A DNA stretch of 63,634 nucleotides, filler included, from Stramenopiles sp. TOSAG23-6 (lineage: Eukaryota): the NCBI GenBank assembly GCA_900128565.1. It is 10 parts of 10 records of this genome, joined end to end, with 100 filler letters (N's around TTAATTAATTAA, not from the genome) between each part and the next. Parts side by side here need not be neighbours in the genome. Positions count along the whole stretch, not along the records: positions 38,394 to 45,957 come from LT636549.1; 9 more parts are not named here. The stretch is one strand, 5' to 3'. Positions 1-63,634 of the stretch are shown in pieces. The number at the start of each line of letters is the position of its first letter. Within the stretch, counting starts at the first letter, position 1. The position numbers and the translations under genes were made by a program. Below the pieces are notes generated by a model. That model was given only the letters and a program-made list of their open reading frames with translations. It was not told where the DNA came from and ran no database searches.

Positions 1-353
1 GCCAACAAGAGACTAAAAAGAGGTCAAAAATTTCCCGTGTTTTACTAGTGATTAAATTTGATTTCAATTTCAAATTTATAACCTGTTCTTGCGCGCGGTC
101 ATTTGTGGTGTGACACGTGGATATACGTGGAATGGTAGTAGACTACTAGTAGTAGTAGTTGGTAGAGTACCTTATAATCTATACGCGTGATGACACGGAT
201 GATATAAAATTATAACTCAACCATCACCCAACGTCATGATAACTTCGCCGAGTGTAATATAAAAATCACTTGCTCGGACAAACAAAGTGTTATTGTTGAT
301 TGTATTGATTCTAAATAATGTTAGGGTTATATAAGTGAAATTTTTGTGTACCA

Positions 354-1094
354 ATGTTGTTGTGGAACCGGTTTCGTGTTAATTGTATACTTCGTGGGAT
401 ACAAAGAGTAACTTCGCCTACTTTTCGCCAGCTTTCCTCACAAAAGAAAAGTCACCGTCATAAATGTATACTAACTATGTTTCTCACCCGTTTTAGTCGT
501 TGGGTTGGGCCGATGAACAGGCAGAAATTTCGAGCAACGTGGAGAGAAATAAAAGTGCATGCGTGTCTTGTACCTAAATATACTGGTATATTTCTAGGTT
601 TTTTGCTCCATTTTCAATGTTCGGTGTATGTATTACAAAATTATGGGTTCAGTTATATCCTGACAACGGGTCCATCGATGAAGCCAACGTTAAATGATAC
701 CGGTGATGTATTACTAGTTGACTGTTTTTCATATCTCTTTCGCAGTCCTCGATATGGTGAAGTTGTATTGAGTCAATCTATCACAGATCCTAACGCTCAC
801 ATAGTAAAACGAGTATGTGGACTCCCGATGGATACAATAAGATATCAAAATTCAAAGAAAGAAAAAATGAAAAACTGTATCGTACCTAGAGGTCATGTCT
901 GGCTAGAGGGTGATAACCCAAATAATTCCCGAGATTCTAGAGATTATGGAGCAGTACCAGAAGCAATGATCCGAGGTCGCGTAGTTGCTAGACTGTGGCC
1001 TTTAAAACATTTTGGTCGATTACGACATCGTGAATATGAGGATAAACATTCCGAATTGCAAACTAGTCGATGGAGGTCAAGTTCTTTGAGATGA
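354..1094 (+). CDS. IMP1: Mitochondrial inner membrane protease subunit 1 (peptidase S26)
   Basis: GPSMKPT (catalytic Ser), IVKRV (Lys) and GHVWLEGDN..NSRDSRDYGAVP motifs; the true start may be a downstream ATG. Confidence 0.88.
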   Translation: MLLWNRFRVNCILRGIQRVTSPTFRQLSSQKKSHRHKCILTMFLTRFSRWVGPMNRQKFRATWREIKVHACLVPKYTGIFLGFLLHFQCSVYVLQNYGFSYILTTGPSMKPTLNDTGDVLLVDCFSYLFRSPRYGEVVLSQSITDPNAHIVKRVCGLPMDTIRYQNSKKEKMKNCIVPRGHVWLEGDNPNNSRDSRDYGAVPEAMIRGRVVARLWPLKHFGRLRHREYEDKHSELQTSRWRSSSLR

Positions 1095-1484
1095 AAGTTG
1101 ATAACAGATAAATATATACCCTAACCCTAAAAGAGCGCTCTTTGTATGAAATTTGTATTTTTAATTTTATTTTTTTAGAAGATCAGTTTCGAAACTGAAA
1201 AAAAGTAGTTTCGTTAACTACCATTGTAAATTATGAAATACAAACTTAATTTGTGTATCTACTACGTAAATGGTACGGAATTCTATAATAATCAAAATTT
1301 CATAAATTGCGCGTGTCCCTTTTTTCCAAAAATGTCCTTCCTTTTTTGTAACGACCAGGTCAAATAGTTTTGTACACGTTTACATGTGTGTATTATCTGT
1401 CAAGTGTCAACGGTTATCCAGAAGATACCCTTTGATTGAATTTATAAACCGCATATTGATTAAGATTGATAAAGCTTTTGAGAA

Positions 1485-4400
1485 ATGTCAGTTGCTCCAG
1501 CTGATACTGGGTCAGGCGTTGATAACATTTCGAGTATTGTAGTGTTATCAGAAGAGAAAGATCCTTCAGAGCAGGTATGGACGAAAGGTCGATCTGCAGA
1601 CGACGGTTCAACTTTTTGGCACTGTGTACAAACTGGTGAAAAGGTCACGGAAGAGCCAACGACTGGCATAATCCGTGATGCACATCAATTTGCACGCCGC
1701 ATGACTCAAAAAGTCATTCGTGCCAATCGAAGTTTAAAAAAAGTGAAGGAACATGTAGAGGCGAATCGGCAAAAAGAGGCACTTAAATCAGATGGTATCC
1801 CTCTTTTGAATGTGAAAGACTTCTTTGACGCATGGGATTCTGTTGATCCGCACGCAACTGAGTTGATTGATCGTGTTCTCGCCCATGACAAATGTGCTAT
1901 ATGGATCGTGAAATTTTTGACGATTCTTCAAGCTCTATTTGCTGCCTTCATACCGGTGGTAGCGACACTTGCATGCCGAACGGCTTTTTTCAATCCGTTG
2001 GAGCAGTCAGCAGTCGGTGAAGATCTAAAAAAATTCTGTGGTGGAGTGCTTCTCCTTATCATGGGTATGGGGTACGTGTATTGTATTCGGTCGCTTTTAC
2101 TCAACGTACTTGCAGAAAGGTTTAATTTTCGATTGGAGATGCCTCTACGTAAAGCAGCTGAAACCAGTGATCCACCTCAAACGTTCGACGACATGCACGA
2201 TATCGGTCAACAAGTTCGTGAACTCGGTGATTGTTTGTTTCACAAACTACCTCAGGCACATTACAACCTTGCAGCAGCTTCATTTTCCCTCATTTGCATG
2301 ATCATATTTTTTGACGCTGTAACTGCTATTTGTGCTGTTCTCGCTTTCTTCCTTGTCTTTGTGATGATTATTGTATTCGAAAAGTTTGCCATGGCACACG
2401 CTGAAGAAGATGTAATGCTCGAGGGTAAAGAAGAACTTGCATGGGAAGCTCAAGATTTCGAAGCAGCTCATAAAATTACGGCAGCTCGTAATGCAAGAGC
2501 ACACAGTGAGCTTTTACCAAAGGTATTATTCAGTACTTTAACACAGTGCATATTTATGTCTACAGTTGTTGCCGCCTTCTACGTTGGTTCTCGCTTAGCT
2601 GAACGTAAGGTTGTAAAATCCGAATCTGCCGCTGTCGCTGTAGTATTTTACTACATCTTTTTGATGTTCAACATTAATTCGTATCATTCACACACAATAC
2701 AAGCATCAAAGTTGTGGGTATCTGGTTGTCGATTTAATGATGACTCCAACTTCCACCACTCCATGAAACATATTGATGCTCACTTGACCCAGAATGACCC
2801 AAAGCACAAAAAACGTATGGTAGATGCAATTAAAGAGCTCAAAGACAGCAAAGGTGCCTCTCGTAAAATGCTCTTCTTTCTCATTATGGTGTTCATTGGT
2901 TGCTCCTCATTTGTAGTTTGGTATGTTGCTGACCATGGAAATCCATTATCGTGTCAAAATACATACTTTGCGTGTACGACTAAGGATAACGGTAAAGGTG
3001 AAGCTGCTAAATGTGGTGACTTGGAAATCATTCATGCATGGTCATTTGATTTCGGTTGCTCTGAAGCTCCATCAAATAACGAACTCTTGGCACGTTGTGT
3101 TAACCTTTGTTCTTTGGTTTATCCCCAGTCTGTTGCACAGCAAACTCGACGTAGGCTTAAGAAAGTCCCTCAGAGACCGAATCAACCTGGAGAGAAAAGT
3201 CGTGAAGGGAAATCGATGTCACCTACTATGACAGGTGATGGGAAATGGCCAACACGGAAACCTGGCAGCATGACGGCCAGTACAGAAAATTTTGGACCTA
3301 AGCCTACTATGGGTAAAACTCCTGCGGATGCCCTAAATGCAGTTTATGGGAAATTGAATAAACCACCTCCTGCAGAGTTAAAACAAGTGGGAAAAGAAAG
3401 AGAGGAACGCAAAGAGGAAGAGTCGAAAACTGAAGAACTCTCGCATATTCCATCCAAATTTTTGGAAACGTGGTTGTATGACGATGGTGGAAAACAAGAG
3501 ATGATGGAAAAATCAACGGCTAAGTCTCGAGATACAGATGGCGATGGTGTAGAGGAACCTCCAAAAGCTCTCGAAATAATGAAATCTGCAATCGAGAATG
3601 GTTATAAAGTGATTGAAGAAGTGATTGAATTTGGGGATAAATTGAAGGTAACGTATGAAAGTATTCAAACAGACGCTGCCTTGCATGATGAAAAGTTCAC
3701 TGCGCAGCTAACAACAAGACCTCTGACGAACAAAGATCAAGATACACCAACGGTACTTAAAGATGATGAAGATGAAGCGGAAGCAAAAGAGGAACATCAT
3801 GATGACAGTTCTCAAGGTTGTCATGAGAATAATGAATGTGCAGATGATGAGTATTGTGCTAGTGGGTACAATACATATGGTAAACCGAATGAACCAGGAG
3901 ATGGTAAGGGTTACTGCATGCATGAAGACACTTGTTGCAGTTTCCCTAATGATGCCTTACATCGTCAGAAACCAGACTACGGTTCGGGAAATCCTTGGGG
4001 TAAGGAATCGGGTTTGGATCATGAAAAGTCATACACTGGTTGTCCAAAGCCATGCAAGCCTACATGGATACATCTGGAAGATTGTGAAGATGAAGAAGGA
4101 GAAAATTGTGAACGTCATTTTCCAGGTGATCCAGCATACAAATCAAAAGGTTGCGGCTCTGGTGATCGTGTTGGAAAACACGCTACAGTTCATTCGTGTC
4201 GCTCTCATGATGATTGTAACCCAGAAGGTGATGAAATATTTTATTGTGCAGGTGATCCCAAAGAAGAATGTGGTGGGAGATGTCAATATTTTACATACTG
4301 CTGTGATCCTGGAAGTGAAGCGAAATATTATTCATACGAGAGAGACGAGGATTGGAAACCAGGAATGGATGTAAGTCTACTTTATTGCCCAAAAGAATGT

Positions 4401-7262
4401 AAATCGAATGAAACTAAGGAAGATCGTGAGAAGGCTGCAGAAAAAACATATATTGATAAAGAGTCTTTTGATACAAAGGCACCAACACCTGCACCTACAA
4501 CAAAGGCACCAACACCTGCTCCATCAACAAAAGCGCCAACACCTGCACCAACGAAGTCTAAAAAGAAACAATTTGAAATCAAGATGCAGCCAAAGGTTGA
4601 CAAAAATAAAAAGGCTGCATTTGATCCTCATAGATCTGCCGTGAGTTCAGAAGTGGAATTTGTTAAAGAACGTGCAATTGCGAATAATCCGAATATTTCA
4701 GAAGTTTCTAAATTGATGTATGGACCATCTGAACCGTCAATGAATAATCCCCATGATGGAACGGAATTAAAGCCAACCAATAAGGGCAAAATGCCAAGTG
4801 ATTTTTTTAAGGGATCTATGAATTTGATGCAAAAGGGTTATGAAGAAATAATGATGAAAGGTGCACGTGGAAGGGCCAGAGAGGAACACTCTATGGGTCC
4901 GAAGGATCATCATCGTCGATTGCATCCTCATGATGTAAAACCAGATGTAGATGATTTTTTCAATGAAAAGAAAGAGATGGCTAAACAACAACGCGAATCG
5001 AATGACGGAATGCCAGTAGGTAGATTTGAACCAGAAACGGTTGAATTTGAGAAATTGGCGGAACCTAAAAATAAACCTTTTAAAGAAGAAAAGGAAAAGG
5101 AATTAAAATTCGAAGGTTTTTATGGTGGGGATGATGGTAAGGAGAAAGAGGATTTACCTGAAAAACTACAAGAAAAACTTGAGGAAACAGCAAAACTTCG
5201 TTCGCAAGAAATTGAAAATCCAATGACTTATGCTCATAAAGATGCTGATTCAGATGGTATTGAAGACGAATTTGATCATGATGTTCATCCCGGTAAACCA
5301 GATCATGATTCGGATGGTATCAATGATGAGGGAGACCTTGATGATGATAATGACGGAATTTTTGATGAAGCTGATCGTTTTGATGATGTTGAGGAAAAAG
5401 AAATAATGCCTGAACTAAAGGATGGGAGTGGAAACCCTATGCCTGATACTGATAAAGATGGCATTCCAGATGTAGCAGAGCATGAACTTCATAAAGATAA
5501 ACCAGATACAGATTCTGATGGATGGAATGATCCGTATGATGATGATGACGATAATGATGGTGTGGAGGACAAGTATGATCTTGATCGAGATAACGACAGA
5601 ATACCAGATAAAGCAGAACATAAATATCATCCAGATAAACCAGATTTGGATAGTGATGGGTGGAATGATCCGTATGACATAGATGACGATAATGATGAAA
5701 TTGATGATTTTATAGATTTTGAGGATAATAATGATAAGCAAAACCCTAAACCATATACTACTTCCAAAGACGAGAAGATTAAAAATATTGTGAAAGACCA
5801 GACCCCAGAATATGAAAAAGAAGTAAAGAAAGGAAAACATTCTGACATTCCTGAATCTTTCAAAACATATGGTCCCTCACCAGATGATGAAAGAGAATCT
5901 GACACACCAAAATTCAAGAAAAACATTAAAGACAAAGACACACGAGGTGCATTTGAAGACATGGACGGTGATGGGGTTGTGAATTGGGCTGATGCTGATC
6001 AAGACGGGGACGAAGTTCGTGATGAGGCAGACGTTGATGCTGATGCTGATGGTCTACCAGACGAATGGGAAAATCTCTATGAAAATGGAACTCTCGACCG
6101 TGCGAAAGATAATAAACAGAATAATACTTTTTATCCAGACATCATTGTGGAAGATTTGGAATTAAATAAAGATGATGATTTCGATTCTGATGGACTTCCT
6201 GATTCAGTCGATTCTGATGCTGATGGCGATGATGTTCTGGATACAGAGGATAGAGATGTCCTTGACATTAACGGAAAAATTGGAGGTGACGGTATTCCAG
6301 ATGATAAAGAGGAACTTATAAGTACAAATTTGCAATGTAAAGCATATGACAACGAAGAGGCATGTATTAAACATTCTAAAAAATGCCATTGGGGTTACTT
6401 GCCTGAGGCAGAACGAGATGTATGTATGACCCATAATCTCGAAGGGAAAATTGACAAAGAGAAGCGTATAATGAACGAGAAAAAAGAAATGGTTGTTGAG
6501 ATGGCAACAGAGCAGCATGAATGTTACGATAAGGATCATGCAGATTGTATTACTGATGATCTTTGTTCTTGGACCAATGCTACTGAGGTTACATTTGAAG
6601 GTGATTCTGATGATAAAGATGAAGTCGAGAAGTTTACAACATCTTCTTCTCTTGGTCTCTGGGGCGAAGAAGTTACTCCATTCAAAGAAGGATGTTTTTT
6701 ATCCCCATATGCAATATTTGAACTGCATGATTCAGGTGCGTCAAAAAAAGATCAAAAAAAGAAATATGAAGAAGAGATGACAATGTGTGCGGCATATGAT
6801 GAAGAAGCATGTGCAATGTCATCATGGTGCGAATATGGAGAAGTTGGCTCATGTAAATCAATCAAAGGTGAGAAAAACCATTTCTGCAAACATCTGCCAG
6901 CTGATGAATGTAGAAATGCTGATTTTTATGGTCTGTGTAAATGGAAACCAGAAGTGGACGAAGCATTTGAAGAGGAAGAAAAAGCCGAATATGGATTCTG
7001 TCGAAGTCAAATGTCCGCAAACGAAGAAATTACAAGAGAAGACAAACTTGAGCGTCGGTTGGGAGTAATTAGACCTAAAAAGTCATGGTGGGTACCTCAA
7101 GTAATTCATAACATATTTTATCCACCACGAGGGCGCAATTTTCCAATTAACAGCCATGAATACAAACACAGACGGTTGATGAAACTTTTTGAAGCAGAAA
7201 TTATAAAGAAGGATGTTATCCTCTTTTCAGGGAAAATTCAAATCAACATAGAAATGGTGTAA
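1485..7262 (+). CDS. Giant intronless membrane protein: WW-like N-terminus, multi-TM region, Cys-rich modules, TKAPTPAP repeats, DxDxDG Ca-binding (TSP3-like) repeats
   Basis: 1925-aa ORF; several hydrophobic helices in the first ~480 aa; many DxDxDGxxD motifs; C-terminal Cys-rich repeats. Confidence 0.7.
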   Translation: MSVAPADTGSGVDNISSIVVLSEEKDPSEQVWTKGRSADDGSTFWHCVQTGEKVTEEPTTGIIRDAHQFARRMTQKVIRANRSLKKVKEHVEANRQKEALKSDGIPLLNVKDFFDAWDSVDPHATELIDRVLAHDKCAIWIVKFLTILQALFAAFIPVVATLACRTAFFNPLEQSAVGEDLKKFCGGVLLLIMGMGYVYCIRSLLLNVLAERFNFRLEMPLRKAAETSDPPQTFDDMHDIGQQVRELGDCLFHKLPQAHYNLAAASFSLICMIIFFDAVTAICAVLAFFLVFVMIIVFEKFAMAHAEEDVMLEGKEELAWEAQDFEAAHKITAARNARAHSELLPKVLFSTLTQCIFMSTVVAAFYVGSRLAERKVVKSESAAVAVVFYYIFLMFNINSYHSHTIQASKLWVSGCRFNDDSNFHHSMKHIDAHLTQNDPKHKKRMVDAIKELKDSKGASRKMLFFLIMVFIGCSSFVVWYVADHGNPLSCQNTYFACTTKDNGKGEAAKCGDLEIIHAWSFDFGCSEAPSNNELLARCVNLCSLVYPQSVAQQTRRRLKKVPQRPNQPGEKSREGKSMSPTMTGDGKWPTRKPGSMTASTENFGPKPTMGKTPADALNAVYGKLNKPPPAELKQVGKEREERKEEESKTEELSHIPSKFLETWLYDDGGKQEMMEKSTAKSRDTDGDGVEEPPKALEIMKSAIENGYKVIEEVIEFGDKLKVTYESIQTDAALHDEKFTAQLTTRPLTNKDQDTPTVLKDDEDEAEAKEEHHDDSSQGCHENNECADDEYCASGYNTYGKPNEPGDGKGYCMHEDTCCSFPNDALHRQKPDYGSGNPWGKESGLDHEKSYTGCPKPCKPTWIHLEDCEDEEGENCERHFPGDPAYKSKGCGSGDRVGKHATVHSCRSHDDCNPEGDEIFYCAGDPKEECGGRCQYFTYCCDPGSEAKYYSYERDEDWKPGMDVSLLYCPKECKSNETKEDREKAAEKTYIDKESFDTKAPTPAPTTKAPTPAPSTKAPTPAPTKSKKKQFEIKMQPKVDKNKKAAFDPHRSAVSSEVEFVKERAIANNPNISEVSKLMYGPSEPSMNNPHDGTELKPTNKGKMPSDFFKGSMNLMQKGYEEIMMKGARGRAREEHSMGPKDHHRRLHPHDVKPDVDDFFNEKKEMAKQQRESNDGMPVGRFEPETVEFEKLAEPKNKPFKEEKEKELKFEGFYGGDDGKEKEDLPEKLQEKLEETAKLRSQEIENPMTYAHKDADSDGIEDEFDHDVHPGKPDHDSDGINDEGDLDDDNDGIFDEADRFDDVEEKEIMPELKDGSGNPMPDTDKDGIPDVAEHELHKDKPDTDSDGWNDPYDDDDDNDGVEDKYDLDRDNDRIPDKAEHKYHPDKPDLDSDGWNDPYDIDDDNDEIDDFIDFEDNNDKQNPKPYTTSKDEKIKNIVKDQTPEYEKEVKKGKHSDIPESFKTYGPSPDDERESDTPKFKKNIKDKDTRGAFEDMDGDGVVNWADADQDGDEVRDEADVDADADGLPDEWENLYENGTLDRAKDNKQNNTFYPDIIVEDLELNKDDDFDSDGLPDSVDSDADGDDVLDTEDRDVLDINGKIGGDGIPDDKEELISTNLQCKAYDNEEACIKHSKKCHWGYLPEAERDVCMTHNLEGKIDKEKRIMNEKKEMVVEMATEQHECYDKDHADCITDDLCSWTNATEVTFEGDSDDKDEVEKFTTSSSLGLWGEEVTPFKEGCFLSPYAIFELHDSGASKKDQKKKYEEEMTMCAAYDEEACAMSSWCEYGEVGSCKSIKGEKNHFCKHLPADECRNADFYGLCKWKPEVDEAFEEEEKAEYGFCRSQMSANEEITREDKLERRLGVIRPKKSWWVPQVIHNIFYPPRGRNFPINSHEYKHRRLMKLFEAEIIKKDVILFSGKIQINIEMV

Positions 7263-7589
7263 ACAACCTCTCGATATCAATATGAGGGGTATTAATTTAT
7301 TGAATATATATGTACATAATCAAAATACTGGTACTTTTAAAAAAAGATAAGTTCGTGGTACAGCCTATAGAGCTGGTACGGGTGATCTTTTTAACGGTAC
7401 AATTTGTACAAAGAAAATAAAAAAAAAATACTGTAAGTTTTCAATTATTTATATTGCATAGGCCTAAATTGTTATCTCATTAAATATTGTTTTTTCTTCG
7501 GTATTTTCTTCGGTAACTAATGGTTTGAATAAAATACTTCTTCCAGTACCAGGTCGATATGAAATATTCGATGTAGTACTTCTTCCTGT

Positions 7590-7689
7590 NNNNNNNNNNN
7601 NNNNNNNNNNNNNNNNNNNNNNNNNNNNNNNNNTTAATTAATTAANNNNNNNNNNNNNNNNNNNNNNNNNNNNNNNNNNNNNNNNNNNN
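7590..7689. other. Artificial contig spacer N44-TTAATTAATTAA-N44 (also 15272-15371, 22951-23050, 30623-30722, 38294-38393, 45958-46057, 53621-53720, 61272-61371, 62454-62553)
   Basis: Identical 100-nt spacer with stops in all six frames; contig lengths decrease monotonically. Confidence 0.97.
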
Positions 7690-7744
7690 TTTGTACCTAA
7701 CAAATTTTAGTTTTTTTTTTTTGAAATATTTTTCCAAAATACAT

Positions 7745-9052
7745 TCTTTGCGACAGAAAGGTAATTTATTATATAAAGAAAACGTAGCCGTCCCCTTTTT
7801 AATGAGACATCCAATTCTTAATAACAAAAGTTATAGAACGAAAGCCCTGAGTTGTTCATTAGATGTAGTACCAACGATATTAGGACTAGCTGGAATATCA
7901 ACAAAAAATATACACCCAAAATTAAAAGGTTTCGATTTATCCGGGGAAATATACAAACGATTCAGTGAAAATATTCACAGTACAAATTCGTGTAATAAAA
8001 TTCAACCATTGCACACATTGACTCGAGATAATGTGGGTGTTTTATTTCAATATGGTCGAGGTATTGGTACTTTGTCAAGTACTTTATGTAGTCAATGTAT
8101 CTTGACGACTCAATACCGTTTCGGAAGATTTTTTGACCCTTCAGAATATACTGTTCCAACCACATTTGAACAATTATTTAGTGGTTGTTGTGATGTTGTT
8201 CTCTTTGATGTGAAATCTGATCCAAATGAACATATAAATCTTGCTGTACCTTCCATGCGTAATCGATACGACAACAAAGGAATTATAATGCGGCTAAATC
8301 ACCAGCTAAATTGCCTTATTGCTAGGGAAACAAATGTTTTGGATGGTTTCAAATCATCGGACGTAATCAACGCCGATAGTGAAGTACTACCTTGGAAACC
8401 TTTAAAATTTTGGCCCCACACACATCTACCAACAATACCAGAACAAATTTTATGCACACTTTATTCATCTCAGAGTATATATGAATTACACAATGCTGTA
8501 ATTGAAGGAAATGTAGACAAAGTTTCTAACCTTTTAGCACAAGGTAATGATTTGAATATCATATATAAAAAGCCACATTTTTATCTGGAAACAAATAATG
8601 AGACCCAAAGTGTTACAGCAAAGAGCCAAAACAATAAAGAATTATTTCTTGAAGTCAATTCTGCTGGTGTAATGTGGGGATCACCTGTGAAAAAAAGAAT
8701 AGAGACTATTCATGACAATCAAGTACATGCTGTACATAACATGATGAATGTTGAGAATTCTCTTCAAGCTGCTTTTAAACGACGATTAGAGGCGAGACAA
8801 AAAGGCATAACTTTCTCCTCGAAGACATGGAAGAAGAAAATAAAACAGGATATAAATGAAAAAACAAATCAACAAAAATTAAGAAAGAATATAGTTCCTG
8901 AAACATTGAAAGAGGATACTACAAGAAACACTTTGCGCGATGGAGATAAACCACTTATAATTGCGAGACGCTTAAAACATGAGAGTATTATTACTCAAAT
9001 TTTAGATGCAAGAGCAAACTGTAATTTTAGTGATGACTCAAGAAAAATGTAG
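7745..9052 (+). CDS. Sulfatase C-terminal part fused to ankyrin repeats (5'-truncated; last exon follows a family intron ending ATACAT at 7744)
   Basis: SLRQKGNLLYKENVAVPF, DVVPTILGLAG, LFDVKSDPNEHINLA sulfatase motifs; LHNAVIEGNVDKVSNLL and GDKPLIIA ankyrin-like motifs. Confidence 0.75.
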   Translation, partial: SLRQKGNLLYKENVAVPFLMRHPILNNKSYRTKALSCSLDVVPTILGLAGISTKNIHPKLKGFDLSGEIYKRFSENIHSTNSCNKIQPLHTLTRDNVGVLFQYGRGIGTLSSTLCSQCILTTQYRFGRFFDPSEYTVPTTFEQLFSGCCDVVLFDVKSDPNEHINLAVPSMRNRYDNKGIIMRLNHQLNCLIARETNVLDGFKSSDVINADSEVLPWKPLKFWPHTHLPTIPEQILCTLYSSQSIYELHNAVIEGNVDKVSNLLAQGNDLNIIYKKPHFYLETNNETQSVTAKSQNNKELFLEVNSAGVMWGSPVKKRIETIHDNQVHAVHNMMNVENSLQAAFKRRLEARQKGITFSSKTWKKKIKQDINEKTNQQKLRKNIVPETLKEDTTRNTLRDGDKPLIIARRLKHESIITQILDARANCNFSDDSRKM

Positions 9053-9152
9053 TATACCGGGGAGATTGTAATAACTTCAATGTAAATAAATCTAAATGTA
9101 ATGAAATTGTGTTACTGGAATTGTTTTATTATCATTTATATAGTATCTTTGA

Positions 9153-11159
9153 CTATCTTTTACGTTCATAAGGATGCAAAACCCACTTTGGACTGAAAAC
9201 CGATATTTCGTCTCTCATCTTTTGTGAGCGTAGTCTGCTATTTGTCATGGCTTTAACCGAATCTAGAACTGGTTTAATCAAAGGCTTTTGTTTTATACTG
9301 AGGATTGGATTTTCTATCATATGGGATCTCGATTGTCGAGAGCTGATTGGCATAACTACACTGCTTGGCAATGACCTATGTGTACTTTGTTTTTCTGTAT
9401 TATAGGCAATGATTGTATCAGCTGCTCCATCTCCAACATCATCTACATAAGTTCTTTTGTTAGAAGAGTGATATATCGCTACATTAAAACGAGTTGACTC
9501 ATTCTGATAGGAATCAGATTTACCTCGTGGACTTTCTGAGTTATTGTTTTTCCCGAAAAGTTCATCACGAGTAGCACATTCTTTGACATTACAATGATCA
9601 AAGTAATACTTTGGGTCATTGCCCAAATCATGATATTTTGTATTCTGTGGAGAAACCAAAAGACCACCAAAGTTCCCAGCAGTATGGACGCCCATTGTAC
9701 TAAGATAAACACTTGGCGGTCGATTTTTATCCATGAAAGATGTCATCGGTTGAACAGTTAAAGATTCTTTTAGTTTTCTATTTTTGTTTTCGGCTTCATT
9801 AATATCAGCTTTATTATTCAAATGTTTACTTTTTTGTTTCTCAAAATTTTTATTTTTCTTTGATGGATCTGTATTCTTTTGATCATTGTATAAAAATGTT
9901 CCTTTTCGTTTCATTGTTTCAGATGTTTTACTGTCTTGTTTCAAAATGGAATGTATTTTAGAAAAATATTTCAAAAAAAATTCGTTAGGTACAAAATTTC
10001 GTATGAAAAAAAAANTCAGATTNGAAAAAAANTAAAACATACATTAGTTTTCGTACGATGTTTTGTAAAATTCCGTAATATCGTTTTGGGATTTGGATGG
10101 GGTCTACTAGGGGCAGTCAGAGGTCTTCCTTGTGTCCTCGTTCTATCTGCTATTGCAACATTTTTTTCTAATTGCAAATGTTTTTGTTTTTGTAATCTAT
10201 TTTTTTCCCTCTGGGCAGCGGACCATTGCAATGCCTCATTCATAAATTTGCGACTTGACATCGCTGTATGTTCTATTGGGAGATTGAATTCATTTGAAGA
10301 AAATGAAGGTTTCCTCAAATTCATATATCCTTTCTGACTACTAAAGGGAAGGGAAGCATTCCTCAGTCGGTCCATGTCTATATGTATTAGGAAAAAATAT
10401 TTTACATTCAAATGTTTTGTTAGGTATGAAATTTTCGTACAAAAAATGAAAATAAATTTGAAATTGAAAACATACATGATTCACATCAAGAAATGAGTTA
10501 TCAGAACACCAATACGAAAGACTTAGCATATGGCTTCCCTTGTGGCGTGTGTCACATTTCATTGCAGATAACTTTTTACGTTTACTATTGACAGTAGGGT
10601 TAGGTGTACTACAATTAGAATTGGCTTTTGTTTGACTCAATCTATTACTTCTATCTATAGTTTTTGGGGGAATATATCCTCCTTCTTTACCCCAAACGGG
10701 ACCATGATAATTTGATAATGAATATGTGTTATCCTTTTCAGTTATACGAGGTTTAAGCGTTTCTGGTTCCAAATATGTTGAAGCATGGACTCCTCCGTTA
10801 TCTAAGGCATCACCGTTTATTCGTACACTGGTCAATTGAGGTACTTCAAGTTTAGCACGCATTGATTCTTGCACAACACGCAATGAATCTTCTAATTTCA
10901 CGATGTCATCTGTAATTTGATTGATTTCACTATGTGATACATTATACTGCGATCTTTGTTTCGGTTGAACTTTGAGTTTACGAGTCCAGGCTTGTCTTTG
11001 TTGTAGTCCAATCAAATGAGACTTTTTAGAAAATAATCGTTGTTTCTTTAACGTCACCGATTGAGAGAGCCGAGCAGGTAATTGTTCTGCTGCTGGGCGC
11101 CATAACTTATTACCACTCATTAGTAATGTAGTATCAGGCTTCCATTTTACCTCCCTCAT
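9153..11159 (-). CDS. Uncharacterised basic protein, 3 exons (11159-10476, 10381-10043, 9950-9153)
   Basis: Three ORFs join in frame when two family introns are removed (NH|IDM; TN|SIL). Confidence 0.65.
9951..10042 (-). mobile_element. Family intron, GT...AT, 92 nt
   Basis: AAT|GTATGT...GTACCTAAC...AAAATACAT|TCC; restores frame. Confidence 0.8.
10382..10475 (-). mobile_element. Family intron, GT...AT, 94 nt
   Basis: CAT|GTATGT...CTAATACAT|ATAGAC; the AG 4 nt downstream is out of frame. Confidence 0.78.
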
Positions 11160-11443
11160 ATTGGAGCTTGTAAAAGAAGGCAATGAAAGGAATTTAATTA
11201 ATTGTCAATTTAATTCAGAATAAACAAACAAGCGCAGAAGTCATTATCGAAATACAGTTACATGTATAACAAACCTGTTCTGAAAACTATTTACTACGAA
11301 ATTTCGTATACAATTATTAATTCAGTGTCAACGGCAGTCTTTTGTAGGTAGTGTGACTAACAATTGAGTAGTACGTCTCTTATAAGACGCAGAATTCCGA
11401 TAAAAAGACAAACCTTTTATTTGTTTTGGAAGTAGATTACCCG

Positions 11444-13111
11444 ATGAATTCTACAAAACAAATGACAACAGTCACACGGGGCAGTGGTTGTCCCGTTGCA
11501 CTTAATGCACTGAAAAGTTCTAAAGATAGAGAGATCAGACGTGCTCGTAAAATGCGTGTCCTACTAGTTTTCTGTAGTCCAAAAATCCCAGGTGGTGGAG
11601 CAGGTCTTCGATTGCAGAGTGAAGAACGTGCTATTAGAAAAGTATTCGCCCGAGCTCCACTTCGAGATAAATTTGAGCTCGATGTATTACCAAGTGCTAC
11701 GATTGATGACCTCTCAGAAGCTCTTCTTGCGAAAGATTATGATATTGTGCACTTTTCTGGTCACGCTGATATACTACTTCATGTAAGGCAACATATTGTC
11801 CAGCGATTTCGCAATAACTATGGTCCAATGGCTGATGAGGTATTACGTTCAGCAGATAGCACTACTAGAGATGCTATTGGCCACGCAGCATTGCATGTAA
11901 CGCGTGGATTAGAAAAATCGGTTTCAGAAAAGGCCGTTGGAGTTGGAGGTACAATAAGAAAAGTAAGTGATCTAAAAAAAGGTGAAAATGTTTGTGAAAA
12001 TGTTTGTGCAACTTGCGCAGCGAAAACACAAACTGAAGATATTGTAATAAAGAATAACTTTCTAGCTCTCAAGTCAGCAGTAGAAAATGTAGTTGAAGTA
12101 GATACGGATTCGGATGGTTTGAATGAAGCNCTTAATATTTCGCTTAATTTTTCAGATCTTATATCTCANGGAGCAGGTTCTATCGCTTTTGAAGACAATG
12201 ATGGTAAACCACATTTCGTGAATGCAAAGGCTTTTGCAGATTTACTTTCTGCATATGCACCACCTGTTAGTGTGGTCATATTAAATGCGTGTGGTTCAAG
12301 TATAGCTGGTAGTATTATATCAGAATATCTACCATTTACAATATGTACATCTGGAAATTTAAAAGACAAAGATGCTGTTACCTGGTCCACTGGCTTTTAT
12401 AGTGCATTGGGTGCTGGCCATAGTGTAGAACATGCTTATTCAGAAGGAAGTAGACGAATTGCATTGCATGAACCGGTCAAGCAATACCCTAACACGAGAA
12501 ATGTTTCTGTGAATTCTGAGAGTAGTCACCATCAGTCTAATCAATCCATTAGTCAATCTCAACGATCTCATAGTAACCCTAACCCTAATCAATCTAACCC
12601 TAATCAATCTCATAGTACTAGTAGTTTTAGTAAAGACGAATCTTCTTCAAGCAATATGACTGGCGCAACAGAAAGTAAAGGAAGTAGAAGAGAAGTGAAT
12701 ATTCATACGAAAACAACTACAGATAGAAGAAGTCGTACACATAACCCTAACCCTAGGGTTAACCCTAGTTTTGTAGGTAATTTNGTAGGTAATAGTGGAG
12801 ATAGTTCATCGACACTTCTTTTGCGAAATGAAAAATTAGTTGCAAAACGTAGAGAAAATGGTATTTTCCTAGGTGTACAAGAAGAAGTAAAATATCTCCG
12901 TGAACAAAATGGTCAGATGAAAAATGTTTTACAAGCAGGTTTGAAACATTTTGCAAAACAACATGAAGAGATTAANAGTCTTCGTAANGCTTGTTACATT
13001 CGAAATGCCACAGAATTAGTTCAAAACCATATGAATAAGAAAATTAAAAATGTTGAGGACGAAAATGATAAAGTCTGTAGTGAATTATCAATGTATGTAT
13101 CTTCCATATAA
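11444..13111 (+). CDS. CHAT (caspase/HetF-like) domain protein with C-terminal coiled coil
   Basis: LRLQSEERAI, DIVHFSGH (His) and VVILNAC (Cys) motifs, FYSALGAG. Confidence 0.8.
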   Translation: MNSTKQMTTVTRGSGCPVALNALKSSKDREIRRARKMRVLLVFCSPKIPGGGAGLRLQSEERAIRKVFARAPLRDKFELDVLPSATIDDLSEALLAKDYDIVHFSGHADILLHVRQHIVQRFRNNYGPMADEVLRSADSTTRDAIGHAALHVTRGLEKSVSEKAVGVGGTIRKVSDLKKGENVCENVCATCAAKTQTEDIVIKNNFLALKSAVENVVEVDTDSDGLNEXLNISLNFSDLISXGAGSIAFEDNDGKPHFVNAKAFADLLSAYAPPVSVVILNACGSSIAGSIISEYLPFTICTSGNLKDKDAVTWSTGFYSALGAGHSVEHAYSEGSRRIALHEPVKQYPNTRNVSVNSESSHHQSNQSISQSQRSHSNPNPNQSNPNQSHSTSSFSKDESSSSNMTGATESKGSRREVNIHTKTTTDRRSRTHNPNPRVNPSFVGNXVGNSGDSSSTLLLRNEKLVAKRRENGIFLGVQEEVKYLREQNGQMKNVLQAGLKHFAKQHEEIXSLRXACYIRNATELVQNHMNKKIKNVEDENDKVCSELSMYVSSI

Positions 13112-13343
13112 ATCGTTGGTAGTGTATTTGTTTATATACCTTACTTATAAAAATATATGTTTTTTAATATGAATTCTTATGTGTTTTGTTTATTTACATG
13201 GTTACTGTTTTTATTTCTTTATCTCGATTTTATATATTTATAATACTCAATAAATNAACATTGCAATATCTATTTTGTTTTTAACAATTGACTAAAATAT
13301 CATCTATAAAATAAATTGTTTGAACAATTGACTAAAATATCAT

Positions 13344-15156
13344 CTATAAAATAAATTTAGTTAGGTCCATCTTTGTCAACATGGAGCCAAGTTTTTCATC
13401 CACATCTTTGGNAGTAATTGTTACAGTTGAATCAGGCTTCATGTCCGAAGCGTCAAAAGATATATCATCCATCATTCTCTCCATGACNGTATGAAGACGC
13501 CGAGCACCAATATTTTCGACTTGAGTATTCATCTCTGCTGCAACATGCGCAATTCTTTGNATTGCTTCATCCTCAAAGACAAGTTTTACACCATCTGTTT
13601 CAAGTAAAGCAATTTGTTGACGAATCATATTCACTTCTGGTTCAGTAAGTATACGTAAAAGATCTTTTTCTTTCAGACCATTCAATTCNACACGAATNGG
13701 AAGACGTCCCTGTAACTCTGGTAAAAGATCAGCGGGNTTACAATGATGGAAAGCACCAGATGCGATAAATAATATGTAATCTGTATTTATGTTACCATGT
13801 TTGGTATTGATAGTGGAACCTTCAATTAAAGGCAACAAATCACGTTGCACGCCTTCATCAGANGCATCACCTGAATTACGACTACCCTCCGCATTGCAAA
13901 TTTTATCTATCTCATCGATGAAAACGATACCATTTTGTTCTACTAGTTTTATTGCATCTGCAGTTAAATCACTATCGTCCAATATTTTTTCGATTTCATA
14001 ATTTTCCAAAGATTTCCGAGCATCTGGAACCAACATTTTTTTTNTCTTCATTGTAGGTGTCGGTGGACTTCCAGCATTTCCACGACCTTGNAGCTTACTA
14101 ATTAAATCAGCAATAGGAACTGCGCTAATACCATTTGCATCGCCACCACCAGCCATCAACGTCTGGTTGCCTGGAGGGGTAACAGGAATCTCAACTTCGA
14201 CTGCAATTTTATCGAGTTCTTTACTATGATACATTTTAAGCCACTTTTGCATATCATCTGGNTCTTCTGAACCAACTANCTGTTGAATAATTTGGTTTGC
14301 TACTTTATCCTGAACCATAGGTAAAAGAGCTTCCCGTTTTAGCTTTCGCATTAAAGTAATGTATTGTAAAAAAAAAGTCAAATTTCAAATTCATTAGTCA
14401 TAACAAAAATTACAAAAAAATTGTCTAGAAAAAAATCTAAAATTACAAAACAANTTGTCTAAAAAAAAATCTAAACTTCTTAATAAAAACATACATGCCC
14501 TGTTCCACAAGGTCTCGAATGATCATATCCACGTCACGACCGTGAAAACCAACTTCAGTGAATTTCGTTGCTTCGACTTTTAGAAAAGGTGCATTAGCAA
14601 TCTTACTCAATCTCCGTGCTACTTCAGTTTTTCCACAACCAGTTGGGCCAATCATGAGAATATTACGTGGCATTACTTCCTTTTGGAGTTCNTCGGGAAG
14701 TTGCTGACGCCGCCAGCGATTTCTCATGGCAACTGCCACAGCTCGCTTTGCGTCAGACTGTCCTACAATATGCCTCTCGAGTTCAGTGACAATTTCGCTA
14801 GGTTTCATATTTTTCAGTTCTACAACTTTTGACATGACTGCTTTAACAGTTATTTCACTGTTATCTTCAACTAGACCAGACACTAAAGGATCCTTTTTTT
14901 TACTGCCCGAAGTGTCCCCATTCGTCGTGTCTGTAGAACTGGGGCCAGTTGATAAAGATTGTATACCTTGACGTGAAAACACAGCTGAGTGATTTCTTAA
15001 AATGGGTGTACCCGCCAAGATGCCATCAGACGCAGGAGAGCGAGCAGATGTATGTAATGAACGAATACAAATAGGAATAGTTCCTGTAGACCATTGCGTA
15101 GACCGCTTACCAAAGCTAGATAGAATACATCGAGCTGTTGCACCAGCAGAACTCAT
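13344..15156 (-). CDS. hslU: ATP-dependent protease ATPase subunit HslU, mitochondrial-type, 2 exons (15156-14495, 14358-13344)
   Basis: [44 protein letters not shown]; Ser/Arg-rich N-terminal extension. Confidence 0.95.
14359..14494 (-). mobile_element. Diverged family intron, GT...AT, 136 nt
   Basis: GGCAT|GTATGT...ACAATACAT|T gives EQGITLMRK. Confidence 0.75.
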
Positions 15157-15425
15157 ATTCTAGAAGAACAGCTAATGTATTTTATATATTGGAAGTCGAG
15201 CTGATGATCCCTTTTTGTGTGCCTCTTTTTTGGAAAGTTTTTTGACGCGAGTTTTCCGAGTTTTCCGGAATNNNNNNNNNNNNNNNNNNNNNNNNNNNNN
15301 NNNNNNNNNNNNNNNTTAATTAATTAANNNNNNNNNNNNNNNNNNNNNNNNNNNNNNNNNNNNNNNNNNNNTTTGTACCTAACAATTTTTTTTAGATTTT
15401 TTTGAAATATTTTTCCAAAATACAT

Positions 15426-16915
15426 GAAAATTGAATGTACGCCTGCGTCATATACATCTTTAATAGATTTTTTAATGTTGGATGGAAATAGAAAAGATGC
15501 TTTAATGATTTTGAAACAAATGAAGGAAGATGGAGTTGAACCTGATGAAAGAGTAGAAGCAGCACTACAAATTCATCCACTAGAACTAGCTAAAAAGAGA
15601 CTGAATCGTCTATCATACTTAGTTACGTTAGATACTGAAGGACAATTTGAAGCACAGCGTTTATACTCTTCTCTATTAGCAGCAAATGAAGCAACAGATT
15701 TTCACGCCCGAGTCTTGGAAAAATCAGGTTTAATCCATTCTTTACAGAAAAAACAAAAACCTTTGCGAAGTCTTGACGAACGGAAATTCTTTTTAGGTCG
15801 ATTACGTCAATATTTAGGCACGGATAGCGTCAAAGGTCAGTCTATGGCTATGAAGTTGTATGGAAATCTTCTCTCAGCTGGTGAAGCTGTACGTTTTCAT
15901 TATTTCAATTATTTGAATTATTTCAATTTCATTTTTTTTTAAATAGGAAATGTTGTACCTAACGTATATTTTATCAATTAAAAAAAAATATATTTCTGCA
16001 CAATAACTACTGTAGACCACTGCAACTTAATGATTGAATCCTCTTGGTCTTCGTCAGATGCAAGAGCTGTAATTAATGAAATATTGGAGAAATATTCAGC
16101 TGATTCGAGTAAATTATTAGATGTGACATCCTATAATGCTTTAATGTATCATTTTATGATTGAAGGGCAACAAGCAGAGGCTGGATCTATCGTCAAAGAA
16201 ATTCAATCTCGTGGTTTGTCTCCAAACAAACGTACTCGAGTGATTTTAACGTTAGATGCCAAAAGTCTAGGTAGAATGAGAATGAGATCTTTTAGTCGAT
16301 TAATAAGGCTAGGATCAGAAGGTCGACAACAGAGTCGAATTTTATTTGAAAAATTGTTACATGCAAAAGAAGCTGATGTGATACACTGTAATTATATGTT
16401 AAGACATGCATTAGGTGCACAAGATGCAATGACACTTTTGAATAGAATGATGTCAAGTGGATGTCCAGTAGATACTATATCTTTCAATACGGTCATTACA
16501 GAGTTTTTGATTTCTGGTTTTAAAGACAAAGCGTTAAGTCTAGCATCATCAATGAAGTCTCATGGTGTACCCCAAGATAGACGGACAATGCAAGCTCTTT
16601 CTTTAACTAAACAAGATCTAAGTAAAATGAGAAGTTCAAAACTTCAACAATTTCTAAAGCTAGGAATTGAGGGACAGAAAGCAGCAGAGAAATTATATGG
16701 ACATCTTTTACATTTTGGTGTTGCTGATAGATATGTACGTTTTCACAATTTTTTATCTAATTTTTTTTCGTACGAAATTTTGTACCTAACAAATTTTAGG
16801 GGTTTTTTTCAAATATTTTTCCAAAATACATCAAGTAGAAATTATGCAAAGGTTTCATGCGTCAAAGCATTTTGCAGGGGAAGCTGATAAAGTAGAAAAT
16901 ATTGAATTTGAATGA
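15426..16915 (+). CDS. PPR-like helical repeat protein (5'-truncated; exons 15426-15888, 16009-16734, 16832-16915)
   Basis: SYTSLID...MKEDGVEPD, SYNALM...SRGLSPN and SFNTVI PPR-like motifs. Confidence 0.75.
15889..16008 (+). mobile_element. Family intron, GT...CT, 120 nt
   Basis: GCT|GTACGT...CAATAACT|ACT gives EA|TVDHCN, matching the internal repeat EADVIHCN. Confidence 0.62.
16735..16831 (+). mobile_element. Family intron, GT...AT, 97 nt
   Basis: TAT|GTACGT...AAAATACAT|CAA; the two nearest downstream AGs give a stop or a frameshift. Confidence 0.75.
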
Positions 16916-17288
16916 ATGTTTTCATCCGAATTTCTTTTTTATTTGAATAAACGTTTTCATTAATAATAATAATAATAATAATTTTCAATTTTTGTACAAT
17001 TCTTGATTAAATCTTAATTAAATACATAAATTTGAAAATAATAAGAAAAAACGTTCATCCAGGTTGAAAAAGTAAAACGTACTAATGCAATATCTACAAT
17101 TTAAATCTATTGGTATACTCATTTTTTGTTTCTGTGTTTCATATATATACTATAATATAATATTCTCCTTAAGGCAATTTAGAATTTAGTACTATCTCAT
17201 ATTTTTTTGTCTTTAATTCAATATTTTTTTTCTCCAGACGAACAATTAAGTAATGTCAAAAGCAAGTGAGTGATTACAAATTCCTGTA

Positions 17289-18326
17289 TCATCCTTGAAT
17301 CAAAGCGGGGGGGGGGGGNGGTAATTCTCTTACTATGATGCGGTCATTATTTTGTATTTTTTTGTCTTGAGGAGTGTCACTGTCACGAAGTACCTCGCCC
17401 TCAAAATCCATTGTAACCAGTGCTTGGTCTGACTGGTTTAATTTGCAATAATCTTTTTTAATAACGCCAAAGTTTGAATCAATCAATACGTCCATTTTTT
17501 TTATAATACCTGGATGACTTGTTCTCCTATTGATTCCTTTAACAAAGGATAATGAAATTTTCTCTTCTCTGTGACCGTCTTTCCTGGATGAATTATCAAT
17601 TGTTGTCTTGCAACGCTTTACAACAATATCTGAACTGTTGCTCCTCATCTTACGCTTATTCGATGGTGACGATTCACTTTCACTGCTCTGGCTGTCACTG
17701 CCTAAGCTTTCAAAGTGATCATCTAGTGTAGACGCTATTTTTTTTACCTTATCTTCAAAAGAACTGTCAAGCGTTTTCATTTCAGACAAATCTTGAGATC
17801 GTCGAGCAAATCCAGTACTAGTATTCTTCACTTTTCTTTCAGCAGCTAGAAGAGCTTTTTTACCAGACAAAAGAGCATCTTGAGCTTCTTTTAATTTAAT
17901 CTCCAGGTGACGAACTTTGCTCTTGGCATTTTTTTCTGCATTGCGATCATCGTAAAGCTCTTTATTCAGTTCTTGAACCCCTTTTGTGAGTTGTTTACGA
18001 ATAGAATTACTTACTACGGTTCTCATATTTTTCATGTGCGAAAGGCCTTGGATAGAACGTTTAATTTTTTTCTTGCACGGTTTTATTAGTGATGCAAATT
18101 TATCTTCTGCTTCTTCTGTGGCCCATGATTGACTCATAATAAATCTTTGGAAAGCTTCGATCTGCGACGTGCAAAGCGAACGTTCAGACTTGGTGATCAA
18201 TTCTGCAATTTTATGCAGTTGCTGGAGAACTTCTGCAGGATTCTTTGCATCAAAAATAACAAACATAGCTTCATCAAACTTGATCAGATGACAAAGCAAA
18301 TCATCAAGTGGCTGTTGTTGCTCCAT
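17289..18326 (-). CDS. Coiled-coil protein with C-terminal SUMO/ubiquitin-like (Rad60-SLD-like) domain
   Basis: C-terminal FEGEVLRDSDTPQDKKIQNNDRIIV resembles SUMO-like domains. Confidence 0.55.
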   Translation of the reverse strand: MEQQQPLDDLLCHLIKFDEAMFVIFDAKNPAEVLQQLHKIAELITKSERSLCTSQIEAFQRFIMSQSWATEEAEDKFASLIKPCKKKIKRSIQGLSHMKNMRTVVSNSIRKQLTKGVQELNKELYDDRNAEKNAKSKVRHLEIKLKEAQDALLSGKKALLAAERKVKNTSTGFARRSQDLSEMKTLDSSFEDKVKKIASTLDDHFESLGSDSQSSESESSPSNKRKMRSNSSDIVVKRCKTTIDNSSRKDGHREEKISLSFVKGINRRTSHPGIIKKMDVLIDSNFGVIKKDYCKLNQSDQALVTMDFEGEVLRDSDTPQDKKIQNNDRIIVRELXPPPPALIQG

Positions 18327-18447
18327 TGTGATTTTTTCTAGAAACGAATGAATCGTCGTTTCTGTTATTGTATTTTTCAAATTTTTGATTATGTTTTTGT
18401 TTTGTTAGGTATTTGTTAAGTAAGGACATATTGATGGACATCGACAT

Positions 18448-18712
18448 ATTACGTACGAAATTTTGTACCAAAAATCGCATAATAATTATTATGCGATTAT
18501 TATGTGATTTTTGGTAAATCACATAATAATTATTATGTGATTATGTGATTTTTGGTAAATCACATAATAATTATTATGTGATTATTATGTGATTTTTGGT
18601 ACAAAATTTCGTACGTAATGTCGCTATAAAAAATGTAAAGTCATTTGTAAAGCGATTTGTAAAGCATTTTGAAAATGCTTTTTGGTACAAAATTTCGTAC
18701 GTAATGTTGCTA
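18448..18712. repeat. Intergenic inverted-repeat (MITE-like) element carrying the intron-family core motif
   Basis: Arms ATTACGTACGAAATTTTGTACCAAAAATC (from 18448) and its reverse complement (ending 18619); internal palindromes ATCACATAATAATTATTATGTGAT; third arm copy at ~18679-18712. Confidence 0.8.
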
Positions 18713-18955
18713 TATTTTTACAAAAAGGTTTTTTTGCTTTTTCCCAAAAAGCAAATTTCCCAAAAAGCAAAAACGTTTTTTGGGAAGCACAAAAACGTTT
18801 TTGGGAAGCACAAAAACGTTTTTGTGCTCAAACGTTTTTACTTCGCAAAAAAAACACGAAATCGAAATCCTACAATAATTCATGTAACCGTTTCCGTAAC
18901 AAAAAAGATTCTACTAGTCAACTAAAAACTACAAAATAAAAAGAGATCATAAGCG

Positions 18956-19501
18956 ATGCAATTTGCTCTCAATCGGAAACTAAAAGAGTCAAAAGGAATA
19001 CCTGGTCTTTCTATTCAGGATGTTCAAGATATAAAAGCGATATTTCATTACAAAAGTAATTCTGAGGGAACTGTAGACTCAAATACAGCGTTTGAGATTT
19101 GGAGTATTCTTGGACTTGCCCCTCAAGGCCATGAGTTAATTGGTGTAGAAAAGTTAGAACTAGATAAGTTTCTTCAAATAAGTGGAATGATCAACAAAAG
19201 AAATTCTAATGAGGATATGAACTATTTGAATCAAATGTATAGAATGTTAGACCATCAAAAGACTGGAAAAGTATCAATGGCCGCATTAGAGTCTGTACTA
19301 ATATCATGTTCTTGCACTATTTCTGCGACTCATCTGAGAGCTTTAATGAATAAAATTGACCGAAATGAAGATTATAATGGAAAATTCTTTACACAAACGC
19401 AATTTTTAGCATGGATGAGTGGACAACGAAAAGCAATTGATCCAATTTTGAAAGCTGCAGAAGATGAAAAGCAGTTGATCAAAGAACTTTTTCTTCCTTA
19501 A
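18956..19501 (+). CDS. EF-hand calmodulin/centrin-like protein
   Basis: Degenerate EF-hands (DHQKTGKVS, DRNEDYNGK); size and DIKAIF helix typical of calmodulin-like proteins. Confidence 0.6.
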   Translation: MQFALNRKLKESKGIPGLSIQDVQDIKAIFHYKSNSEGTVDSNTAFEIWSILGLAPQGHELIGVEKLELDKFLQISGMINKRNSNEDMNYLNQMYRMLDHQKTGKVSMAALESVLISCSCTISATHLRALMNKIDRNEDYNGKFFTQTQFLAWMSGQRKAIDPILKAAEDEKQLIKELFLP

Positions 19502-19593
19502 TTAATAAAAAAAAATGTAGAGCAAATTGTAATTCCGTACCATTCAAAAACAAATTGTATAAATATTTACTTTAAAAAAAATTAAGATTCACT

Positions 19594-21377
19594 TCATGTA
19601 TGTACAATACCATTTCTTTCAAGATGTTTCACTTCTTCAGTGCTATAACCCAATATTGTAGTTAAAATTTCTTCTGTGTGCTCACCTAAAGCAGGAGGTG
19701 GTCTTCTTATGGAAGTGGGTGTCTTTGATAATAACACGGGAGATCTTCTATATTGTGAAAAAAAAAAAAAATTATGATTTAGATTATACCATTATTATTA
19801 AATTTCATGAGTGTAAAAAAATCGTTACACACAAAATTTTCTATGAAAAAAAATTCTATGAAAAATTCGAAATTTTTTTTTTTTTTTTTTTTTGAAAAAT
19901 TCGAAATTGTTTTTTTTTTTTTTTTTCTTTAAACCTACATTGTCTTCAAGCTTTCTGTTGTATCATGTACCAAATTATTATGTATGACCTGAGGATCTTT
20001 GAATACATCAGCAATGCTATTGATTGGTCCAAACGGAATTAGACCTAAAAATTGATTTGACCAGTGTGAGATTGTTTTTTTACTGAATATTTCTGATAGT
20101 ATTTTTATGAGTTCGATTCTATTTTCGACTCTTTTCTGATTACGTATTGTGAAAAATATTTTTTTTTTTGGTGAAAATTTCTTAGGTACAAATTTTCGTA
20201 TGAAAAAAAAATCGAAATGGGTAAAAAAAGTATAATGAAAAAACATACACTATTAAACTTGGGGTTATGTAACAATTTATGGCCATCATTGCCTAACCCA
20301 GAACATAATTTTATCCATTGTGATTCATTACCAGCACCAATCACCATTTTTCCGTTTGAAGAATCAAATGCTTGATAGGGTACAATTGATTCATGAGCTG
20401 TCTCTAGTCGAATAAATGTCCCATCAGTATTATTGTTATTATTAGGGTTAGGGTTATTATTATTAGGGTTAGGGTTAGTACTAGTGCTAGGATTATTCAT
20501 TTGAGATGCATTAAGATGGCTACTTCCAATATTCGCCAGTGAATGAACACATGTATCGAGTAGTGATACCTCTATTTTCTGACCAATACCAGTCTTTTCT
20601 CTTGAATAAAGAGCTGATGAAATGGCAGCTTGTGCATGAACTCCAGTCAATTGGTCAATTAATGCAACACCAGTCTTGCAAGGTGTATCCTTTGTCCCAG
20701 TGATACCCATCAAACCTCCAATACCTGATACAATGACGTCATATCCTGGATGCGTGGCATATGGACCACTCGCCCCATAACCAGAAATGGAGCAGTAAAT
20801 CAGACGAGGATTAATTGTAGACAAATTCTCATATCCTAATCCAAATTCATCCATTTTACCTGTCAAAAAGTTCTCTAGCAAAACATCTGCAGAGGCTACT
20901 AAATCTTCTATTATCTTTTTTCCAGCTGAATGATTCAAATCGACAGCAATTGATTGCTTGTTTCGGTTTGCCCCTACAAAATATGTTGATGTACCCTCAC
21001 TCGTTGCTGGAGGTGTCCAACTTCTAGTATGATCACCTGAACCTGGTATCTCCTGTAAAGTGTATATTTATGCTATAAATATATGTATGAAGAATACATT
21101 ACAAATAAAAAGTGTGAAAGCAAAAACAACACACGGAAGAAGATATATAATTCTAACTATTTAAAATATTTAAAAAATGACATACTACCTTCCAAACTTC
21201 CGCGCCGTAATCACCCAAAGACTGTGAACACATTGGTCCAGCCAGCACTCTAGTCAAGTCAACGACACGAATACCTGCCAAGGGACCAGCATTTGTTTTG
21301 CTCGAAGTAGTGCAAAATAAACGAAGAGCAGGAACAATTTTGCGTGATATACTATAATTCTTCAGCGAGTAATACAT
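19594..21377 (-). CDS. Family III CoA-transferase (CaiB/BaiF, SUGCT-like), 4 exons (21377-21186, 21052-20249, 20141-19939, 19747-19594)
   Basis: [53 protein letters not shown]. Confidence 0.92.
19748..19938 (-). mobile_element. Diverged family intron, GT...AG, 191 nt
   Basis: ACAAT|GTAGGT...TTCACAATATAG|A gives KTIRSPV. Confidence 0.7.
20142..20248 (-). mobile_element. Family intron, GT...GT, 107 nt
   Basis: AGT|GTATGT...CAATACGT|AAT gives [13 protein letters not shown] (CaiB-family PRFxTNxxRVxNR). Confidence 0.78.
21053..21185 (-). other. Ordinary canonical GT-AG intron (non-family)
   Basis: GTA|GTATGT...TTACAG|GAG gives KV|EIPGSGD; lacks the family core motif. Confidence 0.8.
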
Positions 21378-21578
21378 TTAATGGATTGTATAAAAAAAAA
21401 TGTTATACGTCAAATCAAGCCTTTGTTGGCTAACGTAGACAACAAAAAAGCAAAAAAGTGACATTAAAATTTTTTGGCGTTGCGTGGTCATTTTTCTGTT
21501 CAGTCAATGAAAGCAAAGCTGTGACATTGTACACAAAATCTGCAACTTATTATTATTATTATTACGTAGATATTTATC

Positions 21579-33227: not shown

Positions 33228-36200
33228 TTATAAAGTGTACCTTGGATACCCTATAACATTATTTTTTTCCTGTAATGATATGACTGATTGCCTTAAAGAC
33301 TCCTCATTTTGATTACTCGCTTTTAATTTTTGTGTAGTATCTTCAAGTAAGCGTTGCTGTCCCTCCAAATGCCGAAGCATATGTAAGTTACCATCAGCAA
33401 AACTAGCTCTATATTCGTTCAACTTTTCATTAAATTTTTGATGGTATTCTTCATTAAACTGATCATTTGCCTGATAGTGTTTTGCTCGGTGATCTTGTTC
33501 ATCCGTTTTAGTCACTGAAAATTCCAATAATCTCTGGCACAATAATCCCAATTGTTGTGCAGCCGCTTGTGCATGTTTTTCTGTTCCCAACAATTCTCCT
33601 CCAGATGCAATGTCCTGGCACCACCACCGATCACTACCCTTTAAATCTTCTTTAAATTTTATGATGGACGGGTGATTAGCGTGGTTAGCACAAATGACCT
33701 GAGTATGATGTATTTTGGAAAAATATTTCAAAAAGAAAACGTTAGGTACAAACTTTCATACGAAACAAAATCGAAATTGAANAAAAATAATACATACATG
33801 TATCAAAGACTTGCGTAATATATCTATTTGATTTGCAAGCGACACGACAGAAGTTGACATAATTTCTCTATCGTGCTCTATGTGTTGTGAAAAAATATTT
33901 GAAAAATTTTGAAAAATTCGTTAGGTACGAAATTATCTAATAAAAAAAAATATTTTGAAATTTAAAGTGGATCATGTACAAGCGGCTCCTTTCAGAGTCC
34001 AAAGTTTCCGCAAGTTTCTGTTGCTTCTCTGCTAGTTCTACAGCACTAGTTAAATCATTTCGTAAATGTTTCAAATCTCGTGAAGCATCAACTTCATACT
34101 TCCGCAAACGTGAAAGCTCTGATAAGGTAGAATCCGAAACGCTACATTCAAGTTCCTGAATTTTTTCTACAAGTACTCTTTGTTTAACAGAACTTTCCTC
34201 TTGTGTTGCTCTAAGTTCTTCTCGTAGTCTTATTTCTACTTGTCTAGAATTATTTATATTATTCAACGTCAAAAATTGTTCTTGATGTGTTGCAGAAAGA
34301 GTACCACGCATATCGGCTAATTCAGAACGGAGTGATTGAATCGTTTTAGCTTCCTTTTCCAACAAAATTTCAAGTTGCTGTTTTTCGTCCTCGGTAATGT
34401 TTCTATTATTCTTTGCTTCCTCAGCGTCATTACGGTGATTTGTTGCAATTATTTTCATTTTTTCAAGACGATTTAGAGATTCATCTCGACTGTTTCTAAT
34501 TTTATGTAATTCGTTATACAACATACGATATTGTGTATTGCAATCACTTCGAGACACTTGAATAATTTCGTGTCCTTCAATTAACAAAGATAAAAGTTTT
34601 AATATAATGTTTTGCTGATTGGTTAATTCACCAGATAAAATTGGAGCAACCTTTTTGAGCAAAGAATTTGATACCCATGTACCAAAATGTTCTAACCTTG
34701 TACGTAACGCAAAGAGGCCAGATTTATCCAGTACCAAAGAATTAGAATTTTTATCCTTTTTAAAAACATCAATCGGCAACTCCCCTTTCTCCCAGTTACT
34801 CAAAAAGCTATCATTCATATTAGCATCATTCGATTGGTTATTCATTTNATCATCACTATTTCTATGTATCTCCGAAATAATTGAATCATTCTTTTCATTA
34901 TTTTTCTCATTTTGACGATTATTTTCTTCGTTGCCTTTTTCATTTAGATTTTGTAAGCCTTCTTTTTTATTACTTGATGTTTCATTGTACCAATGTTTTC
35001 TACCTGAAACAGGGCTAACACCAATCATTCTAACTGTATTACTGCCTTTTTTGAAAACGTTAACATTCTTATCTGAACTGTTCAAATTTACATTCATTTC
35101 TTTACATTCATTATAAAATAATGAAACACTATCATGCTGTTCTTCTGTTAGGATTTTCTGCATACATTGTTTTATATCATCCTCGATTGAATTTAATGCG
35201 TCAGTAGCTTCTTTGTATTTCTCAATTTCCGAATTTTGTGAATTCATTTTTTCGGTATGATTTAAAAGATCAGCTGTAAGACGTTGAATTTTTGAAACAG
35301 ATTCCTTCGCGTGATTCTCTATTTCTTTACATTTAATACTTGATTCTTCATATTTACTCAATACATCCTCATGATCACCCTTGAGTTTACTCAATACATC
35401 CTCATGATCACCCTTGAGTTTTTTAGATGCTAATGTAACTTCCTCAAGATAACGAGTTTTTTCATTCAACTGGTGTGTCAACTCTCTGTGCTTTTCAGCC
35501 AAAGAATCTCGTTCATTTCGAGTCACATCATGTTCTAAATCTTTCTGTTTGTTTACAACTTCAAGCTGCTTTTCAAGTGCTGCTACTTCGGCATTGGCTG
35601 CATCATGCATGACTTGCAAAGAAGCCGTATTGTGAAAAATATTTAAAATTTAAAATTTGTTAGACACAAAATTTTCTATGAAAATAAATTTAGTTAGAAA
35701 ATTCAATTTTGAAAACGTCCCCTCTTTTTCTTTTGATATTTGGACATCAGCGTTAATATCACTAATATTCATTAACAATTCCTGGTGAATTGCAGCTAGC
35801 TCTATCATTTCTGCATCCCTACCTTTTAAAGTGTGCTGAAGAGTATCTCGTTCTTTTATAGATTCATGTATTGTGAAAAATATTTTTTTTTTTTGGTAAA
35901 GAAAAAAATTCATTAGGTACAAAATTTACTATGAAAAAAAAATAAATTTGAAAGAAATGATGAAAAGGTACATCATATTTTTTTGACATATTTTCAAGTT
36001 CAAGTTTTACAATTGTTTGAGATTTTTCAGACTTTTTGAGCTGACTACTTAACATATTTAATTTTTCTGCTGCCTCTTGAACATAATCTAAAAGAGCATT
36101 TTTTTCAACTTCTAGCTGATCATTTTGTTTTTTCATATTTATCATATCCTGTCCGACATTATTCAATTTATTTATATCATTTTCATATTTTTCGCGTAAG

Positions 36201-37401
36201 TGGAAAATTTCATTTGACATCGCGAATGTTTTTGATTTATTGCAACGCTTTTTGAGTTTTGCGATGGTGTCTTTTTGATTATTTAACTCAGTCCGTGCTA
36301 AACTCAACTTATCTTCCGATATTTTCATACGATCAATTGCCTCTTCCAATTGGAAATGAAGTGCTGTACTAGTGTGCGATGTATTTTGGAAAAATATTTG
36401 AAAAAAAAAAAACTAAAATTCGTTAGGTACAAATTTTCGTACGAAAAAAAAATCGAATTTGAAAAAAAATAAAACATACAAGTCGTGTCATAAAAGTTAT
36501 TTGCATCTTTTCGCAATTTCAAGATTTCCTGTCTCTGTTGCTGAATTTTGGTTTGTAACTTTGCAACATATCCACATGATGGTCCTTTCTCATTATTCAC
36601 CTGATCATTCTGCTGTGATACATTTGATACACTACTGCAATTTTGTTTATTATACTCATTATTAGGGTTAGGATTATTAGGGTTAGGGTTATTTGGGTCT
36701 AGGTAAGTGCTCTCTTGAGTTTTCTCGTTATACCAATAAAACTTGTCCGTGACTGGACATGTGCCCTTTATCCATATAGTATTAGTTTGTCTCGTAGACT
36801 TATTATCATTAGTATTTTCCTTGATATCAACATACCGTGAGTGCTTACTATTTTCCGATTTACTCCAAGTTGAATGACACTCTGACCAAGAAATTTCACC
36901 ATCTGCTGAAACGTCATATGCATCATATATATATCTCATGTCTTTCTCATTTGGTATCGGTCGAATACCAAGCATGGCCACTCCTCTCTGGAACTCTTTG
37001 AACGTAATCTTGTTGTTACGGTCAGCGTCGCAAGTAAAAAACATTTGAGCATCCGTACGCGAGCGACGTTCAAGCTGTCGCTGAAAATTTTGAAATATAT
37101 GGTTGCGGTTTGAATTCATCGTGCGCTCATTAGGCAAATTTAAATCAGAAGAAAGTTTTGCAGATCCTCGTGAATTTTCGTCGAGTGAAATAATATCATG
37201 GCCACCTTCGAAAACGTCACTAAAAACATCCATATTCTTCAAATTGTCTCCAGTTGCAGCTGCTACTGCAGCAGCAGCGGCCCAGTCAGTTGAACCTTCA
37301 GGCGGGATGCTGTAACCAGCACCTCCGATATTGAAATTATCCATTGTATAAGGTTCATCAATGGGTCCGAAATTTCTATCGAATCTCTCTCCATCCGGCA
37401 T
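33228..37401 (-). CDS. EF-hand + WW + long coiled-coil protein, 6 exons (37401-36480, 36378-35972, 35865-35721, 35624-33980, 33879-33798, 33707-33228)
   Basis: DADRNNKITFKE and DVSADGEISWSE EF-hands; W..G...KFYWYN..TQEST..DP WW; the frame is continuous only after removing 5 family introns. Confidence 0.75.
33708..33797 (-). mobile_element. Family intron, GT...AT, 90 nt
   Basis: CAT|GTATGT...AAAATACAT|CAT in frame. Confidence 0.75.
33880..33979 (-). mobile_element. Family intron, GT...AT, 100 nt
   Basis: TT|GTACAT...CAACACAT|AGAG; the adjacent AGs are out of phase. Confidence 0.72.
35625..35720 (-). mobile_element. Family intron, GG...GG by family alignment, 96 nt
   Basis: GAGG|GGACGTTTT...CAATACGG|CT; contains an in-frame stop so it must be removed. 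Confidence 0.55.
35866..35971 (-). mobile_element. Family intron, GT...AT, 106 nt
   Basis: GAT|GTACCT...CAATACAT|GAA in frame. Confidence 0.78.
36379..36479 (-). mobile_element. Family intron, GT...AT, 101 nt
   Basis: ACTT|GTATGT...AAAATACAT|CG in frame. Confidence 0.75.
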
Positions 37402-37659
37402 TGTCTTTTAGGCTTAAAAAATGGAAACAATGCTCGTTTGTTTTTTCTCATTTGAAAATTTGAATTCAGAATTTTTTTCATTATTTTTGAAACAGTTTTG
37501 TTCCTCGATAAATAATGACCCACCCACGACCGTTAGAAATGAAGCAACGTTTAAACTGATACCCAGAATTGCAAGCCTAATATTGCACTGTATCTTTTTT
37601 AAGTCGCCGGAGTTCCAGAAATAGCACAAGGAATATATGTTGATATACCTAAAGACAAG

Positions 37660-38293
37660 TTGAATGGCATGAAGTTACCCAAATTACAAATATCGGAGGT
37701 GAAAAAGCACACCAAAGAACCATTGACAAAGCGATGGGGACAACAAGTACTGACAAAGAGACATTCTATAGAGTTAGCAAAACAGAGCGCTAATATTGGT
37801 GAAAAAGCTGCCAGTGACGTTCTAGTAAAAGCTATAAGTTCAGGAAAAGCAAGCGCAACAATAGGTGCAAGTGCTGCTGCTGAACAATTTTTTGCAAATG
37901 ATAGTGTATACGTTGAAGGCGTGAAAGAAATAGATGAAACTAAACCCGTAGAGATTGCTGAAGAAGAATTCACAAAACAAAATACAATACCTCTAGAACA
38001 AGCTATAGAGAATATTGAATTTTCAAAAGACATTGAAGAGACCAAAGTACAGATCACCAAAGAACCATTGACAAAGCGATGGGGACAACAAGTACTGACA
38101 AAGAGACATTCTATAGAGTTAGCAAAACAGAGCGCTAATATTGGTGAAAAAGCTGCCAGTGACGTTCTAGTAAAAGCTATAAGTTCAGGAAAAGCAAGCG
38201 CAACAATAGGTGCAAGTGCTGCTGCTGAACAATTTTTTGCAAATGATAGTGTATACGTTGAAGGCGTGAAAGAAATAGATGAAACTAAACCCG
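37660..38293 (+). CDS. Repeat protein fragment (345-bp period; 37710-37948 repeated at 38055-38293), 3'-truncated
   Basis: TKEPLTKRWGQQVL...EIDETKP repeated exactly. Confidence 0.55.
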
Positions 38294-38492
38294 NNNNNNN
38301 NNNNNNNNNNNNNNNNNNNNNNNNNNNNNNNNNNNNNTTAATTAATTAANNNNNNNNNNNNNNNNNNNNNNNNNNNNNNNNNNNNNNNNNNNNGTTTTAT
38401 TTTTTTTTCAATTTTGAATTTATTTTCGTACGAAATTTTGTACCTAACAAATTTTTTTAAATTTTTTGTTGAAATATTTTTTCAAAATAATT

Positions 38493-39211
38493 GGTGGCGG
38501 TTCTAAGTTAGAAAATGAAATCAATAGAGAAAATCTCAAGACAATTATTCAATATTCATCATCTGCAAAAGCCTGGTGGCTTGATTTTAACAAGAATAAG
38601 AATTGTTTTCATAGAAAAGATATTCTATGTAAAGTATGTCATCTTGAAGAGAAATTAAAAAATGCAGTATCATCTGAAAAAAAAGGACATCGAAATTATG
38701 AAACACATTTATGTGCAGCGAAATTGGTTCGATGTTTGGGTGGAGGTCGTGTGACAAATTGCAAATCTGGTAAAGATCGAACATCAATGTCAGTAACACT
38801 AGAACAATCTTTATTGTTATCGGATCATTTTGGTTCAATGTTACCTCAGAAATGGCGCCCAAATAGTCAAGTATTAGTTGGTAAAGATCATGATAAATGT
38901 GCTTCAAATCTACCCCTTAAAATAGCTGAATTAATGCGAGGACATGGAACAAGGATTATTAATGTATATTTTATTCATTTTAATTTCAAATTTTTTTTTT
39001 TATGAAAATTTCGTAGCTAACAAAAAAAAAACATTTTTTTTGAAATATTTTTCTAAAAGAACAGGCACATGAAAATATGGGATTTCCAAAATTCGCATTC
39101 AATGCATTACAAAGGAAATGTTTACCCGAACCATACCGACCACCAGTAGATACACTTGTGTCAATGACACATACAGCAACAATTGGGCGCAGAGGGTTAT
39201 CTATTACATGA
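38493..39211 (+). CDS. INPP4: Inositol polyphosphate 4-phosphatase C-terminal part (exons 38493-38963, 39065-39211)
   Basis: CKSGKDRTSMSVTLEQ catalytic motif; FAFNALQ..P..YRPP. Confidence 0.88.
38964..39064 (+). mobile_element. Family intron, GT...AG, 101 nt
   Basis: AAT|GTATAT...AGAACAG|GCA gives RIIN|AHENMG. Confidence 0.8.
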
Positions 39212-39675
39212 TTTTATTTATTTTATGAAAAATATTTTTAAAAAAATGAGTAATTAAATTACATGATTTTATTTTATGAAAATTTTTTCAAAATGTTTTT
39301 TGTTTTTTTCTGTGTTGGGTACAAAATTAGATAGACAACAAAATCATATGGTACATGTAGTTGATGTGAAAAGTATTTTTTTGACACATCCAACATTTCA
39401 TTATAACTAAATCATATATAAAACTGAAATATAGAATCAGCGATGGGAGCAGGTTTGTAGGTTTGTAGTAATTTTAGCTGCCAAATATAGTGAAGGATTT
39501 CGTGTTGAGAGAACGAAGAATTTTGAAATTTTCTAAAATTTGAATTTTTTGACCGGATAGAAAAGAATCGTTGTGCTTTCACATTTATTTAATTCCAAAT
39601 AGGATTATCGTAATTTACAATATAAAACAAAATTCTACTCGAAACAAAATAAACAACACCAGCTGCTTGAGTAAC

Positions 39676-41527
39676 ATGGATGTGAAACCAATTGTATTCG
39701 TGCCAATGTGTGCAGATCTGCTTCACGATGGTCATATCAAGTTGTTAAACGTAGGAAGAAAGTTTGGATCTATTACAGTTCTATTAATGACCGACGCTGC
39801 AATGCTTACATACAAACGTACGCCCACAATGTCGTATGAGCAAAGATATACTTTAATACGTTCTTTACGCCAAGTTGATAATGTTTTACCATGTAATGGT
39901 CCACATACGTACTCATCAATGGTAACACAGTATAAACCTTTGTTTTTCCTCCACGGAGATGACTGGAAAAATGGTCCTCAATCGGCACCCAGAGAAGCAG
40001 TAATAAAAGCTTGTTCCGTATATGGAGGTAAGGTGATTGAACCACCATATCATAAAGGTGTTTCTAGCACATCTCTACAAAAATCCATTAAAAGCACGAT
40101 ATATGAACAAAAGTGTCTCGGAGTGATTCTTCGTTCTGCTTTAAACGATTTAAAACGAACGCCAGAACATGTCACTTTTGAACATGTACGTTTTCAAAAT
40201 TGAATTATTAATTTTTTTTCATACGAAATTTCGTACCTAACGATTTTTTTCCATTAAAAAAAAAATCACAATACATGGTATTGGCACAAGTATAATACAT
40301 CGAATAATATCAGGACATGAATTTGATGAAGAATGTCAATCTGCAATGATTCGATCAATTACATCGTTGTATCCAATTGACAAGAAAGAACTGGTTATGA
40401 ATCATGATACAAGTTATTGTGGTATCTGGCATATGTTAGCCAAGACAACTCAAAAAAGTGGCCGAGTGATTGAGCGAACGAATGAAAATGGTATGAGTTC
40501 ACCATATTATCGATATATGGACACAGCAGTATCATCTCTTGCACCCTTCAAACCTGAATTAATTGAAACCTTAATGATGGTTGAGAATAATGATGCTTAT
40601 CATCCAAATATAGTAATGAATAAAGGACATTTACTTGCACAGGTGACATTCTTTATAGGTCCTGTAAACTTTTATTATACTATTAGAGGTAAAAGATTAT
40701 GTGTCCCAATGAATAGTGGGGATTCGTGTTTAATTACTCCATTTATACCACATTCATTTGCTTCTCGAGATCCATCAAAATATTCTGCAATTGTAGCTGT
40801 AACATTCAGTGGAAATGTTCGAGGTTTAATTGCAGATTTAATGCATCTTGATAAAAAAGTTTTGCTAGATGTTGCTGGAGATGCAAGAAAATCAAAAGAT
40901 GTACAATTACGCCGAATCCAAAGATATGCTGATTTGCGTGGAATCAGTGATATGAAAAAGCTTATGAGTGATTTGAAGAATAATCCTCATGAGGTTGCCA
41001 AAAAATTAAAAGTGTCTGTAGATTTAATAAGTGAAAGACCACTTAGTATTTCTGATGAAGTAATCTGTGAACATAAAAACACTAATCCGATCCCAGTTTT
41101 GCAAAAATCAAATGAAAAACATTGTTTAGCTTGCTCCAAAATAATGCCCGAAGTCGGAGGATATGAGTGGATACTACGCAGTGCTGATACATCGTGCAGT
41201 CCATTCTTCAATTATATCTATAACCATGGAACTAAAAGTGTTAAACTACGAAATTGCAATTCAGGTGTAGATGTTATTGTTGCACCTGGTGATAGTTTGA
41301 TTTTGAAACCGTTCATCACAGTTGTATTTGCCCCTTGTGAATCATTTGAACCTAATCCTATCCATAACAGAAATAAATCAGAAGCAAGTACTATGTCGCA
41401 GTCATATGCTAATTTGCTCGTTGTTAAAGTTGGAGGGTGTGTCCAGCGATCAACTCTAGATGAAATATCTACATTTGATGACGCGGGAAGGAAACGAATG
41501 TTATCACAAAAGAGTCGATGGTGGTAA
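39676..41527 (+). CDS. mpnS: Cytidylyltransferase - methylphosphonate synthase (MpnS/HEPD-family) fusion, ~586 aa (exons 39676-40185, 40277-41527)
   Basis: N-terminal MCADLLHDGH..MTD..YKR..HGDDW..PY.KGVSST; then LNDLKR HTH, YYRYMDTA, PFKPE, NKGHLLAQ..FIGPVNFYY, MNSGDSCLITPFIPH. Confidence 0.85.
40186..40276 (+). mobile_element. Family intron, GT...AT, 91 nt
   Basis: CAT|GTACGT...CAATACAT|GGT joins the two ORFs inside the HTH (TFEH|GIGTS). Confidence 0.85.
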
Positions 41528-41637
41528 TAAAATATGAAAAAGACAATAATAGTTTGAGATATATGACTACAAACTACAATGACAATGTAGACACCACATC
41601 ATATTTATTTATCTAAATATAAAGATTTATATATCAT

Positions 41638-42680
41638 CTAATGTACATTTTTATACTCTAATTCAATTTCTTTTAATTCTTTGTTCGAGACTTTGATCTT
41701 CATAGCATTAGATATGTATTTTGGGAAAATATACCATAAAAAAATGTCGTCAGGTACAAAATCTTCATAGTAAAAAAAATTGAAATTTAAAATGAATGAT
41801 GGGAACGTACATGATTTCATTTGGGACGACTTGCGCTGGTATTTCTTTCAAGCATAGTAAAATATGTTCAAAATCAAAAGGAGTTCCTTCTACACAAGAA
41901 AAAAGCCATTCGTGTTTTGATTGTAGGTTATCGGACGTATCCTTATTATAATTTCTAGTATTTGGTACATTTCTGGTATATTCTTTTTTGTTGGTAAATA
42001 ATTCAGTATCTAGTTGCGTATGAGTCAAGTTATTATTCTTATATTTGCTATTTGTGTCATTTCTATCATTCCTTGTATGTTTTGTAGATGGATTGGGAAT
42101 TTCTATTGAAAGAGGATTTTCATTTTTTCCATGATTTACCCAACTATTTTCATATTTTTTATCATTTCCCCAAATATAGCGACCAATTGAATCAACTGCT
42201 GAATTTACAAATCCAAATGTTTCTTCATATTGATATTCCTTTTCTTGGACAGACTGATTGGTATTTGTAGTTCTTCTATTTGCTACATCAAGTTTGTTTG
42301 GATCTATTTCAATTCTAGATGATTGGATACTTTGTTTACAGCTTTCTTCATGGTGATGTCTATTGCCCATTGATTCCATTTCTTCCATTGGCCGAGAAAT
42401 TTTGGTTTTGCTTTTTTCTTTTGTATATTTATCATTTTCATTATTTAGCATAGTATTTTGTGCAAATTCTTGTTGAATCCAAAATTGTCGTCCATCCTCA
42501 ATCATTTGCAATAATGCCAAAGAAACACGAAATACTACTGTCCAACCCTCCGCAAGAAAGCAATCCCAAATACGCCGTACAGCATCAAATGAAAAATTGT
42601 AACTAAATATTGTCATAAACCATTGTGAAGCATACATGCATTTTGTAAAAATATTTAAAAAAAAAAGATTTGTTAGGAAC

Positions 42681-42715
<35 letters not shown>

Positions 42716-43661
42716 AAGTTCAATCTTTAAAAAGTACATTGTAGGAGTTATATTTATCTCTGCAAAATAAGCAGCTAGTTTAGGCAAATGTTTTTCTATT
42801 AGTTTCTGAAATTGATAAAGTAAAACATTAAATTTTGGCAAACCTTCTCGAAATATTCCCTTCATGTCATGTGATTTCATAATTGAATCAAGCATCCAAA
42901 ATGCATTTTCTTCCGGCATATAACATAGAAATATACCTGCGATATATCCCATGCCTTGACAATAACCTACATCAGGATCGTGTACAGAATATGCACATAA
43001 GATGTTGTAAAGAGCTCTTTGACCAGCATGTATTGTGAAAAAATATTTTGGTTAGAAATTCGTTAGGTATGAAATTTACTATGAAAAGAAATATTTGAAA
43101 TTAATTTTGAAAACGTACACCACCTGAGTCGCGGAAGAATTGATGCTTTGGGAAAGTTCGGCTTATATCTCGGGTTATAATTGCAGTATGTGGAGATTTC
43201 ATAGTACTATACGCTTTGTATTGTCCTGGGTTAGCCCATAACAATTCGTCACCCCCTGTTAATGCAGCCCACATAGCACCTCGTAGTGGATCAGAGATCC
43301 CTTTTCTAATACGGAGTTTTAGTGCTCTTCGACGGCGTGGTGTTGATACATCAAGATTAATAAGTGTTGCCTGCCAGAATTCTATATTTGTTTGACCTAT
43401 ATTTATTGTTTTATTGTTATTGATTGATTTGGTATGCCTGGTTTTATTCTTTGGAATTTTACTTTTCTTCCGACCGTGTTTTTCACCTTCATTAACTCTA
43501 CTATTAGTGTTGTTCTTTCTGTGTGCTTCAACAATAATACCTTTGTTCTGATTCAAAACCCTCGACGTTTTATTATTTACTTTATCAAATACTCGAGTCC
43601 GATTAATTTTTGATATACCCATTAACCCGAAACTCAGCCCAAGTCCAGTACTGGCGTTCAT
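41638..43661 (-). CDS. TBC-domain Rab GTPase-activating protein, 4 exons (43661-43119, 43027-42738, 42635-41811, 41713-41638)
   Basis: RKGISDPLRGAMW, IITRDISRTFP, VGYCQGM, MYASQWF, RIWD. Confidence 0.92.
41714..41810 (-). mobile_element. Family intron, GT...AT, 97 nt
   Basis: AT|GTACGT...AAAATACAT|A in frame. Confidence 0.75.
42636..42737 (-). mobile_element. Family intron, GT...AT, 102 nt
   Basis: AT|GTACTT...AAATGCAT|G restores PTMYASQWF; otherwise it is read as a poly-F insert. Confidence 0.82.
43028..43118 (-). mobile_element. Family intron, GT...AT, 91 nt
   Basis: GGT|GTACGT...CAATACAT|GCT gives DSGG|AGQRALYNIL. Confidence 0.82.
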
Positions 43662-43894
43662 ATTTAATCTCGATTCTGAGGTCTATTGTTGAAGAGTAAA
43701 AGACAGAAAATTGAGGGAGAGGAGCCTTTCTTTCATGTAACCGAATTTGAATTTCAATTTTTTTTTTGTTTTTTTGACGAAACCGGAAACCGACCGTTTA
43801 CTACCGTTATTGACATTTCTTCTTTATCTGAGAACAGTCCAATATAATTTATGAGTAGAAGTATATTATCATTGTATTAGTAGAAAATGCTTCC

Positions 43895-44659
43895 ATGAGT
43901 AAACAAACAAAAGAAGAACGAGCAAAAGCAGCGCGATTACGAAGAGGAGAAACTAATGCAAAGTTCAAACGCATTCCTCAACTAACAATTGGTGACGACT
44001 TACCACATTTTATATGTAATACTCAATTTGGAACTATTAGCTCGAGAGACTTTGTTGGTGGTCAGTGGACTCTATTATTTTCGTATAGTAAAGCATTTGT
44101 GCCGACAACAACAACTGAGATGGGGGCAGTATCAGTTTTAGAAAAGCAATTCAAAGCACGTAACTGCAACGTTTTATGTATTGGCTTGGAGTCTCGTGAA
44201 CGAATTCGATCTTGGAAAGTAGAAATTGATAGAGTATACAAATGCGACGTGAAATTTCCTATAATTAATGATACAGATGGGAGTTGTTTATCTTTATGTA
44301 ATATGCTCGATAGACCGGAACGCTTTGGGCCACCGTTTGGTGCCGAAGGTGTTTTACGTGCAAATAGTGTAGTCTTTTTAATTGATCCTTTTAAAAAGGT
44401 CCGTTATAGAATGGATTATTCAAGTAGTGTAGGTCGTAATTTCTATGAGATTATTCGAGTGTTGGATTCATTACAGATGAAAGATTATCATCAAGTAAAT
44501 ACTCCTGCTAATTGGGAACAAGGCGATGCCTTACTAGTTCCTACAACGACACCTGAGAACCAAATCCCTATACTATACCCTCTTGGGGTCAATAAACAGA
44601 GGCCTTATTTATGGACGACAAATTTTCAAGACGATGAAGATGGAAATAATAGTGATTAG
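43895..44659 (+). CDS. 1-Cys peroxiredoxin (Prx6)-like protein lacking the peroxidatic Cys
   Basis: FVPTTTTEMG in place of FTPVCTTELG; GRNFYEIIRVLDSLQ, TPANWEQG, PYL. Confidence 0.85.
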   Translation: MSKQTKEERAKAARLRRGETNAKFKRIPQLTIGDDLPHFICNTQFGTISSRDFVGGQWTLLFSYSKAFVPTTTTEMGAVSVLEKQFKARNCNVLCIGLESRERIRSWKVEIDRVYKCDVKFPIINDTDGSCLSLCNMLDRPERFGPPFGAEGVLRANSVVFLIDPFKKVRYRMDYSSSVGRNFYEIIRVLDSLQMKDYHQVNTPANWEQGDALLVPTTTPENQIPILYPLGVNKQRPYLWTTNFQDDEDGNNSD

Positions 44660-44819
44660 TATTTTAGTGTATGCTAATAAATAAGATTGTAATACAGTAC
44701 ATATATCTTTATATTTTTACTACAATTCACAATAGCTTTTTGATTTCTACTATCAGTGCCTTTCATAAAAAGATTCAATTCTAACTCTTTACAATTATCT
44801 CAAAATTAGTTTTGACAAA

Positions 44820-45869
<1,050 letters not shown>

Positions 45870-45900
45870 TTAGGTACAAAATTTCGTATGAAAACAAAAA

Positions 45901-45957
45901 GTAAAGTAAAGTAAAGTAAAGTAAAGTAAAGTAAAGTAAAGTAAAGTAAAGTAAAGT
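45901..45957. repeat. (GTAAA)n microsatellite inside a family intron at the contig end
   Basis: About 11 perfect units. Confidence 0.9.
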
Positions 45958-46109
45958 NNNNNNNNNNNNNNNNNNNNNNNNNNNNNNNNNNNNNNNNNNN
46001 NTTAATTAATTAANNNNNNNNNNNNNNNNNNNNNNNNNNNNNNNNNNNNNNNNNNNNACAAAATTTCGTACGAAAAAAAAATTCGAATTTGAAAAAAAAT
46101 AAAACATAC

Positions 46110-47031
46110 ATAGATTTTCTGGGGTTTTACCAAGGATAGATGTTTGACTATCACCTAGCAAAGTGTGAGAGTCACCACCAACAACAACGTCGACTCCTCG
46201 AAGTTGTGAAACAATTTGTAAATCTGCAGCATATCCAATATGTGAAAGCAGTAGGTATTTTGAGGAAATATTTCAAATTTTTTTTGTTTTGTTAGGTACA
46301 AATTTTTCATAGTAAAACAAAAAAATGGTAGGTACAAAATTTAAAAAATACATGATTGTAGTAATTGGAGGTGTTAAAGATTCAAGCTCATCAATGGCTA
46401 ACTGTGCTGATTCTACCTCATCTGTGAGAATTGTTCCATTTGTAGGATTCGAACTTCTCATAGTTTTTCCCTTGACATCAATACCAACAATTCCAATTTT
46501 TTCGCCAGACTGTAAAGTGACCACTGTATACGGTAATATCTTCCCCTTTAAAGGACTGTTTAATCCCGGTTTTATATTAGCACCAAGTATTGGTGTTTTA
46601 CCACATGTGCTACTAGATTGTACATCATCAATAAATTTTGACAAAACGTCGTCTCCATCGTCAAACTCGTGATTTCCAACCTCAAACGCATCAAAGCAAA
46701 TATGATGCATCATTTTTGCGTCAGCCTTACCTTTAAAGAGTGTATAATACTGGGTACCAGTCAATGCGTCACCAGCATGTAGTTTAATAGGATTGATCTC
46801 CGATGCTACTAGTCTATCAAATAAAGAGACAATGAGTGGAAATCCACCATACGTAACCTCAACCTCTTCTACTTTGCTTCCGTCTTGACTTGCAGTAAGA
46901 TTTAACGTTGTCGCATCTAACTTGAACGTCTCTTCGTCGAGGTGGCCGTGGTGATCATTGATGTGTAAAATATTGAATTCAAGGCTCTCTGATAATGCAA
47001 ACAATACAACGAGTGCATGTAAGACGTTCAT
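46110..47031 (-). CDS. Secreted 5'-nucleotidase/metallophosphoesterase, 3'-truncated (exons 47031-46352, 46252-46110)
   Basis: Signal peptide; ILHINDHHGH, HAGDALTG, GNHEFD, LLSHIGY, VVGGDSH. Confidence 0.9.
46253..46351 (-). mobile_element. Family intron, GT...CT, 99 nt
   Basis: AT|GTATTT...AAAATACCT|A gives TIILLSHIGY. Confidence 0.75.
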
Positions 47032-47287
47032 TTTCAGAATCTGGATAAATAGTGTTGCAGAGAGATTAAGGTAATGATTTACTTTCAATTTCAAACAATC
47101 GCGTTGAAATTTGACAGTGAGCTGATTCTTGTTGTTGATGTCCGATGATCGATGAAAAAAACCAAGTTGACCCAATTGAATTGCAACGGCCATTCATTAA
47201 TCATCTGATTCATCTCAATCATTTTTCTCCAGTACCAACAACAAAAAAAAGTTTAGAATTTTGATCGATCCATAAGATAGCGCAAGC

Positions 47288-48157
47288 ATGATAGTGACAA
47301 TGCGCATGATTCGTTCCACACCACGGCTTGTTCGTACTCTATCAAGCGAAGCACCAAAGTTTGATAAAGAGATGGTTGAAATGTACTCTCATATCGCACC
47401 GCAACATATGCACAAAAATGGCCCATGGAAAGCTATCCTAGAAAAAGTCAACACTTTAAATTTATCTGCAGGTTCACAGTTGATAGATATAGCCACTGGG
47501 CCAGGTGAACCGGCTACACTGATTGCAAAGGAGCTTCCACATCTCCACGTTATTGCAACGGATGTATCGGAAGATATGATTGAAAAGGCTTCAAATCATG
47601 CAAAAGACTTGAAAAATATGACAGCTGTGGTTATGGACGCGCAGGATATGTCAGATTTCGAGACTTCTTCTATTGATTGTATTACCTGTTGCTATGGTTT
47701 CATGTTTCCAGAAGATAAAGAGAAAGCAGTTTCCGAAGCTTATCGGGTTCTGAAACCTGGTGGAACTCTAATTAGCACACATTGGCAAGATTTGGATATG
47801 CTAAAAATTACTAAAGAAGTAATGACTGCAGTCCTAGGGCATACACCAGATCCACCTGCCCTCAACCCAATGAGCTTAGCCGAGCCGGATTTATTTGAGT
47901 CTATGCTTCGAGACCAGGGTTTCTCTAACGTAAAATCAGTCGAGTCATGCTACCCTTTTGACTTTTCTGATAATAAAGATTTCCAATTTAAGCTTAGTAC
48001 ATTTTTAGTGAAGGAAGAAATTGAAGAGTTGAATGCTTTTGACGTTGCAAGAGAAGCCTTTAATAAAAATATTCATAAATTTGGCAAGGAGGACTCGCAT
48101 GGATCACTCATTATTGAGAATAATATCTTTAGTTTAGTTACTGCAGAGAAAAAATAA
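47288..48157 (+). CDS. Class I SAM-dependent methyltransferase
   Basis: LIDIATGPG, TDVSEDM, RVLKPGG. Confidence 0.88.
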   Translation: MIVTMRMIRSTPRLVRTLSSEAPKFDKEMVEMYSHIAPQHMHKNGPWKAILEKVNTLNLSAGSQLIDIATGPGEPATLIAKELPHLHVIATDVSEDMIEKASNHAKDLKNMTAVVMDAQDMSDFETSSIDCITCCYGFMFPEDKEKAVSEAYRVLKPGGTLISTHWQDLDMLKITKEVMTAVLGHTPDPPALNPMSLAEPDLFESMLRDQGFSNVKSVESCYPFDFSDNKDFQFKLSTFLVKEEIEELNAFDVAREAFNKNIHKFGKEDSHGSLIIENNIFSLVTAEKK

Positions 48158-48185
48158 AATTAGATATAATTTATACTTCATTTAT

Positions 48186-48455
48186 TTATGAAAAAGCGGC
48201 ATCAAAAGTAGCAGCAATTGCCATTCCTCCAGCGTCGCTTTCAATATAATTGAATGTCGTGGTATTAATAACAACACAATGAGGCGTTCCGTCAATAATA
48301 CTTGTAATTCCTACAGAAAAATGTCCATTCAAATCTAGTAGAAATATATTAGCTTTCTCTTTCTCAACAATGTCTTTACATTCACTCACATCCCGTTTTC
48401 TTGTATCTTTACATTCACTTACATCCCGTTTTCTTGCAACTCTTATGAATTGAAC

Positions 48456-48501
<46 letters not shown>

Positions 48502-49424
48502 ATAGAAATAATTTCTCTTTTTGGTTTTGTTTCCGTGCCAATACCACTTCTATTTTCCGCTCCGTTATTGGTTTTATTGGTTTTATTGGTTTTATTGGTT
48601 TTATTGGTTTTATTGGTTTGGTTCCTTCTTTTCAATATAAAATTTTCAGGTGTCATAAACTCACGAACTGGAAGGAATGTTTCAAAGAAATAAACACTTT
48701 CACCTTCAAGATGCTTTAAGGTTTTCGTTTTCTTATCCAATCTACCCCCAAACTGTCTTTCCTCTACATATAATCGCTCCTTCTCTTCATATGTTGCACT
48801 TTCATACTCTGGCCACTGATTGAAGCGAAAAAAAATACAGTTTATTCTCTCCTGTATCAATACGTCTGAAATTTCATAATTTGCAACCCAACTTTTTAGA
48901 TAAGCAATTTTGTTGCGTACATTTGATAATGGTTTCTGTATATATGTTTCGCGGTTGGCTTTGATTGTTTTCATTGCATTTCTAGTAAGAGGAAGTAACT
49001 CTTCTTTTAGAAACGTTTCACTACGAAGATGATTGAAAAGGTTGAGTAATTCTGATTTTGTACGTAGACTTCCAGTAAAATTAAGATACTTACTAACTGA
49101 CATTGTCAAAGCGAGTGATAAATAACCACAAATGCTACATGCTGTTTTGAACTCTTTGATAGAGGCATGAAAAAAACTGTGCGCTTGGTTACAAATGTTC
49201 GCCTGTACAATAATACCGTTAGTAACTTTTTCCGGAGTATGCTTAGTTTTATGTTTCAAAAGCGCATGACGAGTAGTTTCATACGTCGATTGCAAAATTG
49301 CTGACGCATTCTTTCCTAGTAGTAATCCCGCTTCACGAGCTGATGCTTCTAAAGCAAGCTGAAGCATTTCTTCATCTGATAAATTTTGGAAAAACATTAC
49401 GAAATATTTAATATTGGCATTCAC
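48186..49424 (-). CDS. Unknown protein with N-terminal UIM-like motif (start uncertain)
   Basis: SDEEMLQLALEAS; long ORF with poly-D and (NKT)n tracts. Confidence 0.55.
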
Positions 49425-49572
49425 GCACCAGTTTTAACTCTGACTCTGACGTGTCCATATTTCTGTTGTGTTGATGGATCTGATCGATCAATAAATTTGA
49501 ATTTAAATTTGAATACACGAAATAAATCGAAATCCAAAAAGAAAAAGAGACAGGAACGGAGATATTTCGATT

Positions 49573-51633
49573 TTGAATTTCGAAATTTCGAATTCAAATT
49601 TACTTTGTTTGTTTGTGTTATTCACCATATCCTTTTTTTTAAATCACAACAACTCCCTTCTACTTGTACAAATTAATAAAGTCTACACAGAATCGGACGA
49701 ATTGAAGAAGAAGGTAACTCTACTGAAGCATTTTCGTACACATCTGTTGCAGGCGCAAAGTGAGCCAGAGGAGACTCACACTAAGTCTAATAATGTAGGC
49801 GCATCAAACTGTGATGAGTCATTATATTCACTCTACAATGACACTGCTGATAAATCAATTAATGTAAACGATGTTTCTTCAGATAATAATTTTTATAATA
49901 AACACCAAACTGCACATGATGAATTAGCAAACACTGAACCGTTGTTGGTTTTTGAAGATGAAGACGACTGCAGTCACCACTATAAAAATATTGATTCTAC
50001 GATTTCAAATAGTTATATCGAGCCAAGCTCTTTAAAAACGGACACACAACATGTAGATGTAACAGATAAAGACAATTTGGCGGAAGATCTTGTCTGTGCT
50101 GAACCAGTTAGTTCAAATTGTGAAACAACCAAAGAAATTATACCATTGAATAAGAGTGTTACACAAATACAGAAGAATAATAATCTAGACATTTGTAATG
50201 GCATTATTCAACAACGAGAAAACATATCTCAACTAATTAAGCATACAGGAAATAATCAAATAAATGAAGAAGGGTACTTGACTGTAAAAGCCGCTGAGCT
50301 ACACATTTCTCCAAATCAAGAAGCCTTGGAAAAATTACCATTATGTGTATCTCTCTGTGTTGGACGGAAGATTCGTGGACCATCAAAATTACTTCCCGGT
50401 GAAATATTAATTCGTGTAGTTGCTTCTGCAATGAGCGACATGGATGTCCTTCGTTGTCAACCTTATTCAGCTTTGTTTTCGGCACATGAATCATCTCTAA
50501 CTCCCATGGAAAACGTAGATGACGCACTACACGAGTCTCAAACAAATATCGTTCCCGGTTTCTTTTTATCAGGAACAATTGAAGCAACAGGTCCAAAGCA
50601 ATCTGTGTCCTCTTCATTTTCGTTACAACGTGGTGTTGACGTAGTATGTATGGTACCTCTTTCATCGCGTAACGGGGCTTGTGCAGAATATACAATTCAA
50701 TCAGAAGCAAATGTAATACCAAAACCTCCATTGCTTTCACATGCTTCAGCTGCAGCATCACTCGCACAAGGTCTCCGTGCTTTCATGGCTATTAATTATG
50801 CAGCGAAAAATGTTATATCTGGATTATCTGGTGACACTGTTTTAATTCTGGGGGCATCAGGTGCAAATCATATGGCAATGCAGCTCGCTTTACGCCGAGG
50901 TGCGAAAGTTTTATGTCCAATATGGAATGATGCTTCACTTTCTGCTACACTTGCATATGCCGCTTCTTGTCCATTTGAGTATTCTTGTATTCGTTACAAT
51001 AATAATAATAATAATAATAATGTCACTGCATATTCTTTGGCAAATAATACTGAACGAACATGTAGAGCAAAAAATACGCATACCACGACGAATAGTGAAA
51101 ACTTCGAAGGAGGTGGCCACCTTCGTATATTTGATCTTCGAAGGCAATGCGAGGAAAATGTACTTAAAGAAGGTTCCAAACTATTAGAAATGGTGTTTCG
51201 TGAGACAGGAGGATTAGGTGCAAATTTAGTGATAGATAATTGTGTATTGAATTCTTTTGATGAAGAAAATAATACGAACAATAAGGTTCTTGTGAATAAT
51301 GAAACAGTCATCGAAATAGAACTTCTTGTGTCTTGTCTGGCAGTGAGAGGTTCTCTAGTGACGTCCCGAGATCAACTACAAATTTCTCGGATTTTATCAA
51401 GAACTTTACTACTAAAAGATGCTGCTCTTTCCTTTCTCTTTGAACATGCATGGCAACTATCTCCGTCGCATCATGGTCGTTTTAGACATGTTATACAGGA
51501 AATATTAGAAATGGTAAACAAACATCAATTGGTTCCTGCAATATCAGCAACATATCCACTTGTTCGCGTTGCTGAAGCTCATATGGCTTTGCCTCATTTA
51601 GTTTGTAGAGGTGCAGTGGTGCTTGAATCATAA
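49573..51633 (+). CDS. MDR/quinone oxidoreductase-like (CRYZL1-like) protein with long N-terminal extension; start unclear
   Basis: EILIRVVASA, VPGFFLSGTI, AEY..Q..NVIPKP, GDTVLILGAS, ETGGLGA. Confidence 0.7.
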   Translation: MNFEISNSNLLCLFVLFTISFFLNHNNSLLLVQINKVYTESDELKKKVTLLKHFRTHLLQAQSEPEETHTKSNNVGASNCDESLYSLYNDTADKSINVNDVSSDNNFYNKHQTAHDELANTEPLLVFEDEDDCSHHYKNIDSTISNSYIEPSSLKTDTQHVDVTDKDNLAEDLVCAEPVSSNCETTKEIIPLNKSVTQIQKNNNLDICNGIIQQRENISQLIKHTGNNQINEEGYLTVKAAELHISPNQEALEKLPLCVSLCVGRKIRGPSKLLPGEILIRVVASAMSDMDVLRCQPYSALFSAHESSLTPMENVDDALHESQTNIVPGFFLSGTIEATGPKQSVSSSFSLQRGVDVVCMVPLSSRNGACAEYTIQSEANVIPKPPLLSHASAAASLAQGLRAFMAINYAAKNVISGLSGDTVLILGASGANHMAMQLALRRGAKVLCPIWNDASLSATLAYAASCPFEYSCIRYNNNNNNNNVTAYSLANNTERTCRAKNTHTTTNSENFEGGGHLRIFDLRRQCEENVLKEGSKLLEMVFRETGGLGANLVIDNCVLNSFDEENNTNNKVLVNNETVIEIELLVSCLAVRGSLVTSRDQLQISRILSRTLLLKDAALSFLFEHAWQLSPSHHGRFRHVIQEILEMVNKHQLVPAISATYPLVRVAEAHMALPHLVCRGAVVLES

Positions 51634-51770
51634 ATATAAAATGTAAAACAAATATATTATATTTTTATCGCTTTTATGGTTTTAAAACATAAAGTTTCTT
51701 CTATTTAGACAACTTTGCCTAACGCAAAAGATTACTTTTTCGTTCAACTAAAATAACTACACATTCTAAA

Positions 51771-53419
51771 TCATCTTTTCGAACCTGTAACAAGTTGGTG
51801 AAGAATATCTTTTGTGTAACGTAATCTCTTGGCAATATCTGGTCGTTTCGCCGAAACTGAATCAAGACCAATATTTATTCTTTTACCAGATTTATCTTTA
51901 TAAAGGCATACTCGAGAATCGCCATATAAATGAACTTCACTATTATCAAAAAATGATACTTGGACAGTTTGGTCACTTATACGAAATAATACAGCATGGC
52001 GTGTTTTTACCCATTTTTTTACATATGTAAGATCAGAGGTACCAGAACTACGAGATCGTGCAGTTTTTTCCTCTTTTTCAGCTTCATCGAATGGAGTTTG
52101 TTGCTGCAACAGATGTGTACGAAAATGCTTCAGTAGAGTTACCTTCTTCTTCAATTCGGTTGGATAACTTAAAAGAGTGTGACGCTGCCTGACGACTGGA
52201 CTTCGTTTCCCATTATTTTTACGGCGTGACCTTTCTATATATTCAAAATTATGACCATTATTAGATAGAATAATTTTTGAACTATCATTAAAATAAACCC
52301 CGACACTACCATCAACCATCAAATAACCCAACCCATATTTACTCGTATAATCAACCCATTTTGTTACCCATGTCGTGATCCGTTCAGATGTACTTGATGT
52401 ATGTTTTGCGTCTCTGTGTGATATTCTCTGATATTTTTCATCCACTTCTTCTCGGTATCTATTGGTGTGTCCTTTGTCATCACTCGAACGATTACGGTGA
52501 GGTTGTGATTTCATACCTTCATACATTAAACCTGTATTTCCACTCAATGGACTTTTTACTTCAAGATAATCAAGATCATGCTTGTTGCTACTTTTCTTAC
52601 TATTATAATTATTTTCATTTTGTGAACTGCGACCAGCACGTCCACTAGTGACGACATTACCAGAGCGAAAAGATGATCGTCGCTCATTACCATCTCGAGG
52701 TGAAGTTTTCATTCCACCAGATTTTTTTTGGCGAACACGTCGAGATTCACCGCTACTGTGTTGAGAACGCGGAGATTTATACTTTTGTGAACCACGACTT
52801 GAACCATCTGCTGTTGTATGTCCACCATTACTCACTCTAGCTCTTCCACNATCACCATTTCCATTAGGTGCATCAAACGCTAATTTTGTAAAGGCAGTTG
52901 ATAAGTTTTTATCTTTTTCTTCAGTGGGATGGAATTGCATCCCTTGTTTAGATGTAGCATGATTATATTGTTGCGAGTTATGTCTGTGTGAATTTTGTTT
53001 ATGATTACCCAACACAGGTCTTGAATAAACACCAGAAAGTTTTTCCGGATTATTTTTCGATTGAGAATTTCTGCTACGTCGTGCTGAAGATGATGTTCCC
53101 GCGTTAAGATCAGTTTTAATATTTTCAGTATTTGCATGACGTTTCGATGAGGTAGAGTAGGGGAAAAAAGGTTTCACGGTTAAGCTCTCTTTGAAGAGTT
53201 GTTTTGGGATATACAGTGAAGAAATGTCAAATTTGAAATTCGTTAGGTATGAAGTTTTCTATGAAAAACAAACTAATTTGAAATTCATGATGATAACATA
53301 CATAAAACCACTATTAAAGAAGGGATGATTTTTCATTTCAAGTAGAGTAGGTCTGGATTCTGGCCGAGGACTTAAAATCCATTTAATCAAGTCTTTTGCT
53401 TCCCGAGATATAATAATAG
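51771..53419 (-). CDS. PLK: Polo-like kinase, C-terminal part with two polo boxes (exons 53419-53302, 53208-51771)
   Basis: WVTKWVDYTSKYGLGY, VGVYFND, KKKVTLL, YVKKWVKT, QVSFFDN. Confidence 0.93.
53209..53301 (-). mobile_element. Family intron, GT...AT, 93 nt
   Basis: AT|GTATGT...CTGTATAT|C gives FFNSGFIPKQL. Confidence 0.8.
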
Positions 53420-54196
53420 CTGTATAAGTGTGAAATATTTCCAAAAAGATTACATTCTTTCAGTTAGAGATTTTTCCAGACGTTAAAAAAACATATAATA
53501 AAGCTGTATCAAACCTTAATGAGTGAATAGCATAGTAAAATATTGAAAAAAAGATGACCTACATGTATTGTGAAAAAATATTTTTTTTGTAAAATTCGTT
53601 AGGTACAAAATTTCGTACGANNNNNNNNNNNNNNNNNNNNNNNNNNNNNNNNNNNNNNNNNNNNTTAATTAATTAANNNNNNNNNNNNNNNNNNNNNNNN
53701 NNNNNNNNNNNNNNNNNNNNAATAATATGGAAAAATATCTCGTAGGTAGAATGATAAATAATATATAACTTATCTAGTAGAATCTATAATTATAATAAAA
53801 GGACAGTACATCATGCTAATGTAATTTTTAAATTATCATTATCATCTAAGGATTGAGTTCATTAATATTTTTATTAATTAAGACATTAATTCAGTTTTTT
53901 AAAAATTCATTAACTTAGGGTTAGGGTACTCGATTTTGAGACTAGAATCTGATAAACTCTCTCTCGTGTCTCGCTGATCTCTCTCACTGATCTCTCACTG
54001 ATCAGCCTATAAAGTATATTTTTCCAGTATACGTCGAGGTACTGTAATTAAAACGCGGAAAATTCTATCTGTCCACTCCGGGATAAATGTGTAATGAATG
54101 AAACCTTTTCACACTCTTGCCATATTCTTTCTTATTTTGTATTATTAGGGTTCGTAAGTGATTTCTACTATAATAGTTGCTTGTCCAATAAAGGTG

Positions 54197-54577
54197 ATGA
54201 CACTATCTCCTGCTGAAGTTCCGTCAGAACTTTCACAATCTGTTGCTGCAGAAACTGATGGCATCACAGGAATTCAACACTTGCTAGATAAAGCAGTATC
54301 GAAATTTCATGATTCGATGCATCAGCTGCAAAATGCGCAGGATAGTACTCAAAGTTTACGCGAGGTATCCGAGCATTTTGCTTTAATTGATTTAGCTATT
54401 GAGAACCTTGCTGGAGTTGAAAGGACAGAGGACGAACAACTTTCGGAACTATCTTTGTTAGAGTCAAAAAATCGAGCTGCTTTAGAGGAATTACACAATG
54501 CTATTTGTTTTGCTGATGATACCGCTAAGTTAGCACATGTTATCATTGATTCAAGTGTTAGAACCCTAAATCAATAA
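54197..54577 (+). CDS. Mediator subunit 21 (SRB7)-like
   Basis: IDLAIENLAG..EDEQ..L..LE..N pattern resembles MED21. Confidence 0.55.
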   Translation: MTLSPAEVPSELSQSVAAETDGITGIQHLLDKAVSKFHDSMHQLQNAQDSTQSLREVSEHFALIDLAIENLAGVERTEDEQLSELSLLESKNRAALEELHNAICFADDTAKLAHVIIDSSVRTLNQ

Positions 54578-55178
54578 AAGAAGATGAATTACACCCTTCC
54601 AAGGACAAGTCACAGTCGCTTGTATATCATTCTATTCCACTTGTTTACAATCATTTAATAATAGAATCTGGATCCTTGAACATGGAAATTGGACAATTAC
54701 TGTTGTAGAAGTTATTTTCATTCTTCTGCTCTTGAAATAGATTTGCTAGTTCTTTGCATGGATTGGAATTGGGGAAAATTCAAGGCTCTCATTTGCAGAT
54801 ATTGTTTTGATATATTTGACTTTTGTGAACTTCGAAATGGTAATTTACATCAAATATATTATAGAATGTTTTTATTAAAGAGATTTAAAAAAGTTTCTAT
54901 TTTAATCTGATTTTAGGCTTTTTTTTCTAATTTTTGATTTCAGATTTTCTGAGCATTTTATAATATAATTCAATTTTGTAACAACAGAACACGAACACAA
55001 TTAATTCGAAGTTGACATATCATGACTACTCACTCATGAGTCATAACGACATCAACAATGTCATGAGCTTGAGCGTGAGTTTTTTAGACGTATATATGAC
55101 TAATCTAGACGAAAACTACCGTATAATTTACATCTTCTTTGATTGATAATTATATCAACAAAATTTTCTTAAGTTGTG

Positions 55179-56183
55179 ATGTATAATTCAGGCGCGGCTC
55201 TTTTAGTTGTGGGCATTACTGGTTTACTCACAGTCTTCACAGTCTTGTGGTTAATTATAAATGTGTTGACACAAACGAAGAAAGAGGCGAAAACCAAAAN
55301 GAATGCAAACAATCCACAAATTACACGTGCACAGAGACGGACAGAATTAAAAAGTAAGTTGCGACGACGAAGAGCAGCAGAACGTCGTTCTTTGGTTAAC
55401 GGGGGGAATTTAGATAGTGTCGAAGAGCAAGATGTTGAAGTTGGCTCTGAAGATTCAGATTTGGTTGATATAGCAAATTTTCAGGGTTCAAAGAAAAAAC
55501 TTCGGAAATTGAAAAAAAAACAAGAGAAGAAAGATCGCCGCGAGTGGGAAGCACACCAAAGAGAGGAAAAATTGATCAGCGAGGAGGAGAAAAGAGCGGC
55601 TAGTAATTATGAACATAAAGTTGCTGAAGAAGAGCGCCTTAGACGAGAGAAAATGGAGATTGAAGAAAATCGCAAAGCTGAGGAGGAAGCGCAGAAAGAA
55701 TTTGACTCCTGGAAAGGTTTATTCGAAGTCAGTGAAGCGGGAGATGAAATTGATACGGTAGATTTCAATTCTGATTGCTTACTTCAAAAATTTATAAGTT
55801 ATATAAAGTTAAGAAAAATTGTTATTTTGGAAGATGTCGCTGCAGAATTTGGCTTACACTCAAAAGACGTTATACACCGCATTAATTCATTACAATCAAT
55901 GGGGACTATCACAGGTGTTTTTGATGATAGAGGCAAGTTCATTTATATTACAGAAGAAGAAATGCTTCGTATAGCAAATTTTATTAAGACAGAAGGACGA
56001 GTCTCTTTGACAACTTTAGCTGAGAGGAGCAATGAACTGATTAATCTACTTCCACTTAAAATTTTACCTGAGAAGGATATTGAAGCTAAACTAATTGATG
56101 AAGTTGTATATCAAGAGTGTAAGAATACAATTAGTACTGGTGGTGATGTAGTAATAATTGAAAAGGTACAACAAGGAAGATAA
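55179..56183 (+). CDS. DDRGK1: DDRGK domain-containing protein 1 (UFBP1)
   Basis: N-terminal TM, charged coil, TGVFDDRGKFIYIT. Confidence 0.93.
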   Translation: MYNSGAALLVVGITGLLTVFTVLWLIINVLTQTKKEAKTKXNANNPQITRAQRRTELKSKLRRRRAAERRSLVNGGNLDSVEEQDVEVGSEDSDLVDIANFQGSKKKLRKLKKKQEKKDRREWEAHQREEKLISEEEKRAASNYEHKVAEEERLRREKMEIEENRKAEEEAQKEFDSWKGLFEVSEAGDEIDTVDFNSDCLLQKFISYIKLRKIVILEDVAAEFGLHSKDVIHRINSLQSMGTITGVFDDRGKFIYITEEEMLRIANFIKTEGRVSLTTLAERSNELINLLPLKILPEKDIEAKLIDEVVYQECKNTISTGGDVVIIEKVQQGR

Positions 56184-56333
56184 GGAAAAAAAATCATGAT
56201 ATGGAATAAACCTGCTTTCTTATATTATAGAAAAAAGAGAGAGAGAAAAAAACGAAGACCGTTACATTTGTGTCAAAAGATTGAGAAGTGCAAATCTTCT
56301 GCTATTCCCCCATTTAGTTCAACAAATTGTAAA

Positions 56334-59279
56334 ATGAGTAAAGTGCCATCAGCACCATCCGCACTATCCCTTGACTGGTCTTTAGGAGTGAACAATGATA
56401 TTGTTGATGGAGTTCATAGTTTGTGTGACGGTAGCCGAAATGCTCTTTTTTATGTCGCTGCACACTCAGGTGTAATTTATGACTTTCAGAACAGAACTCA
56501 GAAACTCCTTCAAGGTCATTGTAACGTAATTACTTCTGCATGTACAAGTCAGGACAAAAGATGGATAGCGACAGCAGATAAAGGTAATGATTCGATGATT
56601 GTCGTTTGGGACTCTTTCACTGGGGCACCCATCAAAACTATATTTAATCCTCACGAAAAAGGTGTAATTGCCATGGATATGTCACCTGATGCAATGCTTC
56701 TCGTCACATTATCTAACGATGAATCTAATGAAACCGAAGGAACATCAGATGAAACCAGTGAAAGAGAAATTGTACAAGAAATTTGTTTATGGGAGTGGAC
56801 CGCGGATAGAGTTGGTCCATTATACAGATCTAGAGTACCTATAAATGATGTACAAACATCTGTACGTTTTAACCCCAACGACGTTCGGGAAATTGTGAGT
56901 AATGGTTCACAACGTGTTGTGTTTTGGTGTTGGGAAAAACGAAAATTAGAGTCCATTTCACCAGTTATTAATCCTTCTGATTTCCAGCAAGAAATTGGAA
57001 CTTTCACTCAGTCTGTATTTTTGCCAAATGATTCAAGTGTAGTAACAGCGACAACAGACGGTGACGTTGTATTATGGGATTGTACGACAACTTCACCTGA
57101 TAAAGCACGTCGGGCAGTAAAGATAATTCATTTATCAGAATCAGGAATATTGTGTATTTATGTGGCTAATAATTATATCGTTACTGGTTGCGCTAGTGGT
57201 GCGGTTCGTTTCTTTGATTTACGTTTTCGAATTGAAGGTTGGTTTGAGGATATAAAAGCTGGTCCAGTAACTTCATTATCATTTGCAAATGGTATACCAC
57301 GACTCTCTGTTTCATCTGATCCAGATTGCTTTGCTATACAAGATTTTATTTGTGGTACAAAAAAATCCTTAGTTGTATGTTTCCATCATTCGTTTCAAAA
57401 TTTAATTTAAATATTTTTTTCATAGTACATTTCGTACCTAACGATGTTTTTCACTAAAATAAATATTTTTCACAATACATGTAGGTCTTGAAGCCCCACT
57501 TTGTGACGAAGTTGATGAAACTCGGCGTAGAGGTGTTCTTTTATTACAAGGAATCTCTAGTTCAATTCGAGGTTTATCCACCCATCCGCGAATGTCACAT
57601 GTTGCACTCAGTTCATCGAATGGCTCTGTTCAATTATGGGACTTTGAATCAAAACGGTTATTGATGATACGTTCTTTTGACGATAGTAAAGGTGAACCAG
57701 TATCGCTTCAGTATCATCCTAGGGGTAATTATCTTGTCCAAGGTATGGCAGATGGGACTCTAATGTGTCTTCATCCAACTACGCTTGAGAATGTACCGAA
57801 TGGATTATTTAAAACTGGTGAAGGGGCAATCACTGATATACGTTTTTCACTTGATGGATTATTTATGGCAACAGCTGACACTGAGTTGTGTGTTGCTTTG
57901 TATTATATGGGTGAGGAATGGATATTTTTGGGAAAGTATAAAAGCCATTCTGCGCCTATTACAGGTTTAGAATTTGGAATTTCAAACAAAGGTGTACCTT
58001 TTCTTGTTTCTGTTGGTGAAGATAGGCATATTGTTGAATACGACATTGAAGGATCTTCAGTAAGAAATGGTCTTTTATTAGCTCATCCAAGGAATAAAGT
58101 AGAGCAACGTGCTATTCCTACGACATGTATGGTATATAAAAATCCCACAAAAGATCCTAGTGATGACACGAGTGGAGAAGATTTTGTTTTGATTGCAAAT
58201 AATGAATTTAAAGTTTGTACATGGAGTACAACATACGAAGTGTGTAGACACACATCTCTTGGGCCTACGTATGTATGTTTTTTTTTTTTTTCAATTTTGA
58301 ATTTTTTTTTCATACGAAATTTTGTACCTAACAATTGTTTTTAGATTTTTTTTTGAAATATTTTTCTACAATACATGGAGGCCCCTTAAATAGGATGTTG
58401 CCGATACCAAATGGAGAAACAAACGGTAATGAGAATTCTGTATATCAAAGTTCAAAGTCTAAATATATTGCATATTCTACATTAAACAAAGTCGTTGGTA
58501 TCGCCAAGCTTCCATTGGATGGTAATGGAAATAGTACTGTTGGATTAATTGCACATCCTGATGAAATTGCGAATATATCAGTTTCTTATGATGGTCGATA
58601 TTTACTAACTGCCGGGGCGAATGATCGTACGGTCAATATATGGAAAATAAACACCAATATTGTTGATGATGATGACGTAGTGATAGATGATAATTTTAAA
58701 TCAAAAAACATTAAACCAAGTATGATACCATTTATCTCTCAATTAGATGGAGGTATTTCTGGGAGTGTTTATAAAGATCTCTGTGACTATTTTTATTATG
58801 CACAATTGAGAATGCAAGGTGAAAAATGTTTGAATGATCGAGAGATCACAGGAAAAATTACATTGTCTGAAATTCCCAATATAATGCGTGCTTTAGGGTA
58901 TTACCCAAGCAAATGGGAATGTGCACGAATGTGCAACGAAATTAAATACAGTAATTTTGTACAGTCCGGCAAAATCGAGACTTTAATTGATTTAGATTGT
59001 TTGATTAAGTTGTATGTGAATCACAGACCATTGTTTACCGTTGACAAGGAAGCAATTACGAAAGCATTTGAAACACTTACGCAAGGGACAATGGAACTCG
59101 AGTGGAAAGAACTTTTATCAAGGTTGAAGAATGAAGGCGAATGTATGAGTAACGAGGAAATGGATGCATGCTTACATGCCTTGGTGGATAAAGAACAACC
59201 ACCAGCACTTGTAGATCCGAAAAAGTTTGCTACAGATGTGTTGGGTTTTGAAGAGTATGTTGAAGAACATGAAGGTTAG
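56334..59279 (+). CDS. CFAP251: Cilia/flagella WD40 + EF-hand protein CFAP251/WDR66 (exons 56334-57374, 57481-58272, 58377-59279)
   Basis: LQGHCNVI, LGPTYGGP, LPLDGN, IAHP, DYFYYAQL, MRALGYYPS, YVNHRP. Confidence 0.88.
57375..57480 (+). mobile_element. Family intron, GT...AT, 106 nt
   Basis: GTT|GTATGT...CAATACAT|GTA gives SLV|VGLE; a GT-AG register shifted by 4 nt is also in frame. Confidence 0.65.
58273..58376 (+). mobile_element. Family intron, GT...AT, 104 nt
   Basis: TAT|GTATGT...CAATACAT|GGA gives LGPTY|GGPLN. Confidence 0.85.
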
Positions 59280-59528
59280 TGTTATTTGCTATAGATGTGT
59301 TGGGTTTTGAAGAGTATGTTGAAGAACAAGGCTAATATAGTTAAAAGCACAAAAAAAAATGCAGTAGAAATACACCAGACTACAACAAAACACGTTGTAC
59401 TTGAGACTTTAATAAAATATATTTTTAAAAGATTTGTGTAGTATCATGACTTAAAATATAAATATTAAACACGTGAAGTCAACCTATGTAATATTATTTA
59501 TACGAAAATTAATATATTAAACGTATAT

Positions 59529-60230
59529 TTAGTCGTCATCGTCTGAATCAAGAGAGATTAAAGTACCTGTTTCGCACGAGTTTGTAACTATTAAGCGTTT
59601 AGTGATTGTGGTTGTATGAGGTGAACTTGGAGACTTAGATGCCCCACTTACATGGTGCACGACATGGCTCGAGTTTTCAACAACTCCAAAATTCCCAGAA
59701 GGCGTGGGCGACATACCTGCTAAAAGAGCGTGAGTTTCTTTTGACTCTGAAGGAGAAGAAACCCCATTATCTGAGTCATCCTCACTATTGTGGTAGCTGC
59801 TGGGCATGAGCTCCTGTCTTAGATCTTCAGTACTAGATATAAATCGCGTGTACTTGTATGCATTCCCACCAACACGTTTCCATGCCATAATGAGTAACCC
59901 AACATACACAAATGAACCTAACCATAGCTGAACGCCAGTTGCATTTGGACTTTCAACGTGTACCTCTGGGATGAATTTTGGCTGTGTAAAGAAAAGTAAA
60001 CCAAGAATAAATAGGAATATAGCAGCAAAACCACTAAACACAACACAACACATGAATCTTGAAGAAAACGGACGGTTTGCCTCAGTGGGTGGACACGCCA
60101 TACGTGAGGTTGTACTTAAACATTCACCAGTGGCATGAGCGAAACATCTAAAATATGGACGGAGAGTTTCCACGCTTTCACGATACTGCTGTTGCAAATA
60201 AGGACCACAATTATTTAAATTATTATTCAT
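59529..60230 (-). CDS. Two-TM protein, possibly RNase kappa/V-ATPase subunit f-like, with Ser-rich tail
   Basis: CCVVFSGFAAIFLFILGLLF and a second TM; start may be the ATG at 60101. Confidence 0.4.
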   Translation of the reverse strand: MNNNLNNCGPYLQQQYRESVETLRPYFRCFAHATGECLSTTSRMACPPTEANRPFSSRFMCCVVFSGFAAIFLFILGLLFFTQPKFIPEVHVESPNATGVQLWLGSFVYVGLLIMAWKRVGGNAYKYTRFISSTEDLRQELMPSSYHNSEDDSDNGVSSPSESKETHALLAGMSPTPSGNFGVVENSSHVVHHVSGASKSPSSPHTTTITKRLIVTNSCETGTLISLDSDDDD

Positions 60231-61383
60231 TATCTATAAATATCAATGCAACGATGATTATCTTCTTTTTTTGTTTGTTTGTTTGTTGCTGCTGTATAAT
60301 TGACTACCCAGTATGGATTATTATAACTTTATATTTTAGTAGTCATTCATTCCGGCCGGGGATCCACTGGTCAATTTTGATTTTTTTTTCGATTTGAATT
60401 TTTTTTTCTTTGATTATCAAAATTAAACGAAATTAAACTGCAATTCATTTTCTAACCCTACAAAATTTGTAATCGGTGTTGATTCCGATCAATCGCGCTC
60501 TCAGAGCTAACGCGACTGCTCGGAGCTAATATTAGCTCCACTCTAATCAACCTAACCCCAACCCTACTACTACCCCACCCATCCTCACCCTCACGCTTCG
60601 CTATTAAGACCCTAATGATGGCTGTGGTCTCGCTTCGCTACTTAAATACGTCCGTCCATGCGGGGATCCGAACCAGCGCAACCTCGGCAGAGTAACAGCA
60701 AAAGAAAAAGTTGTATTAGGTAGTATTGTTACCCGGATCCATTGTGTTAGCTAATATGAGGGTCTGAGAGCACGACTGATACTACATCATCTACTCTTTA
60801 TAGAGAGATGGTAATCATGGAGGATGTACGTTTCTATTTAAAAGAAGCAAATACACTGCTTTTGACACAAACATATACACTATCTAGTAGATAGATTTAT
60901 ACTAACTCGTTGGATTGTCTTCTAAATAATTTTAATTGCAGATAAAGAGTCAAAAAACAATTTCAAACTAAATAAAATACTGTTTACATATTTCGTGTTT
61001 TGGACGTCGGTTACTTTTTGGACAGTTAGAAGATCTTCTTTTGTTAAAAGATCTTCTTTTGTTACCCTTTAACATTCGAAGTCTATACAACAATCTATAA
61101 CGCTTACAAAAAGGTACGTTCCACATTATTCACATTTTTTTACTAAACCATAACATATAAATCACACATTCAATTCGAGTAACATTTGCTTTAATGGAGA
61201 GAACTATACTATAAACGTAAGTAATGAATCATAAAAGTAACGGTCCACATTTGGCGAAATTGACGCAGACTNNNNNNNNNNNNNNNNNNNNNNNNNNNNN
61301 NNNNNNNNNNNNNNNTTAATTAATTAANNNNNNNNNNNNNNNNNNNNNNNNNNNNNNNNNNNNNNNNNNNNAAAGAAATACTT

Positions 61384-62453
61384 TTGAAACACGATAAAAT
61401 TACATTTAGTGACATCAAAATGAAAATGAAAAACATTAGAAATCAAAAAATATTACAATTCCTCAGTCCAACAAAGGATTTTGCAAGATATCTAAAAACA
61501 AAGCTTGGTATTGATGTTTGCGGCATAAACAAACGTCTTGAAATTTTTATCATCTTGGTACAAAGGGGATTTAACCCAAGTGATGAAGATTTTCAGAAAG
61601 TAAAGTTCAAAAATAAGCAAGAGAAAGATATATTCAAAAGGGTAATAGATGTATCTAAGGTCAAAGAGGTTGAAGAAGAAATAAATGATCAAAATGATGA
61701 CAGTACAAACATGGAAGAGAATGGTCAAACCAAGGGATGGGAAAATACAGCTAAACAGAGACTTGGAAAAGATATCCTTCATTGCAAGTTGAAAGAGGTG
61801 AAAGACACACTCCTGAAACACGATAAAATCACATTTAATGGGATCAAATTACCAGGCTTTGGAAATCAAAAAATATTACATTTACTTAGTCCAACAGAGA
61901 ATTTTGAACGTTTTCTTGAAAATAACCGTAAAATTATGCCATGTGACATAAAAAGACGTTTTGAAATGTTTTGGGCTTTGCTTAATAGCGGATTCAAGGT
62001 CAATGATAAAGATATTGATAAAGCTAAAATAAAAGATGAACAAGAGAGAGTCCTTTTTAAGAGACTATTGGGGAGATTCAATGGAAAGAAAAAAAAGAAT
62101 TCAATGAAAATACTTTAAGCCAAGATTTGCCAAGTGAAATAAAAGAAAGATCTTCTGAAAATGATCTTAAAGGTAATTTTGATAGGAGACGTGGCCATTT
62201 TCGCGGTAATGAATGGCATAATGACAAACTTGGTGAACGTCGTGGAGATGGTCATGCTGAGAGACCCGATGAGAGAAAATATGATGAGAACGTACATGAA
62301 GAGAGAATACCTTCAGAGAGACGTTATGAGAACAAACGTGATGAGAGAATACTTTCTGAGAGACGTTATGAGAGAAGACCTTCTGAGAGGGGTTATGATG
62401 AGAGACGTTATGAGAGAAGACCTTCTGAGAGGGGTTATGATGAGAGACGTTAT
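61384..62453 (+). CDS. Repeat protein fragment (two KHDKITF..NQKIL..LSPT units, then ERRYE repeats), probable frameshift at an A-run near 62090
   Basis: Two adjacent ORFs become continuous with one extra A. Confidence 0.5.
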
Positions 62454-62619
62454 NNNNNNNNNNNNNNNNNNNNNNNNNNNNNNNNNNNNNNNNNNNNTTA
62501 ATTAATTAANNNNNNNNNNNNNNNNNNNNNNNNNNNNNNNNNNNNNNNNNNNNTACTTTTATACATTGTAGGATAATATATTTTTTTTTTTTTTTTTTTT
62601 TTTTTAGGAAAAAAATTTC

Positions 62620-62663
<44 letters not shown>

Positions 62664-62667
62664 GTAC

Positions 62668-63621
62668 ATCGTCTTCTGAAGTAAACACGAAATTAGCTAA
62701 TTTGATATCCCTATGAGCAATATCTTTGGAATGACAATACTGAATTGCTCCTAACATTTTCCGTACCTAGAGAGAAAACAAAATGTAAAAAAAAAAAAAA
62801 TCTTAGGTACAACATTTCGTATGAAAAAAAATTGAAAAAAAAAAATTAAATTTTTTTTTCTTAGGTACGAAATTTCGTATGAAAAAAAAATTGAAAAAAA
62901 AAATAAATTTTTTTTTCTTAGGTACAAAATTTCGTATGAAATATTTAAATAAAAAAACGTACGAGACGTCGAGTCGCTGATTCTGAATATCGTTTACCAG
63001 GTTGTGCTTGTAATCTATCATATAACTCTCCCCCAGTACATAACTCCATGACCATATATTGTACAGAAATATTCTAAAACTTGAAAAAAAAATTATGTTT
63101 TGCTTTTTTGCTTTTTTGCTTTTTTGCTTTTTTGCTTAGGTACAAAAATCCGTATGAAAAAAAAATGTTAGGGTTAGGGTTTGATATATTTTTTTTGTCC
63201 ATTTGTAAAGCAAACATTGAAATGAGTGAGGAAAAAAGTACATATGAATAATATCACCTTGTCTATATGTTCGATGGAGTTTAACAATGTTTGGATGATC
63301 AAGTTGTTTTAAAATTTCGATTTCGTTTAAAAGTGTTTTTCGATATTTTGGTAACACTTTTTGTAAGTCAATAATTTTCATGGCATAACGAACTCTAGTG
63401 CGTCGATGTTCAATGACGACGACGGAACCTGTCGTACTTTCACCCAACTCTCGTGTACCAATATCATACACATCTTCTACCTTTTCATCTGTACGTATGG
63501 GTACGAGATTACTATAGGATGAACACATCCGTAAAGGTGGGTTGTGTCGTGGTTCAGTCAAATAATCATCATCTACACCGCTTTTTTTATGACTATGACT
63601 TGTACTAGAACATAAACCCAT
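62668..63621 (-). CDS. CAMK/CDPK-like Ser/Thr kinase, N-terminal part (exons 63621-63242, 63053-62963, 62766-62668)
   Basis: MGLC myristoylation/palmitoylation-type start, YAMK, NEIEILKQLDHPNIVKL, MELCTGGEL, HRDIKLAN. Confidence 0.9.
62767..62962 (-). mobile_element. Family intron, GT...AG, 196 nt, three tandem core motifs
   Basis: CTC|GTACGT...CTCTAG|GTA gives RRL|VRKML. Confidence 0.8.
63054..63241 (-). mobile_element. Family intron, GT...AT, 188 nt
   Basis: AT|GTACTT...ACAATATAT|G gives IHMVMELCTGG. Confidence 0.82.
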
Positions 63622-63634
63622 TATTGTATTTTTT

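Follow-up and report, generated by a model that had tools for sequence, protein, structure and literature searches.

The intron at 9951..10042 on the minus strand (92 nt, AT|GTATGT...ATACAT|, phase 0, with the exon AT at 10043-10044) is one copy of a repeated intron family. On balance we regard this family as an Introner-like, non-autonomous mobile element that, by insertion at the DNA level with a 2-bp duplication, would have proliferated in the genes of a stramenopile-like marine protist. The family was analysed in a window of 63.6 kb, i.e. the whole stretch of ten short contigs considered here. The interpretation given in the first-pass annotation is partly supported, the repeated, sense-only introns at unrelated sites being among the points that hold.

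A family of repeated introns in unrelated genes

Using nhmmer (E<1e-3), 45 matches to a single element of ~100 nt (about 90-110 nt) were found in the window, which corresponds to approximately one copy of this repeated intron per 1.5 kb. Introners are recognized as many introns of one genome that are alike over their whole length and occupy unrelated positions in unrelated genes. Both properties were seen: besides the 45 matches, 22 full copies could be aligned end to end with a mean pairwise identity of 0.66, and the host genes comprise HslU, GidA/MTO1, CoA-transferase III, DEAD-box, RabGAP-TBC, polo-like kinase (PLK), EML-like WD40, PPR and kinase genes. In each copy the 5' splice site reads GTAYGTTTT, the 18-mer core is nearly palindromic and the branch site, TACCTAAC, resembles that of yeast; a T-rich tract and a 3' block ending in ..A(A/C)AATAC are carried as well. 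The 5' and 3' variants, which 90 nt separate, are linked to each other (9/3/4/13, Fisher p=0.0095), indicating subfamily structure. An Rfam scan of the window gave 0 matches.

The intron in focus interrupts two minus-strand ORFs (10019-10480 and 9156-10043) which are fused in phase 0 upon its removal; read on the minus strand, its junctions are exon ..ACTAAT | GTATGTTTTA ... CTAAAATACAT | TCC... The same gene carries a second family intron at 10382..10475 (minus strand, AT/AT, phase 0; pairs are given throughout as the last two bases of the exon and of the intron). Two introns share the family termini and have unrelated interiors, namely 14494-14359 on the minus strand in a mitochondrial-type HslU (AT/AT, phase 2, with a distinct tandem-repeat interior) and 26768-26942, the latter judged by eye. 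In several family members the core is multiplied in tandem within a single intron. The 18-mer of the intron core was also found in an intergenic element (18448..18619, unstranded), where it is held by 39-nt inverted arms (97%); this element is a possible relative or source of the intron family.

MITEs are expected to occur in both orientations and to include non-genic insertions. Here, 39 of the 45 matches were in sense with respect to the flanking ORF, four had no ORF scored and the two apparent exceptions could both be explained; no antisense copy inside a gene was present among the assignable matches in the window. The single copy outside a coding frame is a degenerate, core-only one (31589..31632, plus strand) located 3' of the stop of ORF 31003-31521. 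Purging by selection could account for the absence of antisense and non-genic copies.

The first-pass annotation had noted many contig ends inside copies, and indeed 9 of 20 contig or gap edges fell in a family match or within 20 nt of one. Contig starts left the 3' part of a copy at 7690..7744, 15372..15426 and 30722..30785 and truncated the copy at 38394..38493 (all plus strand), and left the 5' part of a minus-strand copy at 46058..46109. Also on the minus strand, contig ends truncated the copy at 22857..22940, which ends in ..ATACCT| and has the same sense as the ORF 22501-22998 of that strand, and left the 3' part of a copy at 53562..53620; in the minus-strand copy at 45833..45911 the 5' part is replaced by (ACTTT)n at the contig end. 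Two further contig edges (30622 and 45957) finish in intron tails, as judged by eye.

Junctions and position of the splice sites

Junctions were counted in the 29 introns with both ends fixed. Left out were the nine copies truncated by contig ends, extra tandem cores and three plus-strand introns: 25788..26088 (TT/AT), split by a 135-N gap of which both edges repeat the same core; 30287..30405 in GidA, whose 3' end is degenerate and approximate, with one conserved Gly unplaced; and 29206..29358, an apparent 153-nt GidA family intron with a broken frame. At the latter position ~37 conserved GidA residues are absent, so this feature probably represents two introns collapsed by the assembler; a shifted acceptor was rejected in favor of this assembly collapse.

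The exon ended in AT in 20 of 29 introns and in T in 27 of 29, in good agreement with the 20 and 28 of 30 reported earlier. The last two intron bases were AT in 20 cases, AG in five, CT in two, GT and GG in one each, with A at intron position -2 in 25/29. Phases 0, 1 and 2 occurred 18, 2 and 9 times, i.e. all three phases are present, as stated before, and phase 0 is the commonest. Excision left exactly one open frame, with at least 60 nt on each side, in all 29 introns.

AT/AT is the most frequent pair (15/29); AT is both self-complementary and the consensus. Besides the three AT/AT introns given above, it was found in phase 0 at 16735..16831, 30937..31035, 40186..40276 and 58273..58376 (plus strand) and at 33708..33797 and 35866..35971 (minus strand). 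In phase 2 it was found on the minus strand in the RabGAP-TBC gene at 41714..41810 and 42636..42737, in the polo-like kinase gene at 53209..53301 (ending in GTATAT) and in the kinase gene at 63054..63241, which contains telomere-like and GCAAAAAA repeats. Two plus-strand GidA introns complete this group, 29456..29555 (ending in ATATAT) and 29670..29854 (with two cores).

The three mirrored non-AT pairs of the first-pass annotation were recovered: CT/CT in a PPR gene (15889..16008, plus strand, phase 0), GT/GT (20142..20248, minus strand, phase 0) and GG/GG (35625..35720, minus strand, phase 1, starting with GGACGT). Its unequal pairs were confirmed by coordinate as well, with TT/AT at 33880..33979 (minus strand, phase 2), 36379..36479 (minus strand, phase 1) and 57375..57480 in the EML-like WD40 gene (plus strand, phase 0), as well as at the excluded 25788; GT/AT in the TBC gene at 43028..43118 (minus strand, phase 0); CT/AT in the DEAD-box helicase at 45577..45684 (minus strand, phase 2); and AT/CT at 46253..46351 (minus strand, phase 2).

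Five members, added here to those of the first-pass annotation, end in AG, paired as AT/AG or TC/AG, and share the 5' site of the rest of the family, cut before GT. In GidA these are the plus-strand introns 28870..29120, with tandem cores, in which an in-frame TAG forces the AG acceptor, and 30029..30205, of family type and ending in CACAATATAG. The family-type intron at 19748..19938 (minus strand, AT/AG) lies in the CoA-transferase III gene, whose C-terminus is readable solely in the frame after this AG. The remaining two are 38964..39064 (plus strand, AT/AG, phase 0, ending in GAACAG) and the kinase-gene intron 62767..62962 (minus strand, TC/AG, phase 0), with three tandem family cores and a pyrimidine tract before the AG.

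The register of the cut was derived from the DEAD-box helicase intron 45684-45577. A GT..AT cut yields ..VQE-L-ARDFLG, whereas a shifted cut places Ile at the position of Leu. Leu was found at this position in 47 of 49 motif-carrying database matches, the exceptions being P0028, which is off-motif, and P0002, which is the locus's own model. From the invariant Leu it follows that the intron starts at GT and includes the second dinucleotide, which means that the introns are GT...AT; the AT-AC reading of the junction is ruled out by the same test. Exon numbering against homologs was gap-free at five junctions, namely 20248-20142 (the exons meet at residues 285|286 of the solved SUGCT) and, in GidA, 28870-29120 (193|194), 29456-29555 (296|297), 29670-29854 (334|335) and 30029-30205 (452|453). 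At the protein level there is strong support that the copies are removed as introns, as deduced from these reading frames and homologs. When three metatranscriptome runs and one DNA run were compared with 38394-45900, the listed joints linked different copies and none cleanly crossed one intron; the contigs are short and gave thousands of repeat cross-matches, and the read-depth spikes over copies are not a measure of copy number.

A two-base match across the intron

It had been suggested that the last two bases of exon and intron be tested for correlation. Such a correlation is present, in direct orientation and exactly two nucleotides wide. Identical pairs were observed in 18 of 29 introns, three of them non-AT, and at least three identical non-AT pairs arose in 0.06% of 200,000 shuffles (permutation p=6e-4). 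The match exceeded expectation at -2 (21 observed vs 16.7 expected, p=0.0036) and at -1 (26 vs 23.4, p=0.015), and the 29 introns showed no locus-specific excess at -3 or at +1 to +8. None of them carries a reverse-complement dinucleotide pair, so the match is direct and not inverted. A longer duplication (ATG or ATGTA) was rejected, as no locus-specific match was seen at +1 to +3 and G at +1 occurs in only 14/29. The bases next to the match were C in 13 and A in seven of 29 at exon position -3, and G in 14, A in six, C in five and T in four at the downstream position +1.

A locus-specific match of this kind is what a target-site duplication in a MITE produces; here it comes from a small sample with the signal carried by the three loci. 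Among these, GT/GT alone was boundary-checked against a homolog; the genes with CT/CT and GG/GG have no homolog by which the boundary could be fixed. A 2-bp target duplication, resting on these three loci, is likely. The 11 non-identical pairs would be no more than the number expected from decay at 0.66 pairwise identity.

The first-pass annotation had further described GTAT/ATAC inverted termini flanked by AT and had taken them as mini-TIRs, a hallmark of transposons. AT-flanked junctions are typical, but at intron base +4 the 29 introns have either T (17) or C (12), so the inverted match is just 3-4 nt long and not separable from splice signals. MITEs have TIRs of about 10 nt or more, and the termini here show GTA(T)/(A)TAC at most. 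RNAalifold returned 0 pairs and no consensus structure for the 22 copies, and no transposase domain was found in the 30 ORFs of the window that were scanned. The TIR as a hallmark is thus abandoned. What holds of the proposed Introner with a 2-bp duplication supplying a non-AG acceptor is the repeated sense-only family, the flank match and the splice register: since by the register test the second dinucleotide belongs to the intron, a duplication that supplies the acceptor is coherent.

Relatives, metagenome contigs and public gene models

GidA contains at least seven family introns within 2.4 kb. Its closest homolog, the 730-aa protein P0055 encoded by a single 3822-nt contig, is colinear across the intron sites and reads through every one. 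The DEAD-box homolog P0003 is likewise colinear across the intron site. This protein-level colinearity hints at a lineage-specific presence of the introns. In DNA contigs of run X2, the introns were present at all three sites covered, including 41714..41810 and 45577..45684, and no presence/absence polymorphism was seen there; a 2187-nt contig of this run spans 44150-45900 with five differing letters, introns included.

A metagenome scan with a 19-nt core gave four loci, of which one is a true copy. A full copy ending in AT/AT is present at locus L003, which stems from another collection, and nhmmer over 159 listed loci detected no full copy apart from L003. Scans with a 16-nt core returned at least 120 genome-contig loci and 35 viral-contig loci, which were chance matches alone.

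The GT...AT introns lead to wrong public gene models of this organism: P0002, P0054 and P0056 are translated through introns or jump to the next AG, with residues lost or added. Wherever the family sits, here about once per 1.5 kb, the proteins of this lineage that enter phylogenomic data sets are likely to be damaged.

Origin of the family

The preferred scenario comprises several steps. Most likely, the element inserts as DNA at an NT dinucleotide, usually AT, which is duplicated. The left copy would be kept as the final two bases of the upstream exon, a register shown by the invariant residue for one intron and by the frame for the five AG members. The right copy would become the final two intron bases, and the RNA would be cut before GT and after ..ATAC+NN, restoring the coding sequence exactly; the excised length is shown to be correct at the protein level for the five junctions with homolog numbering and by frame for all 29. 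Removal is presumably carried out by the major spliceosome, relaxed at the last intron base (T or G) and with A at -2 in 25/29. In some copies the terminal AT may later have changed to the canonical AG, as suggested by the five AG-ending members.

At the DNA level, hints for such an insertion come from the intergenic element with 39-nt inverted arms around the 18-mer core and from the AT duplications of ISL2EU elements (available excerpt of PMC4482050). Against it stand the sense-only genic copies with one degenerate copy outside a frame, which under random insertion need strong purging, the TIR match of 3-4 nt, the lack of a consensus structure and of the target context A|AT|T, and the fact that an AT lies opposite six of the nine exon ends other than AT. 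An RNA-mediated spread would account just as well for copies that are sense-only and nearly missing from non-genic DNA.

Spread through RNA is the next best account, although we consider it rather unlikely. Here, an excised intron would be reverse-spliced into transcripts after ..AT, followed by reverse transcription and recombination, so that the terminal AT is part of the element, no target duplication occurs and the exon-side AT reflects an insertion or splicing preference. All assignable copies being sense, with almost none outside genes, would follow from such a route, as would the lack of a real TIR and the full set of splice signals carried by the element; moreover, outside the mirrored non-AT pairs, AT or AG stands opposite 22 of the 26 exon ends, irrespective of the exon's own bases. 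According to the accessible part of Gozashti et al. (PMC9860276), a match across the intron alone cannot separate duplication from insertion preference. What speaks against the RNA route is that three non-AT dinucleotides were copied exactly (p=6e-4), one of them verified by homolog numbering, that the excess match does not extend beyond the two bases adjoining the cut, and that the intergenic inverted-repeat element holds the same core 18-mer.

A reading without any mobile element is improbable. It takes AT|GTAYGT...ATACAT|G as a lineage-specific splice consensus, comparable to AG|GT...AG|G elsewhere, and ascribes the similar interiors to convergence among short, T-rich introns whose branch site is fixed. 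In ordinary eukaryotes, too, exon and intron ends mirror each other with no duplication involved, and the two introns at 14494-14359 and 26768-26942, with their shared termini and unrelated interiors, are as this reading would have them. It leaves unexplained, however, a conserved 18-mer core without a known splicing role, the linkage of variants 90 nt apart, cores in tandem inside single introns, contigs that break within copies, the density of introns in GidA whose closest homolog reads through all of them, and the locus-specificity of the match at -2/-1. Finally, it is very improbable that the junction pattern stems from artefacts such as chimeras or collapsed repeats, introduced during single-cell amplification or assembly: the window is fragmented and contains single N's, 29206-29358 is best read as a collapse and a 135-N gap lies within one copy, but the introns are also present, little changed, in independent DNA contigs from a metagenome (five letters differ in the 2187-nt contig), L003 from another collection holds a full AT/AT copy and the frame is restored in 29/29.

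Comparison with known introns and mobile elements

U12-type AT-AC introns start with ATATCC.., end in AC and have the branch site TCCTTAAC. The family is not of this type: by the register test the intron begins with GT and extends two bases past the AC, the 5' site is GTAYGT and the branch site is TACCTAAC. Nonconventional introns of euglenids have variable borders and fold into a stable structure in which the ends meet. This identity was rejected as well, the 5' border being regular here and a consensus structure being absent according to RNAalifold.

The introners of Micromonas, Aureococcus, Symbiodinium, Chrysochromulina and Florenciella are GY-AG introns with duplications of 3-9 bp, as described in the available portion of PMC9860276. 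The present family shares with these algal and protist introners the many short, similar introns at unrelated gene positions, splice site(s) brought by the element, subfamilies, and a target duplication that can furnish a splice site with exact restoration of the mRNA (PMC9860276, same portion). It differs in the acceptor, which here is mostly AT (also GT, CT, GG and AG), in a duplication of 2 bp and in the lack of a clear TIR. The host, an uncultured heterotrophic stramenopile-like lineage, is not named in the available portions of PMC9860276 and PMC12130899.

In the introner elements of Amoebophrya, inverted repeats of 8-20 nt fold into a hairpin, the direct repeats measure 3-5 nt and the boundaries vary widely (excerpt of PMC7789003). 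Common to both systems are a marine protist host, repeated introns, non-GT-AG boundaries, direct repeats over exon/intron borders and failing gene finders. In contrast to Amoebophrya, the family has a regular GTAYGT 5' end, a CTAAC branch site, a 3-4-nt inverted match, no consensus structure and a 2-nt repeat; inverted repeats of 8-20 nt, a hairpin and direct repeats of 3-5 nt were not found in it. In Fritillaria borealis, the major spliceosome removes many introns ending in AC or AT, and introner transposons with weak splice sites have been mentioned as a source (excerpt of PMC13326754, which cites Henriet 2019). That host is an animal, with variation at both ends of the introns and a role implied for duplicated U2AF subunits, whereas the 5' end is canonical here.

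Among cut-and-paste transposons, the ISL2EU group of PHIS (PIF/Harbinger-ISL2EU-Spy) generates 2-bp duplications of 5'-AT-3', again according to the excerpt of PMC4482050. The family would resemble ISL2EU in the length of the duplication and in AT, with the reservation that in the 15 AT/AT pairs AT is self-complementary and also consensus, and that the informative pairs are CT, GT and GG. Unlike in ISL2EU, the target context A|AT|T was not seen, TIRs were not found, the 30 ORFs encode no transposase and three duplications are non-AT. In its details, the mostly AT acceptor and the likely 2-bp duplication, the family is new within the already known kind of introners.

Implications

A bolder version of the DNA-insertion model, which we put forward tentatively and hold to be doubtful as it stands, is that nearly all introns of this lineage stem from one burst of an ISL2EU-like miniature element. 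The acceptor would then be whatever two bases were duplicated, so the spliceosome would find the 3' cut by position after ..ATAC (A at -2, T or G at -1) and not by AG, with copies drifting stepwise from AT to AG. If this holds true, the family would show, in a living organism, an intermediate stage on the way from transposon footprint to standard splice site.

The family bears on the origin of new introns, and would join a heterotrophic marine stramenopile to the few lineages in which intron gain from mobile elements can be watched. Its non-AG acceptor, seemingly copied from the target, bears on the limits of the 3' rule of the major spliceosome, which have been studied in Fritillaria and Amoebophrya.

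Copies and consensus of the family

The window is made up of ten short contigs with N44-TTAATTAATTAA-N44 spacers between them, and one further gap of 135 N; its GC content is ~0.33. Its ORFs are ordinary eukaryotic genes (HslU, GidA/MTO1, CoA-transferase III, DEAD-box helicase, RabGAP-TBC and polo-like kinase, besides EML-like WD40, PPR, peroxiredoxin and others). The named proteins closest to them are gene models with labels beginning eukprot:GSMAST32..., a prefix which we take to suggest a marine-stramenopile single-cell assembly; for GidA the next named relative is an Incisomonas transcript (label INCI...). The window DNA turns up again in metagenomes from seawater and, at a low level, in marine metatranscriptomes. 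At 42358 a metagenome DNA contig (run X2) and an RNA-library contig (run X9) both have six bases, TACATT, that the window lacks, a difference between strains within the TBC gene. Unlike its neighbours, 1482-7259 is a single 1926-aa open frame with no Pfam match and no family introns.

Starting from a few copies, an iterated HMM search yielded 45 family matches in the window at E<1e-3. The copy flagged first, 9951-10044 in a minus-strand gene, reads ..ACTAAT|GTATGTTTTA...CTAAAATACAT|TCC... On the sense strand, the family starts with GTAYGTTTT(A/C), a T/A-rich stretch and T9, followed by the core, a near-palindromic 18-mer CGTACGAAATTTTGTACC running into a TAAC that belongs to TACCTAAC, a branch-site look-alike; downstream follow a T-run, GAAATATTTTT, C(C/A)AAATAC and two further bases. 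Two variants, 5' ..TTTTA paired with 3' CCAAAATAC and 5' ..TTTTC paired with 3' CACAATAC, are linked (9/3/4/13, Fisher p=0.0095). Orientation is sense to the flanking ORF in 39 of the 45 matches, and four have no scored ORF; of the two apparent exceptions, one is a reverse-strand echo of the palindromic core and the other lies in sense to an ORF of 165 aa. As the first-pass annotation had remarked, contig ends often fall inside copies: of 20 contig or gap edges, 9 fall within a copy or next to one.

Several odd elements were seen. The copy at 26250-26382, with 5' end ..AATAT|ATATGTTTTA (A replaces the first G) and a 3' block off consensus, may be dead, or may be an intron whose first bases are AT. 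An intron-like stretch at 26768-26942 has family termini (TT|GTACGTTTTC ... AAAATTACAT|G) but lacks the core, its interior being A-rich and of low complexity, and an antisense core-like fragment, TTGTTAGGTACAAAAATAAGTAC at 27099-27127, lies in frame within ORF 26895-27800 (weak match, E=0.03). Telomere-like (TTAGGG/CCCTAA)2 pairs occur at 63170-63185, in an intron of a kinase gene, and at three places within ORF 26328-26891 (26460-26610).

Reading frames and the position of the cut

Judged from reading frames and homologs, the copies appear to behave as introns; in the RNA runs compared, the repeat matched thousands of short contigs. Both ends could be fixed for 29 introns, the set used for the junction counts, and excising the stretch from the G of GTA to two bases past ..AC leaves, in every one, a single open frame spanning 60 nt or more of each flank (phases 0/1/2: 18/2/9). 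Homolog numbering runs gap-free across five family introns: 20248-20142, with the upstream exon running to residue 285 of solved SUGCT and the downstream one resuming at 286, and the GidA introns 28870-29120 (193|194), 29456-29555 (296|297) and 29670-29854 (334|335), numbered on homolog P0055, and 30029-30205 (452|453), numbered on homolog P0085. An apparent 153-nt family intron at 29206-29358 breaks the GidA frame, and the counterpart of P0055 residues 222-258 (~37 conserved GidA residues) is missing there; probably two family introns were merged by the assembler and a small exon was lost. The intron from 30287 has a degenerate 3' end and leaves one conserved Gly unaccounted for.

Because AT stands at both ends, two readings, AT..AC and GT..AT, fit most junctions. 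The intron 45684-45577, with CT as its last two exon bases and AT as its last two intron bases (CT/AT), settles the register for GT..AT: this cut yields Leu in a motif of the DEAD-box helicase, the shifted cut Ile. The motif is present in 49 of 52 hits and has Leu at the test position in 47 of these 49, the other two being P0028, which departs there, and P0002, this locus's own public model. Five family members end in AG where others have AT and share the same 5' signal, so they too place the cut before GT: 28870-29120 and 30029-30205, where an in-frame TAG leaves AG as the sole choice, 19938-19748, where only the frame after AG is CoA-transferase, and 38964-39064 and 62962-62767. The last two intron bases are AT in 20, AG in 5, CT in 2, GT in 1 and GG in 1 (A at -2 in 25/29; T in 24 or G in 5 at -1), and the predicted acceptor dinucleotide is AT, AG or, rarely, GT, CT or GG.

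A likely two-base duplication and possible routes of spread

The last two exon bases are AT in 20, TT in 3, CT in 2, GT in 2, GG in 1 and TC in 1. Since AT is its own reverse complement, AT/AT fits a direct duplication, an inverted terminus and a plain consensus alike, an ambiguity argued for AG in excerpts of Gozashti et al. (PMC9860276). Informative are the non-AT pairs, of which CT/CT, GT/GT and GG/GG are mirrored and none is a reverse-complement pair; of the three, only GT/GT has a boundary checked against a homolog. Three mirrored non-AT pairs were reached in 0.06% of 200,000 shuffles (0.06% with an earlier table too). The proposed correlation of exon and intron ends was found at -2 (21 matches, 16.7 expected, p=0.0036) and -1 (26, 23.4 expected, p=0.015), with no excess at -3 and +1..+8 in a position-wise test. 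The eleven non-identical pairs are no refutation of a duplication, as a mean pairwise identity of 0.66 would imply that roughly one in three, or more, of 2+2 neutral bases had changed. The idea that a duplicated target supplies the non-AG acceptor gained from the mirrored pairs and the confined excess; we consider it likely, if unproven, that the acceptor comes from a true target duplication of 2 bp.

Spread by an RNA route instead of DNA insertion would fit the absence of the A|AT|T target context of ISL2EU, and also copies that are sense-only, with just one, degenerate, outside a coding frame. Pointing the same way, the mini-TIR put forward as a hallmark did not hold up, the terminal inverted match being only 3-4 nt with no consensus structure found, and no transposase was found among the window ORFs scanned. 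On the side of DNA stands the duplication signal itself, and ISL2EU elements produce 5'-AT-3' duplications (PMC4482050, in excerpt). Moreover, between divergent ORFs an intergenic element at 18448-18619 (third arm 18679-18705) carries inverted arms of 39 nt with 97% complementarity, in which the 18-mer of the intron core recurs unchanged; 41-44-nt internal tandem units lie between the arms.

Gene models, probable gain and relation to known introns

At the GidA locus (28204-30622), public models P0054 and P0056 translate family introns through as coding, and at 44823-45900 P0002 skips to the following AG, at the cost of two conserved residues; models of these two loci have added poly-Phe stretches or deleted conserved residues. 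P0055, the GidA homolog closest to the window's protein (730 aa on one 3822-nt contig, with 66-83% identity per exon), comes from a collection in which genes were presumably called without introns. In protein comparisons it aligns colinearly over the family-intron junctions covered, as does DEAD-box homolog P0003 (56%) across its junction, and X2 DNA contigs have introns at all three sites covered; together these comparisons make intron gain in the window's lineage likely.

Introners that have co-opted a duplication are a known kind, as are the non-canonical introner elements of Amoebophrya and Fritillaria. In the portions compared of PMC7789003, PMC9860276, PMC12130899, PMC5778133, bioRxiv 10.64898/2026.04.17.719054, PMC4482050 and PMC13326754, no description of this family, or of non-AG introns in marine stramenopile single-cell genomes, was found; supplements may list families. 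Set against those portions, the GT..AT cut, the 2-bp duplication and the host appear to make this a new variant. The proposal of an Introner-like mobile intron family gained strength, and we consider it very likely.

What the first reader, a model, noticed from the sequence alone, without database searches (positions are those of the whole stretch)
39676..40100. Phosphonate-type cytidylyltransferase fused N-terminally to the MpnS-like enzyme
Seen: MCADLLHDGH (HxGH), LMTD..YKR.P, HGDDW..GPQ...RE.VI, PY..GVSST, in frame with the HTH/cupin region. Known: this pattern matches the cytidylyltransferase domain fused to PEP mutase (e.g. Fom1, which makes CMP-hydroxyethylphosphonate). Inference: a single polypeptide that makes methylphosphonate and activates it (or its precursor) as a CMP conjugate for transfer to lipids or glycans. 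I do not know this fusion from characterised systems.
Basis: partly seen in the sequence, partly recalled or inferred. Interest (0 to 1): 0.75.

Follow-up and report, generated by a model that had tools for sequence, protein, structure and literature searches.

The report
Protist cytidylyltransferase–methylphosphonate synthase fusion gene
A marine protist gene joins the enzyme that makes methylphosphonate (a source of ocean methane, so far studied only in bacteria and archaea) to an enzyme that probably activates it for attachment to sugars.

Summary
39676-40185 is an exon that starts with a Fom1-type cytidylyltransferase (CyTase). The same open frame runs into the first ~25 residues of a methylphosphonate synthase (MpnS) module. 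A 91-nt intron (40186-40276), with no AG inside, is removed exactly in polyA RNA contigs of two runs. This joins the exon in frame to 40277-41527, giving a 586-aa protein.

The MpnS part has the 2-His-1-Gln iron site, the Phe/Ile pair that separates MpnS from HEPD, and the phosphonate-binding residues. The neighbouring genes are ordinary eukaryotic ones, most like stramenopile genes.

The fusion recurs: 40 of 63 database relatives carry it, including a Telonema transcript and a contig that looks like a giant virus. It was in 0 of 49 loci from prokaryote genomes, where the CyTase is fused to PEP mutase next to a free-standing mpnS. Related loci carry PepM, Ppd, a dehydrogenase, and LicD, Stealth and glycosyltransferase domains.

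Most likely the protein makes methylphosphonate and then CMP-methylphosphonate for decorating glycans. This function is inferred, not shown. My literature searches found no paper describing the fusion. This scan met it before on other DNA (a giant virus; a Chloroflexota genome).

The parts
39603..39675 (+). 5' untranslated region (minimum extent)
   Evidence: RNA-library contig X7 record 25 covers 39603-39793 colinear with the DNA. There is no ATG in frame between the upstream stop before 39553 and 39676.
39676..40098 (+). Exon 1, part 1: Fom1-type cytidylyltransferase domain (aa 1-141), with HDGH at 39724-39735
   Evidence: PF01467 E 1e-11. 5x3d Fom1 CyTase E 9.7e-35. Relatives start at the same point, e.g. 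MPTVLLPMCAD.
40099..40185 (+). Exon 1, part 2: linker helix and the start of the MpnS module (aa 142-170). K160 (40153-40155) aligns with Lys28 of N. maritimus MpnS.
   Evidence: In the intronless homologue P0004, ALNDLKRTPE aligns with MpnS 23-ILNDIKRRPE. The window has ALNDLKRT at aa 155-162. The model of P0004 has one helix spanning 142-170.
40186..40276 (+). 91-nt intron, 21% GC, no AG inside. It reads GTACGT...ATACAT. Its ends can slide by up to 5 nt because ACATG is repeated at both junctions. It belongs to a repeat family.
   Evidence: RNA contigs skip 91 nt: X4, 1 contig, 23 nt on the shorter side; X7 record 26, 82+124 nt, 0 mismatches. Length, GC and lack of AG. 22 copies of the core in the window against 0 expected.
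40277..41527 (+). Exon 2: rest of the MpnS module (aa 171-586) plus TAA stop. Key residues: R237 40475-77, Y250 40514-16, N285 40619-21, H288 40628-30, Q292 40640-42, F302 40670-72, I323 40733-35, H329 40751-53.
   Evidence: 6b9s MpnS E 1.1e-38 and 6b9r S. albus HEPD E 9.5e-37. Residue positions. 100% query coverage by relatives that end in ..KWW.
41528..41585 (+). 3' untranslated region (minimum extent)
   Evidence: RNA-library contig X4 record 16 covers 41377-41585.

Best explanation
This is a two-exon nuclear gene of a marine protist, probably a stramenopile. It encodes one 586-aa bifunctional enzyme.

Shown: the gene is transcribed. Its 91-nt non-GT-AG intron is removed, and the frame then runs from a Fom1-type cytidylyltransferase into a complete MpnS-type Fe(II) oxygenase.

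Inferred steps: (1) the C-terminal module binds free 2-hydroxyethylphosphonate on a 2-His-1-Gln iron site and cleaves it with O2 to methylphosphonate plus a one-carbon product, as N. maritimus MpnS does. (2) The N-terminal module condenses the phosphonate with CTP to give CMP-methylphosphonate and pyrophosphate, the same chemistry that Fom1 performs on 2-hydroxyethylphosphonate. (3) A separate LicD-, Stealth- or sulfatase-type transferase, not in this window, passes the methylphosphonyl group to a glycan. (4) The substrate comes from PEP mutase, phosphonopyruvate decarboxylase and a reductase encoded elsewhere in the genome.
For: Gene and transcript: see the observation check and parts.

MpnS identity:
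- E 1.1e-38 to 6b9s.
- H288/Q292/H329 align with MpnS H148/Q152/H190. F302/I323 align with MpnS F162/I184, where S. albus HEPD has Y163/G184. R237/Y250/N285/K160 align with R102/Y110/N145/K28.
- In 32 fused relatives these columns are invariant, or at least 90% conserved for the Phe and Ile.
- A model of the relative P0004 (pLDDT 89.1) superposes on MpnS 6b9t (TM 0.83-0.86 on the target) and on the HEP-CMP-bound Fom1 CyTase 5x3d (TM 0.96, rmsd 1.1 A).

Link between the two activities:
- 40 of 63 relatives carry the CyTase; 37 of 63 by precomputed Pfam.
- They fall on one side of a branch with SH-aLRT 100.
- 3 further loci fuse an unrelated MobA-like nucleotidyltransferase (PF12804) to an MpnS-like module.
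- 49 of 107 MpnS-bearing loci have a CyTase-PepM ORF in the same locus.

Glycan target: the L014-type locus has Ppd, PepM, a dehydrogenase and the fusion, flanked by a 2058-aa protein with GT10, GT49, MGAT2, LicD and GH38 domains, a nucleotide-sugar transporter and a Stealth+galactosyltransferase protein. L010 has a GDP-mannose-dehydratase-like gene and a GT8/GT15/sulfatase-like protein.

Background from passages of PMC6697681: the Fom1 CyTase makes CMP-HEP, and PF01467 or PF12804 domains are fused to about 60% of bacterial PEP mutases.
Against: - No enzyme of the fused clade has been assayed. The clade sits on a long branch (1.56 changes per column) away from free-standing MpnS-like proteins, and the model's homologue is only about 27% identical to the solved MpnS.
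- None of the 47 window ORFs scanned is PepM, Ppd, a recognisable phosphonoacetaldehyde reductase, LicD or Stealth. The rest of the genome is not held, so the pathway is not shown to be complete in this organism.
- No single RNA contig runs from the CyTase domain proper into MpnS. The junction contigs start at 40100-40102, and the CyTase is covered by separate contigs. A shorter MpnS-only transcript is therefore not excluded.
- All the RNA evidence comes from one study.
- Which phosphonate the CyTase takes is unknown. Its only characterised close relative acts on 2-HEP, not on methylphosphonate.
- The roles of F162/I184 and of the phosphonate-binding residues are recalled from Born et al. 2017, which I could not open.
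Confidence: 0.68

Rival explanations
1. Same protein, opposite order. As in Fom1, the CyTase first makes CMP-2-hydroxyethylphosphonate. Then either the oxygenase module works on that conjugate (giving CMP-methylphosphonate without free methylphosphonate), or CMP-HEP itself is the group handed on to glycans.
For: The closest characterised CyTase, Fom1, acts on 2-HEP and was crystallised with HEP-CMP (PMC6697681 passages). The fused clade is well separated from free-standing MpnS, which leaves room for a changed substrate.
Against: All four residues that align with the free-phosphonate binders of MpnS (K28, R102, Y110, N145) are invariant in 32 fused proteins. This fits binding of free 2-HEP. 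In prokaryote-type loci the CyTase sits on PepM while MpnS is free-standing, so MpnS does not generally need a tethered CyTase.
Confidence: 0.2
2. The oxygenase module is a 2-hydroxyethylphosphonate dioxygenase (HEPD). It would make hydroxymethylphosphonate and formate, not methylphosphonate.
For: S. albus HEPD 6b9r matches almost as well as MpnS by sequence (E 9.5e-37 against 1.1e-38) and by fold (TM 0.83-0.84). It also uses a Gln ligand.
Against: The window has Phe and Ile where S. albus HEPD has Tyr163 and Gly184 and MpnS has Phe162 and Ile184. It has Gln, not the Glu of PhpD-type HEPD, which also match less well (TM 0.72-0.74).
Confidence: 0.07
3. The N-terminal domain is an ordinary cytidylyltransferase for a phosphate ester (glycerol-3-phosphate, phosphoethanolamine, phosphocholine, heptose-1-phosphate), with no role in phosphonate activation.
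For: Weak matches to ethanolamine-phosphate CT 3elb (E 9.7e-10) and TagD 1coz (E 2.9e-9). Weak matches to TIGR01518 and TIGR02199.
Against: These are about 40 bits against 123 bits for Fom1. TIGR01518 scores 50.7 against a cut-off of 165.4, and TIGR02199 scores 57.2 against 181.5. In a search of 1.84 billion representatives, the best full-length matches are MpnS fusions (49-54% identity), followed by proteins of PepM-fusion length.
Confidence: 0.03
4. Artefact: two separate genes, a chimeric assembly or bacterial contamination.
For: The window is a scaffold with runs of N. No RNA contig spans the whole gene.
Against: The CyTase and the start of MpnS share one uninterrupted exon. The intron belongs to a family with 22 copies across the window, lying in both + and - orientation. 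The neighbours are eukaryotic genes: POLO box, Med21, DDRGK, RabGAP-TBC. An independent DNA run holds colinear pieces at 95-99% identity.
Confidence: 0.02

Closest known systems
Methylphosphonate synthase (MpnS) of Nitrosopumilus maritimus, PDB 6b9s/6b9t
   Same: Same fold: HTH-like plus double cupin, full-length superposition of a fused homologue. Same 2-His-1-Gln site, same Phe/Ile pair, same residues aligned with the phosphonate binders, and the same C-terminal ..W ending.
   Different: About 27% identity. Eukaryotic nuclear gene with an intron. Carries an N-terminal CyTase joined by a continuous helix. Belongs to a separate clade.
Fom1 of Streptomyces wedmorensis (CyTase-PEP mutase; CyTase domain PDB 5x3d)
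   Same: Best match for the N-terminal domain (E 9.7e-35; TM 0.96 for a homologue). A CyTase fused to another enzyme of a phosphonate pathway.
   Different: The fusion partner is MpnS, not PEP mutase. In fosfomycin synthesis the CMP tag is transient (title of reference 28 in PMC6697681). Here the related loci point to transfer onto glycans.
Prokaryote-type mpnS clusters (Pelagibacteraceae, Saccharibacteria, Nanoarchaeota and other genomes)
   Same: The same three activities occur together: MpnS-like, PF01467 CyTase, PepM, usually with Ppd.
   Different: There the CyTase is fused to PepM and MpnS stands alone (49 of 107 loci). The usual gene order is mpnS, then CyTase-pepM, then ppd. The MpnS part is 28-32% identical to the window's, against 38-55% for fused forms.
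PntC/LicC-type (PF12804) phosphonate cytidylyltransferases fused to Ppm (Rice et al. 2019, PMC6697681, passages read)
   Same: The same logic of nucleotidyl activation of a phosphonate for cell-surface tailoring, with LicD-like transferases nearby.
   Different: A different nucleotidyltransferase fold. The characterised substrate is 2-aminoethylphosphonate. PF12804-MpnS-like fusions also exist (L044, L047, L068), but the window's domain is PF01467.
S. albus HEPD (6b9r) and PhpD-type HEPD (3g7d)
   Same: Same fold and same substrate, 2-HEP.
   Different: The window has Phe/Ile where S. albus HEPD has Tyr163/Gly184. It has Gln where PhpD-type enzymes have Glu (the latter recalled).

Membership tests
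Methylphosphonate synthase (MpnS, EC 1.13.11.73) | HTH-like plus bicupin fold of the MpnS/HEPD family | tested here: met
   Window exon 2: E 1.1e-38 to 6b9s over residues 13-237, plus the C-terminal cupin. A model of the 45-47% identical fused homologue P0004 superposes on 6b9t over 454 columns, TM 0.83-0.86 on the target. The window's own spliced protein was not folded.
Methylphosphonate synthase (MpnS, EC 1.13.11.73) | 2-His-1-Gln iron ligands (H148, Q152, H190 of N. maritimus MpnS) | tested here: met
   GHLLAQ and PFIPH align with GHFMHQ and PFTPH, giving H288, Q292, H329. Invariant in 32 fused proteins. The ligand roles are recalled.
Methylphosphonate synthase (MpnS, EC 1.13.11.73) | Phe162 and Ile184, the second-shell pair that separates MpnS from Gln-type HEPD (Tyr163/Gly184) | tested here: met
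   VNFYY and CLITPF align with MpnS VNFYY and MYITPF, whereas 6b9r has VNYYF and VWGLPF. At least 90% conserved in 32 fused proteins. That this pair is diagnostic is recalled from Born et al. 2017, not read (one search failed).
Methylphosphonate synthase (MpnS, EC 1.13.11.73) | Residues aligned with the 2-HEP phosphonate binders (K28, R102, Y110, N145) | tested here: met
   K160, R237, Y250, N285. Invariant in 32 fused proteins. The roles are recalled.
Methylphosphonate synthase (MpnS, EC 1.13.11.73) | Converts 2-HEP and O2 to methylphosphonate | not testable with these tools
   Needs an enzyme assay.
Fom1-type phosphonate cytidylyltransferase (PF01467) | Cytidylyltransferase-like domain with the HxGH motif and a C-terminal ..G(I/V)SST.. 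motif | tested here: met
   PF01467 scores 45.6 bits against a cut-off of 21. TIGR00125 scores 41.8 against 27.7. HDGH at aa 17-20 and GVSST at aa 128-132.
Fom1-type phosphonate cytidylyltransferase (PF01467) | Closer to Fom1 CyTase than to phosphate-ester cytidylyltransferases | tested here: met
   123.1 bits to 5x3d, against 41.7 to 3elb and 40.2 to 1coz.
Fom1-type phosphonate cytidylyltransferase (PF01467) | Uses CTP and a phosphonate (2-HEP in Fom1) | not testable with these tools
   Needs an assay. The genomic association with phosphonate genes is indirect support.
Glycerol-3-phosphate cytidylyltransferase TagD (TIGR01518) / RfaE domain II (TIGR02199) | Score at or above the curated equivalog cut-off | tested here: not met
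   50.7 against 165.4 bits, and 57.2 against 181.5 bits.
2-Hydroxyethylphosphonate dioxygenase (HEPD) | Glu ligand (PhpD type), or Gln with Tyr163/Gly184 (S. albus type) | tested here: not met
   The window has Gln with Phe/Ile.
Canonical GT-AG spliceosomal intron | GT at the 5' end and AG at the 3' end | tested here: not met
   The six placements allowed by the RNA joint are AC..AT, CA..TA, AT..AC, TG..CA, GT..AT and TA..TG. There is no AG anywhere in 40186-40276.

The most novel reading that the evidence does not exclude
Protists (this stramenopile-like plankter, Telonema and others) and giant viruses may be uncounted producers of methylphosphonate. They would make it with a dedicated two-headed enzyme that releases it as CMP-methylphosphonate to Golgi-type glycan-decorating enzymes. 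If so, part of the methylphosphonate esters in marine dissolved organic matter, and the methane derived from them, would come from eukaryotes and infected cells rather than only from archaea and bacteria.
Probability: 0.45. Interest if true: 0.85.

Novelty: new variant of a known kind. Interest (0 to 1): 0.68.

Why it matters
Methylphosphonate is the favoured precursor of methane formed in oxygenated sea water. The passages I read from surveys of its synthesis genes refer to bacterial and archaeal genomes only (PMC9381506: 0 occurrences of 'eukaryot'; PMC8931226).

An expressed nuclear MpnS gene in a marine protist points to an additional, unsurveyed source. So does the same fusion in a Telonema transcript and in virus-like contigs that also carry PepM, Ppd and glycan-modifying enzymes.

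The fusion is also a Rosetta-stone argument that nucleotidyl activation directly follows or accompanies the MpnS step. This step is not established for any methylphosphonate producer. The fused protein gives a single recombinant target on which to test it.

Tried and rejected
- The window's whole genome is not held, so PepM, Ppd, the reductase and LicD could not be sought in the same organism.
- The records behind L014 and L089-L091 are not held. Whether the L014-type contigs are viral or cellular stays open. IMG/VR lists sibling contigs as viral. Their MFS_5 gene has no close named relative; the best is Thecamonas at 42%.
- Born et al. 2017 could not be opened by DOI, and a search for Gln152 did not bring it up. 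The residue roles are therefore recalled.
- AT-AC (U12-type) reading of the intron: allowed by the RNA joint for this intron, but other family members lack AT before the GTAYG, so I rejected it as the family rule.
- RNA fold of the intron plus flanks: z -1.19, with 24 of 200 shuffles folding as well. There is no sign that the ends are brought together by pairing.
- Earlier notes of this scan by place and by sequence returned nothing.
- No complex prediction was run.

Full report
**What is there**

It matches Pfam CTP_transf_like (PF01467, E 1e-11). Among solved structures it matches best the cytidylyltransferase (CyTase) domain of Fom1, 5x3d (E 9.7e-35, 123 bits). Ethanolamine-phosphate and glycerol-3-phosphate cytidylyltransferases score about 40 bits. 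In NCBIfam only the general domain model passes its cut-off; the TagD and RfaE-II equivalogs fall far short.

The next open frame (40241-41527, shifted by one base) matches methylphosphonate synthase 6b9s (E 1.1e-38) and S. albus HEPD 6b9r (E 9.5e-37). Neither Pfam nor NCBIfam has a model for it.

**Gene structure**

Fused homologues without introns show that ...RTPEHVTFEH continues directly as GIGTSIIHRIISG.... That places an intron at 40186-40276. It is 91 nt long, 21% GC and has no AG anywhere inside.

Contigs from polyA metatranscriptomes skip exactly 91 nt here. One contig is in run X4, with 23 nt on the shorter side. One is in run X7: 206 nt, no mismatch, 82 and 124 nt on the two sides. 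Both runs belong to one study. ACATG is repeated at both junctions, so the cut can be placed in six ways, and none of them is GT-AG.

The spliced CDS is 1761 nt, giving 586 aa and one terminal stop.

The intron does not lie between the domains. Exon 1 already encodes a linker and the first helix of the MpnS module. That helix includes K160 in NDLKR, which aligns with Lys28 of N. maritimus MpnS. The fusion therefore does not depend on the splice.

One limit remains. No single RNA contig reaches from the CyTase domain proper into MpnS. The CyTase is covered by separate contigs (39603-39793 in X7, 39930-40098 in X6).

**The host**

Of 47 window ORFs scanned, the recognisable ones are ordinary eukaryotic genes: POLO box kinase, Med21, DDRGK, RabGAP-TBC, EML-like WD40, PPR. 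None is a phosphonate gene. For the polo kinase ORF, every organism name I could read among the best 120 rows was a stramenopile (Triparma at 53% identity, several diatoms). No whole genome is held.

**Catalytic residues**

By the alignments:
- H288/Q292/H329 fall on MpnS H148/Q152/H190.
- F302 and I323 fall on F162 and I184, where S. albus HEPD has Y163 and G184.
- K160, R237, Y250 and N285 fall on K28, R102, Y110 and N145.

In an alignment of 32 fused proteins these columns are invariant, or at least 90% conserved for the Phe and the Ile.

The meaning of these residues is recalled from Born et al. 2017, which I could not open: iron ligands, the pair that fixes the Gln and so decides MpnS against HEPD, and the phosphonate binders. 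The residue numbers I recalled do match the PDB chains.

A model of the homologue P0004 (45% identical to the window's exon 2) has pLDDT 89.1 and pTM 0.76, with one helix (142-170) running from the CyTase into MpnS. It superposes on MpnS 6b9t (TM 0.83-0.86 on the target), S. albus HEPD (0.83-0.84), PhpD-type HEPD (0.72-0.74) and HEP-CMP-bound Fom1 CyTase (TM 0.96, rmsd 1.1 A).

**Relatives**

A search with exon 2 gave 63 proteins. Of these, 37 have PF01467 precomputed, and 40 have a CyTase match by phmmer, three of them partial. Fused forms are 38-47% identical to the window and free-standing ones 25-32%.

P0001 looked free-standing, but its 90% cluster holds a 614-aa member with the CyTase (55% identical to the window's). 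Some 'alone' rows are therefore truncated gene models.

A quick IQ-TREE of 54 MpnS parts puts 40 fused and 4 'alone' rows on one side of a branch with SH-aLRT 100 and length 1.56, and 10 free-standing rows on the other. I left out 11 short or partial rows. The root is at the midpoint only, and the careful search did not finish.

One fused protein comes from the EukProt transcriptome of Telonema subtile. P0007 has two CyTase domains in tandem.

A search of 1.84 billion representatives with the CyTase domain found 2536 proteins at E up to 0.001 and 20 at E up to 1e-30. The best full-length matches are MpnS fusions (49-54% identity), ahead of proteins of 350-460 aa at 41-47%. I take these to be PepM fusions from their length only.

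**Architecture across the fetched loci**

Of 134 fetched loci, which include near-duplicates and some overlapping pieces of one contig, 107 hold an MpnS-like match:
- 23 have the CyTase then MpnS in one ORF. All 23 are from metagenome or IMG/VR contigs.
- None has the reverse order in one ORF.
- 49 have a free-standing MpnS together with a CyTase-PepM ORF.
- 35 have MpnS alone.

None of the 49 loci from prokaryote species genomes has the PF01467-MpnS fusion. There the usual order is mpnS, then CyTase-pepM, then ppd.

Three loci (L044, L047, L068) fuse a different nucleotidyltransferase (PF12804, MobA-like) to an MpnS-like module. So the pairing of nucleotidyltransferase with MpnS arose at least twice.

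**Neighbourhoods of fused forms**

- L014, from a 200-kb intronless contig of 41-49% GC, has a nucleotide-sugar transporter, Ppd, PepM, an NAD-binding dehydrogenase and the fusion. These are flanked by a 2058-aa protein with GT10, GT49, MGAT2, LicD and GH38 domains, a Stealth+galactosyltransferase protein, a Cas1p-like acyltransferase and two transporters.
- L010 is similar, with a GDP-mannose-dehydratase-like gene and a GT8/GT15/sulfatase-like protein.
- L026 (23% GC) carries the fusion between topoisomerase IA, a YqaJ-like recombinase, a 2OG oxygenase and RNA polymerase Rpb2. This looks like a giant virus. IMG/VR holds this contig and two L014-type contigs.
- L020 has a CyTase-PepM gene facing a CyTase-MpnS gene.

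**Mechanism**

The oxygenase module most likely makes methylphosphonate from free 2-HEP. The CyTase then makes CMP-methylphosphonate. A LicD-, Stealth- or sulfatase-type enzyme transfers the group to a glycan.

What is shown: the architecture, the transcription, the splice and the conserved residues. What is inferred: the chemistry, the order of the steps and the acceptor. The main rival is the Fom1 order, with cytidylylation of 2-HEP first. The invariance of the residues aligned with the free-phosphonate binders argues against it but does not exclude it.

**Literature**

Six searches found no paper describing a CyTase-MpnS fusion or a eukaryotic MpnS.
- Rice et al. 2019 (PMC6697681, passages read) report PF01467 and PF12804 domains fused to PEP mutase. 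The paper has no occurrence of 'methylphosph'.
- Lockwood et al. 2022 (PMC9381506, passages read) identified phosphonate genes in 10,337 bacterial and archaeal genomes and has no occurrence of 'eukaryot'.
- A 2026 giant-virus catalogue (PMC13524828, one passage read) mentions phosphonate gene clusters in Imitervirales and Mirusviricota, with no detail in the passage read.

Supplements were not read. Papers in subscription journals are outside the library.

Two earlier notes of this scan describe the same kind of fusion on other DNA: a giant virus, and a soil Chloroflexota genome.

**Verdict**

This is a real, expressed fusion of two known enzyme families, in a new arrangement and in a new host domain. 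Its function is well motivated but not assayed.

Noticed in passing
window 40186-40276 and 21 further sites (e.g. 16772, 36420, 43060, 57424, 58314): A family of short intron-like repeats: 22 copies of the core ACGAAATTTCGTACCTAACGA against 0 expected, lying in both + and - orientation. 12 of 22 start with GTAYGTTT, and 11 of those 12 are preceded by T. 14 of 22 end in ..AAYAYAT. The ends therefore read GT..AT (or shifted by 1 nt), not GT-AG. The copy at 40186-40276 is precisely removed in RNA. Its core has a depth of about 33,000 in a seawater DNA run. The closest thing I found in print is the non-canonical introner elements of Amoebophrya (PMC7789003, passages read).
   Followed up: partly
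L014:1-21692 (also L013, L015, L018, L089, L090; L010 and L011 similar): A complete candidate methylphosphonate-glycan cluster on 183-200 kb intronless contigs. It holds Ppd, PepM, a dehydrogenase and CyTase-MpnS, next to a 2058-aa protein with GT10, GT49, MGAT2, LicD and GH38 domains, a Stealth+GalT protein and sugar-nucleotide transporters. It is unresolved whether the source is a giant virus (IMG/VR lists sibling contigs) or a small eukaryote.
   Followed up: partly
L026:9372-11117 (the same contig as L091): A 581-aa CyTase-MpnS fusion on a 23%-GC contig, between topoisomerase IA, a YqaJ-like recombinase, a 2OG-Fe(II) oxygenase and RNA polymerase Rpb2. The contig looks like a giant virus.
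   Followed up: partly
L044:1-1860, L047:44-2449, L068:18-2624: MpnS-like modules fused to a different, MobA-like nucleotidyltransferase (PF12804). This is a second, independent kind of nucleotidyltransferase-MpnS fusion.
   Followed up: partly
P0007 (722 aa) and its cluster: Two CyTase domains in tandem ahead of the MpnS module. The representative search also found 297-363 aa proteins with two CyTase stretches (P0204, P0207, P0216).
   Followed up: no
L020:1-3002: A CyTase-PepM gene and a CyTase-MpnS gene lie head to head, so one locus carries two copies of the CyTase domain on different partners.
   Followed up: no
L004:5707-10521: A Saccharibacteria MAG has an iron-type alcohol dehydrogenase, a CyTase-PepM fusion (453 aa) and an MpnS-like gene (410 aa) in a row. 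The MpnS-like protein sits on a very long branch in the tree.
   Followed up: partly
window 37603-38349: An open frame with a roughly 75-residue segment (KEPLTKRWGQQVL...VKEIDETKP) repeated twice and ending in a run of N. This may be a tandem repeat collapsed or broken by an assembly gap.
   Followed up: no

What the first reader, a model, noticed from the sequence alone, without database searches (positions are those of the whole stretch)
40100..41527. Methylphosphonate-synthase-like gene embedded in a eukaryotic genome
Seen: LNDLKR, SGRVIER, YYRYMDTA, PFKPE, NKGHLLAQVTFFIGPVNFYY, MNSGDSCLITPFIPHSF and a C-terminal Trp. His (40628), Gln (40640) and His (40751) form a 2-His-1-Gln set, with Phe at His+14 (40670) and Ile at His-6 (40733). 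Known (recalled, needs alignment): Nitrosopumilus maritimus MpnS uses H148/Q152/H190, with F162 and I184 distinguishing it from HEP dioxygenases, and methylphosphonate is a proposed source of methane in oxic seawater, attributed to marine archaea and bacteria. The gene holds a host-family intron and shares a contig with INPP4 and a TBC RabGAP, arguing against contamination. Inference: a protist, probably via horizontal transfer, may synthesise methylphosphonate. No PEP mutase is visible in this window.
Basis: partly seen in the sequence, partly recalled or inferred. Interest (0 to 1): 0.9.

Follow-up and report, generated by a model that had tools for sequence, protein, structure and literature searches.

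The report
Eukaryotic cytidylyltransferase–methylphosphonate synthase fusion gene
A marine protist carries and expresses a spliced gene that joins a phosphonate-activating enzyme to a methylphosphonate-synthase-type enzyme, which suggests that eukaryotes, and not only bacteria and archaea, may make the compound thought to feed methane production in oxygenated seawater.

Summary
The ORF at 40241-41527 is MpnS-like: its best solved-structure match is MpnS 6b9s. His/Gln/His, Phe and Ile sit at the stated codons and align to H148/Q152/H190/F162/I184. The gene is larger than reported. It starts at ATG 39676, and exon 1 encodes a Fom1-type cytidylyltransferase plus the first part of the MpnS domain. 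A 91-nt intron (40186-40276) separates the exons. Contigs in two polyA metatranscriptome runs show exactly this 91-nt splice; a DNA run does not. The intron has no GT-AG reading. It belongs to a repeated intron family found in neighbouring host genes, so contamination is very unlikely. The protein falls in a well-supported clade of cytidylyltransferase-MpnS fusions from marine metagenomes, eukaryote transcriptomes (Telonema) and IMG/VR contigs. None of 26 named prokaryote genomes in the tree is in that clade, and the best prokaryote match is 33% identical. In one IMG/VR relative the fusion lies beside PEP mutase, phosphonopyruvate decarboxylase, a reductase and a LicD-family transferase. The likely function is to make methylphosphonate and activate it with CMP for attachment to glycoconjugates. 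No partner pathway gene lies in this window, and the enzyme's product is untested.

The parts
39603..39675 (+). 5' untranslated region (minimum extent)
   Evidence: A polyA-RNA contig of run X7 covers 39603-39793 with 1 mismatch (record 25). The true transcript start is not known.
39676..40185 (+). Exon 1 coding part (170 aa). Holds the cytidylyltransferase domain (about residues 4-140) and then the first ~30 residues of the MpnS helix-turn-helix region, including LNDLKR.
   Evidence: PF01467 E 9.9e-12. Best PDB hit is 5x3d, the Fom1 N-terminal CyTase, E 9.7e-35 over residues 4-140. The N-terminus MDVKPIVFVPMCAD matches homologue starts. tblastn of the L082 fusion covers 39688-40161 at 52.5% identity.
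39724..39735 (+). HxGH nucleotidyltransferase motif (H17-D-G-H20)
   Evidence: Read. It aligns to the HPGH of Fom1 CyTase.
40153..40155 (+). Lys codon of LNDLKR, equivalent to MpnS K28
   Evidence: In P0004, 'ALNDLKRTPE' aligns to MpnS 23-32 'ILNDIKRRPE'. The window has the identical LNDLKRTPE. The role of K28 in phosphonate binding is recalled, not seen in a paper.
40186..40276 (+). 91-nt intron, written here as GT..AT. The boundaries can slide by -4 to +1 nt because ACATG is repeated at both ends. No GT-AG reading exists.
   Evidence: Joint 40181->40273 'skips 91', both=5, in RNA run X4 (1 contig) and X7 (1 contig, 82+124 nt, 0 mismatches); none in DNA run X3. The junction ...TPEHVTFEH|GIGTSII... 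matches uninterrupted homologues residue for residue. 12 of 12 related contigs showing both halves are collinear with no insertion at this site.
40212..40250 (+). Conserved core of the host's intron family (T-run, palindrome TACGAAATTTCGTA, CCTAAC branch-site-like motif)
   Evidence: 29 blastn matches at E<=1e-3 in the window, self included, on both strands. Metagenome word depth above 10^4 in the two bins that hold a copy (table 2).
40277..41527 (+). Exon 2 coding part (416 aa plus TAA): the rest of the helix-turn-helix region and both cupin domains of the MpnS-like enzyme
   Evidence: AlphaFold2 model pLDDT 88.8. Best Foldseek matches are MpnS 6b9t/6b9s, TM 0.82-0.83.
40628..40753 (+). Active-site segment: His 40628, Gln 40640, Phe 40670, Ile 40733, His 40751
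   Evidence: read in frame; alignment to MpnS H148/Q152/F162/I184/H190.
41528..41585 (+). 3' untranslated region (minimum extent)
   Evidence: An RNA contig of X4 covers 41377-41585 with 0 mismatches (record 12).

Best explanation
Window 39676-41527 (+) is one two-exon nuclear gene of a marine protist with stramenopile affinity. It encodes a 586-aa bifunctional enzyme. The C-terminal two thirds is a methylphosphonate-synthase-type, Fe(II)/O2-dependent 2-hydroxyethylphosphonate (2-HEP) dioxygenase with a 2-His-1-Gln site. I infer that it cleaves the C1-C2 bond of 2-HEP to give methylphosphonate (MPn) and CO2. The N-terminal third is a Fom1-type cytidylyltransferase. I infer that it condenses CTP with a phosphonate, most probably the MPn just made, to give a CMP-phosphonate. 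A LicD-type transferase encoded elsewhere would then use that donor to put the phosphonate on glycans or glycoproteins. Shown here: the gene model, splicing and expression, eukaryotic residence, domain identities, conservation of the metal, substrate and discriminating residues, and the clustering of relatives with a full PEP-to-2-HEP pathway. Inferred: the product (MPn rather than hydroxymethylphosphonate), the cytidylyltransferase's substrate, the order of the two reactions, and that the organism supplies 2-HEP.
For: Domain identity: MpnS 6b9s is the best PDB sequence hit (E 1e-38) and the best fold match (TM 0.82-0.83, against 0.75-0.76 for S. albus HEPD and 0.64-0.68 for PhpD). H/Q/H, F and I align to MpnS H148/Q152/H190/F162/I184, while HEPD 6b9r has Y and G at the last two. 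R102, Y110 and N145 equivalents are conserved, as is the K28 equivalent. 127 of 151 family sequences share Q/F/I. Exon 1: PF01467 and the Fom1 CyTase domain 5x3d at E 1e-34. Fom1 CyTase makes CMP-HEP from CTP and HEP (Rice 2019, PMC6697681, passages). Fusion: polyA RNA contigs in two runs join the exons in frame, and homologues of 553-630 aa have the same architecture without an intron. Pathway context: in L082 the 564-aa fusion lies next to PEP_mutase (E 3e-51), a TPP decarboxylase that JGI names phosphonopyruvate decarboxylase, an NAD-binding reductase, a LicD+GH38 protein, a nucleotide-sugar transporter and glycosyltransferases. Independent fusions of MpnS-type domains to the unrelated PF12804 cytidylyltransferase family occur in the Nephroselmis transcript P0103 and in P0077. 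Host residence: the intron belongs to a family present in the TBC and other host genes. GC3 of 0.22-0.28 matches in-frame neighbours at 0.21-0.29. Neighbours include TBC, Polo-box, DDRGK, PPR and EML-like WD40 genes.
Against: There is no biochemical test. The meaning of F162/I184 rests on my recall of Born et al. 2017, which is not held, plus the single MpnS/HEPD contrast. The window protein is only 26% identical to MpnS in the structural alignment. Its clade is separate from all sampled prokaryote MpnS genes, and the tree has no HEPD outgroup. Seven close relatives have Tyr in place of Phe, so product specificity may vary within the clade. No PepM, Ppd, reductase or LicD gene is in the 63.6-kb window, and the organism's genome could not be searched. 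Fom1's CyTase acts on HEP, not MPn, so the substrate assignment is a guess. The three RNA runs come from one study, and the data are assembled contigs, not raw reads.
Confidence: 0.62

Rival explanations
1. Same gene and domains, opposite order of reactions. The cytidylyltransferase first makes CMP-2-HEP, as Fom1 does, and the dioxygenase domain works on the CMP-ester to give CMP-methylphosphonate directly.
For: The nearest characterised relative of exon 1 uses HEP as substrate. In fosfomycin biosynthesis the next enzyme acts on the CMP-ester (abstract listing of PMC8158854, otherwise recalled). Fusion would favour channelling.
Against: All residues that contact the free phosphonate of 2-HEP in MpnS (R102, Y110, N145, K28) are conserved. 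That fits a free phosphonate better than a bulky CMP ester. The roles of these residues are recalled, not read.
Confidence: 0.15
2. The dioxygenase domain is an HEPD-type or other-specificity enzyme. It would make hydroxymethylphosphonate plus formate, or act on another hydroxyalkylphosphonate, so no methylphosphonate is formed.
For: HEPD 6b9r scores almost as well as MpnS (E 9.5e-37 against 1.1e-38). The clade is distinct from tested MpnS enzymes. Q/Y/I variants exist among the closest relatives.
Against: The window has Phe and Ile where the solved HEPD has Tyr and Gly. The fold is closer to MpnS. Automated JGI annotation of clade members is 'methylphosphonate synthase', which is weak evidence.
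Confidence: 0.12
3. The gene is an expressed but functionally decayed relic of a transfer, for example from a giant virus. Without the rest of the pathway it makes nothing useful.
For: It stands alone among unrelated host genes. Relatives on IMG/VR contigs carry the whole cluster.
Against: The 586 codons are intact. All 23 invariant alignment columns are kept (in which the window sequence is the reference row). It is spliced and polyadenylated in the sea, and its composition is fully adapted to the host. Eukaryotic pathway genes are usually dispersed.
Confidence: 0.07
4. The gene is not the protist's: bacterial or viral contamination, or a chimeric scaffold.
For: The window is a gapped scaffold from what look like small single-cell-type runs. 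No listed contig of the independent DNA run spans the whole gene together with its neighbours.
Against: A spliced intron of the host's own family lies inside the ORF, and the same family is in the TBC gene 1.5 kb away on the same N-free block 38394-45957. PolyA RNA is present. An independent metagenome (X3) covers the gene and its neighbours at about 99% identity and an even depth of 4-6. Composition matches the host.
Confidence: 0.03

Closest known systems
Methylphosphonate synthase MpnS of Nitrosopumilus maritimus (PDB 6b9s/6b9t)
   Same: Helix-turn-helix plus bicupin fold (TM 0.82-0.83). 2-His-1-Gln site, Phe and Ile at the discriminating positions, and R102/Y110/N145/K28 equivalents.
   Different: About 26% identity. 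It lies in a separate clade with no sampled prokaryote genome member. It is fused to an N-terminal cytidylyltransferase, encoded in a eukaryotic nucleus and interrupted by an intron.
Streptomyces albus 2-HEP dioxygenase, class with a 2-His-1-Gln site (PDB 6b9r)
   Same: Same fold and metal ligands, and nearly equal sequence score.
   Different: It has Tyr/Gly where the window has Phe/Ile, and a lower fold score (TM 0.75-0.76).
Fom1 N-terminal cytidylyltransferase domain, Streptomyces wedmorensis (PDB 5x3d)
   Same: PF01467 fold and the HxGH and ISST-type motifs. E 1e-34 over 137 residues. A phosphonate (HEP) cytidylyltransferase fused to another phosphonate-pathway enzyme.
   Different: Fom1's partner domain is PEP mutase; here it is the MpnS-type dioxygenase. 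The substrate here is unknown.
Bacterial phosphonyl-tailoring pathway (PntC cytidylyltransferase plus LicD-like transferase; Rice et al. 2019, PMC6697681)
   Same: The same logic: make a phosphonate, activate it as a CMP-conjugate, and transfer it to a surface glycan. Relatives of the window gene sit beside a LicD-domain protein and glycosyltransferases.
   Different: PntC is PF12804 and prefers AEP. Here the activating domain is PF01467, fused to MpnS, in eukaryotes and IMG/VR contigs.
Non-canonical 'introner elements' of Amoebophrya (Farhat et al. 2021, PMC7789003)
   Same: A repeated intron family, short direct repeats overlapping the exon/intron boundaries (here ACATG) and ends that are not GT-AG.
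   Different: The host affinity is different (stramenopile-like). This family keeps a GTAYGT 5' end and a CCTAAC branch-like motif and ends in ACAT. In the minimum-energy fold its ends are not paired.

Membership tests
Methylphosphonate synthase (MpnS) | HEPD/MpnS fold: N-terminal helix-turn-helix plus two cupin domains | tested here: met
   AlphaFold2 model pLDDT 88.8, pTM 0.87. Top Foldseek hits are 6b9t/6b9s, TM 0.82-0.83.
Methylphosphonate synthase (MpnS) | 2-His-1-Gln iron ligands (H148, Q152, H190) | tested here: met
   Aligned; codons 40628, 40640 and 40751.
Methylphosphonate synthase (MpnS) | Phe162 and Ile184, which hold the Gln in place and separate MpnS from 2-His-1-Gln HEPDs (meaning recalled from Born et al. 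2017, not read) | tested here: met
   F at 40670 and I at 40733 align to F162 and I184. HEPD 6b9r shows Y and G there.
Methylphosphonate synthase (MpnS) | Phosphonate-binding residues R102, Y110, N145 and K28 of the partner subunit (roles recalled) | tested here: met
   R, Y and N are conserved in the alignment. K28 corresponds to the K of LNDLKR in exon 1.
Methylphosphonate synthase (MpnS) | Groups with biochemically proven MpnS and apart from HEPD in a rooted phylogeny | tested here: inconclusive
   The tree of 80 rows puts the window in a fused-only clade beside, not within, the prokaryote MpnS-type sequences. No HEPD outgroup and no labelled N. maritimus row were included.
Methylphosphonate synthase (MpnS) | Converts 2-HEP to methylphosphonate plus CO2 | not testable with these tools
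   Needs an enzyme assay.
2-HEP dioxygenase (HEPD) | Tyr/Gly at the MpnS F162/I184 positions (2-His-1-Gln class) or a 2-His-1-Glu site (PhpD class; recalled) | tested here: not met
   The window has F/I and Gln. PhpD structures score lower (TM 0.64-0.68).
Cytidylyltransferase-like, PF01467 (Fom1 CyTase type) | Pfam model above the gathering score | tested here: met
   45.6 bits against a cut-off of 21.
Cytidylyltransferase-like, PF01467 (Fom1 CyTase type) | HxGH motif and C-terminal ISST-type motif | tested here: met
   HDGH at 39724-39735. GVSSTSL aligns to Fom1 GISSTRL.
Cytidylyltransferase-like, PF01467 (Fom1 CyTase type) | CTP-dependent cytidylylation of a phosphonate | not testable with these tools
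   Inferred from 5x3d similarity and from Rice 2019 passages.
Canonical U2-type spliceosomal intron | GT...AG termini | tested here: not met
   The six possible placements of the RNA-supported 91-nt gap read AC..AT, CA..TA, AT..AC, TG..CA, GT..AT and TA..TG.
U12-type AT-AC intron | ATATCC 5' consensus and a branch site close to the 3' end (recalled) | tested here: not met
   The 5' end reads ATGTACGT. Only about 11 of 18 family copies have A two bases before the GT.

The most novel reading that the evidence does not exclude
A clade of bifunctional 'CMP-methylphosphonate synthases', confined to eukaryotes and giant-virus-like contigs, exists in several unrelated marine protist lineages (a stramenopile-like host here, Telonema, and a convergent PF12804 fusion in the green alga Nephroselmis) and on large virus-classified contigs. 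It serves to decorate cell or virion surface glycans with methylphosphonate. Protists and their viruses would then be an unrecognised and actively expressed source of the ocean's methylphosphonate, and so of aerobic methane. Surveys built on prokaryote reference genes would have missed it.
Probability: 0.4. Interest if true: 0.9.

Novelty: new variant of a known kind. Interest (0 to 1): 0.74.

Why it matters
Methylphosphonate is the proposed substrate for methane production in oxygenated seawater. The surveys I could read attribute its synthesis to Thaumarchaeota, SAR11 and a few other bacteria. In Lockwood 2022 (PMC9381506) the word 'eukaryot' does not occur in the main text. Acker 2020 reports MpnS mostly in SAR11 single-cell genomes. 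An expressed nuclear MpnS-type gene, belonging to a clade seen in many marine contigs (GC 36-57% in the 12 contigs showing both halves) and in eukaryote transcriptomes, would add a new class of producers. The fusion to a cytidylyltransferase, together with the LicD/glycosyltransferase context in relatives, gives a testable route by which methylphosphonate becomes esterified to the high-molecular-weight material in which it is found. These sequences are only about 30% identical to prokaryote MpnS. Read-mapping surveys that require 60% identity for mpnS (Lockwood methods passage) would not count them.

Tried and rejected
- Own-genome search for pepM, ppd and pdh: no genome is held.
- Born et al. 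2017: not held by DOI or PMC id, so residue roles are recalled. Supplementary tables of Lockwood 2022 and Acker 2020, which list the taxa carrying MpnS, could not be seen and might include eukaryotes.
- Exon-1 tail alone against PDB: no hit because it is too short. Solved by using P0004.
- Whole-record search of the IMG/VR contigs for a capsid gene: records not held, so I could not verify that L081-L083 are viral. Exact look-ups gave no organism names.
- PepM homologue search: PepM is about 55% identical across bacteria and animals, so it says nothing about which fusion-bearing eukaryotes have the pathway.
- Rfam scan of the window: 0 matches.
- Intron RNA fold: -17.4 kcal/mol, z = -2.0, ends not paired in the minimum-energy fold. 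This gives no support for a structure-guided excision model.
- An AT-AC (U12-like) reading of the intron: rejected on the family consensus.
- Canonical GT-AG alternatives using the AGs at 40289-40290 or 40312-40313: rejected, because they break the frame or delete residues that align to MpnS.
- Read laying bins without cover (for example 38647-38899) and the many low-complexity 'joints' toward 45860-45866: treated as uninformative repeat artefacts.
- The GC3 values I computed for the Polo and helicase ORFs were out of frame and are not used.
Full report
THE OBSERVATION. In the frame of ORF 40241-41527 (+), the codons are His 40628, Gln 40640, Phe 40670, Ile 40733 and His 40751. The motifs LNDLKR (40141-40158), SGRVIER, YYRYMDTA and PFKPE and the C-terminal WW are all present. 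Against all PDB sequences the ORF's best hit is methylphosphonate synthase 6b9s (E 1.1e-38), followed by Streptomyces albus HEPD 6b9r (9.5e-37). In the printed alignment the five residues pair with MpnS H148, Q152, F162, I184 and H190, while the HEPD shows Tyr and Gly at the two discriminating positions. The equivalents of R102, Y110 and N145 are also conserved. Pfam and NCBIfam have no model that matches this part.

THE GENE IS BIGGER THAN REPORTED. The same-strand ORF just upstream begins with ATG at 39676. It encodes a cytidylyltransferase: PF01467 at 45.6 bits against a cut-off of 21. Its best solved relative, at E 9.7e-35 over residues 4-140, is 5x3d, the N-terminal cytidylyltransferase domain of Fom1. 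According to passages of Rice et al. 2019 (PMC6697681), that domain transfers CMP from CTP to 2-hydroxyethylphosphonate. The closest relatives in the 5.8-billion-protein collection are 35-47% identical over the exon-2 part. They are mostly 553-631 aa and carry PF01467 in front of the MpnS-like part. Aligning them fixes the exon junction at ...LNDLKRTPEHVTFEH|GIGTSIIHRIISGHEFD..., residue for residue. The intron is therefore 91 nt, which gives the correct frame shift. A full-length homologue (P0004) aligned to 6b9s shows that 'LNDLKR' corresponds to MpnS residues 24-29, including K28. So exon 1 carries the cytidylyltransferase and also the start of the MpnS domain, and the intron interrupts the MpnS domain itself. 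The protein is 170 + 416 = 586 aa.

SPLICING, EXPRESSION AND CONTIG INTEGRITY. The stretch is held almost completely by two small runs of a coded 'organism A', which may be the source. It is held partly by independent seawater metagenomes and by polyA metatranscriptomes. I laid one DNA run (X3) and three polyA RNA runs (X4, X6, X7, all from study P3) on the N-free block 38394-45957. One contig in X4 and one in X7 (82 + 124 nt, no mismatch) join 40181 to 40273, skipping exactly 91 nt, with 5 nt of positional ambiguity. X3 shows no such joint. Other RNA contigs cover 39603-39793, 39930-40098, 40329-40490, 40705-41311 and 41377-41585, which is both domains plus short UTRs. X3 contigs at about 99% identity and a depth of 4-6 cover 39387-45886 in eight listed pieces, so the gene and its neighbours are present at equal depth in an independent sample. 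No single listed piece spans everything. These are assembled contigs, not raw reads, and they say nothing about expression level.

THE INTRON IS A HOST-SPECIFIC, NON-CANONICAL ELEMENT. None of the six placements that the RNA joint allows is GT-AG; they include GT..AT and AT..AC. The 39-nt core of the intron (40212-40250) has 29 matches in the window, self included, on both strands. Lined up, the copies share T|GTAYGTTTT at the 5' end. They share a T-run, a palindrome and GTACCTAAC in the middle, and ...ATATTTTTYCACAATACAT| at the 3' end. Many copies sit between adjacent same-strand ORFs. In a script that tried GTAYGT...ACAT-type removals, 13 sites gave at least one solution that left ±50 codons open. 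For 9 of these I checked that the solution coincides with the family's consensus ends as aligned. One is in the TBC gene (43028-43118, minus strand), where it joins ...FFRDSGG to AGQRALYNIL.... The script allowed several candidate ends per site, so this supports the rule without proving it. Only the MpnS intron has RNA evidence. Copies flank most scaffold gaps, and metagenome depth over the core exceeds 10^4. A precedent for repeated, non-GT/AG intron elements with 3-5-nt direct repeats at the boundaries is Amoebophrya (PMC7789003, passages). The intron's own fold is unremarkable (z = -2.0, ends unpaired). In 12 of 12 related metagenome contigs that show both halves, out of 20 examined, the halves are collinear with no insertion at this site. 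The intron was therefore inserted into an already fused gene in this lineage.

THE HOST. Pfam on 32 ORFs of the window finds RabGAP-TBC, Polo boxes, DDRGK, PPR, EML-like WD40, a DEAD-helicase C-terminus, peroxiredoxin, GidA and CoA-transferase III. This is a eukaryotic nuclear context. The 'INPP4' ORF matched no family. For the Polo-box ORF, the 120 listed hits include five with full organism names, all stramenopiles: Triparma, Bacillariaceae, two Nitzschia and Cylindrotheca. Five more have truncated MMETSP names that look like diatom genera. These ten are 43-53% identical over about 40% of the query. That is a weak, single-protein indication of stramenopile affinity. The gene's GC (0.35-0.38) and GC3 (0.22-0.28) match in-frame neighbours (GC3 0.21-0.29).

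RELATIVES AND PHYLOGENY. A pattern-plus-tblastn scan of one genome for each of 185,579 prokaryote species found 102 relatives, of which the best 80 were kept. The best is 33% identical, a stand-alone gene in marine Rhodospirillaceae and other alphaproteobacterial MAGs. IMG/VR gave 6 relatives, three of them 40% identical over the full length on contigs of 16-164 kb. For the tree I chose 80 rows: the window, 30 fused, 3 NTP-transferase-fused and 14 stand-alone database proteins, 26 named prokaryote loci and 6 IMG/VR loci. I left out near-identical 564-aa cluster members and many lower hits to save time. The method was quick IQ-TREE with SH-aLRT support only and a midpoint root. The window lies in a clade of 33 rows with support 99. 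That clade is made up of 29 fused proteins, three IMG/VR loci and the window. None of the 26 prokaryote genomes is inside it. Telonema subtile (P0022, named) is in a sister subclade. No HEPD outgroup was available, because the scan patterns were MpnS-like. Of 151 sequences checked, 127 have Q/F/I, 7 have Q/Y/I (including close relatives of the window), 2 have Q/F/L, 2 have Q/F/G, 1 has Q/I/I and 12 did not match my pattern.

FUNCTIONAL CONTEXT IN RELATIVES. In L082, a 164-kb IMG/VR contig with GC 41-45%, the 564-aa fusion is flanked by several pathway genes. These are PEP mutase (E 2.8e-51), a TPP enzyme that JGI names phosphonopyruvate decarboxylase, and an NAD-binding HIBADH-like reductase. 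Also present are a LicD+GH38 protein, a nucleotide-sugar transporter, a Stealth/galactosyltransferase protein, a Cas1p-like acyltransferase and an MFS transporter. Together these make a complete route from PEP to 2-HEP, the fusion enzyme, and the machinery to put an activated head group on glycans. Rice 2019 describes this logic for bacterial phosphonoglycans. I could not verify that L081-L083 are viral. L083's neighbours include a YqaJ-type recombinase and occur in a 0.22-0.45 µm Tara fraction. A 2026 catalogue mentions phosphonate clusters in Imitervirales and Mirusviricota (PMC13524828, one passage), and an NCLDV AEP cluster was noted in PMC8942020 (passage). The Nephroselmis pyriformis transcript P0103 and also P0077 fuse an MpnS-type domain (Q/F/I) to a PF12804 MobA/LicC-type transferase instead. 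So two unrelated cytidylyltransferase folds have been joined to this enzyme, which argues for a functional coupling. In the window itself, tblastn with the L082 PepM, Ppd, reductase, transporter and acyltransferase, and with Hydra and Evansella PepM, finds nothing at E <= 1.

WHAT IT MOST LIKELY DOES. The dioxygenase domain makes methylphosphonate from 2-HEP. The cytidylyltransferase domain turns a phosphonate, most likely that product, into a CMP-conjugate for transfer to glycoconjugates. Domain identities, residue conservation, fusion, expression and pathway context in relatives are shown. Product, substrate order and the supply of 2-HEP are inferred.

NOVELTY. Six literature searches found no report of MpnS in a eukaryote or of a cytidylyltransferase-MpnS fusion. 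The passages I read from the two large marine surveys name only bacteria and archaea. Supplements were closed, and subscription papers, including Born 2017, are not held, so this is absence in what I could search, not proof. Automated JGI annotation already labels some clade members 'methylphosphonate synthase'. I rate the finding a new variant of a known kind: a known enzyme chemistry in a new architecture and a new host domain.

Noticed in passing
window, 29 sites, e.g. 43028-43118(-), 57375-57480(+), 58273-58376(+), 36379-36479(-), 35866-35971(-), 45577-45684(-), 30937-31035(+), 20142-20248(-): A family of ~90-110-nt introns sharing T|GTAYGTTTT, a T-run plus palindrome plus GTACCTAAC core, and a ...CACAATACAT| 3' end with no terminal AG. 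Removing them restores open frames in several host genes. RNA proof exists only for the copy in the MpnS gene. This may be a transposon-derived 'introner' family with GT..AT (or TG..CA) ends in a stramenopile-like protist.
   Followed up: partly
L082:17-16302 (IMG/VR contig of 164 kb); the same cluster in L081 and L088-L091: An apparently complete cluster for methylphosphonate synthesis and glycan tailoring: LicD+GH38, nucleotide-sugar transporter, Ppd, PepM, reductase, CyTase-MpnS, Stealth/galactosyltransferase, Cas1p-like acyltransferase and MFS. Its proteins recur on 12-21 marine contigs each, up to 200 kb or more. Whether the contigs are giant-virus or picoeukaryote DNA was not settled.
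   Followed up: partly
P0103 (Nephroselmis pyriformis transcriptome), P0077: An independent fusion of an MpnS-type domain (Q/F/I) to a PF12804 MobA/LicC-type nucleotidyltransferase. In the tree these lie outside the PF01467-fused clade.
   Followed up: partly
P0001/P0146-P0149 cluster, P0005, P0041; L063: Close relatives with Tyr in place of Phe at the MpnS F162 position while keeping Ile184 (Q/Y/I). Their product specificity may differ.
   Followed up: no
window gaps, e.g. 38294-38393, 45958-46057, 53621-53720: Scaffold gaps have a fixed pattern (44 N, 12 bases, 44 N) and mostly abut copies of the intron element. The assembly breaks at this repeat, and there are also many single-N positions between 10 and 15 kb.
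   Followed up: partly
window ~63081-63209: CCCTAA (telomere-like) repeats and AAAAAGC repeats next to a copy of the element, near the end of the window.
   Followed up: no
L015 (Vampirovibrionales MAG) and L050 (Planctomycetota MAG): Stop-to-stop ORFs of 739 and 719 aa with the MpnS motif starting at about residue 400-430. Some prokaryote MpnS genes may therefore also have long N-terminal extensions. The domains were not identified.
   Followed up: no
L092:2059-2217 and L104:1050-1208: A second, weaker cytidylyltransferase-like match (36% identity to window residues 82-134) lies just downstream of the fusion gene in two metagenome contigs.
   Followed up: no
window 7691-9049 (+): An ORF with a weak sulfatase-type match (SGSH_C, E 4e-5, below the curated cut-off). 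Sulfatases accompany mpnS in Nitrosopumilus (recalled), but this one is 30 kb away and is probably unrelated.
   Followed up: no
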